Below the pieces are notes generated by a model. It was not told where the DNA came from, made no database searches, and saw only the letters and a program-made list of their open reading frames with translations. From contig NIVC01003424.1 in the NCBI GenBank assembly GCA_002269645.1, positions 34,271 through 98,270 of the forward strand: DNA of 64,000 bases. Reading direction: 5' to 3'. Below are positions 1 through 64,000 of this stretch, in pieces. Position 1 is the stretch's first letter, and each line of letters starts with the position of its first letter. A program made the position numbers and the translations under genes. This stretch comes from Macrostomum lignano (Eukaryota).

Positions 1-290
1 TTACCGAGGACAATGTCCAGGCGTTGCTCCCAGCAGCAAATTTGTTACAATTGGCTGAAGTTCGAGAAGCGTGTTGTGATTTTCTACAGGGCCAGCTACA
101 CCCATCCAACTGCCTAGGCATTCTGCGCTTTGCCGATATGCACTCTTGCACCGAGCTGTACAATGCGGCTAGACAATATGCTGAGGAGTACTTTAGCAAG
201 GTTATGCAACATGTGGAAGAGTTCCTTCAGCTTTCGTATGACCAGGTGCGACAGCTGGTCTGTTCTGACCGGCTCACGTGTTCTGCCGAG
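1..290 (+). CDS. KLHL2/3: Kelch-like protein (KLHL2/KLHL3/Drosophila kelch group), BACK-domain exon, 5'-truncated by the window edge
   Basis: Frame from base 3 reads TEDNVQALLPAANLLQL...CCDFLQGQLHPSNCLGI (end of BTB/BACK). Donor GAG|GTTTGT at 290/291, phase 0. Confidence 0.92.
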
Positions 291-1646
291 GTTTGTATAG
301 GCAAGATTCATCTGTATCATTTCGAACTTGAACGTACTGCGGAAAATGTCAGTTTTCCGAATGCGAGCGTTCAGTGTCTTAAAAATGCTGTTAGGCTGTT
401 GTTTAAAAAGGATTGGAAATAGCCAATTGCGGGTACATCATTTTTTCTAATATGATTTGAAGGTAGTTGGAAATTAGCTCAAATATTTCCTTGTAATACT
501 AACTAAGCTGATCGCTCCACACTTGCTCATTGACTTTCTTTCTTCTCTGGTAGCCTATCTTTTTTGCTTAACGTATTTTTCAATTTGGTCCAAAAACGTA
601 AAACGTTACAGAAATTTCAGACAGCTTTATATTTTTGATAGAAGTACGGCTCGTACATTGTAACACGATTTAAATGTGTAAAAGCGTGCATTAAACGCTA
701 AAAGTGTGCATTAAACGCTAAAAGCGTGCTTAAATAGCTCGTGATCGCGTATTGGCTGGAGTCATTTAATGCACGATAAACATATATATATCGTGATTAC
801 AATACTACTCAATACTTGGTTTTTTTACCTTAATTTCTATGGCAATCGTGACTAAGACATTTAAGCACTAAAAACCAAGTACTGAATCCTATATTCAGAA
901 ATCAAACAAAATTGTATTCGACAACACTCACCTAGTGTTTTAGTATCTGTGTTCAAAAGTGACTTCAATTTTGCTTTGACGATGGCGCCGCTAGTTTCCG
1001 TACTCGTCTGCACTGTGCCAGCTGTGACGTCGTAATAGAGCCTACAGCAGATTCTCAGCCTCCTGAAGCTGCAGGAAGTTTCATTCTGCATTGCCGCAGA
1101 AGAAGAGATTGCGAACGCAGTCCTTGGGCTTCAACGCTGCCCACCCGTGTCTGGTGCGAAACCTCGCGTAGTGAATTCCCAAACGCCACTCGGGTGAACA
1201 TTCAGAAATCTATCGGTGACATCAGATTGCAGGCATTGCAATACAAACAAGCAGTTAAGGAACTCGGGTGTTGCAAGGCGTCTGCTGCAGCCTTTTTATG
1301 CGAGAGCCTCCCTGGACCTTTCGGACAGCTCAGTGGGTTTGCACCTGTTGGTTTTGTCACAAGCAGTCTTTTTAATAAAGAACTCGGTTCAAAGAACTCC
1401 ATAGTTGCGAGACGAATTCTGATGCTTGGGTGAAATACCTTGGAGTTTAAAGGCTCGTGTGGCGAGCCGCCAGTTCTTACAGGAATTCAGTGTGCGCGTC
1501 TGCTGAATGGAGTGGACGTCTTGAAAATTATGCTGATGACAGGAGCATTCTGTGTTGTGCCAGTAGTCCTCCGCTGCTTTAGAAAGGTGAAGAGATCTTG
1601 CTTTGGCATGGAGACAACTTTGAGAGCACGATCAGGGCTTTTGAAG

Positions 1647-1914
1647 TTTACTCAGCAACATTGAAAAGTCGCCACCCTTTGCCCTAGTGAGCATGCAGTG
1701 TCTTTCGACCAGCGTATCACCTGGCCAACCACTAATATAAAAAAATGCTCTAAAAACTATGAAAACCGGGCGGAAGCTTCAATCCATCCAATCTTCAGCC
1801 TCACCCAGCCCAACTCTGCGTCACGTGGCGCAAGTTGCGTCACTCAAAAGTCAATACTGAGCTAGAATTGACTGCATTCTCAAAGGTGGCGACTTTTTAA
1901 TGTTGTTGAGTAAA
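1647..1914. mobile_element. MITE-like inverted-repeat element in the kelch intron
   Basis: TTTACTCAGCAACATTGAAAAGTCGCCACC at 1647 is the near reverse complement of GGTGGCGACTTTTTAATGTTGTTGAGTAAA ending at 1914. No TSD seen. Confidence 0.65.
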
Positions 1915-2434
1915 GCTTATCTAGACCTCGGAATCCGATTCCCTCCTTAGGTTTATACAGTTGTAAGACTACGTTATAGTTTCTTTGTCTTCAAAGGACA
2001 ATGGGCGAGCCGATGAAAGGGCTTGGTAGATGTTTGAATCGGTGCATTATTGACTTCAGTCGCATGTGAAGCAACAGATTCCATGTTGGCTTTGTTTTTC
2101 TATTGCTGTTCGATTGCGTTAGTGCGTTCTCACCTACTGATTGCATTTAAAGCGAGACACTAAACGGCTGAAGTTCTGTAGTTAATTTGATCTAAAATAA
2201 TTTGTTCCACGTTTTCATAATCGTAGCTCGTATGACATCATACTTCATCTGGTGAGTTGCTGTGAGTTGCTAATATAATGTCTTAATCATTTGTTGAGAC
2301 ATTGTATTACATTTTCACTTGTATGTCTGTACTGGATCCTTTTTGGGTTACTTTTTTTTAAAAAAAATTTAAAATGTCGAACATTGAGAAGTTTTATTTT
2401 TAATCACTGCATCTCATTTTTATCAAACACACAG

Positions 2435-3568
2435 GTCGAAGTGATTGAAGCCGTGTTCAGGTGGATCAAGCACGACCTCTCAGGCAGGCAACACCACGCT
2501 GACTCGCTTCTATCCCATGTGCGGTTCGCTCATCTTCCACAGGAATACCTATTACACATAGTCGAGGAGGAAGCACTGCTCAAAGAAAGCCTGCGGTGCA
2601 AGGATTTTCTGATAGAGGCGCTGCGCTATCACCTACTTAAGCCCGACCAGAAGGCTAAGTATCGTAGCGAACGAACCCGGCCGCGCAACCCTGTTGGCCT
2701 ACCCAAGATCCTGATTGTAATAGGTGGCCAGGCACCGAAGGCAATTCGTACGGTAGAGTGCTTCAGCTTTAAGGAGGAGCGCTGGTATCCGGTCTCCGAG
2801 ATGCCTTCCCGTCGTTGCCGCTGTGGCGTAGCGTTAGTTGGCGGTCTAGTCTATGCCGTCGGTGGCTTCAACGGTTCTCTGCGTGTGCGCACCTGTGAAG
2901 TTTATGATCCAGTCCGGGATGAATGGGCCACTGTGGCTAACATGGAAGCTCGCCGGTCCACTCTCGGCGTAGCATCGCTTGATGGTCTTGTGTATGCCGT
3001 CGGCGGCTTTGATGGCTCAAGTGGCCTTAACACGGCTGAAGTCTACAACCCAGCCGGTAATAAATGGAGCCTCATCGCTCCCATGTCCACACGGCGCAGC
3101 TCAGTCGGTGTAGGTATCCTTGCCGGCTGTCTCTACGCTGTCGGAGGCTACGATGGACAGAGTCGACAGTGTCTAGCCAGTGTAGAGCGCTATGATCCGG
3201 CTCAAGACGCCTGGCACCCAGTGGCTGACATGACCTGCCGCCGCAGCGGCGCTGGCGTCGGCACCCTGGATGGCCAACTTTACGCAGTCGGCGGACACGA
3301 CGGGCCACTTGTTAGGAACAGTGTTGAGCGGCTAAATCCATGCTCCGGCGCTTGGTCTGTTGTGGCTAATATGCATCTTTGTCGGCGTAATGCTGGTGTT
3401 GTCGCCTACAATGGTTTTTTATTTGTGGTTGGTGGTGATGACGGCTCCTCAAATCTGGGATCTGTGGAGCGGTACGATCCTCGAACGGACTCTTGGGTGC
3501 TTCTGCCCAATAGCATGATGACGGGCCGCAGTTATGCCGGTGTGGCAGTTATTGATAGTCCACTCTAA
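2435..3568 (+). CDS. KLHL2/3: Kelch-like protein, terminal exon with six kelch repeats
   Basis: Acceptor ACAG|GTC at 2434/2435, in frame with the upstream exon (SAE-VEVIEAVFRW). PKILIVIGGQAPKAIRTVECF and repeated YAVGG motifs typical of KLHL2/3. TAA at 3566-3568, AATAAA ~20 nt downstream. Confidence 0.95.
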   Translation, partial: VEVIEAVFRWIKHDLSGRQHHADSLLSHVRFAHLPQEYLLHIVEEEALLKESLRCKDFLIEALRYHLLKPDQKAKYRSERTRPRNPVGLPKILIVIGGQAPKAIRTVECFSFKEERWYPVSEMPSRRCRCGVALVGGLVYAVGGFNGSLRVRTCEVYDPVRDEWATVANMEARRSTLGVASLDGLVYAVGGFDGSSGLNTAEVYNPAGNKWSLIAPMSTRRSSVGVGILAGCLYAVGGYDGQSRQCLASVERYDPAQDAWHPVADMTCRRSGAGVGTLDGQLYAVGGHDGPLVRNSVERLNPCSGAWSVVANMHLCRRNAGVVAYNGFLFVVGGDDGSSNLGSVERYDPRTDSWVLLPNSMMTGRSYAGVAVIDSPL

Positions 3569-4232
3569 CATTTGGTCTCGTTTTTTAATAAACACATATA
3601 TGACCGAGAAGTCTGAGTTACTGTTATAGACTTGTGTAAATAGGTTATTTCTGCATGGTAGTTTGATATTTGACTCATTTACATCATGATCTATCAGTTG
3701 GCGATATTTTTCTCTTATCGCTTAAAACTCCATTGTTAAGTCTTGTGTTTAGTATATTTCTGTGCCCAGGTTTCAAGTCGCAACTAATTCGTATTACTTG
3801 CTTTAAAATAGTTTAGGCCACTGTTAGCTAGCTCGTAAATACAGTGAATTACTAGCTGTAGCCGATTGATTCGGTTCACCAATAGTGTTTCTGTTGTGTT
3901 CGTTATGTTTTATACTTGAAGATAGGGGCGTCGGCGTATGTAATAAGTAGCAGTAGTCGACTGAAAAATACTAGTAGTATATAAATGCAAAAGATGAGCT
4001 CATTTTTGATGCAAAACAACGTTTTGTTTGTTTGGTTTTAATCTTTACATAGGGATATGTTAATGAATTGCTTCTAGAGATAGCTCGTAGCTTCACCTCG
4101 GGATATTCTCTATGGTTATATTCTCGTTTCAGTGTTTTAGCTCGTAATCTGCTTGCATAGTTTGTTGTTTTTCCAAAATTTTGTATCAAAACATTTCGCA
4201 GGTATGCCGTGTGGCTTGTATTTTTGTGCTAA

Positions 4233-4665
4233 TATACTATACCTTTTTGCAATCAATTTCGTCGTTTTTGCGTTCGGTTTCGGCGCGAGCGCTAGTGTGC
4301 GGTCCAAACAACTGAGCCATAGACACTGGGCAACTTTTGCGTTCAAATTCGGCCTTTTTGCGTCCTATTTCGGCAGCGCAATCACATGGGCCGCACTGTG
4401 GGCACAGTTCGAATGTTTTTGCCATAGACACTTTCTCACTCGATCGCATTCAGTGAGGGTGGGACGAAAAATTTGTCTCCTAAAGCAGGCCTATAGTCGT
4501 CTCCGCAAGTGCCGAAATAGTGCCGAAATAGAACGCAAAAAGGCCGAATTTGAACGCAAGAGTTGTCCAGTGTCTATGGCTCAGTTGTTTAGACTGCACA
4601 CTAGCGCTCGTGCCGAAATTGAACGCAAAAACGACGAGATTGATTGCAAAAAGGTATATAGTATA
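4233..4665. mobile_element. Foldback/MITE with ~150-bp inverted arms
   Basis: 4233-4378 is the reverse complement of 4519-4665 with scattered mismatches. Confidence 0.75.
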
Positions 4666-5520
4666 GCATAGCTTTTGTCGCGCTATGTGAAACACTGGGC
4701 CTGCAAAACGGAATTCTATGGCCAAGCGTTTAAACAAGACATAGACAACTCTATTTGTCATGCTAGCTATATGGAGCGATAAGCCGGAATAGAAGGAACG
4801 GTTTGAATTTTTAAAGAAAGAATAAAAACTGACAATAATGATGCATATTTTTCACAAATTGATAGCATCAAAATGTACTTAGCTCTTAAACAGGTCAACT
4901 CTTAAACAGATGTCGCCGCAAACACTATTAAAGCAATCTGTTGCAGCGCAGCTCCCAACCAGTGCATTTGTCAGCAGTGATTGCTTGGCCAACGGTTTCT
5001 GCCGCCTCTCGCTCGAGTAACATGAATCCACTGCTCAAGTGTCACTCCTTCAGGATTTGTGTTGAAATTCTGTTTCGGGAAAATTTGGGCCATCCATAAA
5101 AATTACCCAGTTTCCGTTAGGCCCCAGTTGATGGCAGCGGTCTGCTAAGTGGCAGCTTCCAAACTGCCGGCTTGATTGAATGTTGACCGAATGCGCTGAA
5201 CAGAAGAATCGGATACTTTTGACACCCTTCATCGGCAGTCCACAGTGCAAGGTGGCGACGATACGCTGTGGATCACGTTCAGAAATTTGCGGACCCTATA
5301 GTTTAACTCGATTAACCGATAGAAAATGAAAACGTCTTGTTGTCTCTGTGAAAAACTCAAACCGGTCCTTCTATTCTGGCTCGTTCCATATAGCATGACA
5401 AATCGAGTTGTCTTATGGCTTGCTTTCTCGAGTTAGTTCAAATGCTTGGCCATAGAATTCTATAGGCCGTTCCGTTTTGCATGCCCACTGTTTCACATAG
5501 CACGACGAAGGCAATACTAT
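4666..5520. mobile_element. Second inverted-repeat element abutting the first
   Basis: 4666-4812 is a diverged reverse complement of 5351-5520 (e.g. GAATTCTATGGCCAAGC / GCTTGGCCATAGAATTC). Confidence 0.7.
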
Positions 5521-6249
5521 TATTGTGCAGAATTTTATCGGCACACTAGAAATTCTGACTGAAGAGTTGATAAAAATTTATCACATGCCCTTGCATCCAA
5601 ACGTAATTGATTGTTAAGTCATGTTTAATCTGTTCGAATAGATTCGTATGGCAGTATGAAACTTTAATGTTTCTAATAAAGAAAATTAACAAATGATAAG
5701 TACGTGAACTCCTACATGCACCATATCGGTTTATTTAAACGATCTGTATTATTTATGCAAATAGACATATAGATAGGCACAAGACAAATTTATTAGTTTA
5801 ATCGATGGTTGAGGTTTTAAAGCTAGTACTATCTGCTGGGATCGGCGGTCCTACCGTTATTGCAGCAGGCTGTGGTGTGAGATGATTTGAGGTGCAAGTG
5901 GTGAGTGAGTGCAATTCTTTTACTCAATAAATGCTAGGAAGATACTCGATCGATTACTTTAAACGTTTAGCTCTCGGTGAAAAAAATTGACTAGACTTGC
6001 AGGCGTGGCCTGTGCCTGGGGTGTATATCTACGGACGTGCCTTTTCTCAGGCCACTCCGATCGGTTCGCCATTCTAGGCAGAAGTAGAATCGCGGGGTGC
6101 AGGCGGCGTCAACCCCTCCGTTGGACCAAGCCAATTATTAAATTACTTAATGCACTTTACTTTTTACTAATTATATACCGTGATCGCAAATTGTCAAAGA
6201 AGAATCCACCTTGATCATGTAGTTCTATTGTTAAAGCACACTCGGCAAA

Positions 6250-6617
6250 AGAATAATGATCGCATTGATATGCAGGGAAGACTTTTTCAGTGGGCTCTTG
6301 CGCTGGCGAGTCTACATGTATACGATACACTAAATTCCCAATTCCCAAAAGTGAGAGTTAAAAATGGAAAATGGCAGCTCAGTCGGCTATTGCGCGGCGC
6401 ATCTGAAGGCTGCGTACGGCTGTTCAGTCCAATGATTGGGGATCGCCACACATCCTCAATTACCCCAGCTAATGCTGGCACCCATTTTACAGCTGCGTAA
6501 GAGCAATGCAGAGTTGTGTCCTGCTCAAGGGCACAAATTGTTCCAGTGAGATCGGGAATCGAATATTGAACCCCCACCTCCCAGTCGAGGATCCGACACT
6601 GTATAACCACTAAGCTC
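6250..6617 (-). mobile_element. tRNA-derived CORE-type SINE
   Basis: Minus strand has an A-box-like GGAGCTTAGTGG, a degraded B-box (GGTTCAA...TTCGATTCC), then TTGTGCCCTTGAGCAGGACAC and CAGCTGTAAAATGGGT, which resemble the CORE domain. Its 3' part (AGACTCGCCAGCGCAAG...CAATGCGATC) recurs on the minus strand at ~48260-48325. Confidence 0.7.
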
Positions 6618-7544
6618 CCTCTGGAAAATAAACAAGATAGCACCACAAGATAATCTGCGAATCTTGTCAAATTCACTACCGATTTCCTTGTTTGGGGTGC
6701 GAAACTGGTGAAACCACCGGATTCGTCACCAGGTGATTTTTGTGTTATCTGGTTTAACTGTTATCTAAATTTCACCAGATAACATGGCCCGAATCTTGCT
6801 TAGAAATCATTACATGACAAGATTCGTCACCAGATAACTTTTTGTTTTCTTGTTTGACTGTTATCTGGTGAGTTATCTGAATTTCACAGGATAACATGGC
6901 TTGAATCTTGTTTGAAAATTGGATAACAATACAAGATTTCAATCAAGATAACTGTGTTATCCGGGTCTGCAAGAAACCTGTGTGAATCTGAAATTCGCCA
7001 GAAAACATGATGCGAATTTGGTTTGCAAACCAGATAATAGAACAAGTTTTCATCACGATAACTTTATCAAATGGCTTAAGGCAGCTGCTATGCTGACCTG
7101 CGAGGGGTAAAGTGCCATATATCAGCAAACGCTGTGCAGGTGATAGCTTTGTTGGCTCTCCGACAAACTAATGCATTCTTATTGGGCTAGAGGTTTGACT
7201 CCTAATGGCATGTAGTCTGTCGCGGTTATTTATAAATTATCTATAGATCACCCTATTGTCTGGTGCAGCTGGGTGTCTAGATGGAGCTGTGGCATGGTTC
7301 CAAAAGCTTCTACTGGCCCAGTGTCTAAGGTAGCCTTTTCTATTTTAAGACAGACGTTATTCTAGCTCTTGCTGGAGCATGCCCAATGGGTTGTCTAAAG
7401 CGTCTGCTGTGTTGGTGTATGGCCACCAGCGAGGGGTAATGGAACCCCGCTTCAACCGACGAATCAGAGTTGAGCAGTTGACTGAAAATTCTGACCTGCG
7501 AGGGGTATATCATCACGTCTGTTGTGGCTCAATGCAGCTGCTAA

Positions 7545-7740
7545 GAGTAGTCACTTTTATTTGACTACGCGGGTCAATCTTTGATCCGAGGAGTAATAAA
7601 GCCTCGTGATGGAGTAGTCACTTTTAATTGACTACGCGGGTCAATCTTTGATCCGAGGAGTAATAAAGCCTTGTGATGGAGTAGTCACTTTTATTTGACT
7701 ACGCGGGTCAATCTTTGATCCGAGGGGTAATAAAGCCTCG
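7545..7740. repeat. 67-bp tandem repeat (~3 copies) of hairpin-forming units, inside a diverged ~670-bp duplication (7200-8260)
   Basis: Unit GAGTAGTCACTTTTATTTGACTACGCGGGTCAATCTTTGATCCGAGGAGTAATAAAGCCTCGTGATG starts at 7545, 7612 and 7679. TGGCATGTAGTCTGTC recurs at ~7206 and ~7875. Confidence 0.85.
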
Positions 7741-8416
7741 CAATTGCAAGGTCAATTGATCTGATTTTCGGGGGCACTATAGCGTCCGTAATGCGAGGCT
7801 GTGCCCATCCTCCGTACAGGTGACAATTAAAAATTGTTGCGCCCTGATTGTGTGCGAGAGGTTCGACTACCACTGGCATGTAGTCTGTCACAGCTGCTAG
7901 TGTGTCGACGGGCTGAATGATTCTTCGTCATATTTGACGCTTAGTAGCTTAAATCAGCCAACCATATTGTTTGGCACAGCTGGGTGTCTAGACTGAGACT
8001 GTGGCATAGTTCCAAATAGCTCTAACTGGCCCAGTATTCAAAGCAGCTTTCCTATTAAGATAGATGCTAATCCTAATTATGTCGGTACATGCTCCACTGG
8101 TTTGTCTAAGGCGTTTGCAGTTGCACCAGCCGTAAGCAGATCAAGTCTAGAGTAGTCGATACAGACTACGAGAGTCGGTGATCATGTCGAGGGGTAATAA
8201 ATCCTCGATCAAGTCTAGAGTAGTCGAATGTCCGCACTCGCAACCCGATGTTTCCAAATCTGGCTCACACGTCGACTGCCATCAGATTCTCGTCCGAGCC
8301 CAGCAAGTCAGACCTGCGACTGAGCAATCGGTCGCAGCAGATCGCCAATCCAGTAGCATCAATTAGTAACCACAGTATAAGTAGATCTACTTTTAACTGG
8401 ACTACCGAAACTCAGA

Positions 8417-9895
8417 GGTTTACCCCCGATTCGCCGATTCCTGGTTCGCCGAAATTCCCGAGTCGCCGATTCCCGATTTGCCAAAATTCCTGATTTGCTG
8501 AAATTCCTTATTTGCCGAAATTCCTCATTTGCCGAATCCCGACTTGCCGATTTCCTGATTCGCCGAATTTCCTCATTAGCCGAAATTCCTGATTCGCCGA
8601 AATTCTTATCCTGATTGGATGGAATTATAAAATGGAAATGGGTGGCGGGGATCGGGAGGGATACTGATAGGGTGGAGAGGAAGTCGGTCATCAGAGTATA
8701 TAAAGACCATCCTGTGGCGCATCAGAGACGTGCTATTTTTTATTTTTCATTGAGTACTGACTGTACCAAGAAACTCTACTAAAGCATTTCTTATATCCAA
8801 ACACAACAATATTTTCTATTTAAGAGTGAATTAATCGTTTCGCAATGGCTCAGGCAGGCCCACCCGAAAGGGCGGAGTTTATAAGGAGCGAAAGAGGAGG
8901 CCAGCTTCCTATCGTGAAGGTTTACCTTTTTCGCCTAGACAGAAGAACGGAAATCACTTCATACTTTAAGTGCCAACAGACTGGCTGCAATTTCCGGGCC
9001 AAAGTTGAAAATGGCCTGGTGACATCAACGACAAGCTTGCATGAGCATCCTCCGCCGTCGTCGGACGCTATTAAGCGCAAGAACTTCGCGGAAGAAATGA
9101 AGCAACAAGCCAGAGAATCCGCTCTTCCCATCAAGCGGCTCTATCGTGAAAAGATTACAGCAAGTGCTGCAGAGGGAGCCGAATTGGGCACCCTGCCAAC
9201 ATTCGCGAGCGTTAAGACAGCTGCTTACAACGCTCGACTCTCGGTGATCCCCTTTGCCTCCCACGGCTCAAGCCTACGAAGTTGAGGCAGAAGTTTTGAA
9301 CAACTTCACGGTAGGACTCCCGCGCAATGAATCCAGCAGGGAATCGAATTGTCGGCTTCTCAATGGACGCACTGATCGCTCGACTTGGCGAATGTGAACA
9401 AATTCAGATTGACGGTACCTTCAGTTGCTGCCTTCAAATTTTTTACCAGCTGTTTATCATTTATGGCAAAGTACTGAATGCATGGGAGCCACTTGTATTT
9501 TTCTTGCTCCCAGCAAAGGACCAGAAGACTTATGAGGCCTGCTGGGACCTAGTACAGGCAGACTCGAAGAGTCGTCGGTCAAGATTGCTAGGCAACTAAA
9601 ATTATCTCGAATTTTGAAGTTGGCAGCATGAACGCTGTGATCAGCAAATGGCCATGTTTCCCTGCTCCTACGCTGCGAGGTTGTTTTTTTCACTTTTTCC
9701 AGCAAATCAGAAATTTCGGCAAATCGGGAATTCTGGCGAACCAGGAATCGGCGAATCGGGATTCGGCAAATCAGGAAATTCGGCGAATCAGGAAATCGGC
9801 AAGTCGGGATTCGGCAAATGAGGAATTTCGGCAAATCGGGAATCGGCGATTCGGGAATTTCGGCGAACCAGGAATCGGCGAATCGGGGGTAAACC
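8417..9895. mobile_element. Mutator-like (MULE) element with long TIRs built of 11-12-bp subrepeats
   Basis: GGTTTACCCCCGATTCGCCGATTCCTGGTTCGCCGAAATTCCC at 8417 and its exact reverse complement ending at 9895. Each arm is ~190 bp of CCGAAATTCC(C/T)GATT(C/T)G-type units. Only a 2-bp flank match (GA/GA), no 9-bp TSD. Confidence 0.85.
8845..9705 (+). pseudogene. FLYWCH + MULE DDE transposase, frameshifted and 3'-truncated
   Basis: FIRSERGG...YFKCQQTGC..R....H.HPP (FLYWCH), then DGTFSCCLQIFYQLFII...PLVFFLLPAK and RGCFFHF in other frames. The sequence then runs directly into the right TIR. Confidence 0.88.
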
Positions 9896-11586
9896 GAGCA
9901 TAGTACCAGCTCACATCGGAATATGCCTTCAGCCAATAGGAAGGAACGGGGGAAAGGGATGCTATAAGTGAAGATCGAGCGAGACAAAAATAAGTGGTTC
10001 AGATTAGCACTCTATTCTATTCTTTCCTGTCCTGTCTAGGCATCTTGTCTAGCTCTAGTAATGCAAGTAACTAGCTGTTTAAAAAAGTACCACAGAGAAT
10101 TTTGGTCTAATTCAAGTGTATGGACTTGTCTATGGTCGAAAATTGGAGCTCGAGAATTTGGGATATTGGCAGGAAAATTTCAGGAAAACTGGGGTATGGA
10201 CGTAATTTTCTATTACTAATTTTCTATTAAAGTGTCTGAATTTAAGTTCTGCTTGTTTCTTTTAAACAAGACTTTGTTCAAAATAGGAGGTAAAATGGTG
10301 TGTTGGCTTTAGCTTTAATAGCTACATTGGCTCTCTATATTAGATCGGTACTCTTTGGGCTAGAGTGTAACGTAATTTCTTTGATGTATATTTTTTTATT
10401 TAACGTGAGCAATCTCCAAAAACAACGGAATTTGTCAGCAAACAGGTCAGTGCTCTAGTTGTAAAGCAGGCACCTTGAAAATAACCATTTCTTATTGATT
10501 TCGTACAAGTAAAATTAACAGCTACGATAATTTTAAAGCACAACTCGAACTACGTGTACGTATGATAAAGTCGAGGATATTAATTCAAAGACTACTAACG
10601 TAGAAGCATGCAACACTCAAAATCTATGGATCTTTGTGCTGAAAAATGAAAACTTCCTATCTCCGTAGTGTATTTTGAAAAAATGAAAACTTTTCCCATG
10701 AAACGTGAGTGTCGCGTCCTGTATATACGTTGCTGTAGTTGTCCTTGCATAAATTACATCTGGACTGTTTATTTAAATTCCCATTCTTGTGAAAAGGAGT
10801 ACTTAGAGAAGATATATACACATTCGGATATCTTTTTGCTAAGCATATTGAACTATCTTGTTGAAAAACAAAAGTATATGAAAAAGTGGTCGAGCCTTTA
10901 CGAATGAACTTATACCATTAGAAACAGACACAAATGAATAAACAAATACACTGTGGATTGGTTTGTATATATATTTTTTATAATTATCAAAAACCAAACA
11001 GCAAAGCATCAAAACATTTCTCACGCATGATGATGACGTCCGATCTCCGCCGCACAAAAGCAACACCAACTCTAGCTAAAGAGTAGTGAGATGGGAACCG
11101 TACGTTGCCAAAGCATATCGAGTATCATATATCATAGAGATGAATAGCATGCATGACATGTACCGGTCAGGGAACACTGAATATATCAAAGTGACACTCC
11201 CAAAAACTGTTAAGTACTAAGCTATATAGAAACGATTCGACCTGGCCCGCCTCGGCCCCACTATTTGGGGTGCACTTCGATAGCTATATCAAGTGCAGCG
11301 TTCTCTGCACCGGCGCACTAATCTGAACATGCACTAAAATACACTAGTTGTTGGATAGAAAGAGGCACTAGGGGTCGCAAATTCGGAAACACAAAGAACC
11401 TATTAATAAACACCGATACCCTCACTAGTTTCGCTGGTTATAATAAGCAAATTCACCAAATGGATCGCAAATAAAAAAATGAACTTTTGTTACAAACTTT
11501 TATAAATACCATACGATCTCTTTCAGGATTCGAAAATGTAGGCAAAAAGAAAGCGTAGGCAAAAAGAAAGCTTTGGCCAAATACAA

Positions 11587-12832
11587 TTAATCCAAATTGA
11601 ATGTTACGTGTCGCTCCATCGATTCCCGACGACTATTTAGACTGGAATCGACCTTGTCGGTTTCAGCTTTGGTTTCAGCGCTGCCGTCATTTCGTGAACC
11701 TCCTTCAACAGTGAAAGCTTCGCTTTCTGACGCCTGCACATCAGTATTATGTGGTAGCATTTCGTCCTCCGTCTGAGACGCCTCTAAACAGTCAACTTTT
11801 TCAGAATCGGTTGTCATTTTCGGCAAGCTGTCGTTTGGTGGAAGCTGTTTTATCGACTCCCCCGTGCTGCTTGCTTCATCAACGACCCCGGTGTCGACGC
11901 TCTGAGTAGGCTTACTTTCCTGTTCATTCTCTGGGCTCAGAAAGGGCTTTAGCGGTTCACAAAGCGTTTCAATGTCAAGGCAGCCAAACTCTCGCAAATC
12001 TGTAGCACGTTGCGTTGCCGTCAGACCTAGGTAGGCAGCCGCCATATCTTGATCGCACATTGAAACCAAGCAACGATTTGCGTGCGGAAGCAAGCACTTC
12101 TTAAATGCGGTACAACATAGCGCAAAGCCTTGCCGCTCAGCAGGCGTCAAGGCACCCGTTTCACTCGAGTACCAGCCAGCCAGTACGGCTACTGAGCGCT
12201 GCATTAAGTCTGACACCGCACTGCAGAGGGCAGGCACTAAACAGACGCTCATGCAAGGCCGCAGCTCGTTAAGGCCGGTGAGCATTCCGTTAAGCAACAC
12301 AGCCAGCGGAGGATAGTTAACAAGGTCATTTGGAGGCGGAATCTCATCAACATTAAAGCCCATTGATGCTTTTATTGACCCTCTGATATTGCTGCCATTG
12401 TCTTCATTGAACTCTTCTATGCCTGATCCGCTGTCCCAGTTTGCTGGTGCCACAGCAGTAGCTGGCAAGGCTAAGGCATACGAATACACGGCCGAGTGAA
12501 AATGCTTCAGTGCAATTTCAATAGAGACACGCAGCTGCGTCATGGCGGCCCGGCTAAATAAGTCCAGAAGATGGGGTCTAAAATCAGCTCCAATTTTAGC
12601 TAAACTAGCGCCGAAGTACATGCAGCAGGAGAGCAGCGACTCCAGGCGGCCGTTGGCTCCGGCCCCGCGGCCTAGGTCTCGCTCCAGGCACTCCAGGAAC
12701 AAGCACACACGATGCGTAAGCCAGCAATGAAGAAGCCCGGACTCGCTTGCTGGACCATCAGCAGAAGATAGCAATGGATCCTGATCGGCAAACGCTGCCC
12801 GATAATGGGTCACTGTATCGAATATCATGCTC
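11587..12832 (-). CDS. COG8: COG8 exon 3, with an acidic low-complexity tail
   Basis: Acceptor CTCACAG|G restores the frame (R-SMIFDTVTHYRAAF). Contains LLSCCMYFGASLAKIGADFR and PPNDLVNYPPLAVLLNGML. TAA at 11589-11587. Confidence 0.95.
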
Positions 12833-13036
12833 CTGTGAGTGGTGAGTGGGTAAATTGTGCATGGTTTGAGTCTCAAATCTAAGTACTTTTTTATTCATTA
12901 TTTATCAAATTCACAGTAATAACAGCAGAAATCAAGCTGGTTAATAGCAAATAACTTGAATTAGAACGCAGTGCCGTACTTAGCGCTATACCCTCATTGC
13001 CAAGACAAAACCTTTTTAGAGGCATTTTTAACTCAC

Positions 13037-13428
13037 CTGGTGTCCTCAGCAGTCTGTCTAGCGTGCTGATAGGGGTCATCCTCTTGAAGAGCCGCGAGTT
13101 GTCCGCTCAGGTAAGCGTCTCTGGCAGCCAAAAAATGAAGCCGTAACTGGGGTTCTGGGTAGGCAGCCAGCCGGCGCAGGTAGCCTAGAAGACGCAGACA
13201 GTCGGGCAGTTGAAGCCGTCCAGAACGCAGACGACCCGCCACTTGCGCGAGCATCTGCTCACTGACTCGCCGAACCTCGTCCAATACGCTAGTTACAACT
13301 TGTGCTTCAAGGAGACCGCGGCCACGCTCCAGTCGTTTTGCATAGCTGACCAGTTCGAGTGCCTCTTCCCAATAGTCGTTGCGCACACAAGTGTCCAAAA
13401 GTTGGGGAATTTCCAGCACTTCCAGTAC
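13037..13428 (-). CDS. COG8: COG8 exon 2
   Basis: Acceptor TGTGTAG|GTA. VLEVLEIPQLLDTCVRNDYWEEALEL...LQLPDCLRLLGYLRR is the Dor1 signature. Donor AG|GTGAGT, phase 2. Confidence 0.95.
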
Positions 13429-13626
13429 CTACACAGCGTGGTTTGAGTATTTTACTTTAGTATTGAATTATAAGATTGTTACAGCTCTATTATGATTTAA
13501 TGAGGATTAAATATGTTCGGTTCCAATTGCAATAACCATCAAAGGACGGTACTTTATACACACACGGCCTTTAAATTAAAAACGAATGACCTGAATTATC
13601 GACACTATAATTATATCCAGTCCCAC

Positions 13627-14052
13627 CTGGGCATGACGATGCAATCCCAGCTGCACGCGCCTGCGACGGCTTGCCAGCTGGCCCACAGACTCCGAGAAGG
13701 CAGCGCACCGGCCAGTCAGACGAGGTAGCCGGTCTGATAGCAGTGACTCGACGGTGAACTCGACACGGCTTAACTCGACCGACAACGCCCGTGTGGCCTC
13801 GGCCGATCGAATGAAGACTGCGTAGTTGCGGGCCGCCGTTTCTTGTGCCTCACGAGCCAGTTCAGTGTGCCGCTGAGCCAATCGGCGGGGCTCAGCACGC
13901 AGCTGGTTTGCGCCCAGGTCTGTCAGCTGGCCGAGGCACTCGCGCAGAACTGGCGAGTCAAGCCAGGTAGTCGGAAGTCGGCCATGTCGGATTACAAGTT
14001 CTGCTAGGCCCTCACTGTTACTGTTGCCGTCCCTATCGCCACTGGCAGACAT
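13627..14052 (-). CDS. COG8: Conserved oligomeric Golgi complex subunit 8, exon 1
   Basis: ATG at 14052, 142 codons, donor CAG|GTGGGA at 13627, phase 0. EPRRL...QETAARNYAVFIRSAE matches the Dor1/COG8 N-terminus. Confidence 0.9.
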
Positions 14053-15199
14053 TCTTAAATATAAAAGTTTTTCTGAAACATTGCATTTGAAAAATTTCAG
14101 ATTTGCCGCCCATTAAGACAAGTGGCCCTTGTACTGTACTGTACCCTTGTAAGTAAGATGGTTAGATGAGTGAATGGTAAAAAGGTAACAATACAACCAC
14201 ATTCCTAATCCTAAAAACAGGAGATGCAGACAGTTTGGGAATTGGTTTTAAAATTATTAGTACATGTCGTAAACACTGAACACAGGATGCAGCTATAAGC
14301 ATAATACTATATATAGCCAGATATGCTAATACTGCTCCTGTTGTACTTTTTTTCCAATTTACCACAATGTGGGAAAAGCTAAATTGGCCTCCCAACATAT
14401 AAGTGCATATTGTCATATAGTTTTAAATTGTTTTTACATTAGCTCAAGTGCAATGCCTTCAATCAAAGCTTTAAATAATTACTATAAGCATATCTATGCA
14501 CTTAGTTTCAGCCATTTTGTGATCGCGTTTTTATAGAAATGTCACTGATTTGTAGATCAAATTAAAAAATACAATAAGTGCCATATAACTAAGAGCCATA
14601 CATTCAAGGATTTTCCAAAAAGAGCTAGGTAACTTGTTTATAGTTGACATGTTTTGCTTCAAAACTGTAAAAATGTTGCTTTTGAATAATTTTAATAAAA
14701 AGTTTATGCTATAGTGATTTTCTTTTTCATTTTCTTACTTATAGCTATTTTACAATGTTTTATTTTCTTCCAAATTACAATTCTTCTGCTACCAATAAAA
14801 TATTTGTTGCTGTCTGGTTTTATTCAAGAGACCATGCACTGTAACAGTGGGAATACCAAGCAATTTTTCCACCTATCAAACTACCAAGGAGGGAGGGGTA
14901 AATTTTGACAATTTTTGCTTTGCTACAATGAAGCAATGTAGGCATACAAAATTCAAGAGCACAGGTAAACTTTCTGTTGCACATTTTAAACAAGAATACA
15001 ATAGTCACCCCTCCAAACTATTTAACAATTCAACAATTCTGCCAAGTTGGATTTTTTCCATAAAAGCTAACGTGTTGAATATAGCCATTGCACCAATTAG
15101 CATTACACCTCTATGCAGCCTTGCCAAGCCTACAAATTTCCTCAACACATTGACTATATATGCCTGAACCAGTTCTGACTTTGTTGGTCACTGGCTTTT

Positions 15200-15480
15200 A
15201 CCTAGGTAGAGCTTCTAGAACTTTAGCAGGTAATACTGGTTAACTATAGACACACTTTTGCAAATTTCTGAAAAAAGCTTAACTAATCTAAAGCTTTCAC
15301 AATTGGCAAGCTTCAACTGCTATACATCCTCAGCTAGTCTTTCAAGCATTTATTCATCACTTTAACACAATTGGCACCTTCAACAGATTACACTAGGCAA
15401 CTGTACTGTGCATTGTATTGTATATTTGTACAATCTGAATTAAGAAGAGTTCTTTGACAAATTCAAGCTAATTGTGTTGG
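15200..15480 (-). pseudogene. Possible heavily point-mutated PHD + coiled-coil ORF relic (LINE ORF1-like)
   Basis: One minus frame reads IQCTVQLPSVIC*RCQLC*SDE*MLERLAEDV*QLKLAN, with several stops and no frameshift. The resemblance is by motif spacing only. Confidence 0.3.
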
Positions 15481-18400
15481 GACTTTTCTCCTATAATGGC
15501 AACAACCTAATCTTAGTACTATACTTGGCAAATCAACTATATTTTCTAAGTCTCAAAAGCAAATTATAAGCAAATCATGTCTGTTAAGCATTCTAAAAGA
15601 CAACATTATAATTGACTACTTAGCCACCCACAACCATAGCTACCCTCCCTTAATCCTGAGGAACTTAGCCAGAGCTCTAATAGCATTTCTAGTTTGTTAA
15701 ATTGTTTTGGATTGCTAAAAATTTGGTATCAATTTAAAAGCAACTGGGTAAATGGGTAAACAGCTGGAATAACCATGAATGGATGGCCTTGTCAATGTCA
15801 ACTAATAAGTAGTTTAATCCTATATTGTTTATTTAGTTTTATTAAATAAATGATGGGACTAACTATGACTAACTTGCCTAAGCTGTCTATCTTATTGTCT
15901 AGTAAATTTAATTAATTAATAAGCAGTTTACTATTCTTTACTTAGTAAAAATTCACTTGAAATGCAGAACTTTGTATACTTCCTTATCTTGGCCTGCAGA
16001 CTAGCTGTTATTAAAATGTTTCTTGAACTAAAACTGCCATGACAAATTGGCAGCTTCTCAATGCTATGTAAGTAAGGAAAGCCTTTAGCAATTTGGCATA
16101 CCCAGAATGGCTAACTTATGTAAGTACTCTTGTAAAGGTTTTAGCTATCTTGGTTATATTCATCCTTTAAAATAGTCAAATATAAAAGGCAGACAAAAAA
16201 GCTTAATAAAAAAAGGATATATTAGGGCCAATTTAGACATAGAAATTGGTAAAAAGCAAAAGAATATAAGTAAAATAAAAATTATAAAAAATAGAAATAA
16301 AAAATAAAAAACTATACTTTATAGTGGAATTAAAAAGTTTTTTTGTCTTTTGCAGACCTGCTATATGACACATTTTATCAAGTTACTATCATAATTTCAC
16401 TTTGTACATTATCCCTTGTTTAATGTTAACTAACAATTAAATTTGAAAATTTAAAACATAATAGCAAAATGGTTATTCTTTATAGTCAAAGCATAAGATG
16501 CTATCTAGGCTAGGCCTAGGATTTTTATTTTTAATTTTATCTATAAAAATAGCAAAGCTATTATTTTTATGTTCCCTATACATGGAAAGCAAAATGGGTA
16601 TTTTTATGGTTATGCTCCATGGGGAAAAATCATTTAAATTAATAGTTAATAACTACCTAAAGCCAGCTAAGGTGGTGATAAGAATTACTAGAAGAACTTA
16701 CTATTATATCAATGTATTATAATATTAATAACAGAAGTATCATGTTCTTATTGCTAAAATAAGATCAATCTCTTGTTGAATATTTAATAAACTAGGGTCT
16801 ACCTCTCTCATATAAGTCTAGAATTTATCAACACTATCTTGAATAGGTCTCAGTGACTCTATTCAAATTATTCTCCATTCTCCACCCTTATTCTCCATGT
16901 CCTAGTGATTGGTTTTAATTTAAACTATATATTTAGGTTGAAGCTACCAAAAAATGAAGCTCAATTTTGAAATCATCACTATCAAAAACTACTATTGAGA
17001 GAAAACTATGACCTTATCAAAACTGCAACTAATTTATCAACATTAACTTGAAGAAGTCCCATTGGCCACATTTCTTTACTTTTTTTAAAATTTAACCACA
17101 TTAATTATTTACACTACAAGTTTGTTACTTCATTTAGATAGTATTTGTTTATTTTATTGTTTATTATTTGTCTATTTTATTATTAGGAAAGTAATATTTT
17201 ACACTAAGTTAAATTCTTATCAAAATAATATAAATGTTGCAGGGGTGTTTCTTCTTACTCTATAGATTTCAATCCTTACCATTAAGCCACCAAAGTTGTC
17301 GTAGGGCTTACTTCTGTCCTCCAACTATCCCACTAATTGCCACCAAGTTGTTACAGGTTTTTAATTTCCCTCTATTAAATTTCTATTGCTGACACTAAAT
17401 TTTGCCTTAATTTTTCCAACTGTTTCTTAGAATCTCATATATTTCTAGGTAGCATTCTTGTAGTGTTCTGGTAGCATTCCTAATATATGCTCTAGTAGCA
17501 TTCTTAGTATATGGCCTGAGTGGTCTTACTGGTATATGTACTTTCTCTCTCCATTCTGGGCATTACCAAGATTAGAGGGTCACAGCAATACTCTTAGTAC
17601 TCTCTTTGCATAAATTCCCAATTCTAACTTTCAATACTTTCAATAAAATAAGCAATGATCTGAGAATGGTTTATCTAACACATTTTGACATTATAGCCAG
17701 CAAACAAGTTTTTCTTCCATCTTTTCGGCTTTCTCCTATTTATAACTAGTCAATTGTGTATATTTAAAACAAATTCTTACAACTTAAGAATATTTCGCAT
17801 ATTATAACAAAAGAGTATTAATTTTTGCGCTAGTTTAAAAACCACAATTCCTAGAAATAAGATACCGCTACTACATAAATATGTATTTTTTGTCTTTATA
17901 AATTGAGGTACATAGTATGTTAATTTGTTTTAATAAAGTAACTTTAGTTTTACTGATCAAATTACTTTTGTTTTAATGGAATATTTCTTTACTTAGTTAT
18001 AGTGCTAGCCAATAGAGAGACATCTTAACACTATAAATCAAAGCAAAAAACAAAAAACTTTCTATAACTTTAGGTTAATCATTTTTGTAACCTTTTTGGT
18101 AACTTTGAAATTAAATTTTCTTTGGTCTTACTGTTTTAGTTATATGAAGCAAGATAGCAAAGAGGTCTAAAGTAGTGTTTGTAGAACAAGGCAGATTTGC
18201 ATAGCAAATCTGTTTAGATAGACCAAGGACATATTGCCAAATGAAATAGGTGTTATTGAATAAGCATTCTGCAAAGCAAAAAAGATGGATTGCCTAGTAA
18301 AAAGGGGGACTTCCTTAGAAGTAGACATTAAGTTATTGTATCCAAAATAGTGTGATAAAATATTAAATTAGGATAGACAATACTAAAAAGCCAGAAATAT

Positions 18401-18969
18401 CTTAGTTTTTGGTAATGCCATGTTGGACTATATAATTTAGGTGATTAATAGTCAGCAGTGTCTTGCTGCTTGGGTATTAAAGCTACTAGGATGGGTGCTG
18501 ACCAATTTAGCGACAAACAAATTTGGCAAAAGCAAATTCATTGACAATCTAGTCAAATTTGGCAACAATGAAGGAAGAACAATTGTGTATAGTTTTATTA
18601 ATTCTTATTGTTATATGTATTATATATATTAGCTTCCCTTTTTTAATAAGTTTGTATGATACATTATTTATCCTGTGCTTTTCGAATATTCAAATATCCA
18701 AATATGCTTTCCAAGAAAATTTGTTCATTCTCAATCTTGAAGATATGCAATGTCCAATTTATTTCAAAGGTCATATTGGCTTTGGTATAAAAATCACTAC
18801 AACTCCTTCGCAACAAGAAACAAATTCTAAAATGTGAAAAAGAGCACAAAGTGACCTTAATTTTGTTCAGCTTCACGAGGTTACAATAGAAGGTTCAGGA
18901 AAAGGTTGTGGTAAAATTGTAAACTTTAAAAGGTAAAATTGTGGCTGTCATTAAATCACATGGGGGCAT

Positions 18970-19990
18970 TTAGCTGACTACAGGCCTCAAGCAAAGCTTG
19001 GTCTGTTCTTGTGCCTGCCTTGTGTTTGTCCCAGATTTTGTTGTAAATGGACTGTCAACGGCGGATAGATATGCGCTACTTGCGCCAAAGGGCACCCTGT
19101 GATACAAGTTGCACATCAAGAGCTGCCAAGCTGGCTTCTTCGTGCAAGAGGCATATGAGCAAGTAAAACGAAATGTCATTTTGTTGGGCTTTGTGGTTCA
19201 GCCTTTGGTGCCAACCCTCCAAATCATTGTTTGTTTGTATAGAGTGGCGATAGGCTGAGAGGCAGTTGGAGGTACAGACAGAAGATGAAATCCATGTGGC
19301 CTATAGTATAAGGCATGAGAGAATATGAGAGATGACTCAGCTGATGAGCAGAAATCTGGTTCAGTGAGACTAGCTGAGTAAATTATAAAAGTACAATAGC
19401 TACATGTACCTGAACATACTCCACAAGTGCAGCTAACTGAGGCTCTTCATGCTGGCTGATTTGCGCTCAAAGCGTATAAAAGGTTCACTTGATGATTTCA
19501 GCTGGTAAAAGTGGCAAGGCCATAAGCTGGCGACAAACATCTTGCACCCTGTCATTATCAATGTAAGCTCGCTGGAGGCCAAGCTGCTGGACGTGTCGCC
19601 ACACAGCTTGTGTAAAATGAAAGAGGCAGCCACGCAGCTGGACACCAAGGAAGACGGAATGAATTGCACTCCATGCTGCCATTTCAAAGTCGAGAAGAAA
19701 TTCCCCAGGCCTGCAAAATTGGTTCATATGCAAGTGGCAAGATGTTATTTAATTATTTTAATTATTTAGTTATTTTACTTAATTATTCGAAAAACAAAGA
19801 CTTGCCTTGCATGTGGAATGATTGCACACTGCTTGAAATAGATCTATGTAGTCCCTATGGCTCTTTCCTTCCTGTCATCAGTGCAAATAGAAGTGGGACC
19901 TGCTTCATTGCTCCATTGTTACCAGAAATGAAAGCGTGAATGCTAAATAGTTGCATGAATGGTTGCAAAAAGTTGCAAACCACCTGGGAG
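18970..19990 (-). pseudogene. MULE transposase relic (catalytic region)
   Basis: PFMQLFSIHAFI...VPLLFALMTGRK, LLDFEMAAWSAIHSVF...RGCLFHFTQAVWRHVQQLGL and QTNNDLEGWHQRLN motifs, with frameshifts and stops. Confidence 0.88.
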
Positions 19991-20092
19991 ACTCTGCAAG
20001 CAGTGACAACTGTGCTTCTGTGGCATGACAGCTGCAGCACCCTGTAGCTTGATAGCAATATCTGGTGGCTCAACAGCTATAGCACCCTATAG

Positions 20093-20374
20093 CTATAGCT
20101 CAATAGTGATGTCTAGTGGCTGCTTGACGGCAGCTTGCAGGTTGACTGCATACTTAAACTGTGGGTCATAGACTTGACAGCGCCAGTTGAAAGATGTCTG
20201 CCCTTTTAGATACTGATAATTGCAAGCAGTTATATAATGTTCTTCTTTTAAACAGATGCGATGCACCCATAGGCAACATATGTCACATTGTAGGCCATGC
20301 TGCCTATTCCGAACTGCTTGTTTGCACAAGGGACATACATGTACATGTAGTGTGGCCATTTTTGCTTGATGCAT
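20093..20374 (-). pseudogene. PHD-finger ORF inside the MULE TIRs, upstream of the transposase core
   Basis: CPLCKQAV...GLQCDICCLWVHRICL...WRC shows C4HC3 spacing (the last Cys is not present). Confidence 0.75.
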
Positions 20375-20428
20375 CCACTGTATAGCTATTTATGGTCACT
20401 CTTTATAAGGCCAATTTAGTGGCTGGGG

Positions 20429-20694
20429 CATACATGTGCAACTGCTGGCCAACCTGGCCGATCTGGCCACCATAAATTGTGGTGGACCAGGGGTAAATTG
20501 CAAAAATGCCCAGCCTAAAGAATACAGACATAGGACTAATTAGATGACGAGGCATTTAGCCCTTATAAGACAATCATAGTTACTCCTGCCGTTTACCTAA
20601 AATTGCATTAGGGTTTCTTTCATAGGTAAGTCGCATTTTTGGTCAAAAAGTAAGTCGCATGGCCAGTATAAATCAGGGGGGTTGCACATGTATG
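20429..20694. mobile_element. hAT-type MITE, family A (copy 1)
   Basis: TIRs CATACATGTGCAAC / GTTGCACATGTATG and perfect 8-bp TSD GGCTGGGG (20421-20428, 20695-20702). Confidence 0.9.
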
Positions 20695-21360
20695 GGCTGG
20701 GGTATTAAGGAACCTCTGCCACAGAAATAGAAATAATGTACACACATAGCAGTAGTATCAATAAATCACTCAATCTAATCCACCACCAGAGGATTCTTGG
20801 CTGCGTCTTAGCATATAGCGCACCCAGCATTTCTGGCAATTATTTTACAGTATATACCAACTTCACTATACAAGTGCATTGTATAGAATTTTTGGGGTGG
20901 ATAAATTGATTGCTCATTAGGGCAGAGAGTGTACAATTGTACATTGAGGGACTATTGAATTGACAATCTGCATATAGCTACGTTTATACTTAAGATAATA
21001 AGAATTTCACTTCATTGTGTTAGGGTAAAACATTTAGTATATTTGGATATATAAGACTTGTTGCCAAATTTGCCTAGATTGTCGCCAAATTTGTTTGTTG
21101 CCAAATTGGTGTGCATCCATTAGGATAACTTATACTGAGGATAGGCCTAGCTTATACATATATAGTAAGAGATTATTAGTATATAGATAGAGCTATAAAT
21201 AATCAGATTTATTTAGATAGGAACTAGCAATCTTTGCCCCCCGTTGGGGTACATCTGTATAGAATCTTTGTTCTCTACAAGTAACAAAAAGATAGCCAAA
21301 TAAAGCCTTCACAAAGAAAACAGACAAAATATTCTAATGAAGTGCAATGCAAAAAGAAAT

Positions 21361-21585
21361 CATCCCAAGACAGCAAGCATACCCTAGATAGCAAGCATCC
21401 CCCAGATTGCAAGCATCCTCCCGATAGCAAGCAACCCCAGATAGCAAGCATCCCCCAGATAGCAAGCATCCCCAAAATAGCAAGCATCGCCCAGATAGCA
21501 AGCATCCCCCAGATAGCAAGCATCCTCCAGATAGCAAGCATCCTCCAGATAGATAGCATCCCCAAATAGCAAGCATCCACCAGAC
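21361..21585. repeat. 18-bp minisatellite (AGATAGCAAGCATCCCCC-type)
   Basis: About 12 imperfect copies visible. Confidence 0.9.
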
Positions 21586-21674
21586 AATAAGTAGCTAGTG
21601 CGACAATTGCCTTAGCATTATAGTGGCTCCTTAAAAATTTGCTTACTTTTACGTTTGAAACTGTGTATCTTTTA

Positions 21675-22355
21675 ACAATGTGGCTCTTTAAAATGTTTTA
21701 CATGGTGGCTCTTTTATGATTGACATGGTGGCTCTTTTATGTTGACATTGTGGCTCTTTTATGTTCTACATGGTAACTCTTTTATGTTTGATACGGTGGC
21801 TTTTCAATGTCTGACATGGTGGCTCCTAAATGTTTGACATGATGGCTCTTTTATGTTTGACATGGTGGCTCTTTAATATTCTACATGGTGGCTCTTTTAT
21901 GTTCAACATGGTGGCTCTTCTATGTTTGACATGGTGGCTCTTTATTGTTTGACATGGTGGCTCTTTAATATTCAAAATGGTGGCTCTTGAATGTTTAACT
22001 TAATGGCTTTTTAATGTTTTTCATGTTTGCTCTTTAATATTCTACATGGTGGCTCTTTTATGTTCGAAATGGTGGCTCTTTTTTGTTTTACATGGTAACT
22101 CTTTTATGTTTTATACAGTGGCTTTTTAATGTCTGACATGGAGGCTCTTTTATGTTTGACATGGTGGCTCTTTAATGTTTGACATGGTGGCTTTTTAATG
22201 TTCAAAATGGTGGCTCTTTTATGTTTGACGTGGTGGCTCTTCTATGTTTGACATAGTGGCTCTTTCATCATTGACATGGAATCACATATATGTTTGACAT
22301 GGTGGCTCTTTTATGTTTGACATGGTAACTCTTTAACATTCGACATGGTGGCTTT
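21675..22355. repeat. 22-23-bp minisatellite (CATGGTGGCTCTTTTATGTTTGA-type)
   Basis: About 30 copies. Variants TTCGA/TTTGA/TTCAA and GGTGGC/GGTAAC imply a CpG-containing ancestor. Confidence 0.9.
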
Positions 22356-22424
22356 TCTATGTTTGATATTGCGCTTCTTCATGTTTAGCATTTTGTGTTT
22401 TTAAGGTGTTTTAATAAAAAAATC

Positions 22425-22495
22425 TTTTTGCACTGCTAAGATTCGAACCCAGGTCGCTACATTAGCATTCTAGTTTATTCACATCTGGGCTATCT
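22425..22495 (-). mobile_element. tRNA-derived SINE head fragment
   Basis: Minus strand has GATAGCCCAGATG...CCTGGGTTCGAATCTT (B-box) but no complete cloverleaf. Confidence 0.45.
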
Positions 22496-24440
22496 CTTTT
22501 AAATTGGAGAACATGAACTGTGGCCCTTATAATTCAATTCTTATAGCAAGTCAATTGGAGTAAAAAGTTATGACATAATCAATTTCTCAATTAGCCAGTA
22601 TCAGTCTCAATTTAAGTTAGCAATATGGTTACGCAATTTTAATCAAGTCTTGTGTGCTTTTCTATGGCACTGTTTTCAACTTGTTGTGATGCAATCTTTA
22701 TCATAATTGAAATTCAGTCAGTCAGGTTTTTCTTTAGCATTCTTATAATGCATTTCAAGTTGAAAATTTTGCTTGACCTTAACAAAAAAGCACATTTTTT
22801 GAATATTTAATCCCTTTAAAATTGAGCAATTTCTTAGCCAAGATGCATGTACTGTCCCAGAAAAATTTCTGATCAAATGGTGCAAGTTTGAAGAAAATCA
22901 GTTAAGCCATTTTTCTGAAATCTATCTCACACATACATATACACATATAGACAACTATATGGGAAAAGCATAAAGCTAGGCCCCCGGCCCTAGTTATAAC
23001 TGGGTAATAAATTGGTAAGATTTTGATTAAGCAAAATTTCTCTAAAACAACCTATAGTTTAGATTCTCTAAATTTATTAGATTTATTTATTAATATTTAT
23101 TAATATATACTAGGTTTAATACTAGAAAAAATGATGACACATTGTTTGTAATATGTAATTTATATGCCAATATTTATAAAAAGTCATTGACACAATGCAA
23201 TGTTTCCACTATGTATGTTATATATGCCAGGATATAAGCTAGGCCTAATATATGCCAAAAATGACAAGTAGACCTACCTTGTTGTATGCCAGGAAATTCA
23301 GGTCTACATGTTGCCTTCCAAATTATAGAGAACAACTTGATAGCAATAGGATACAATAAAGTAACTAATAGCAAATAATACTAGGCAAAAGTTCTAAAAC
23401 AACTTACTTAGTGACAATTGTAAGAATTTATTAGGCCTAGGATAGAGCTAGAACCCTAGTTACAACTTAGTATTAAAAATAAGAGTAGGATCTTTTTTGT
23501 GTAGGACTATAGTAGGCCTATTATTACTTACAATAACTAGGTTTTATAATTGATAAATAGAATTTTTATTAGGTAGAAGTTATCCTCTAGCCTAGAACAA
23601 CTTGGTGGCATTAGTGGGATGGGATAGAGTAGCTAAAAACAGAGAACCCAACAATATGTTGACCATAAAAATAACTATCTAACTATTTATTCAGTCACTA
23701 GGGCCTAAGGCCTATATAGCATAACAATAAGAATAGCTAAGGCCTAACTAACAACTACCAAAAACCTAATATATAAAGTTTCATTGATATGGCGGCCGTG
23801 TCTCTAATAATGACTAGGTCCATACTTAGACATGGCTGCCGTATTTATAAGTATTTGCATTATAGACATGGCCGCCATGTCTATAAGTATGGACCTAGTC
23901 ACTATTAGAGACACGACTGCCATGTCTATAAGTTTCTGCATTATAGACACGGTTGCCATGTCTTTAAGTCTAAGTGTGGCATTTTCTGAAAAATGGGCTG
24001 ATAGTGATAGTGATAAGATAGGGCCTACCAACAAGTTAAAAGACAGGAAAATCTTTGATTAGGCCTATAGGCCTATATAATTAAATAACTAATAAGTATT
24101 TTACTTAAGTTATTAACTATCTGTAAAATAATGCGATATACATAAATGATTAAAAATCTATGAAACAGTCAATCCGGGTGCGACCACATGTACATCATGT
24201 ATTTGCAATTTATCTGGACTGCATTCATAATTCTAAATTCATAATTCAAAATAATTCTATTGCGTTCATGCAGTTAACGGCGCATACGATATAGGATATA
24301 GCAAAAACCTTATAGATAGAGTCGAACCTTACAACTAGTATTACATGTATCACTCAGATTATGGTCCGTTGAGGAGGTCTGTTGCGGTCCCGTTGCGGTC
24401 CCTTTGCGGTCCGTTGCGGTGTTTACACGGACACGTAATT

Positions 24441-24700
24441 GGGCCTTTTCATATTACCAATTCCAGAACCAGAATCGGTTTGGAATTCCAAGAAAAACAG
24501 CAGTATAACTATTAAACTCTGTTAATATTTGACTGCCTTAACAACCTCACTTAGCACAATTTTTAACATTCTTTTTGGCGATTGTCATTCAATAATAAAA
24601 ACTTTATAGCACGTATATCCCTCTAGTTATGGAGACTAAAAGTTATACTTCACAAATTGGTTCTGGTTCTGGAACCAGAACAAGCAATATGAAAAGGCCC
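24441..24700. mobile_element. 260-bp MITE, family B (copy 1)
   Basis: TIRs GGGCCTTTTCATATT / AATATGAAAAGGCCC. Near-identical copy at 53521-53779. Confidence 0.9.
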
Positions 24701-25036
24701 ATTGACACGTCAAAATTGTTTACGGAAAAAAATTACGAGTCAAATTAAGTCAAAAACTACAACAAATACCACAAACATTAGAAAATGTAATCGCTAAATT
24801 TAAGTAAAAATGTTTTGTTTTGGTTCATGAAACTAGCAAAATTAAAATAAATGGCTAGTCCAGATAAAAAACCTTCAAACTGTTTTAAAATAGCGCGTGA
24901 GTTCAGAAGTTTTCGTGTGTTCAAAATTCAATTATTGCTTAATTTATGAACATCATTCGGCCAGGCCCCTTAAACAACATTTTCAGCGTTTCCAATGCTA
25001 GGGTTTAGAGCGTACAAATCTTTAAAAAGTTCAAAG

Positions 25037-26409
25037 CATACATGCGCAACTGCTGGCCGACCTAGCCGTGGCCGATCCAGCCACTATAAATTGTGGTAGA
25101 CCAGGGGTAAGTCGCAAAAATGCCCACCGCCGTTTAAATCAAATTGCATTGATTTCGCTTTAGTGTTTCCCTTATAGGTAGGGTAAGTTGCATTTTTGTT
25201 CAAAAAATAAGTTGCATAGCCAATGTAAATCAATTGGCATTCCTTCGGTTTACGATCATTGAAATTAGTGACGATCCCCATTGGAGAGTCGGAGAGATAG
25301 GGAAGATACAAAAGTGTTGTTTATTTCTTCAACTTGCAAAACAGTTGACAAGCACTGCAATCCTTTTTATTTATACATCATAACACAAGTAGCACGCATG
25401 TTTGAATAAAAAAGAAGGTGGATTTTTAGTGATCCATTTCACCGCTCCAAGAATCCAAAGACGATCCTATATATCCACTTCGGTTTATGATCATTTAAAT
25501 GGGAGTAATACATGTAAATGATCGTGAACCAAAGCTAGCCATGTATTGAGATAGCTACAAGCTTTATCTGAAATCAAGCCCTATCTCGATACATGGCTAG
25601 CTTCGGTTCACAATCATTTACATGTATTACTCCCATTTAAATGATTGTAAACCGAAGCTGAGAGGGGGTGCCAGCGTGCAGAGAATAATAAAGTGTCAAG
25701 TTACTTAGCAGTGCACATTAACTCAAGACATTTTAATCGCCAACAAGTCCCACCAGTTGAACTAATAACTATGACTATACATGTCTTCAACACCCTCCCC
25801 TCAGCTTCGGTTCACAATCATTTACATGCATTGCTTCCATTTAAATGATCGTAAACCGAAGTGGATATATAGGATCCCGCGTCTTCTTAGATTCATTTTT
25901 TGGAAATTGAAATCATGCACTAACCCCCTTAACTGTCTCGATACATGGCTAGCTTCGGTTCACGATCATCTATATGTATTACTCCCATTTAAATGATTGT
26001 AAACCGAAGTGGATATATAGGATTGTCTTCTTGGATTCATTTTTGGAAATTGAATTCATGCACTAACCCTCTCAACTAGCTATCTCAATACATGGCTAGC
26101 TTTGGTTCACAATCATTTACATGTATTGTTTCCATTTAAATGATCGTAAACCAAAGTAGATATATAGGATCCTTGTCATTGCCATCGCAATGCCATGAAA
26201 GTAACCATTTGTTGGCTATTCTGTTCAGTTTTTCTAATAGGCCTATGTAACATATAAGCTTAGTTAGTTTAACAATTTTGTTTATTTCAAGTAAGCTACA
26301 ATCATTTATATGGAAAATTACATGGGGATGGGGATCGTGAACCGAAATGTACGTGGAAAAATGATCATAAACCAAAGGAATGCCAATCAATTAAGGGGTT
26401 GCCTGTATG
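25037..26409. mobile_element. hAT-type MITE family A (copy 2), split by a nested insertion
   Basis: Left TIR CATACATGCGCAAC at 25037, decayed right TIR GTTGCCTGTATG ending at 26409, TSD GTTCAAAG/GCTCAAAG (7/8). Confidence 0.8.
25236..26384. mobile_element. 1.15-kb non-autonomous TIR element with internal inverted subrepeats
   Basis: TIRs GGCATTCCTT(C/T)GGTTTA(C/T)GATCATT and its reverse complement, 8-bp direct repeat AATCAATT on both sides, and many internal TTCGGTTCACGATCATTTA / TAAATGATCGTAAACCGAA units. Confidence 0.85.
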
Positions 26410-26699
26410 GCTCAAAGCCAAAATATTTAAAAATTGGACCTGGGACAAGACATAGGCCTAACAAGCAAGGGGACTATTATGTATAGGCCTACTTAAGCTC
26501 ATAAGGTGGAGTCCCTATTGTCCCCTTGCTTCATTGCTTATTCTTTTCTATCAATCTAAAGTCTAATTTATGTAATCTTTTTTGCCAAATCTAGCTTCCT
26601 GGTGTCACTATGAACATAATGAATTATCATTTGACATTTGTATAATATAGGTTAATTCAGGCTCAACTTTTTAAAGCTTAAGTTGATACAATTGATAAG

Positions 26700-27342
26700 C
26701 CTAGGCCTTTTCTTATCTGTATCCTATGTAGGCAATGACAGTGCCTATTTGTCCGGTATTGCCATATCGGATGAATAAATTTAACTATTATTTGTCCAGT
26801 ACCAGATATAAAAGTAATCATAATTTTTTATGATTAGATGGTGCTGTTTCTCAGAAATTCTAGAACTTTAGGCAAAAAATACTTGGGCATAGTCTACACC
26901 TCATTGCCTGATCTAGCAGTTTTGTATAACTTTTACCTTTATTATATTTCATTCTATACATATCTGTATGTTTTGGTTTCACAGTAAACAGTAGTCATCG
27001 TACAATCAAAATTAATAATGACATTTGTTGCTTTATAACACAAATGTTAAAGTAAGGACTTTGAGTTATTACAATAACAATTGGAGTTCTTACAATAAAA
27101 AAGTGGAATCATCACTACAGATTTGAACTCAGTATTGACTGATCATCAAGAAGACACTCTAACATCACGCTAGTGTATTTTGCTAGAAAAGATGCGTAGA
27201 GTGGCATATAAATTCATGCAGCCCAGCTGGTATCAAACAAAAAACTTCACTATTATTTATCCGGTACCAGACAAATAATATTACTTTTATTTATCCAGTA
27301 CCAGACAAACAGTCATTGCCATATTGGCATATAAAAACCTAG
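26700..27342. mobile_element. Decayed MITE-like inverted repeat
   Basis: GGCAATGAC...ATTTGTCC(G/A)GTACCAGATA motifs at 26700-26815 are mirrored at 27248-27342. Confidence 0.5.
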
Positions 27343-29139
27343 AATAAAACAAAACATCATAAACAAAAACTGTTTGTTCAAACTGACATAATACAGCTAT
27401 GCTTAGGACCTATATTTTTTTGACTTTAATTCTTTGTTTTATTAAAACTAGTCTTTGAGCCCTTAAAAATGGCTATTTGGCCTCTGCTCTAAAATGCCAA
27501 TTATAGAATAATTAGAACAATTAGAATAACTATAGTCTATAACTTGCATAATTGAGTGACAAACAATAATAAATTTATATTATAACTTATATTTTTTATA
27601 TATATCAAAGACAATTTTGGTTATAGATAGTCAAGTTTAAATGTTTTTAACTATAAACACTATGATGTTTTAAATTGTTTTAATTGAAGTCCTATTATTT
27701 TCTTTTTAAAAATACCTCATAATATAAATTAAAAATGGTAAGCCTATAAAGTATAATAAAGACAATTAAAGTATTATATTGCAAAAGACGTATGATAACT
27801 GTTGGCCCAACAAGCAGTATAATGTCAATCAAATCAGAGATAAAAAGTATCTTTATTATTCTAGCAAAATTTTTGTTGCTTAACATAGACATAACATAGA
27901 CTTAACATAAATAGAAAACAAAGGAAAGCCCTAGGATTTTTTTTACTCTATTGGTCTTGGTCATTGGTGATAATAGTTAAGATCCTAGTCAAACTCAAAT
28001 TGTCAATTGGCATTTTGTCAATTAGGAAGCCATTGCCTCCTCAATATTGAGCCTAGGGAGAGATTTTAAATCAATATAGCCCTATTAGAATCATTATAGT
28101 CTATATATAATATAACTATATAATATCAATTTGAAAATATTTTATATTTTATTTAAAATTGATAGCATAGGCCTATTATTATGTTTATTGCCCTGCACCT
28201 AAGTCACAATCATATCAATTATTTATTATGAAATAAGAATATTATTTTATTATAATTTTATCAGCAGTTAATTACATGTATTCAACTGATCAATAATTAA
28301 AGTATAAGTTTTCATTCTTAATCATTAGAAAAGTAATGACACAATGGCACTAATTTTAAAATTCTTCTGTTTGAAAGGTGCAATCTGCCTTTTTGCATTA
28401 AAGTTCCATTGGTCAAGAAGGCTTTTTCTAATAAGTTTATCTGTTAAGTAATTTAAAAAACTAAAATGAAAATTCTTACAAGACTTTGTTTTCACTTGGG
28501 TTTAAAAAGATGCCATGCAATGCAAGGCAATAAACAAATTAATGAATTAATTTGGTGTTAGTCATTGCACTATTGTCGGTGGTTTCATTTACTCTTGCAT
28601 TTACCTTGGGTTATTGTCTGCCACTAAGCAGTCCCCTTCTCTTTGGTCAGCCTATTCTCCTGTCTTCTCCTTTTTCTCTGGGCTTTTGTTTATAGCCACA
28701 GGCATCTTTGTTATGGTATGCTTTTGGTTCATTCCATTTCTAAGGTCATGGCTAGTGGCCTATTTAGTAGTAGTAGTTCCTTTATTATGTGAGCTAATCA
28801 TATGGTAAGCCTTGTTTTCTTGGAGCCCAAAGTGCAGTAAACATGTTTACTGCATTTGTTGGCCTATGTTTATAGGGGAATCTTGTGTCCTAAGACCTTT
28901 GCCTTCTCTAAGTTTTTAAGGTGGGGGATGAAATCCATATACTAAAAATCTAGTATACTAAACATGAAAAATTTCTTAGTTGCTTGCTTGCTTGTATGTA
29001 GTCAATTATTTCCCAAATAGCTCAACCAATTTTTTGCAATTTCTTCACTATAAGATATCAAATATGCCTAAAACAATAATGTTATATCAAATAATACTTA
29101 AAATACCACTAATTGACAAAAATGTTGTCAACTATAGGG

Positions 29140-29840
29140 TAGAAAGGCTAGAGGCAAACTTAAGAGGGCAGAGAGGCAGACTCAAGGTGACAGAAAGGCA
29201 GACTCAAGAGGGCAGAGAGGTGAACTCAAGAGGGCAGAGACAGAGAGACAGACTCAAAGGAGCAAAGAGGTAGACAAGGAGGCAAAGAAGCAGACTCAAG
29301 GGGGCAGAGAGGGAGACTCAAGGGGATAAAGAGGCAGATTCAAGGGGGCAGAGAGGCAGACTCAAGGGGGCAGAAAGGCAGACTCAAGAGGGCAGAAAGG
29401 TGGACTCAAGAGGGCAGAGATAGAAAGACAGACTCAAGGGGGGCAGAGAGGTAGACAAGGGGCAAAGAGGTAGACAAGGGGGCAAAAAAGCAGACTCAAG
29501 GGGGCACAGAGGGAGACTCAAGGGGCAGAGGCAGACTTAAGGGGGCAGAAAGGCAGACTCAAGAGGGCAGAGAGGTAGATTCAAAGGGCAGAGACAAAGA
29601 GACAGACTCAAGGGGGCAGAGAGGTAGACAAGGGGGCAAAGAAGCAGGCTCAAGGGGGCAGAAAGGGAGACTCAAGGGGATAAAGAGGCAGATTCAAGGG
29701 GCAGAGAGGCAGACTTAAGGGGCAGAGAGGCAGACTCAAGGGGGCAGAGAGGCAGACTCAAGGGGGCAGAGAGGCAGACTCAAGGGGGCAGAGAGGCAGA
29801 CTCAAGGAGGCAGAGAGGCAGACTCAAGGGGGCAGAGAGA
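29140..29840. repeat. ~22-bp purine-rich minisatellite (GGCAGACTCAAGGGGGCAGAGA)
   Basis: About 30 copies, most regular at 29700-29840. Confidence 0.9.
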
Positions 29841-30513
29841 TGCAATGTAAATGATGGGTTTTCTATAAAAAAAACTTTCAATAAACTCAATCTAAGAGTT
29901 GCTAAGACTAAGACTTTGTCTATCTTATTCATGTTGTCAATTGTCATTAACTCTATCAAACTTAAAAAATTTAAGTGAATTGTTTGAAGCTGTAAAAGTT
30001 TGCATAATCAGGTTATTCACAAAACTGATAATATTATTATTTGTTAGTTAGACAGTCATGACATTAAGAAAAATAACATGCTTTAGCAACAGATCATCAT
30101 TAAAAGTAAGACAAATCTATGATAGTCATTTATATGCTTATTTAGTTCTTTTAAAAATTTGACACACAAACTAGTTTTTAGAAAAGAATGTTTTCAAACT
30201 AGTTAACTGGTTCTCAAAAAGGAATAATTTTTGCATCTTTACCCTTTACCATTGTTTCTATCAAGGGTTTCTCCAATTTCCAAACTTGTCATTATTGTTC
30301 TCTAAGCCTCTAAGTCTTCCATGTTAGTTCCAGTTGCCTTTTTAAGCTATTTATAATTTGCCTGACTAAACTCAGATGCCTAAGCCTAAATGAGGCTAAC
30401 ACAACCATCCATTGCGCCTGGTAAGATCTGTTGACTATGTAGAATGCCTTGCTTATTAATCTGCAAATCTGCAGAGTGCTGAGTTTGTTGACTTGTTTAT
30501 TTCATTCCTATAG

Positions 30514-30645
30514 GAGGCTTATCAAAGGCCAAGGCCTAAAGGAACTGTTAGCAGCACTACCTATGCTACTAAGAAGGCTTCTAGAGTTCTGATCAGATAG
30601 GATAGAGAGCCACTAAACCACTGTTAGACTGGTGGAGAAGCACAG
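30514..30645 (+). pseudogene. Exon-like relic resembling the hAT transposase dimerisation region
   Basis: Flanked by TTCCTATAG| and |GTACAT. One frame reads GLSKAKA*RNC*QHYLCY*EGF*SSDQIG*RATKPLLDWWRS, resembling the YL...PL.WW motif, with five TAA/TAG stops and no frameshift. Confidence 0.4.
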
Positions 30646-31556
30646 GTACATACTAGTTTTGGGCCCAATTATGTTTATTTTACATCAGATTTACAATAGT
30701 GTTTATTAAAAAAACTAAAATTTGTTTGTTATACAAAATGTTTGTCTATATTCTAATCCCAGGATTGCAATCCCTTCCATAGGGTAAATTGGGCATTCAA
30801 ATTTGAAAATGAAAATATGCATGATCCATTTGAAGGCTTAGTGGAAAGGCAAGAATTGCCTTTTTGTGAAAAAAAAAGATTGCAGGCACACAGTTTTAGC
30901 AGCTTGTGCTGCACTTACTCAGCCTCCACTGAAGCCCATTGGCTAGATTCATTGGTATATATTTTATTAGCTAAAGACTTTTAAAACCTTAATAATAAAA
31001 TTGATATATATTGTTAGGATTTTATATAGAAATTTCCCAGAATCCTGCTAGGTCTAGATCTCTAATTTAAATAGCAATGAAGTATAATACACTTATTAAT
31101 ATTTGTGATTTACTGAATCTTATAGCATTGTATAGAATGCCCAATGTAAAAAAAGATGGCCATATAGGATTTTTTCACCATTAGTAATAATTTCTTGTCT
31201 ACAATCTTTTATTTTATGATTTTTCAGTAAATTTTCAAGTATTTAAGTTCAAACACCTAAGATATTGTGAAAAAATGTAAGCTTGTCCATGCAAGGTGTT
31301 ACAATTTTTGTATGATTATCAAAAATCCAAAAAAACTTATGAAAAATTTTAATTCTGATTTTGATTCTAAAGTAACAGAAGATTAATTGGCCATTGACTG
31401 CAATCATAAGCTGGTAGTAGTCCAGGAGTAGATCCACCTAGTCTTGGAGAGCACTTTGGGAGATTCTCAAAAACAATTGCAATGTCTTCACAAATGCCTT
31501 CAACATTGTCTTCAGTGTTTTTAACCTCTTGACAGCCATTGAAAGTCATGCCCCAG

Positions 31557-31925
31557 CATGTGTCAGAAAGGTGGTGGGCCAGTGAGGCCATGCCCCCCCC
31601 CCCACTTGGGGGGCACACATAGTACCTGCCCCCACTTTTTAGCAACTTTTGATATATTTTTCTCCAAAAGGAGTGCTAAAATTGTTATAATTATCTGATC
31701 AATATAAATATTTTCTACTTTATGAGAGGTGGAGACTAAAATATGGATTGGATCGGGTCAGATTCAGGATCTGAAATCTGTAAGATCAGCCATTAATTGA
31801 TTATATCTAATGAGTAATGATCATATGCATCAGAATGGGAGGCATGACCCCCCACTTTTAAAGTGTGGGAGGGATTAATGGTGCCTGACCCCCCCCCCAC
31901 TTTTTTAAATGTTCCGACGCCTATG
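31557..31925. mobile_element. hAT-type MITE, family C
   Basis: Perfect 8-bp TSD TGCCCCAG (31549-31556, 31926-31933). Right TIR GTTCCGACGCCTATG, left TIR decayed to CATGTGTCAGAA. Confidence 0.88.
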
Positions 31926-32161
31926 TGCCCCAGCATGCAATCTTTAGCCAAAGGAATAGAAATTGGTCATACAGGTTCAGATTGGTACTGTAGAGGCTCT
32001 CGCAAATCACATTAACATAGTGCTCTTTCTGGTAAATCTGAAAGAGTTGTGCAACATGCAGTCAAGCATTGTCCATTTGCAAGCTGATCTCGCTTAGTCA
32101 GACTAGGCTAGGTTGGAGTGCAGAGTATGCCGCAGGTTCCAATTCACCAGAGGTAGCTCAC

Positions 32162-32458
32162 CATACATGCGCAACAGTCGGCCGAGTCGGCCGATCCGGC
32201 CGACCGATTTGGCGACCAACCAAGGAAGTCGCAAAAATGCCCACTCAAAAAACACCCTAGTAGTAGTACTAAGTAGCTTACGAAGCATTTTGGCTTAATA
32301 AGAGAGTCATAGTTACTCCTGCCGTTTACCCAAACTTGCGTTAATTTTGCTTTACGGTTTTTTTACATGCAAGTCGCATTTTTGGCCAAAAACTACGTCG
32401 CATTTTTGTTAAAACTAAGTCGCACGGCCGACCGAATTTTGGAGGTTGCGCATGTATG
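32162..32458. mobile_element. hAT-type MITE family A (copy 3)
   Basis: Perfect TIRs CATACATGCGCAAC / GTTGCGCATGTATG and 8-bp TSD TAGCTCAC. Confidence 0.92.
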
Positions 32459-33106
32459 TAGCTCACCATCTGAGGGTCTCTCTGAGGCAATGCAGTCACT
32501 GAGAATCGCTTCTTGACTGTAAAAATGACCATCAGCAGGGACTTCCGCTTCGTCATGGCATTCGGGCGCACGATCTGCTTACAGGGCTCTCCCCTCTCAA
32601 GCCAAGTCCTGTTGTCGGTCTTGATTCCGAGCATTCCAGGACACCTATGTCTAGAACATATAGTCTTGCACAGCGTACAGATCGTGTGGGGTACCCACAC
32701 CGCATAGCCACCTCAGCTGCAGGTCCTCTCGAAGGATGCGAAGTATTGTGCTATGGTCACTACTCAACTGCTCAGCTAGATCACGAAACGAAAGGTGGGG
32801 ATCCTCACACACTATCTCCTTCACCTTCATTGCCAGCTCACCTGTCCTTGAGCCTGAAGACACTCAAGGGTTTTGAGCCTGGCTCTAAGTGAGTTTTTGT
32901 CGTAGCGAGCCAGTTTTTTGGAAGCAAGTTTGTTCCAAAGTATTTATCGGTATCTGCCTAATTTCTGAAGCTAATATTTGCCCTTCTAGCAAATATTAGC
33001 AGAATCTAAAGGTTACTAGGACCGGATTCACGCGAGTGACTAACCAGAGAAGTGTGAGAAAAAGGGTACAAGTCAATAACAAATAATAAACCCAGACCTG
33101 GGGCAG

Positions 33107-33241
33107 ATGGCCCCGCCAGCTAATCCACAAAACCACCCACTTGGCCAGCCAATCAAAACTCCACCTGGGGGTGGTTGTAGCACCCGCGCCAAAGCCGGTC
33201 CGGCCGCAGCCAACCAGCAAGGGCACATGCACTACAGAAGA
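33107..33241 (+). CDS. Possible first coding exon of the zinc-finger gene
   Basis: ATG GCC CCG...; GC-rich; donor AGA|GTAGGT. Joining to the next exon needs a 17-nt mini-exon (33458-33474, weak donor) or another path, so the structure is uncertain. Confidence 0.3.
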
Positions 33242-33596
33242 GTAGGTCAATCAGAAAAGCTTTTTAATATGTTGTCTCTATTTTGCTCAAAAGCATAGTC
33301 TGACAATTGATACCCTTATGATAATGATGCTGATAATTAAAGTCAAAGAATTAAGAAAAGTTTTAGGTGTATTTTTATGAATACATATTCTACATTATTT
33401 ACTGAATCTTGTAATATCACACACTGATAATATATATTGTTAAATGCTCTGTTCCAGAACCGCTGGATGCTACAGTGAACAGTTCCTGAATTTTCATTTA
33501 AAATATACTATCAGAAGAGCGTTGCAGAGACTGAATTATATTGATCAATACTGTTAAAAGCAGCACGGATACTCAATAGAAACACTTAATTCTCAG

Positions 33597-33870
33597 AAGC
33601 AAGACCAGAGGAGCCACTGCAATGCTACCAGCCCTTGATCCTTTGCATATCCTTGCTCTGCACTGCAACCAGTGTCCTTTTCTAACCCTTAGCGTGGCCC
33701 GGCTATTTGAACACTGCATGAGCCACAAGGATTCCAGCGACTGCACACTGCTGCAATGCCAACAGTGCGGCATTGTTGCCACCCACCGGGGCATACTGGA
33801 AGAGCACACCCAGGCCTGGCATCCATCTGCGCCACTCTCTGTCAGGCAGATTTCCACTACTACTGTACAG
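33597..33870 (+). CDS. Zinc-finger protein exon with two C2H2 fingers
   Basis: Acceptor TTCTCAG|. CNQC-x12-HCMSH and CQQC-x12-HTQAWH. Donor CAG|GTATGC, phase 0. Confidence 0.8.
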
Positions 33871-34244
33871 GTATGCGGTAGCTTAATGAATAAATCCAAG
33901 TTAAACATTTTTAATGAAAAGCTTCGTTCTCATCGATTAGTATTGGTTTATAAAGACCTTTTGGTAGACTTACTAAAGGAATGGAAACTTGCACTCGCAG
34001 CGCCACAATAGATTCGCGTGCACCTTAAACTCTTGGCACATAATAGCAATCTCATTTTGAAAAGATCATAATTACAAAGCTTTAAACTTTTAAAAAACGA
34101 AGTCCTGAACTTTCGTAGTGCTGCCGATAAACAAAGTACGTCATTGCATTGGACTATAACGTGGGTGGCAGCTTAGAGATATTTATTAAATTTTAAATAA
34201 TATTTCAATGTCTCCACTGTAACGATACCGCATTTGATAAACAG

Positions 34245-34841
34245 GCCGCCGGCTCCACCAACGGCCGGTTGCAGTTTCCGCGCTACGGCTGCCAGTTTTG
34301 CAGCTTTCGCAATGACGACCATGTCAAGGTGAGCCGGCACTACCTGTCCGTGCACAACATCACCAACGTGGATTTGCACGCCAAGGCGGCCGCTGTTGAT
34401 GGCTTTGGTGAAGACTTCGCCCAGCAACAGCAGAACCATAGCCTGTGTAATCAGCAGTCACCACGACTGCAGCAGCGCAAGCAGCAGCAACAGGAGTCTT
34501 CGCCACTGCCAGCAGCCTCCGTGCAGCTCGTACAGCTCTCCACCTCTGCACCTTGTATGTCATCAGCTCCGACTTCGGCAGCTGCCGCTTCCACCTCACC
34601 TCTGTCGGCGATTCTCCCAACAGTGACCTTGATTCGGCAGCCGCAGCAGCAGCAACAGCAGCAGTTTTTGTTACAATCTGGCTCCATGTCGGCGGCGGGG
34701 TCTTCAGCAACTGCGACTGCTCGCTCGGCGTCCGATGATAGCGGATACGAGGCGGAGCCCCAGCTGCCGCTGCTGCCTGGCATTGGCAAAGTGGAGATTC
34801 TGGACGATTCTGAGCCAACAGCATCTGGCGAAGAGGACTTG
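34245..34841 (+). CDS. Zinc-finger protein exon: C2H2 finger plus Gln/Ser/Ala-rich region
   Basis: Acceptor AAACAG|GCC in frame. CQFC-x12-HYLSVH and poly-Q. Donor TTG|GTGAGT, phase 0. Confidence 0.85.
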
Positions 34842-35260
34842 GTGAGTTAATGAGCATGTGTTCATTGACTCATTGGTCAATGATTATCAATGATGATTGG
34901 TGAGTTGTGTTATGAACATGTGTTCATTGACTCATTGGTCAATGATTATCAATGATGATTGGTGAGTTGTGTTATGAACATGTGTTCATTGACTCATTGG
35001 TCAATGATTATCAATGATGATTGGTGAGTTGTGTTATGAACATGTGTTCATTGACTCATTGGTCAATGATTATCAATGATGATTGGTGAGTTGTGTTATG
35101 AACATGTGTTCATTGACTCATTGGTCAATGATTATCAATGATGATTGGTGAGTTGTGTTATGAACATGTGTTCATTGACTCATTGGTCAATAATTATCAA
35201 TGATGATTGGTGAGTTGTGTTATGAACATGTGTTCATTGACTCATTGGTGAGTCAATGAA
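34839..35260. repeat. 62-bp tandem array starting at the splice donor
   Basis: Unit GAACATGTGTTCATTGACTCATTGGTCAATGATTATCAATGATGATTGGTGAGTTGTGTTAT, ~6.5 near-identical copies, no spacers. Confidence 0.95.
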
Positions 35261-36287
35261 CTGACTGTATGGTGAGTGTAAAAGAATGTATCGTGAGCAT
35301 TTGAATTTGCAGTTGTCCTTTATTGCGTTTTTCGTAACCCGAATCGCTTTTCATCCAAGCTACAGTTCAGTCTGTTTACCTTCAAGTAGAGAAACAGACC
35401 CTGTTGGGTTGGGTATTGGCTTAGTTGCAAGGGTGGCTGTAGCCCCTGAGTGCGTTTTCCCTAGCTTTTGTCCCAGCCCAACCTTACCCATTCTCACATC
35501 CCGTACTCACCGCATTTTTGTCCCTTTCCACTCCCTTCGCTCTCGCCTTTGCTCACCTTACTCCAACCCCCTGAGTTTCCGGCCCCCTTAGCGCCACCAC
35601 GGTCGGGGTGGCCTGTAAACTGTTCGCAAGCCTAGCGGGGTGGCTTTTCTCCCATTCCACCCCGGAATCATTTGCCTCTCAGCTCCTGGTCCCCTTCGTC
35701 CCCTTCGTGTTGCCCAGCCTCGACGACCTCCCATTTTTCTTTCCAACCTCGGGACTGGATATATATGACGCTCTCCCGGACAGGAGACAGGAGAGGGGGA
35801 CAGGAGAACGTAGGATAGTGAGGGTCCCCGTAGCTCTGTTAGCTCCCCTTCCGCCTCGTCCCCGCTGCATTCCCTTTTCTCCCCTTTCTCCCCTGTGCGG
35901 CCCTTTTTTTAATGCTTTGCCCCAGGACGCTAGGCAAACAACAAGTAGTTGGGTTTGGGAGAAAACAGAAGTGTTGGGTTTGGGACCCTACACTAAATGA
36001 AAAATTTGTGCCATTCCTCACCGAGAGAACTGTATTGGGACTCCTGTTACATTGGTATGGCTAGATATATATATTGTTGGTTGGGTGGCTTGAACAAACT
36101 TGGAAACCGCGCCTTGCTGCTATAAGGGATTTTGTATGTCGGTAATCTGGGACTGGGATGCTTAAGGCAAATGTTACACTGCTTTTCCTTATTTTTTACT
36201 GCTCATCCTGGGTGAAGTGCGGTGTGTATAGACTACTTGTACATACTGATATTCCAGTTGTCTTTCTAAACAACTGGAATAATATTA

Positions 36288-36347
36288 ATGTATTGTAATT
36301 GTAATGTATTGTAATTGTAATGTATTGTAATTGTAATGTATTGTAAC
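36288..36347. repeat. 16-bp tandem repeat (ATGTATTGTAATTGTA), possibly a LINE 3' tail on the minus strand
   Basis: About 4 copies visible. The tail interpretation is inference. Confidence 0.7.
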
Positions 36348-39300
36348 TGGTCGGTATTATCATCAGATGCTTATTTAATATTGAAATGAGTTTGCAATTT
36401 ACCACTGCCAGTTAACAATCGCTAGGCTATGTACAATAAATACCAAGTGAGCTCACATCGAACTATTAGACGGGCTCTTGTACAGGGCGCAGGTTTTTGG
36501 CCAAGGCTAAGTAAAGGAAGCGGGCGGCGCTGCTTGGGAGGTGGCTCTGCCCCTCTCCCCCGGTTTGCCGCGCCATGGCCTGCTGGCGCCCCTTGCCTCT
36601 TTTCCTCTCCCTCTCAGGATCTTTTCTGTGCTCTCTTCCCCTTCTCCCCCATTGCCCTAGTGGCCTGAAAGCCCCCTAGCCTGCCCAGCCCTCAGCCGCT
36701 TCCCTTTAACGGCCCCGGCCCCGCACTACAGTGTACGTGGGCACTATGCCTGGCCCAGCACAGGGCACAGGCACGAGTGGCTTTGACTGGGGGGAGGGTG
36801 GCGACTAAAGCCCACATTGTATTAGTCAGCCCGCATTCTGCCTTGGCCCCACATGTTTATTCCTGTTTCTGCACTCCTTCGCCTATGGTTTGGCTAGTAC
36901 AGGGCAAGCTGCCCCATATGATACGACAGGATTCTAGTTAATGCATCTGGGATCAGTTTAACTTTAATTATAATTTTACTATCCTTCACACATGTACAGT
37001 ACTTTTACTTCAAAGCTCTTTATTCTTAAGAAGCGTAGATGCTTGGTCTGTTACAGGCACTGCAGAACAATTTTTGCAGAGTTTCACATCACAGACACCA
37101 ACGCATTATTTTAGTGCAATTTTGGCACCACAGGCATAATTTTAGCGCCAGTTTAGCGCCGCAGACGAGATTTTTCAGGTGTATATAAAAATTAATTAGG
37201 CCCCTATTTTCACTGACCTCTTTCTGACCTTTTTCTGATTTGTATCGCTCTGCTTGTCCCAATCCATCTAGAAGCTATTATAATGCCTTTGCACCAAACA
37301 GAGCTCCAACAGCAGTTAACCGCAGTAATATTATCTGAGCAGTGCATATTCACTGACATGAGCTACATACATCTAAGAAAGCTTATTTTAAGTACTTCAA
37401 CAGCAACACAAACGAATTAACATGAAAGTTGTTGCTGGGCACCACTGACAAGTCCCTTAAAATTCCTACTCCATATGACTTCAGTTAAGCCAAAATGATA
37501 CCTGCCAATTCGCATTGTCATTAAGGTACTATACTATACTATTAGGTACTATACTATTCTCAAGGTAGAGCATCAGTGAGTAACCAGCTTGCGTAGTACA
37601 TAGCAAAGCCATCAACTTACAGTGTGAAAGACCCTTCTTTACTATTCCCCTTGCCCCTTCTCCCTTATTTCTTTTCCTTTCCCGCCTCCACTATAGGGCT
37701 AAGCAGAACAGACCGAGATCTGGGGCATGGGGAGGTCGGGTAGAATCGAGACTTGGAGACCGACCAAGGCGAGGGTTCCCTCAAGCCTCCCGTTTTCTTC
37801 CATTCCGGGTCGGTTTGACCGCCTGCCCCGGCCCGACCGCTTCTATACAGCGCGCTTTTGGGCCCGCACCGCCACGCGAGCTCTGCAGCGGCTAGTAGAG
37901 CGAGGGCGGGAGAGAAAGGGGCTCCCCCAACCCACCCTACCCTGCTGCCTCGTCCCCCTGCTCCTACTGTACCCCTTTCTGTCCTCTATTTTCCTTTCCT
38001 AGTGCCGTGGCCCAACGGATTCCGTCCCCACCTATGCTGGCATCATTCGGGCCTGGGCTTTAGCCGAGGTCTCTTTCTTCTGCCTCACTGCAGCCCCCTC
38101 GTCTCTTAGTAAAGCCTTTGTTGATCGTGTGTACATGCCTCTCTCCCTGGCTTTAGCTGAGAGGGTGCTATCGGTAGGGTGCTGGTTTGAAACCCCACCC
38201 TGACATCGCCTGTTTTGCAGCTCACTGCCTTCTGTTTCTCAGTAACAGCTGCAAGCCACCCTGCCCATGAAGTAAAGCAGTTTAGCTGGTTTCGCTTCCT
38301 ATTCTCAATCGTCTATTTTCTGCCTTACCAGCGTACTATTCGTTATCCCAAAGCATTTAGTCTTCTCAAATTAAACAGTCATCTGAACTGTCTGACTACT
38401 GGGCCCATGAGGATTTCAAGTGGCTTTTCTATTAATCAAAGTTATGTTGACTGGCTGTATTGTTTTAACATTGCGCGTTATTATCTTGACTAATAAATGG
38501 AATTATCCGACAATACTCGTGTTATGCTTTGTACAAGAGTAGTCTATGTAGGTAATTTGACTGGATAATATCAATCAAGTTGAAAACCACATGCAGGGGG
38601 TAAAAATACTATGAAACTATTGGGATTACTACGAGTAGATAGAGTTAGTCTGCCAACTTAGGCGAATCTGGGAGGGGCAAAGCGTCTTATATTTCGATAT
38701 TGGCTCCAGAAATGTACAGTATAGCGCCTGAATATTGAAAGAGAAAAACATATTTATCAGTAAAGTTAAACGGGTACAATGTAAAATTTCATTTAAAATC
38801 GTGTTTTACTGATTTTTCTCCGGCTATTCTGCTTCTGTGATCACTTCTTGATGTTCTGAGTTGTATCTTCATGCCCATTAGTACTGATTTTTCTCCGGCT
38901 ATTCTGGTTCTGGAATCGCTCCATGATGTTTTTAGTTGTATCTTCATGCCCATCAGTACTGTCTAGCACGTCAGCACCATTTTGTGGCTTGAAAATTGAA
39001 CTAGATGTAACTCGTATAAGCATGGAAACGTAGGATGCGACAGTCATAACAGTAAAACTACCGGGGGGTTTCCGGAACGTAGAAACGCAGGCACACGAAA
39101 TTCAACGAAGTCAGAGCTGATGCAGTCAGATTTGGTCGACATGCTGGTGAAATTTGGAGGCTTGGCAAGGCCGCATTGAGGCGAAGTGCTGTTTGGTGCA
39201 CACTAGCGCTTTGAATTTTTGAATACAATACTGAATACACTAAATCCTACCTTCTGGCAAAGTTGTTGAATGTCTCGACGGTCGGGAGGGCTGGCCTCTT

Positions 39301-39851
39301 GATTCTTGTTTGCAAAAGTGCACAACTAAAAGCTAGTCTGTGTTCTTAAATTTTGTGTGCTTGCGTTGCTCCGTTCCAGCGTAGGCGTTGCACAAATTTA
39401 CCCTCTACAGTAGTTCAACGTGCGGAAAAATAGCTTGATATTCCTACTGTTAATGCTAAAAACTGAGCTTTGACAGTAGGACGGCAGTAGACTCAGATTT
39501 TAAATGGTGTTAAGCAATGAGTAACAAACTTACATCAGTGAAATTAGCTTCCATTGTACTTTCAAAATGACTAGCAATCTTTGCTCCGTTGGGGAGGCAA
39601 CTAATGAAGTGAAAACCTTTCCAAAGCCACTGGTTATAATAAAGTCTTATGTACATGTTTTACCACAGAAGTTTTTAAGGCAGGATCTTTATGCGAAAAA
39701 ACATTCCCCTAATATCACGCTCTCCCGCCAAGTTCAAGATCAAATGCGCTCGTTTAAACAGCGTTTCTTGAGCTCCGTAATAATGAGTCCGTAGTTGCCG
39801 TCTGTGTTATCTAAATGTTCTCCGCACTTGTAACTTCATCTACCCAAGCAG

Positions 39852-40187
39852 GAGGACAGCGAAATGATAACAGACAACTCGCTGATTATGGACTCGGTGG
39901 CCTCCATGCGCGCGGGTAGCAGCATTCTGACCATGTCGCTGGAGCCCGACTATGATGATAGAGTCAATGGCGGTCTCAGTCTGAAAGTTTTCCCTGCAGG
40001 CGCTGCTGCCACTGTCGATGCCCCGCCTGCCACCACGGCCGCCTCCTCTAGCGCCGCTGCCTCCGTGCCTGCTAACTCTGAACCTGTTAGCAGATCTACG
40101 CCTAAGCCCAGCAGTCTGACCTTTCACCAGGCCACCACGGCGTCCATGGCCTGCAAGCCCGACAGGGATAAGGCGCAATTGAAAATG
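39852..40187 (+). CDS. Zinc-finger protein internal exon (Ala/Ser/Pro-rich)
   Basis: NAGNAG acceptor AAG|CAG|GAG, phase 0, open for 112 codons. Donor ATG|GTAGGC. Confidence 0.7.
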
Positions 40188-40415
40188 GTAGGCCTTAATT
40201 TCAGACTGTGTATAGACCGGTAGATAGCTATAGCTAGTCTGATTGAATAGCTGTATGGGCTTTCAATACTAATTAGTAATTCATGGGTGCACACGCCAAC
40301 CCGCACAGTTTTGGGCCTGTACTGTTAATATGAGATTTTATATACAACTGTATATGGCTCTTAGTCTAGCTCACTGCCAGGAAATTATTGAGCTGAAACT
40401 CCAACTACCACCCAG

Positions 40416-40877
40416 ATCCCAGTGGAGAGCTTCGGCAAGCGCTACGAGGTTCTGACTCGAAACCTGCGCCAGATGGGCGGCCGGCTGCTCATCGGACAAC
40501 GGCTGGACCGGGGCACCCTGGACTTTTCCTGCCAGTGCCGCTATTGCCGCCGGGTAGTGAAGCTGAGCAAACCGAAAGCCTACAAATTTAAGATTCACCT
40601 GCGCACCTGCAAGGAGCGCCGCAAGACTTCGTTAGATGGCGTTGAAACAGTCGCAGCAGGCAGCGCAGCAGCTAAGGATGCCGAAGAACTTGAAGCTACA
40701 GCTCCTGCTGCACAAAACCGACTGTCCGTGAGGCAGCAGCAAGAGGAATTCGAAGATGATGAAGAGGAAGCGGAGCATTCAAGTCTGGCTGCCTCGGAAA
40801 CTCGGCCAGACGGTGGCGCCGACTCTCCATCGCCTCTGATCGACCTGCCGCTGGCATCTCAGGAAATTCCGGCCTGA
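40416..40877 (+). CDS. Zinc-finger protein last exon: C2HC (BED-like) finger and acidic tail
   Basis: Acceptor CCACCCAG|ATC is the in-frame option. CRYC-x16-HLRTC, EEEFEDDEEE. TGA at 40875-40877. Confidence 0.7.
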   Translation: MPVESFGKRYEVLTRNLRQMGGRLLIGQRLDRGTLDFSCQCRYCRRVVKLSKPKAYKFKIHLRTCKERRKTSLDGVETVAAGSAAAKDAEELEATAPAAQNRLSVRQQQEEFEDDEEEAEHSSLAASETRPDGGADSPSPLIDLPLASQEIPA

Positions 40878-42596
40878 CAGAGTCTAGATCTCAATCAGGT
40901 GTCCAACTCACTTTTCCTAGGCTGTTTGCGTTTTGTCTGGCATTAAATTGGAACATCCTGGATCAAATTGGGTGTTCTAAACTTTGCTAGCTATTCCTTA
41001 TTATTAAAAACACAGCTTTAGAGTACAAAATGATTAATCACAATAGTGCGTACCCAGCCCGGAAGGAACACCACGAGAAAACAGAGAAGCTCGTGCGAAA
41101 CCAGGTATAAAAACCCTCAGCAGGCGGAGGGGGAGGGCCGCTGCACACAGGAGGGTAGAAACAAACACAACGCACAACCCCCACGCCAACCCGCGCATGC
41201 ACAAAGGCGGAAAACCAGCCCCCGGGGGTACTAAAGCTGGTCTGGTCATCGGCACGCCTCAGAGCAAACCAAGGCATGGTGCAGAATTAATATACTCTAA
41301 ACAGAAGTTTGGTGTGGTCTGGTCCTGGAATAGAATTCAGTGTGTCCTGTCTTCAGCAGTCAAAATAAATGAGCTCTCAGTACCGGCATTAGCTTGCAAC
41401 CAACCCGCCAGATGTAATCATTAGGAACAGGACCTTAGTCGACGAGATAGCTAGGATAGACACGCTGGGGCTGTAGTAGAATTTGACTCATTGTCGTGCT
41501 TCATTACACATTACTCATTAGTAATGAGTCATTACGCATGGCTATGCACTCTCGCGGTGGGCAAGAATGCCATACAGATATACTGCTTCTAAGAAAAGTC
41601 TGCCTGTGTTATTATTGTGTTGATATTTACATGTAGCTTTACAGATCAAATACAGTTTTTATGTTCTGCCATGCATATTTTGATCTCTAACAGATTGGCG
41701 CAACTGAGAAAATAGCTTTATTGCATGTAAGCCACTAATTAATTATCTGCTTCTGCTGTGGCTCTCCTGATCGCGACTGTTATGCTATTTTTCACAGCCT
41801 AATAGAATTTTTATACTCCCTAAACTACCATTATCGCAGTGCAATCGCGGTCTTGTAAATTAGATACCTGCCTCTTTTTCCTTTCTGTTTTTGTTTCCAT
41901 CTAGAAAACCTATTGGCAGCATTTTAGTTCACTGTTGACAGAAAAAATTAGTAAATTTTCCAATGTGTTCACTATAGGACGTTTCGTGTGTGTCAGTGCC
42001 CTGACCCCCTGTCACGGAATTTTTCAAACTGAACTCCAATCTCTTTTATTCCGTTTCGTCTCTTACTCATAAAGCTTACTATTTTAACTGATGCTAATAT
42101 ATTATTGTACACTGGTGTTCAAATGGCTGTACACTTAGCTTGCTTGTCTTGCTACCCTGTGGAGCATTACTCTTGGTATGTTTTAATAAACGTCATATTT
42201 ACTCATAATTCATTTCTCACCCTGGTTGCGGACAAGTCTTCTGATTCTATGCAGCACCTATCGGAACTGTTTTTATCTGCAAATAACTTGTACACTGATT
42301 GAATTGAGTTGTCGCTATCTTCCTTCTCTGTCTAGTCATTAAACCTGCATGTCTGCATTCACCATTGTTTCTGGCTGGTAAGCCAGCAACTTATAAATGC
42401 CTGTTAATGCCTGCTTGGCTATGATGACCCTGTCTGCATTTTCACTATTTGCAGCGTATTCGCTTTAACCGAACTTGCAGTATCATTAACGTCTCGTATT
42501 CTGCCTAAATGTTCGGCGCGCTTGGGTTGGCGTTTTGTTCCGTATGCGTTACATGACATTTTTTCTATGTAATTTGCTTCATTTTTCTGCATCCGC

Positions 42597-44026
42597 ATAT
42601 GATTGAGCAGTCTGAGTTCTGGTGCGGGATGAACCGTTAAGCTGTTGATTTTGCTGAATATGATTGAGCAGTCTGAGTTCTGGTGCGGGATGAACCGTTA
42701 AGCTGTTGATTTTGCTGAATATGATTGAGCAGTCTGAGTTCTAGTGCGGGATGAGCCGCTAAGCTGTTGATTTTGCTGAATATGATTGAGCAGTCTGAGT
42801 TCTGGTGCGGGATGAACCGTTAAGCTGTTGATTTTGCTGAATATGATTGAGCAGTCTGAGTTCTAGTGCGGGATGAGCCGCTAAGCTGTTGATTTTGCTG
42901 AATATGATTGAGCAGTCTGAGTTCTGGTGCGGGATGAACCGTTAAGCTGTTGATTTTGCTGAATATGATTGAGCAGTTTGAGTTCTGGTGCGGGATGAGC
43001 CGCTAAGCTGTTGATTTTGCTGAATATGATTGAGCAGTTTGAGTTCTGGTGCGGGATGAACCGCTAAGCTGTTGATTTGGCTGAATATGATTGAGCAGTT
43101 TGAGTTCTGGTGCGGGATGAACCGCTAAGCTGTTGATTTGGCTGAATATGATTGAGCAGTTTGAGTTCTGGTGCGGGATGAACCGCTAAGCTGTTGATTT
43201 GGCTGAATATGATTGAGCAGTTTGAGTTCTGGTGCGGGATGAGCCGCTAAGCTGTTGATTTTGCTGAATATGATTGAGCAGTTTGAGTTCTGGTGCGGGA
43301 TAAGCCGCTAAGCTGTTGATTTTGCTGAATATGATTGAGCAGTCTGAGTTCTAGTGCGGGATGAGCCGCTAAGCTGTTGATTTTGCTGAATATGATTGAG
43401 CAGTCTGAGTTCTGGTGCGGGATAAGCCGCTAAGCTGTTGATTTTGCTGAATATGATTGAGCAGTCTGAGTTCTAGTGCGGGATGAGCCGCTAAGCTGTT
43501 GATTTTGCTGAATATGATTGAGCAGTCTGAGTTCTAGTGCGGGATGAGCCGCTAAGCTGTTGATTTTGCTGAATATGATTGAGCAGTCTGAGTTCTGGTG
43601 CGGGATAAGCCGCTAAGCTGTTGATTTTGCTGAATATGATTGAGCAGTCTGAGTTCTAGTGTGGGATAAGCCGCTAAGCTGTTGATTTTGCTGAATATGA
43701 TTGAGCAGTCTGAGTTCTAGTGCGGGATGAGCCGCTAAGCTGTTGAATTTGCTGAATATGATTGAGCAGTCTGAGTTCTAGTGCGGGATGAGCCGCTAAG
43801 CTGTTGATTTTGCTGAATATGATTGAGCAGTCTGAGTTCTGGTGCGGGATAAGCCGCTAAGCTGTTGATTTTGCTGAATATGATTGAGCAGTCTGAGTTC
43901 TAGTGCGGGATGAGCCGCTAAGCTGTTGATTTTGCTGAATATGATTGAGCAGTCTGAGTTCTAGTGCGGGATGAGCCGCTAAGCTGTTGAATTTGCTGAA
44001 TATGATTGAGCAGTCTGAGTTCTGGT
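42597..44026. repeat. 61-bp satellite, ~23 copies
   Basis: Unit GATTGAGCAGTCTGAGTTCT(G/A)GTGCGGGAT(G/A)A(A/G)CCG(T/C)TAAGCTGTTGATTTTGCTGAATAT. The register shifts by 1 base per 60-base line. Confidence 0.97.
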
Positions 44027-45885
44027 GGGTTATTTTGCAGCAGACTGACGTTTTGTTGTAAATATTCGTTGCATAGCTAAACAATGCTTGTGTTCACTTT
44101 AGCCGATTTCTCTTGCACTTCAATGCGTGCTGCCCAAATTTACTGACCCAATCCATTGTTGATATCTACTTAGGTTCTTTTTTCTCTAAAGCTATCGCAT
44201 AAGCGCAATAATTATATGTAACTATGTCCACTTTTGCCAACATTTGGCTCTGTCTAGCAGCTCTAGACCAATAATGATATTCTAACTTGTATACACAATA
44301 CGTCTACGTGTATATCTCTTGTTGCAGTCTTTTCTGATATTGAGATGATTGAGTCCCACAGGGGAGACTGCTGCCTGAATCTGTGCCCCATTCAGTACCC
44401 AAGTGGCCCGACTCATGGACTCTTGCACTTCGACGGTATTTCCGGAGCGAATTCTTCCGTGGGTACCGATTAACTAATGAGATTGATTAACTAGTACTTT
44501 AAAGCGGTATCTTGGGTTTTTTTATTTCACTGAAGCTAATTTACTTCCAGTAATACTGCATTGGCATATTGTACGACGTAATATCGTCCATAAGATAAGT
44601 GCAACTCTGAATCGTCGGATGCCAACATGCCAACAAGTCGACAAATTCGTCCCGAATGCTCATTTACATGAAAAGTGCTATAAATGTACATGCAGACCCA
44701 AGTGAGCAAGGCCAAAGGAGCACATACATTTATGAATAAACTTATCGGGTGGCGGCACATAGAGAAAGCACGGCACAGCCCCGGAGGTGACTGAAAGCTG
44801 ACATCTGTTCAAGGATTTTTAAGGTGATTAATAAGTTTAAAAGGACTTCGCGTTTAGAAAGCTTTGCTCGTTTGAGTTTCTAGCTTAATTTAATGTTTAC
44901 GTGTACTAGCTAGCTCCTAATATTTTATTTAAACCGCACTGCACTGCCCTGCTTTGTTGCAGCGCTATGCTCGTAGCAAGGACAACAAGGCAATTATTAT
45001 TATGTTTAAAATAATGACAAGACCAATTTAACATGAAAAATCGATTAATGCGTCGTTAGAGCAGCATGTAAAGCACAAAATAGTGTGATTAGAACTTTCT
45101 CTGACACTGTTAAGAGACCCATGCAATCACTGTTTTAGTGTTGAAAATCGTGAAATTTCCTATATCCGTAGTGTATTTTCTCATGAAACCTGCCTTTAAA
45201 ACTATTTTTGAACGAAAAGCTTTATGAATAACTATTTCTGAACGAAAAGCTTTATGAATGGTCGATAGAGCAATAAGAATTAAGGCACAACATATCACAA
45301 GATGAACACTGGATCTGCCTCCTATCAAAAGCAAAAACAAATTTTGTGCTGAAAAATTAAAACCTCCTATCTCTGTAGTGTATTTTTGGCGAAAAGTTAC
45401 CTTCAAAACATTTACCATAGATTTCGAGTGTTGCGTCCTATATGTTACTTTGAGTAGTCCTTGGCCCGTAGCTGCCTACCGTTGTACTGTGGTAGTGGGA
45501 CTAGCTGATACTTTGTGTTTCTGTTTGGGGCGTCTATTTGAATGGCTCTTTGCATCTGCCGAAGTTTTTTGTACATGTATCTACCCGTCGAGTGCATGGC
45601 CCCACTCGTAGCCGAGTTTTTACGAATTCCAATAGATGGTCCTTTATACTGTGCCACGCAAGCTCCGCGTTTTACTGTGCCAACAGCGCGGTGGTCACGC
45701 TGTTGGTCCCGCGGAGGGCAGAGGCTAAAATTCCGCCACGGATGGACCATGCGATGGACCATGTCCTGCAGGATCAATTTTTTCCTTTTGACTTCTAATA
45801 TACATCATGTGGTAAGCAGGCTCTATTAATGTACATATTCTTTCTCATTTTCTCAGTTTTTTATCTTAATTTGTATTTTAATACC

Positions 45886-47723
45886 ACTGCACAGGCCATG
45901 CAGTCATTATATTTGCAGAGCCATTATATTTGCGCACTGGAGCCTCCTGTACACGTCGGCAGACGACCGCAGCCGGGGCGGTGTCGGCGTGCAGATCGGA
46001 CCGCGCCTTCGGCAGAGCGTGCACTGCGCTTCGCTGTCCCCGCGACTGATGCGGGTCGACCAGCGCCTGCGCGCCTTCTGCATCCGGCTGTTCTGTGCGT
46101 ATGCACCCACCGCTGCTCACCCCGAGGAGGCTCGTGCCTTCTTCGACTTCCTGGCTGGGCAGCTGGAAGAGGTGCCAAACCGCGACACGCTGGCGGTGCT
46201 CGGAGACCTGAACGCAGTTCCGCGGCGGTCCGAGTGCTCACCCTTTGTCGCGGGACGCGAGAACAAAGGTTTCATGAACCGCGTGCTCGCCGGCGCTTCT
46301 GCGACCACTGAGTGGACCGTCGAGCACATCGTGCCGATCCCGAAGAAGGCAGGGACAACGCGGAAAGAAGACCACCGCGGGATCTCACTGATGTCCTGCA
46401 CCACGAAGCTCTTCAACCGGCTGCTGCTCGATCGTCTGCAGTCGGTGCTGGACGGCCATAGCTGCGGTACGAGCAGAACGGATTCCGGCCGCAACGCGGC
46501 ACAGTGACACGACACAGATCCTTGCACTCCGCCGCGCCGTGTCATCGAAGAGGCGCGCATCCGCCAGTCTACGCTGATCACATTGTCTTCGTTGACTTTC
46601 GAAAGGCGTTTGACTCGGTGTTGAGAGCCGCGCTCCCCTTTGTCCTTCGAGCCTACCGGGGTACCCCAGTAGCTAATCGACGCTGTCATGGCGCTGTATC
46701 GCGACACTCAAGCTGCTGTGGTGACGGCGGACGGCTTGATACTTCATTAGGAGTTCTGCAGGGCGATACGCTGGCGCCGTTTCTCTTCGTGTTGCTGCTG
46801 GACTGGGTGCTTTGGACCGCACTCCCCTCGGCTGACGACGGCTTCCTGCTACGCAGACGCATCGGTCACCGCCACGGCGAAAAGAGCCTGAGCGTGCTTG
46901 GCTACGCCGACGACCTCGCCTTCCTGTCCTCGTCCGTTGAAGGCGCCCAGCGCCAGATCGACAGGTTGGTCGAGGTGGCATCGAGCATCGGACTGGTTGT
47001 CAACACGCTGAAGACCGAGATGCTGACTGTGCCGGCCGACATCCCAGCGGACCTGACATGCCGCGGCAGAAGGGCAGACGACCACGCTCGCACGCTGCCA
47101 GCGGTTCGCCTACCTTGGCGGTCTGGTACCATACGTGGACGAAGACCTCCGGCAGAGAACTTGCCTGGGCTGATCCGGAAAAAGAACTTGATCCGGGCCG
47201 TCGTCCAGTCCGAAGCGCTGCGCCCGACCGTCAGAGGGCTCGGCTGTGGCAGGCGCGCGGTGGTCGAAACCATCCTGCTCTACGGTCGTACAACGCCGAG
47301 ACGTGGACGCTGATGGCTACGCTGGAGCGGCAGCTGGACTCGGTGCACTCAGGGCTGCTCCATGCGGCCTTTCGAGCTGATAAGAGCTTCGGGACCGAGG
47401 CCCGTACGATCGGGCCAAGCTGCAGCGCCCGTCATCATCCTGCGCCGGCGGCGACTACAACTGGCGGGCCACGTGATCCGGGCCGAAGGCTACTGCCCCC
47501 AATCTGTTCAGGACATCCTGCTGCTCACGCTGCAGGGCCCACTCAGGCGGGCTCAAGCCCAAACCCGTCGATACGTGGACTGCCTCCTACGCGACGCCGG
47601 GGCGCCCGACACTGCCAACGGGGCGGACTTCGTCCGCTCTCAGGCTCTGCGGCGCGCCATCTGACGCACCCTGCTTTGTGACTTTGCTTGCGGGGCTGCG
47701 TAATTTGTTGTTGTTGTTTGTTG
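45886..47723 (+). mobile_element. Non-LTR retrotransposon (RTE-like), 5'-truncated, internally deleted and frameshifted
   Basis: APE motifs (GGVG, CAYAPT, LGDLNA) fused directly to RT motifs (IVPIPKK...HRGISL, FVDFRKAFDSV, LQGDTLAPFLF, YADDL). (TTG)n tail. Candidate TSD TTTAATACC at 45877-45885 and 47724-47732. Confidence 0.9.
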
Positions 47724-50700
47724 TTTAATACCTTTAATTATTTTTCACTCCTTAATGATCTCATCTCAACTTTCACTTTTCCCACAATACTTAACTTCTG
47801 CTAAGCGCTAGCGCGACCCCGCAACCGCGGCACTGCCGAACATCAAATGGAAGTTGCGTATGATAAATATGCATACATTTGATGGGTTTCGACCTTCCGG
47901 CCCCCTTGTGGGGGAGCCTTTGGGCCTTGGGTCTCAGAAATAAATCAATTAGAGTCCTGGCCCCCCACTCCTGTCAGATGGTCAGCCCCACGGTAGCTTG
48001 ATCGTGTGGCGAGCAGCCTAGGTCCTATAGCTAAGAGAGGGACAGCGAGAGACAAGCAGGGAGAATTTTGAAAGTAGAAATTAGTTAATCCGCAGATTAG
48101 CCAACTCGCTGCCACCAGCCCGTGCGTCCTGGCTCACCACACCGGGACTCTCGAAATCGGGCTTCCGACTAGAAGGTGCACTTACCTGCCAACTAGTGTC
48201 TTTTTGCTGTCAATCTCGAAGTCATAGCCGATGATAAGGGACACTGCTGGGACTAGATCGCATTGGCCATGCAGGTACAGAGGGGACTTGTGCAGGGGAT
48301 CCTTGCGGTGGCGAGTCTATGGGGTAGCTACATGTACTATTACATTGCTAAATACGAAGATATGTACTTTTGGCCTTCAACGCGCCAACTAGCCTCTCAT
48401 AGCGCTGATGATAGGCTAACTCGAACTTCAGAAACCGCATGATTCATTACCCGAGCCGCTTGGCGAATCTAGAGTGCACAGAGTACATCTCTGGAGCCGA
48501 TTCTGCACTATTGGCAATTTCGCTAACTGATTTGATAGATTGATCGACTGAGAATTGCCTTGCCATTGGTCTACTGTGACCGGCGCCTATACTAGCTTAG
48601 CTATTCATCCGAGCCATCGGCGAACAAAGAAATAAAACCGATAAAAATAACTGTCAGATTTAACCTTCTCCTCAGATCACTTCACACTTCAGATTGAATT
48701 GGAGTTTTAGACTACTATAGCAGTATTATTGAATGACTTCTGCCTCAGCAACAGCACTACTGAACAAAAAGAGCAAAAGTGTGCGCCTAATCCATGCAGC
48801 TACTGAACAGGGGACAGATAAGGAATCACCCAATCAAGCAAGTCTAGGCAGCCTCTCACCCAACCAATCAGAAACTGAACGGCCGGAGACCAGGTAATCC
48901 ACAGTGACCGAATCGGCTTAGTGCTTCGCAGCTGTAGACCCGGGATGGTGCTGATGTCACGGTCTTCGCAGATAGCTAGCAGGTGATGCTCTTAACTTTG
49001 ATGTTCGCTGCTGATGACCGGGGGGACTCGTCCTTGATGATGATGGGGGAGGTCGCAATCCGGGGATCAAGAAACGACGGTCGCGCTCCGGGATGTCTCA
49101 AGCTAGGCTAAGGTCCCAGGAGGAGTTGGTCCAAGCGGGCCAAAAACACCGGTTTAAATAGCCGCCAATTGGACCGCAGTTTGTTATAATGGAACACGTC
49201 GATTCTGATTGGCTGAGCCGATTTGTTAAAATGAGCGCCGAATTTTCTGATTGGCTAAGCTTGTTGCTACCCAGAATCATGTGACCGGGAGATCCTATCA
49301 GTTCCCACAGGGTCGTAAAAACATGACAGGTGCGGCCATAAATCAATCAAAATCGCAACAAAATGATTTATGACTTTTCGCGTAGGATTGACAGAAATTA
49401 ATGAAAAAATATACACTATAGAAAGCTCTTATTAAATAGAAAGTGAAGATAATGGAGAGAAATCACTAATCGCTAATCTCAAAGTACTTTTAGGGGTAAA
49501 ACGCATAGCTGTCAAAGCTGTCACACGCTTGAGTGAACACGAACAATAGGCTCTGACCTCATAAATCTTGATGGCCTGTCAAAATGATGAGAAACAAGCT
49601 ACCGCCCGCATCCTCTCAGACCATCTGGCGCCCGCCTCAACACTGAGTGAGGCACAGGTGGCTGTCAGACCAGCTTTGAAAGCGATGATTTATGGCCCAA
49701 AAAGCTGCGCCTATGTTATTATGACTACTAGTATGACCAAACATTATATCTAGTATATAGATTCTATGACAATTTCCAGAAATAGGATAAAAATGCTCAT
49801 TGCCCACTGTTAGTAGGCTAGTAAGCTTAGAGCCCACGTGCTAGCGCGGGATTTGGAAAGTGCGTCCTCATCACATTTACATGTAAATAATAAGCCACAT
49901 TTATTACATGTACGCAGCTCAGTTCGTTATACCGAAGTCCGTACGTCTTGTCGAGTTCTTCGCGGTGCATGGATCCAGAAATTTTTGTAGGGGCCAAATA
50001 AGCAAAAAATGAAAATACTTTCCCCGGAACCCCTTAATTACAGTGCATGTATATGCATGCCCAGCCTCAGCAAAAAAGGGGCGCCCCCCCCCTGGATCCG
50101 CCGCTGCACTGAATTCTTTGCCCGTCGACAGGCAGTCGCTATTAAAAACGACTTTTACAACTCTTCGAAATTGCTTTTTGCTCTGAGAAATACGCGGTAA
50201 TTTTGGTGATGGCAGTTTCACGCGACTTACAGTAGTAGACAGTAGTATACAGTATTGACACAATCAATTTTCAACTATTTTGACACAATCGTGTAAAATT
50301 TCGAGTCTCAAAGTCAATCCTGAACGGCGCTATGCACTTTTAAAGTTAGTCTGCTTTTTTCAGCGAGACAGCCACCCCAACCTCCGCCCGCCTGCCTCTC
50401 TTTCCCGATCTGGGCCCAGATGTGTAAAAGGGTTTCAAAATTGACTAACTTTCAGCTGCCATAAGTTTGCTCCACGTAAAGCGATTGACTTCAAACTTGA
50501 CACAATTCTTCATTGACTCATTCTCTGTCTAAATGTAAAGTTTCAACTCTGTAACTCAACCGAAAAAGAAACTGTAAGCATGTGAAGTTTGTCTGCTTTT
50601 TCTGTTGTTTGTGCCACTCACTCACTCATTCCCCCAGAGCCAGACGAAGGGTCAGGCGATAGGGCTCAATGTACATAGCGAATGTACAGTGTTTTGGAAT

Positions 50701-51269
50701 AACTTTATTTATAACCTTCTCTGCACCCCGAGAGTGGAGAGGCTACGTTTAGCCATAACAGTTTAGTGAGAAATTCTAACCACTGCCCTCCCCTCTGTAT
50801 TGGCAAACTCTGCAGCAGTTTAACAGTGGATGGCAATTGGCAATTGGCAAATCGAGGGAATCCACTATCCAGCATGGTTTGTAAAAGCGAAAGATTTATG
50901 AAAAGGCGATGCGATGCAATGCAATACAACCCTACTAAATTAGGCACACCATGAAAATTTTAGGTTTCTTTTAAAGGTACTGTGTAAATTTTAAATGGCC
51001 TCCTAAGAAATGCGTATTTCCTTGGTTGTTAGACTGATGCAGACTGCAGTGGAGCTGAAAATACACAAATTCCTTTCAGGACTGCAAATTGGCAAGAAAA
51101 ATGACGTGATCAAAGCATGAGAATAACGATGAGAGTAGTACGTCCCACAAACTGGCTTTCGAAGCAGGGATCGGCAGACTTTTACTTCAAAAGCCAGATA
51201 AAGAATCCAGCTTATGTGCGGGCCAGATGAGAGTGGAAAGGAGAAGGAATAGACTATTAGAAGAGAGGA

Positions 51270-52790
<1,521 letters not shown>

Positions 52791-53520
52791 GAAATTTTAA
52801 AGGATCCAAGGGACGTAGGGAGAGTCAGGGAGAGACCAGAGTTTAGCAATATATGTTTTAGAGTCAGACAGACATTGCCTGACATTCTGCGCAGTACCCT
52901 AGCCAACAATGTCTCAAACCCTAATTTTACACGAATGTGCTTCATTTTATGTCTACCTCTATCCTACTAACTATTAACAAGTTTTTGTTTGTGTATGGCC
53001 TTAGATTTCAGAATACATTCAAAAGTAGTTCCGGGTATTGGAATTCCCCGGGTTCAAAATCCGCGGGTTTCAACAGCTTGTACAGTATAGTTTACAGTTG
53101 TATACAGTAATATATGCATGCAGTGTAAGTAGAAAGAATCGAAAATTCAACGTTTAAAATCTAAATCAAAATGATGTACATCAGGACATGATCAGACTTC
53201 GCTTGAGTAGTGAGAGAAAAAGAAAGCTCAATAAATCAACATTATAGATTTACACTTTTAGATTATATAGATTTATAGATCTAGACACAAATCTACATCG
53301 GTGTCTAGAGACCGTGCAAGAAACCTGTCAACAGGAACGACAGCAGGACGACAGCAGAACGACAGCAGGACGACCGCTCGCCAACGCGATTATTATACCT
53401 ATCTATGTAAACTGGAAACTTAGCTTTCCTAGGGGGGGGGGGGTAGATAATCGGGGTTTAGCACTTTTCAGCAGACGGAGTATCAGCATCAGCGGATTTG
53501 AAAACGAAACACTGTTCTAC

Positions 53521-53779
53521 GGGCCTTTTCATATTACCAATTCCAGAACCAGAATCGGTTCGAAATTCCAAGAAAAACAGCAGTATAACTATTTAACTCT
53601 GTTAATATTTGACTGCCTTAACAACCTCACTAAGTACAATTTTCACTTTCTTCTTGGCGATTGTCATTCAATAATAAAAACTTTATAGCACGTATCTCCC
53701 TCTAGTTATGGAGACAAAAAGTTATACTTCACAAATTGGTTCTGGTTCTGGAACCAGAACAAGCAATATGAAAAGGCCC
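53521..53779. mobile_element. 260-bp MITE, family B (copy 2)
   Basis: Aligns end to end with 24441-24700. Confidence 0.9.
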
Positions 53780-54840
53780 GTGCTAGAAATTTTGGATAGG
53801 AACCCGCGAATTCAAACTTCACGTAGGGCTCATGGCCCGCGGGGCGCGCGCGCCGCGCGCGCTGTAAAAAGCCGATAAAATTGGGAACAAGAAAGTCATT
53901 TCTCCAAACCCGACAGACCTCACTTACCATCAAAATCACTCAAATCAGAATATGTTCTAACGAACCTTAGCATTCATAGTCTTGAATTATGCCTATAAGT
54001 TGAGGCCTATAATCTCATCAACATCAATGTTAATTGTTAGATAGGCCCTATCCCTAGGCCTATTCAAGCAAGTTAGGCCCCTAGGCCTAAAAACTAAAAG
54101 GGGTTTCATTGTCAGTATATTATGAGTAGGCCAAGCCAGAGTCAGCTTTGCTCTACTATTGCATTAGTTCTAACTAATATTTTTAAATAGCAAATTATTT
54201 AGGGACCTATGATTCCCTATGAATCAGAATAATTTACTAAGGACTAGGCCAATAACAAAATTGGTAGGCCTAGGCCTATATAGGCCTAACAGGCCCCTAT
54301 AAATATAGGCCTATAATTCGCTTTCTAAATGACAGGTTTGATAAAATTCTAGGGCCTAACCTACTTTCGTGCCTATTGAAACTAGGTTTTTGCTAGAAAC
54401 ATGATGCTAAATTGCTCAATTTCAGGATGCAATTTTAAAAGGCTCAGAGTGCAATTTCTCCTAAAAACTGGGAATAGCCTAGGCCCTATAGACATATCTA
54501 TCACACATTTTAAAGCAAAATAGGCCTAGCCTTATGTATTCATTTGCATTTTAGCTTCAAGCATTATTTTTATATATATTATATCTTTAATTATGTCCAA
54601 AAATGCTTTGACTTTTATCTCATTTTCTAAATATTATTTAAGGCTAAAAATGGGCATTCTTCTTGAATCATTTGTTAAACTATTTTTTCAATGTTTTTCA
54701 TATTTTCTCTACTTTAGAAGCTGATTTTAACATGTTTGGATATATTTCACTCAAGCTATTAAAACAGTAAAATTATCAACTTTTAAGCACTTTTTTCCAT
54801 CTCTAGACTAGTAATGAAGGCTGAAGCCTTATAGGCCTAC

Positions 54841-55354
54841 CATAGCTGGGAAGGTGGCAGCTTTTGGTGAATTTTCCAGTGCAAATTGGCCCTTTTTTTG
54901 GCACACACGGCGCACACGGACACGGGGTACAAAGAAAAATTGGAAATGCTCTGGTGGCGCACATGGCGCATGGCACTGAAAAAATATATAGTTACACTCT
55001 ATTATACTTTGCAGATAACAAAGTATCTAGGATCTAGGATATCTAGTATCTAGGATAACAAAGTCAGGCCTAATTCCATAATTCGTAAAATAAAATGTTA
55101 TACTATCAAAGAGTACTAAAATTACATAAATCACGATATAAAATACATAAATGAAATTTAAATTTGTCTACCATAAATTCAGATTTGTTTACCAATTAAT
55201 TATTAATTACCTTACCTTACTTTACCTTACCTTAGACTTACCTTATCATGGCGCACTGCGGCGCACAAAATATTTTCTTCATGGCGCACGGCACACAGTG
55301 CTCAAAAGCCATCAAAATAGTTCCGGCGCACACTGTGCCACCTTCCCGACTATG
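54841..55354. mobile_element. hAT-like MITE rich in GGCGCAC motifs
   Basis: CATAGCTGGGAAGGTGGCA / TGCCACCTTCCCGACTATG termini, no clean TSD. It keeps more CpG than its surroundings. Confidence 0.7.
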
Positions 55355-55494
55355 GGCCTTATATAAGGTTGGAGCACTAACATAGTAAAGCATAGAGTAG
55401 AAGCTCTTGATGAAGCTCATCTAGTAATAGCTCACCCTAAGGTAAGACTAAGAATAATACCAATTCACAAAAAATATACTAATGAATGAAGATG

Positions 55495-56330
55495 CTGTCG
55501 CTACCCCCATACCCTTGGCATTTGTAAGGCTAGTTACAGGCTTGCCACCCCCCATATCCCTGGCATTAGGCCTAGTAAGGCTAGTGGGTAGCTTGCCTCC
55601 CTCTATACCCCTAGCTTTTGTAAGGCTAGTAGGAGGCTCCACACTCCCTATATCCTTGGCTTCTAAAAGGCTAGTGGAGGACTTGCCACCCCTTATATCC
55701 TGGTTTTTTTTAGGTCATACGGTAGCCACTGGCTACCCAAAAAAGCCATTAGCAACTAGATTTTAGGCATCAAAGGCCAATCTGGCAACTTCATTTTCCC
55801 CGTGCCAGTTGCCAATTTAAAAAATTGTTTTTGTAAGTGTAAAAAAGCGCCATATGAATTGATATGATATGATAGAATTTAGTTTGTTATCGTTATTGTT
55901 AGTATAATAGGCCTATGTACATGTTACTCAAAATTTAGTGTCTTAGAAATATTTATTCTTAAGAATTTGGTTTATTGCCAATGGGCAACCAAAAATAGCC
56001 ATTGGCAACTGGATTTTGAGCCCCAAGGGCCAGCTGGCAACTGGATTTCCAACCTTAAAAAAACCCAGCTTATATCCCTAGTTTTTGTATGGCTAGTGGG
56101 GGGCTCACCACCCCCACACCCCTGGTATTAATAAGGCTAATAAGAGGCTCGTTGCCCCCCACACCCCTGGCATTAGTATAGTATGGCTAGTGGGGGCTCA
56201 CCGCCTCCTATATCCCTGGCTTCCAAAAGGCTAGTGGGAGGCTCGCTGTCCCCCCCCACACCCCTGGCTTTTATAGGGCTAGTGGGTGTCTCACCACCTA
56301 CCACACCCTTGCTTTATCCTAACCTTACAC
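55495..56330. repeat. ~45-55-bp decayed tandem repeat (AAGGCTAGTGGGGGCTCACCACCCCC...)
   Basis: About 9 units, split by an insertion at 55700-56068. Confidence 0.75.
55700..56068. mobile_element. MITE with 8-bp TSD inserted in the tandem repeat
   Basis: TSD CTTATATC (55692-55699, 56069-56076). Termini CTGGTTTTTTTTAGGT / ACCTTAAAAAAACCCAG. Confidence 0.82.
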
Positions 56331-59300
56331 CCCCACCTTTCTTCCCCTCAGGCCTCAACTTTGTCCACCTGTACAGTTTGCACAGATCTAATTGTAGTAA
56401 TGTTGAAGCAAACAGGCGCAACATCTGTGTCATCTGCCACTGATCTATATCAAAAAAGATTTTACAATAGCTAGTATAATTGCAGCTGCACTTTGACATT
56501 TAATATTACTCTTAAAAGCATTCTCAAACTATTTTAACAAAATTTACGGCTGCTAAATGCCAATAAATTATGCATTTTCACATTTTCCAACAGGCAATCA
56601 AACAGGTATTAAGACCTATCAAGACCAATATATGACTTATTGTATATTAAGATATGGCTGCCATGCATACAATTAAAACACTAGGTGAACACAGCTGCCA
56701 TGTATGCAAGCTCTTTGATATGAATAACCTAAAAATCCAAAAAAAATTTAGGCAATTTCTTAAAAGCTTAATAATTTGCTTATCCCAAGTAACTCAAGCC
56801 ACTATTTTTTTCATTTAGAAATTACAAACCATCTATAGCTTTTATATAATGCAACTATATTGTTGTAGGGCTAACCTTCTGTCTTTATGAATAATCCCAC
56901 AATGTCACCAAAGTTGTTGTAGTGGTTTGCTTCCCTTTTTTAGCTATTCCACTAATGCCACCAAGTTGTAATGCCACTAGCTGTTGTAGGGCTACTTTTC
57001 TAATTCCTATTATTGAATATCCTAAAGCTGCCACCAAGTCTATATTCTATTAATAAATTATAAGTTTATTCATCTTTGAATAAGTCTAAGAACATATCTG
57101 AGTATTTGTCTGAGTATATATTTGAGAACTTGTCTAAGTATATTGTTCTTAAAATACAATTTAGCCTTTACAAGTATTGTTCCCCTGTTATTCCAGTAGC
57201 ATTTACTGTTATTCTAGCCTGAGCAGTATATTGGCTTACTGGTATATGTATTGCATGTATGTCCAATCCTGGATGTTACCAAGATCAGAAGGTCACAGCC
57301 TCCAGTTATTCTTGCATATATTAATTTAGGATCTACTTTGTATTCTCCTACTACTTAACACTTCTGCCTGTCAGTAGTAGTATATACCATAGATGCTTCA
57401 GTCTATTTCACTTTACTTTGTAAATGAATAACTCAGAAAACAATCATCAATAATGTTTACTCGGAACTCTTACTATTCAATACTGGCTTTCTTTCTTAAG
57501 GAACTGCAATGTGTGAGGTTGGTCTCTCCTCCACCAAAAATGTTTCTTTTTATACTAAAATATACTGCTAATTTAAACAAAAATTAGTTCGCGTAAAATA
57601 CTTATATTATAACAAATAATTATAACAAAATAAATTATAATTAATAATTTTGTTTATTAATAATTAAATAGTTTATTAAGTAATTATTAATTTACTAATT
57701 TATTAATTTATAATAAAATATTTTATTAACTATTAATTAATTTTTTTATTGTTCATTAAAATCTTTGCAATAGTTATTAATTTATTACATAATTTATTAA
57801 TTTATAATTTATTAATAATTAATAAATTAATTATTATAAATTAAACTTTCAGCATCTCCCCCCTAAAGTGACCCCAAAGTGATCAAGTGAACCCCCCCCC
57901 AATATAACAATAAGCACCCCTCCTCCCAGATATAATATGAACTCTAGATTATCTAGATAGATAGATATGAACTCTAGATTTATAGCAGTATCGTTATATA
58001 CAGCAAAAGATAGGTTGAAGGCTCAACTGAGGGGGTTGGCTGACAAAGTAAGGAGGATGGAGTATGCAACAGGTGAGAGAATAAGAGGCTTAGAGAATAA
58101 TGAGAGACTGACCAATCAGAAGATGGAAAAGGTGAGAGATCAATATATAGAAAGAGGGAAAACAGTAAACAGAGACAAGTGAAGGTGAACTAAAGAAATG
58201 ACTAAGAAAGTTGCAACAAGTGCAAGTTTAAAGAAAATTGGTTTAGCCATTTTTTGCTAAAATTGATCATATACTTACCTAGATAAAAACCTATTAGTAG
58301 ACCTTTTTTAGTATATTGTTATGATAGAAACTCAATTTCTTAAGCTAGGCTAAAAATGCACAAATATAAACTATTAACATTTTTATTGCATTTTTATTAT
58401 GCAAAACAATTTTTTTATAGCATATGGCCTAATCATTTTAGGCCTATATAGGCCCCTAGTCTACTAGAGGGAGCTATCAACTATAAAATGGATATAAAAT
58501 GTTGTATTTTAAAGATATTTAAATGAAATATATTTTTGAGATGATCAAGATTTGATTAAGATTTAAGATTAAACCCAATTAGCATCTAATGTCTATTTAC
58601 ATTATTTTATATTCTATCAATACTAATATTGTTATTTGTTAAATGTGTACAATAATTAAAATGTAAAAACAAAGATTATTTCATATTGAGCTTATTAATA
58701 AATAAATGTATAATAATATCATAGTCACTAATAGTCAGTAGTCACAGTCACAAATTGGGTCCATAAGAATTGCCCACTGAGCTTTTCCTACCAAGATTTG
58801 CCTATTATGCAATATGCCCACAAGTGAATTGCCCCTTTATGCTAAAATTTACGTTTTTTTGTTCACTTTTTAAAATATAAATCCCTCTAATTTTATTAAT
58901 GTCACAATTTGTATAAGCTTTTTTATTTATATTTGCTTTTTATTCTATGTCATTCTATTTAATTGGCTTGCAAAGATCTTCAAAGTGTAGCTAAAAAAGT
59001 AATGAAAAATTTATTATGATTTTGTATTAACAAGATAGATTTATAGATTTTAGATTTTAGCTTTATAAGAAGACCCTTGTCATGTTTCTCTTTGTCTTCT
59101 AGGTCTTCAAATCATGATCCATGGATCCATGATCCATGATCCAAAAGCCTGCTTCACCTTAGAAAAAGCCAGAAGTGGCTATCTCTAGCAAATATGGTGG
59201 ATGTCTCAACTGTGCAACTTGTTTTGAGCCAAAAAATGTTGCACTGAAAGTGCTTTGTTTGTTGGTGCATTATTGCATTATGCAGCAACCAGGCATTGTT

Positions 59301-59823
59301 CTCCCATTGTTTATATCAAACCTCCCACATCCTTAGCAGCAACCTCTTGAGCATTTTAAAATAAAAGTGCTGATTTACAGTTTAGGTTGGGATTTTTTAG
59401 GATTATGCTCTGTGGTATAAACTCTTAATGGATGAAGCCTGTAAAATATATACCTTGTTACTTTTTGGCTATCTCATAAATGCCTAGAATAAAAAACAAG
59501 AAATTACAATTTTACACCAATTTATACCAAACCTCAGATTGTTATACTGTAGACATTGCACCAGTAGAAATGCCATGCCAAAGAAATGCCTAAAGGCTGT
59601 CACCAACTCAAATTTACAGTGGAAATTTCTTGCAAATCCTTTGTATCTCCAGTGTCACTATTTAGTTTATCGAAAAATAAAATCAAGCAAGCTATTTCAT
59701 GGTGCTGCTTTCTCTGAGACAAAGGAAGATAAGAATTTGGTTTATTCGAATCTAAAATCTGTTATGTTTGCATTTCTTGGTTCATTACTAGCTTAACTGT
59801 TGCTGTAGCAACTGTCAGATTCA

Positions 59824-60030
59824 ATGAGATCCAGAATCAAGGATCTGACTGGTCTGGTTCGGGGCCTGCAGTGCTTAGCCCAGGCTATGGCCAGCTACCA
59901 CAGACGGCAATGCTCACCTGCTGCTATCTATGCAACTCAGCAATTGCTATTGGATGCGGCAAAACAAACTAAAGCCTGTTCTTACCAGTGGCAGGAGCTT
60001 CTGGCAAAGTACAAGATTGATAATCCTGCT
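59824..60030 (+). CDS. COQ8: COQ8 (ADCK3/4, ABC1 atypical kinase) probable exon 1, mitochondrial-targeting-like
   Basis: MRSRIKDLTGLVRGLQCLAQA..., 69 codons. Donor GCT|GTAAGT, phase 0, compatible with exon 2. Confidence 0.65.
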
Positions 60031-60561
60031 GTAAGTAACTCTTTTGAGTCAATAACTGATCATTCTGATCATTTTAAATACAACTTTATACTGATTAGTG
60101 AAGCTAAGTGAGTTAGATAAAAGTAAAAATACCCAAAACAATAGAAGCAACCCAAGATATCATGTAAGTCCTTTGCTGATTGTCAGTCAATCTTGACATA
60201 TAATGTGTTTCAACTAGAATAAACTAAAAGCATGTTTTTGAACGTACCGAGCCTAGCTGAAGCAAATTTCGAACGAATCAAGCGGATGGACTACGAATTC
60301 ACGTGTAAAACTGCATTTCCTTATCAATACTACGAGTATTTTGAGTTGGCCGGTTGTGTCAGTACAGCTTCAATTTGGTGTTTTGTAAATTAACATTGAT
60401 TGCAATTTATTTACCTTCATGGTATTTACCTTACCTACCTTTATCTTCATGGTATTCAACTCTTCATCCAGCTGGCTGCAAATTGCAGCTCAGACCAGCT
60501 AATTGCTATGGCTTTGAAAGTAGGCATAACTTAGGCTGCTACTGCCTCCCTTGCCCTGCAG

Positions 60562-61282
60562 GATTTTGCCCTGCGTCGTGTAGACTTACTAGCAAAACAG
60601 TCCAGCATTGTGGCTCGGCACCTGGCTGCCTCCCCAGCTGGTCGGCGCCGGCTGGCTAGGTCGCTCGGCTACCCTACAGTCACAGCCAACACCAATGGCA
60701 ACGCGTCTGGTGAGGGCGTCCAGCCAGATTCCCTCAAAAAACACCGGTCGGCGTCATCATCAGCTGATGATTCTGGGACTCGGCAGGAATCCGCGCCCAT
60801 TAGAGAAAAGCCATCATCCCCCACTACTGACCGGGAGGCGCGGCGTCATCAGACTGTGCCAGCGCTGTCGCCCAGGTCGCAGCCGCGCCGAGTGCCCGCC
60901 TCCCGGCTTGGCAGGCTGGCCAGCTTTGGCGGCCTGGCCGTGGGCCTGGGCCTTGGCACCGCTAGCGAGTTGGCCAGGCGAGCCATCGGCCAGGAGTCTG
61001 CGCAGTCTAGCGCGAGTCTGCTCACCCCGGCCAACGCTGACCGCATTGTTTCCACGCTTTGTCGTGTGCGTGGCGCGGCGCTGAAGCTCGGCCAGATGGT
61101 GAGCCTGCAGGACGAGGCGCTGGTTGACCCGCGCCTATTGGACATATTCGATAGAGTGCGCCGCTCAGCCGACTTTATGCCGACACAGCAGACCCACCGG
61201 GTGCTGGGTTCCGAGCTGGGTTCCGACTGGCGACAGAAGTTTGCCGAGTTTAATGATAAACCGTTCGCAGCTGCTTCGATAG
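60562..61282 (+). CDS. COQ8: COQ8 exon 2
   Basis: Acceptor CCCTGCAG|GAT. RVPASRLGRLASFGGLAVGLG, RVRGAALKLGQMVSLQD (KxGQ motif), KPFAAASIG. Donor G|GTTTGT. Confidence 0.95.
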
Positions 61283-61396
61283 GTTTGTCAAACAATGATT
61301 GACCTATGATGATTGCTTTGCTAAGCAGCACTTTGATATGCAATATAATAGACAATGTAATTTAGAGCCAGCGTACATTCGCCCCTCATACTACAG

Positions 61397-61521
61397 GCCA
61401 GGTGCACTATGGCCGCCTGTCAGATGGTCAAGAGGTGGCCGTGAAGGTGCAGTATCCGGGAGTAGCCGACAGCATCGAGTCCGACATTGAAAACCTGATG
61501 CATTTGCTGCGCGTATGGCAG
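61397..61521 (+). CDS. COQ8: COQ8 exon 3
   Basis: CTACAG|GC. GQVHYG...[10 protein letters not shown]. Donor CAG|GTGAGT. Confidence 0.95.
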
Positions 61522-61724
61522 GTGAGTAACTTAATGAGCTTAATCAGTGCTTTTATGTTATGTTATGTTATTATGTTATTGTTTTAATGGCATCCTCCCA
61601 GAGAAAACATTAAGAGCGCATCTATCTGCAATCCTCCTCCAGAGAAAACATTTAGAGCGCATCTATCCGTAAAATGTGTGAAAGCAAATTTTGCTTACTC
61701 ATTTAATTCGCGTGGCCCATGCAG

Positions 61725-62143
61725 ATTCTGCCAGCCGGGCTGTACGCAGACAGCGCTATTGCGGTGGCAAGGCGTGAGCTGGCCTGGGAGTGCGACTACC
61801 AGCGCGAGGCCGAGTGCAGCGAGCGATTCCGGAAACTGCTCTCCGACAGTCAACACCTATCTGTGCCTCGTGTTCTGCCCGATCTTTCAACGCGGCGAGT
61901 TCTCACAACGGAGTTCGTCAGCGGCCTCCAGCTTGACGAATGTATCCATCTGGCTGATCAGGCGGAGCGGGACTGGCTGGGCAGTACCCTGCTGTCCCTG
62001 TGCTTGCGCGAGCTGTTCGAGTTCCGTTTTATGCAGACTGACCCGAACTGGGCGAATTTTCTCTACCAGCCTGCTGGTCGCGATAGCGCCAGCCAGCGGC
62101 TCGTGCTGTTGGACTTTGGCGCCAGCCGAGAGTACGCGGCCAA
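61725..62143 (+). CDS. COQ8: COQ8 exon 4
   Basis: ATGCAG|ATT. ELAWECDYQREA, FMQTDPNWANFLY, LLDFGASR. Donor AA|GTAAGT. Confidence 0.95.
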
Positions 62144-62287
62144 GTAAGTATTGCAGCAGGAACTGGAGTTCTCGGAACGTCTGCAAACTTGCAACTTCAC
62201 CGATTGAATTTGCACGTTAATAAATAGCCAGATCAATAAAGCAAACTTAACTGAATTTTACACAGAAGCCGTCTTATTACATTGAAG

Positions 62288-62678
62288 ATTCGTGGACAAC
62301 TACCTGCGAGTGATTTATTGGGCTGCTGAGCGGGACCATTCACGCATTTTGCGTTACTCCCAGCGCCTCGGCTTTCTCACCGGCTTCGAGAGTGCCGAGA
62401 TGAACCAGGCCCATACGGACGCTGTGCTGGCCCTCGGCGAGCCGTTCGCCTCTGAAGGACTCTTCGACTTTGGCCAGCAGTCAACCACGCGGACAATTCA
62501 CGGCCTGATACCAACCATGCTTCGGCACCGGCTAACCCCGCCGCCTGAGGAGAGCTACTCGCTGCATAGAAAATTGTCTGGAGCATTCCTGCTCTGTGCC
62601 AGGCTGCGCTCACGTATTGCCTGCCGACCGATGCTGCGCAAGGCCTATGAGGAATACCGTTTCACGGAGCCGGAGTAA
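62288..62678 (+). CDS. COQ8: COQ8 exon 5 (last)
   Basis: TTGAAG|A restores KFVDNY. RLTPPPEESYSLHRKLSGAFLLC. TAA at 62676-62678. Confidence 0.95.
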
Positions 62679-63430
62679 GGAGTGTGCTGGATTCTGCAGC
62701 TAACTCGTGAGCTGGCTGCTGCTTTCATTTATTGCAGAGCTGAGCAGAGTTTATTTGTGAATCAAGAACTGACTCTGAACCGTGCGCTTCGTTGAAACAT
62801 TCAAGTTTAAAATGCAGATGAGTAATAACGTAATTGTCTCATTTTTTAAATTAACCGTGTCCGAAATTATGAGCGTTATTAGTTTACTATTAGTATACTG
62901 CTCGGTTAATTTATAAAATATATTGCTGAGTCGCTGCTAGTTTCGGCTAAGGAAAACGGCCTTCCTATTTTATCTCCTGTTTTAGCAATTTCAGGAGTCA
63001 TTAATTTAAAATTGGCTGGTAGCCTAACCCTAGCCCAGCTTGTCTGGTCGTTCTGCTTACTCTCTCGCGAGCTGCCACTGGAATAGGTTTGCCTAGTCCA
63101 ACTGTAATTCGTATGTGCTTTTTCTACAACTCAGAGCTTCGCTGTTTGGGGAATTTGAATCCGTTCTTAATTTTTATAGTTGCATTCTGAATCCAGAATA
63201 CGTTAAATCATTTAGTCCCAATTAACATGTCTAACAGTGTACTTGTAAATGCAAGTTTGTTGCTACTGTGTTGTAAGATTAAAATAAAGAACTCGTAACT
63301 GGCATTTACTCGTATACCTAACGTGATCAAGGGCATAAGAACTCGCAGTAAGTGTTCATTGTTTCGTTGCCATCTGCACCCGGATTCCGTTTGTTTAGAA
63401 TTCCAGGAAAGCAAGTCCAACCACTGGGCA

Positions 63431-64000
63431 CTAGCCCGTTTGCATCGCCTGCAGCGCCAGCTGAGTATTTGCTAAAGCTTCCCATTCCTGAGCAACCGTT
63501 TTAAGGTCGTATTCTAATAATGAAGTTGCAACTTTTATCTTCAGTTTTGTGATACTAGTGTCAGTGTTTTGTATATGGGATGGTGGCAAATCTGTGTGGG
63601 CATTTATAAGCGGGCACAGATTGAGTTTGCAGTCATCATGAATTCGCCCTTTCTGTCCTCGCTTGAGTAATAGATGATCAGCAGGTTCTGAGCAAGCAGA
63701 AGAGAGCCTCACCTGAAGATGGGACTCTGGCTTAGAGCATTTTATCGAGTCTGTTGCATAAACCAGAAGGCTTTTCTGAAGGAGATCTACTGTGGCTGTG
63801 ATTGGCGAAGGTACATAGCATACTAGACTACTGAGAGTAATGAGGGAAAAATTAATTTCTATCGTTTTCAGAAGCCCAGTGTGAGAGAAGGGTCCTATAT
63901 CCTGATTTTGCGTCATCAGCTTTCTAATGCTAACACTCCGGGAGGGAGCCGTCGAGAGCATAGTTGCTCCACAGCTTCCCAAAGCTTCACTATCCAAGCT
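63431..64000 (-). CDS. Unidentified ORF open from the window edge, possibly the last exon of a convergent gene
   Basis: Open for ~189 codons with no recognisable domain. Confidence 0.3.
   Translation of the reverse strand, partial: SLDSEALGSCGATMLSTAPSRSVSIRKLMTQNQDIGPFSHTGLLKTIEINFSLITLSSLVCYVPSPITATVDLLQKSLLVYATDSIKCSKPESHLQVRLSSACSEPADHLLLKRGQKGRIHDDCKLNLCPLINAHTDLPPSHIQNTDTSITKLKIKVATSLLEYDLKTVAQEWEALANTQLALQAMQTG

Follow-up and report, generated by a model that had tools for sequence, protein, structure and literature searches.

CpG-depleted blocks beside COG8 and COQ8 in Macrostomum lignano: probable methylation decay of old, repeat-derived DNA

Genes and CpG-depleted blocks

The window considered here, which forms the 64-kb end of contig NIVC01003424.1 of Macrostomum lignano, contains three sharply bounded CpG-depleted blocks, each adjoining the 5' end of a gene (COG8, a putative zinc-finger gene or COQ8). 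Block limits were set by two-state HMM segmentation (o/e is the observed/expected ratio):

11587..14052, minus strand: COG8 (Dor1) coding region; 3 exons; Pfam Dor1
14073..23766, no strand: CpG-depleted block 1, upstream of COG8; HMM; 59 CpG vs 282 expected, o/e 0.21
26366..32084, no strand: CpG-depleted block 2; HMM; 13 CpG vs 173 expected, o/e 0.08
53888..60231, no strand: CpG-depleted block 3; HMM segments 53888-54892 and 55375-60231; o/e 0.14
59824..62678, plus strand: COQ8 (ABC1 atypical kinase) coding region; 5 exons; splice model

The COG8 protein (P0121) corresponds to BOX15_Mlig000149g2; the COQ8 splice model matches the annotated PAA47339.1 exactly, and its product matches Pfam ABC1 (1e-73) and PDB COQ8B (1.8e-166).

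CpG o/e is 0.08-0.21 in the blocks vs ~0.8-1.0 in the background, CpG-free runs extend to 2.2 kb, and the Poisson P of the depleted segments ranges from 1e-31 to 1e-49. The depleted state occupies about one third of the window, and the blocks hold only 96 of its 1972 CpGs. In a sliding-window scan, o/e is ~0.8-1.1 to the left of 14.0 kb, COG8 included, 0.00-0.38 across 14.0-23.8 kb, 0.00-0.32 across 26.4-31.9 kb and 0.05-0.6 across 54.0-60.2 kb. A preliminary description of this DNA, made by eye, had reported a CpG-erased domain 5' of COG8 with one CpG in ~14540-17290, CpG-rich COG8 exons and CpG-rich DNA to the left of 14.1 kb, and two similar domains 5' of the zinc-finger gene and COQ8; segmentation and counting bear it out on all of these points. 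The single CpG within 14526-17300 is at 15071, and the 2229 nt that follow (15071-17300) have none where 48 are expected (P ~1e-19); in block 2 the CpG-free runs are 28577-30415 and 30415-31754.

Could the pattern be a gradient driven by AT content, as that description had itself considered? The o/e ratio corrects for AT content, and the transitions from block to background take ~20-300 bp; it is therefore not a gradient. The depletion is also CpG-specific: TpG/CpA is raised in the blocks (1.1-1.4), GpC is high, and the dinucleotide o/e reveals no TpA excess there (0.87-1.0). The block signature is somewhat distinct in other dinucleotides as well (CC/GG 1.16-1.47 and GA/TC 0.75, vs 0.9 and 0.97 outside).

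The left border of block 1 lies at most 20 nt from the COG8 ATG (14052); COG8 exons have a CpG o/e of 0.86-1.0, its introns one of 0.74-0.92. Block 3, which is split by a MITE at 54840-55355, runs from upstream of COQ8 through coding exon 1 to 200 nt into intron 1. It takes in the presumed COQ8 promoter, and exon 1 (59824-60030) has an o/e of 0.23 vs 0.79-1.0 for exons 2-5: at COQ8, where the gene model is the annotated protein, the border does ignore exon limits, and the downstream coding exons do stay CpG-rich, both as originally proposed. The COG8 and COQ8 promoters appear to lie within depleted DNA. Plausible AG acceptor sites are present just upstream of both ATGs. Blocks 1 and 3 have no annotated genes inside them, and there is no block at the 5' ends of the KLHL and GPN-like genes of the same contig (two of five gene 5' ends).

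Old repeats in the blocks, young insertions in the islands

The preliminary description held that the blocks do not fit transposon-targeted methylation. That judgement is contradicted by what they contain, namely a decayed MULE, a shared old repeat and tandem arrays:

17234..17587, plus strand: ancient dispersed repeat, block 1 copy; nhmmer E=1e-11 to the block 3 copy
18490..21135, minus strand: decayed MULE (Mutator-like) DNA transposon with TIR-like ends; transposase pseudogene at ~19080-20390
20428..20700, plus strand: short dispersed repeat family, copy in block 1; alignment of copies
21347..22480, no strand: tandem arrays of 18-nt and 23-nt periods in block 1; repeat families D5, D11
23782..26352, no strand: CpG-retaining island between blocks 1 and 2; cluster of younger repeats
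29101..29886, no strand: 22-nt tandem array in block 2; families D7, D8; GC 0.47, no CpG
54840..55355, no strand: young MITE, the island inside block 3; 20-nt TIRs CCATAGCTGGGAAGGTGGCA / TGCCACCTTCCCGACTATGG; CpG o/e 0.84
56860..57300, plus strand: ancient dispersed repeat, block 3 copy; nhmmer E=1e-11, aligned to the block 1 copy

The stitched MULE peptide matches annelid and cnidarian MULE transposases (E=8e-38) and Pfam MULE (E=6e-5); the element has inverted repeats at 18514-18568 and 21058-21113, a CpG o/e of 0.33 and a TpG/CpA o/e of 1.40. Three of its conserved Arg codons are still CGN and three are now CAA or CAC; no intact relatives were found in M. lignano. The short dispersed repeat at 20.4 kb has other copies at 25036-25232, at 32162-32403 and, in sister copy L003, at 2252-2415. 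At CpG-type sites, the block 1 copy has 5 CG and 12 TG/CA, and the 32162 copy 14 CG and 3 decayed. The stop-free segments of block 2 have no Pfam matches, and the larger part of block 2, like a good share of blocks 1 and 3, could be placed in no TE family.

The CpG-retaining islands beside or within the blocks had been put forward as TSS anchors. They are instead young TE insertions: MITEs that carry TIRs, foldback repeats and, in one of the sister copies, a LINE. Within the island at 23782-26352 lie foldback and direct repeat units (25451-26172), the 25036-25232 copy of the 20.4-kb family and a 260-bp MITE (24441-24700) that shares 96% identity with 53521-53779. The foldback repeats (25.45-26.2 kb) differ almost entirely by transitions (23 to 1); their units vary at 6 of 10 CpG columns vs 21 of 82 others (p=0.059), or, in a post hoc restriction to the foldback core, at 6 of 10 vs 10 of 67 (p=0.004). 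The LINE, whose 759-aa RT/RNase H ORF is intact, is inserted in block 1 of L003. In the non-depleted part of the window, a LINE-like young RT block at 45.5-48 kb and a 61-nt satellite at 42.6-44.1 kb display neither depletion nor CpG bias.

Sister copies and the cause of CpG loss

Sister copies of the locus are 97.6-98% identical to it. On the COG8 side the independent further copies are L003 and L005 (L004 assembles the L003 haplotype a second time); the COG8/block 1 junction is present in both and is thus not an assembly artefact. Depleted DNA extends for 9.7 kb upstream of COG8 in the window and in L005, and for only ~4.2 kb in L003.

Block CpG sites are hypermutable. Against L005, CpG<->TpG/CpA differences affect 18 of 53 CpG sites in block 1 and 3 of 188 in COG8 (p=8.6e-11); relative to sister copy L009, 6 of 29 sites are changed in block 3, vs 3 of 168 within the body of COQ8 (p=3.8e-4); pooled, the figures are 24/82 for the blocks and 6/356 for the two genes (p=4e-14). 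The young MITE of block 3 differs from L009 at 3 of its 17 CpG sites, with only one other substitution. A CpG bias in sequence change is already visible in young elements: this MITE, the foldback units and the 20.4-kb family. The ratio of CpG to non-CpG transitions per base is 5.0-5.5 in blocks and 0.6-1.3 in genes, and hypermutability is ~10-fold per CpG site over bulk divergence and CpG-specific. Overall, blocks diverge by 1.0% (L003), 1.6% (L005) and 1.25% (L009), the adjacent genes by 1.1%, 1.1% and 0.8%, and these three comparisons give no sign of a large general cytosine hypermutation in the blocks. Non-CpG transitions are ~2-3x commoner in blocks than in genes, which may reflect a mere lack of coding constraint; non-CpG ts:tv is 5.4 in block 1 and 2.6 in the gene. 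The CpG decay of the blocks is recent and regional. The earlier suggestion that CpG erasure reflects a heritable cytosine-directed process is supported.

We think it probable, if well short of certain, that the blocks are old, mainly TE/repeat-derived intergenic DNA, methylated in the germline and losing CpG through ordinary 5mC decay; blocks 1 and 2 probably form one methylated intergenic region. Canonical DNMT1/DNMT3 would methylate CpG in the blocks, in either the germline or the stem-cell lineage, now or until very recently; spontaneous deamination of 5mC would convert CpG to TpG/CpA ~10x faster than other sites mutate, and so leave the blocks AT-rich and at CpG o/e ~0.1-0.2. Methylation would be regional, taking in anything within a block, newly inserted transposons included (these would still be CpG-rich only because they are young), while the transcription units next to the blocks (COG8, COQ8 exons 2-5, KLHL) would be unmethylated, with CpG o/e near 1. 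Because genes would be spared and young insertions would still be CpG-rich, the sharp edges would be of two types: 1) methylated intergenic chromatin against unmethylated gene body; 2) old decayed DNA against recent insertion. We infer both 5mC as the cause and a chromatin feature that fixes the gene-side border. DNMT1 and DNMT3 are both retained in M. lignano, whose global 5mC is low (PMC11292947, PMC9246332); this low level is to be expected if methylation sits in DNA stripped of ~85-90% of its CpGs. Since DNMT1/DNMT3 are present and a ~10-fold CpG-specific rate is that of ordinary 5mC deamination, no new system is needed. Nor is the promoter anchoring originally proposed supported. With the 5' ends of COQ8 and COG8 in or at blocks, two housekeeping genes would be expressed from presumptively methylated DNA. 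Some observations fit less easily: all three blocks adjoin a gene 5' end, which TE methylation alone does not predict; much block DNA belongs to no assignable TE family; non-CpG transitions, too, are commoner in blocks than in genes; and, over kilobases, CpG o/e falls to 0.00-0.05, below that of vertebrate bulk DNA.

What else might strip CpG from these blocks? Ancestral methylation might since have been lost or reduced, with the CpG deficit persisting and CpG-rich DNA being selected or younger; the low global 5mC reported for M. lignano is in keeping with such a relic, as is the finding that all classifiable CpG-rich non-genic DNA is young TE. However, between copies only 1-2% diverged, CpG transitions in the blocks and in the young MITE are in 10- to 20-fold excess, so that the process was active after the copies split, and a relic is unlikely. 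Slightly less likely still is modification or hypermutation of cytosine anchored at TSSs in the islands, running 6-10 kb over 5' introns or outrons and ending at coding exons. The blocks do end at the COG8 ATG, within the first intron of COQ8 and 5' of the putative zinc-finger ORFs, the acceptor sites are suitably placed, trans-splicing is common among M. lignano genes (PMC5730564), and blocks 1 and 3 lack annotated genes. But the islands are TE insertions, the sole one tested (the block 3 MITE) being as CpG-hypermutable as its block; depletion does not run a fixed distance upstream of COG8 (9.7 kb vs ~4.2 kb between copies); the KLHL and GPN-like 5' regions have no block; the blocks contain a transposon pseudogene and dispersed repeats; the mutation rate is as in ordinary 5mC decay; and the mirror-image TG/CA strand skew that divergent transcription predicts for blocks 1 and 2 is absent (0.006 in block 1, -0.105 in block 2, none in block 3).

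That the blocks are foreign or TE insertions already CpG-poor on arrival, with no local process, could explain their dinucleotide signature and the lack of intact MULE relatives, but it is very improbable: the MULE decayed in situ (Arg CGN to CAA or CAC), the block 1 copy of the 20.4-kb family lost CpGs that other copies kept, and comparison of sister copies reveals CpG hypermutability. Equally improbable is an enzymatic, RIP-like or AID/APOBEC-like deamination aimed at repeats in place of passive 5mC decay. The transition bias of the foldback repeats and the higher non-CpG ts:tv of block 1 speak for it; against it are the CpG-specific loss with no TpA excess (Neurospora-type RIP produces one), a block divergence only modestly above that of genes, the absence of CpG bias in the 61-nt satellite and the fact that RID-type enzymes are, to our knowledge, known only from fungi.

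Comparison with known systems

Fungal RIP likewise yields sharply bounded AT-rich tracts over repeats by C-to-T transitions, but RIP (CpA>TpA, TpA excess, fungal RID-type enzymes) differs from what is seen here, CpG loss only with TpA of 0.87-1.0. The bulk genome of vertebrates is similar in having CpG ~10-fold hypermutable and an equilibrium o/e of ~0.1-0.2 outside protected regions. In this window, unlike in vertebrates, depletion covers only ~1/3 of the DNA, and what is CpG-rich is whole gene bodies and young TEs; unlike vertebrate promoters in CpG islands, those of COG8 and COQ8 are apparently in depleted DNA.

Repeat-directed CpG methylation occurs in DNMT-retaining nematodes, in fungi and in plant heterochromatin. 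Invertebrate methylation, too, is found "in some species, on TEs" (PMC11292947). The resemblance is that methylation and decay would affect repeat-derived DNA and spare genes, and that new insertions share the fate of their surroundings; the differences are that TEs as such may not be the target, that the RT block at 45.5-48 kb and the satellite show neither depletion nor CpG bias, and that the blocks include the COQ8 promoter region and a coding exon.

Mosaic methylation with CpG-depletion footprints is known in Ciona. Mosaic (fractional) invertebrate methylation leaving such footprints is also described for oyster and annelids (PMC11292947). Shared with it are the sharp bounds between domains, methylated and CpG-depleted or unmethylated with o/e near 1, the presence of DNMT1 and DNMT3, and depletion via 5mC deamination. 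The canonical target of mosaic methylation is the housekeeping gene body; here, in contrast, it is intergenic 5' flanks that are depleted, and COG8, COQ8 and KLHL have o/e of 0.86-1.0, with CpGs that are not hypermutable. Judged from sequence, this is the one unusual feature of the locus: its housekeeping gene bodies look unmethylated and their 5' flanks heavily methylated.

CpG depletion and the genes beside it

The window forms the final 64 kb of the 98-kb contig NIVC01003424.1 (GCA_002269645.1, assembly Mlig_3_7 of the free-living flatworm Macrostomum lignano), the single public contig that carries the KLHL-type protein encoded at the window's left end. Left of 14.0 kb the observed/expected ratio (o/e) of CpG runs at ~0.8-1.1 in 1-kb windows; between 14.0 and 23.8 kb it drops to 0.00-0.38, and troughs of like depth lie at 26.4-31.9 kb and 54.0-60.2 kb. 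The depleted segments were delimited by a two-state HMM, which divides the third block in two.

CpG-depleted segments delimited by the HMM
14073-23766: block 1, CpG o/e 0.21
26366-32084: block 2, CpG o/e 0.08
53888-54892: block 3a, CpG o/e 0.14
55375-60231: block 3b, CpG o/e 0.14

The depletion is confirmed and statistically overwhelming. Among the 1972 CpGs of the window no more than 96 fall in the blocks, Poisson P for observed against expected CpG counts in the depleted segments ranges from 1e-31 to 1e-49, and there are CpG-free runs of 2.2 kb (P=1e-19) and 1.8 kb (P=1e-29). The by-eye CpG count of the preliminary description is exact: position 15071 is the sole CpG between 14526 and 17300. 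The sliding-window comparison of CpG, TpG+CpA and TpA that it proposed also bears it out, and shows the depletion to be CpG-specific: within the blocks the other dinucleotides, symmetrised, have o/e of 0.57-1.74 (GpC, 1.3-1.7). TpG/CpA o/e is highest (1.40) in the transposon remnant of block 1 that is described below, 1.11-1.22 in blocks 1, 2 and 3b, 0.94 in the 1-kb segment 3a and 1.09-1.14 outside the blocks. Neither AT-richness nor a gradient explains the pattern: base composition is already allowed for in o/e, and the transitions are abrupt, with the switch made within tens to a few hundred bases.

Two further candidates were rejected. Contamination or misassembly is ruled out by identical junctions in independent contigs. 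RIP-like repeat mutation would have a non-CpG target and produce an excess of TpA; depletion is limited to CpG, and TpA o/e in the blocks is not raised (0.87-1.0).

Genes and gene-like features of the window
2291-3568, + strand: last exon of a KLHL2/3-like gene
11587-14052, - strand: CDS of COG8 (Dor1), three exons
33.6-34.4 kb, + strand: weak C2H2-like ORFs
45.5-48 kb: GC-rich reverse-transcriptase block
+ strand, coding exon 1 inside block 3: COQ8 (ABC1 kinase)

As had been claimed, the blocks touch gene 5' ends (COG8, the zinc-finger-like gene and COQ8) and their borders are not simply exon limits. The COG8 start codon is within 20 nt of the left border of block 1, and the border lies likewise in two sister copies of the COG8 locus, L003 and L005. 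The right border of block 3 falls in COQ8 intron 1; since the five-exon COQ8 model reproduces annotated protein PAA47339.1 exactly, coding exon 1 (59824-60030; CpG o/e 0.23) lies inside depleted DNA, with exons 2-5 at 0.79-1.0. COG8 exons have o/e of 0.86-1.0 and its introns 0.74-0.92. The bodies of COG8 and of COQ8 (exons 2-5) thus keep near-normal CpG, which is not what gene-body methylation would leave. The putative zinc-finger gene is based on just three C2H2-like motifs (33664-34355), and a Pfam search of ten ORFs from 32-48 kb found no match. The 10 kb preceding COG8, like the 10 kb preceding COQ8, contain no annotated gene.

Several other features of the window may be recorded here. A 62-nt tandem repeat with a CpG-free consensus (34788-35345; ~7-9 copies, up to 99% identical) lies just downstream of the C2H2-like ORFs. 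GA-rich low-complexity DNA occupies ~1.5 kb at 51200-52800, its (GA)n run at 52020-52250 generating long spurious minus-strand ORFs. The CpG-normal intergenic region between the KLHL-like gene and COG8 contains two inverted repeats (8417-8584/9726-9895 and 4238-4658; arms of 82-138 nt, 93-95% complementary); its divergence between sister copies is ~3%, three times that of the genes or of block 1 (~1%).

Substitution at CpG sites between sister copies

Polyploidy is recent in M. lignano, and where an assembly is neopolyploid a comparison of sister copies can take the place of a methylome in testing for germline CpG hypermutability. Further copies in the assembly are L003 and L005 for the COG8 locus and L006, L007 and L009 for the COQ8 locus. 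(A technical note: over 7.5 kb, L003 (NIVC01003754.1) and a further COG8 copy, L004 (NIVC01004959.1), differ by single-base or short indels only, with zero substitutions; they look to be two assemblies of a single haplotype, set apart by long-read indel errors, and do not count as independent copies. Between the window and L003/L004, 2/11 CpG sites differ, a sample too small for use.) The decisive counts accordingly come from L005, which is collinear with window positions 10630-23910 at ~98% identity, and from L009.

Relative to L005, 18 of the 53 CpG sites of block 1 have changed (CpG↔TpG/CpA, tandem arrays left out), against 3 of 188 in the COG8 gene and its 3' flank (Fisher p=8.6e-11). The comparison of block 3 with L009 gives 6/29, against 3/168 for the COQ8 body (p=3.8e-4); pooled, 24 of 82 sites have changed in the blocks and 6 of 356 in the genes (p=4e-14). 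The per-base ratio of transitions at CpG to those at other C/G positions is 5.0-5.5 in the blocks and 0.6-1.3 in the genes, at a total divergence of 1.0-1.6% and 0.8-1.1%, respectively. From these counts we conclude that the underlying process is recent or ongoing, and that it is CpG-specific and confined to the blocks. Its strength, ~ten-fold per CpG site, is that of ordinary 5-methylcytosine (5mC) deamination, which in mammals is likewise roughly ten-fold per CpG site. A ten-fold excess implies an equilibrium CpG o/e of ~0.1-0.2, matching the observed values.

The L009 copy also carries DNA that the window does not: ~0.9 kb within block 3 (L009 8373-9297; window ~59042-59096) and ~0.7 kb within COQ8 intron 3 (L009 11841-12547; window ~61592-61667).

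Contents of the blocks and of the islands

Of what do the blocks consist? Pfam was run on their concatenated stop-free segments; block 1 yielded a lead to Mutator-like (MULE) transposons, and blocks 2 and 3 yielded no match. Block 1 indeed carries a decayed MULE: a peptide pieced together from three frames of the minus strand (~19.08-20.39 kb) matches annelid and cnidarian MULE transposases with E=8e-38 and the Pfam MULE family at 6e-5.

Repeat-derived features of the blocks
18514-18568 and 21058-21113: TIR-like inverted repeats with subterminal motifs, on either side of the MULE
17234-17587 and 56860-57300: ancient dispersed repeat common to blocks 1 and 3 (nhmmer E=1e-11)

Among the conserved arginine codons of the MULE, three remain CGN and three are CAA or CAC; the losses are CpG-to-CpA changes that arose in place. 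CpG o/e of the element is 0.33. No convincing target-site duplication was found for it, or for the MITE discussed below. Tandem arrays occur in every block. Derivation from repeats or transposable elements is seen for parts of the blocks only: the decayed MULE, the ancient repeat common to blocks 1 and 3, the tandem arrays. The Pfam search of stop-free segments found no recognisable transposon remnant in block 2 or in large parts of blocks 1 and 3, namely those richest in AT. Rfam and tRNA scans of the window gave no match.

The CpG-retaining stretches beside and inside the blocks, the "islands", are young insertions. Inside block 3 the island (54840-55355) is formed by a MITE whose 20-nt terminal inverted repeats look perfect. 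Blocks 1 and 2 are separated by an island of 2.6 kb that is made up of a 260-bp MITE, which shares 96% identity with a copy immediately left of block 3 (53521-53779), of a cluster of foldback and direct repeats, and of one copy of a short repeat family that has further copies at 20.4 and 32.2 kb. In L003, block 1 has two additional CpG-rich insertions, one of them a LINE truncated at its 5' end, whose 759-aa RT/RNase H ORF is intact. This LINE (L003 6518-8797, on the minus strand relative to the locus; insertion point, window ~15290) is missing from the window and from L005; the copies are polymorphic for it, and the insertion is very recent. With the islands seen as recent insertions, blocks 1 and 2 are most simply a single ~18-kb intergenic region between the divergent COG8 and zinc-finger-like gene, broken by those insertions. 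The proposal that the islands are protected regions around transcription start sites (TSSs) is therefore not borne out: they are MITEs and repeats, and 3 of the 17 CpG sites of the block 3 MITE have changed relative to L009 (p=0.011 in comparison with the gene), with just a single substitution elsewhere in the element. There is a lesson here for genome scanning: in such genomes CpG-rich "islands" can be mere young transposon insertions.

The foldback cluster spans 25451-26172 in units of ~100-220 nt, direct and inverted, whose copies differ nearly only by transitions (23 against 1 transversion in one pair, 9 against 0 in another), many at CpG sites and many elsewhere. A (CG)n-type microsatellite (53838-53860; ten CpGs in 23 nt) sits exactly on the left border of block 3, ~60 nt past the 260-bp MITE.

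Is the decay a property of particular elements or of the region in which they lie? Among the foldback units 6 of 10 CpG columns are variable, against 21 of 82 others (p=0.059); in their core, a restriction made post hoc, the counts are 6/10 and 10/67 (p=0.004). In the short repeat family, CpGs still present in the copy outside block 2 have been lost from those in block 1 and the island, and one site reads TG, CA and CG across the three copies, the classic sign of independent decay. Variation in a 61-nt satellite (42.6-44.1 kb) is not biased towards CpG, so that not all repeats are affected, and the reverse-transcriptase block has a CpG o/e of 1.08. On these alignments methylation appears to follow the region and not the identity of the element.

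The satellite array extends over 42475-44177 (~28 copies, 95-98% identical, GpC o/e ~2.1), its CpG sites no more variable than its others. The reverse-transcriptase block (45500-48000; GC 0.59-0.63) has overlapping long ORFs and an RVT_1 match at 46504-47313 (E=7e-13), and is probably a fragment of a young non-LTR retrotransposon.

Proposed promoter anchoring, probable regional methylation and the invertebrate pattern

The preliminary description proposed a germline modification or hypermutation that is anchored at promoters and runs over long 5' introns or outrons. What speaks for it is the contact of blocks with three gene starts, for which simple decay of methylated DNA offers no explanation. 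Contact is not general, being found at three of the five gene starts examined (the KLHL-like gene and a GPN-like gene on the same contig have no block), and it is judged on a number of starts at which chance could still account for it; as a matter of speculation, a transposon insertion preference might be its source. Nor does distance from the TSS set the extent of the depleted DNA upstream of COG8, which measures 9.7 kb both in the window and in L005 but ~4.2 kb in L003, the copy with the two CpG-rich insertions. The opposite-sign strand asymmetry that transcription through the divergent blocks 1 and 2 would leave is not seen: for (TG-CA)/(TG+CA), block 1 gives 0.006, block 2 -0.105 and block 3b 0.000. 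Blocks 1 and 2 show no mirror-image skew, and this test gives no signal in support of transcription through the blocks. The supposed anchor islands, finally, turn out to be transposons, and decay is under way in the only one that allowed a test. A promoter-anchored hypermutation system is not needed, is contradicted by several of these tests, and is very unlikely.

The account that we consider probable, on the strength of the sequence comparisons, is that old intergenic DNA derived from repeats is methylated at CpG in the germline, region by region, and decays by the canonical 5mC route. The sharp edges would then be the places at which such DNA adjoins gene bodies free of methylation, or insertions of recent date. 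M. lignano has retained DNMT1 and DNMT3 and low-level 5mC, unlike planarians and parasitic flatworms (PMC11292947, PMC9246332). No published methylation landscape of the species was found beyond one WGBS study (Wasik et al. 2015). Regional decay would also explain why global 5mC is reported to be low, the methylated compartment having already lost ~85-90% of its CpGs: blocks left with only 96/1972 of the window's CpGs are consistent with a low global figure.

A more radical possibility can be entertained, that of an "inverted" mosaic methylome in which germline CpG methylation is barred from gene bodies and blankets the DNA upstream of start codons (promoters, outrons, even a first coding exon), with the gene-side border set by a chromatin feature linked to transcription or trans-splicing. 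We regard it as unlikely; were it true, housekeeping genes would be expressed from inside heavily methylated, CpG-erased 5' flanks.

With regional methylation and decay as the preferred reading, the feature is of a known kind. What is unusual is the setting: unmethylated-looking housekeeping gene bodies beside heavily decayed 5' flanks that include a promoter region and a coding exon. In the canonical invertebrate pattern the bodies of constitutively expressed genes are methylated and, in some species, transposable elements as well (PMC11292947). Here, in contrast, three housekeeping-type genes look unmethylated and their intergenic, repeat-derived flanks look methylated. The locus accordingly leads one to predict, from sequence alone, that methylation in M. 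lignano would be concentrated in intergenic blocks of repeat origin with sharp borders, with the bodies of housekeeping genes left bare: the reverse of the canonical invertebrate pattern.
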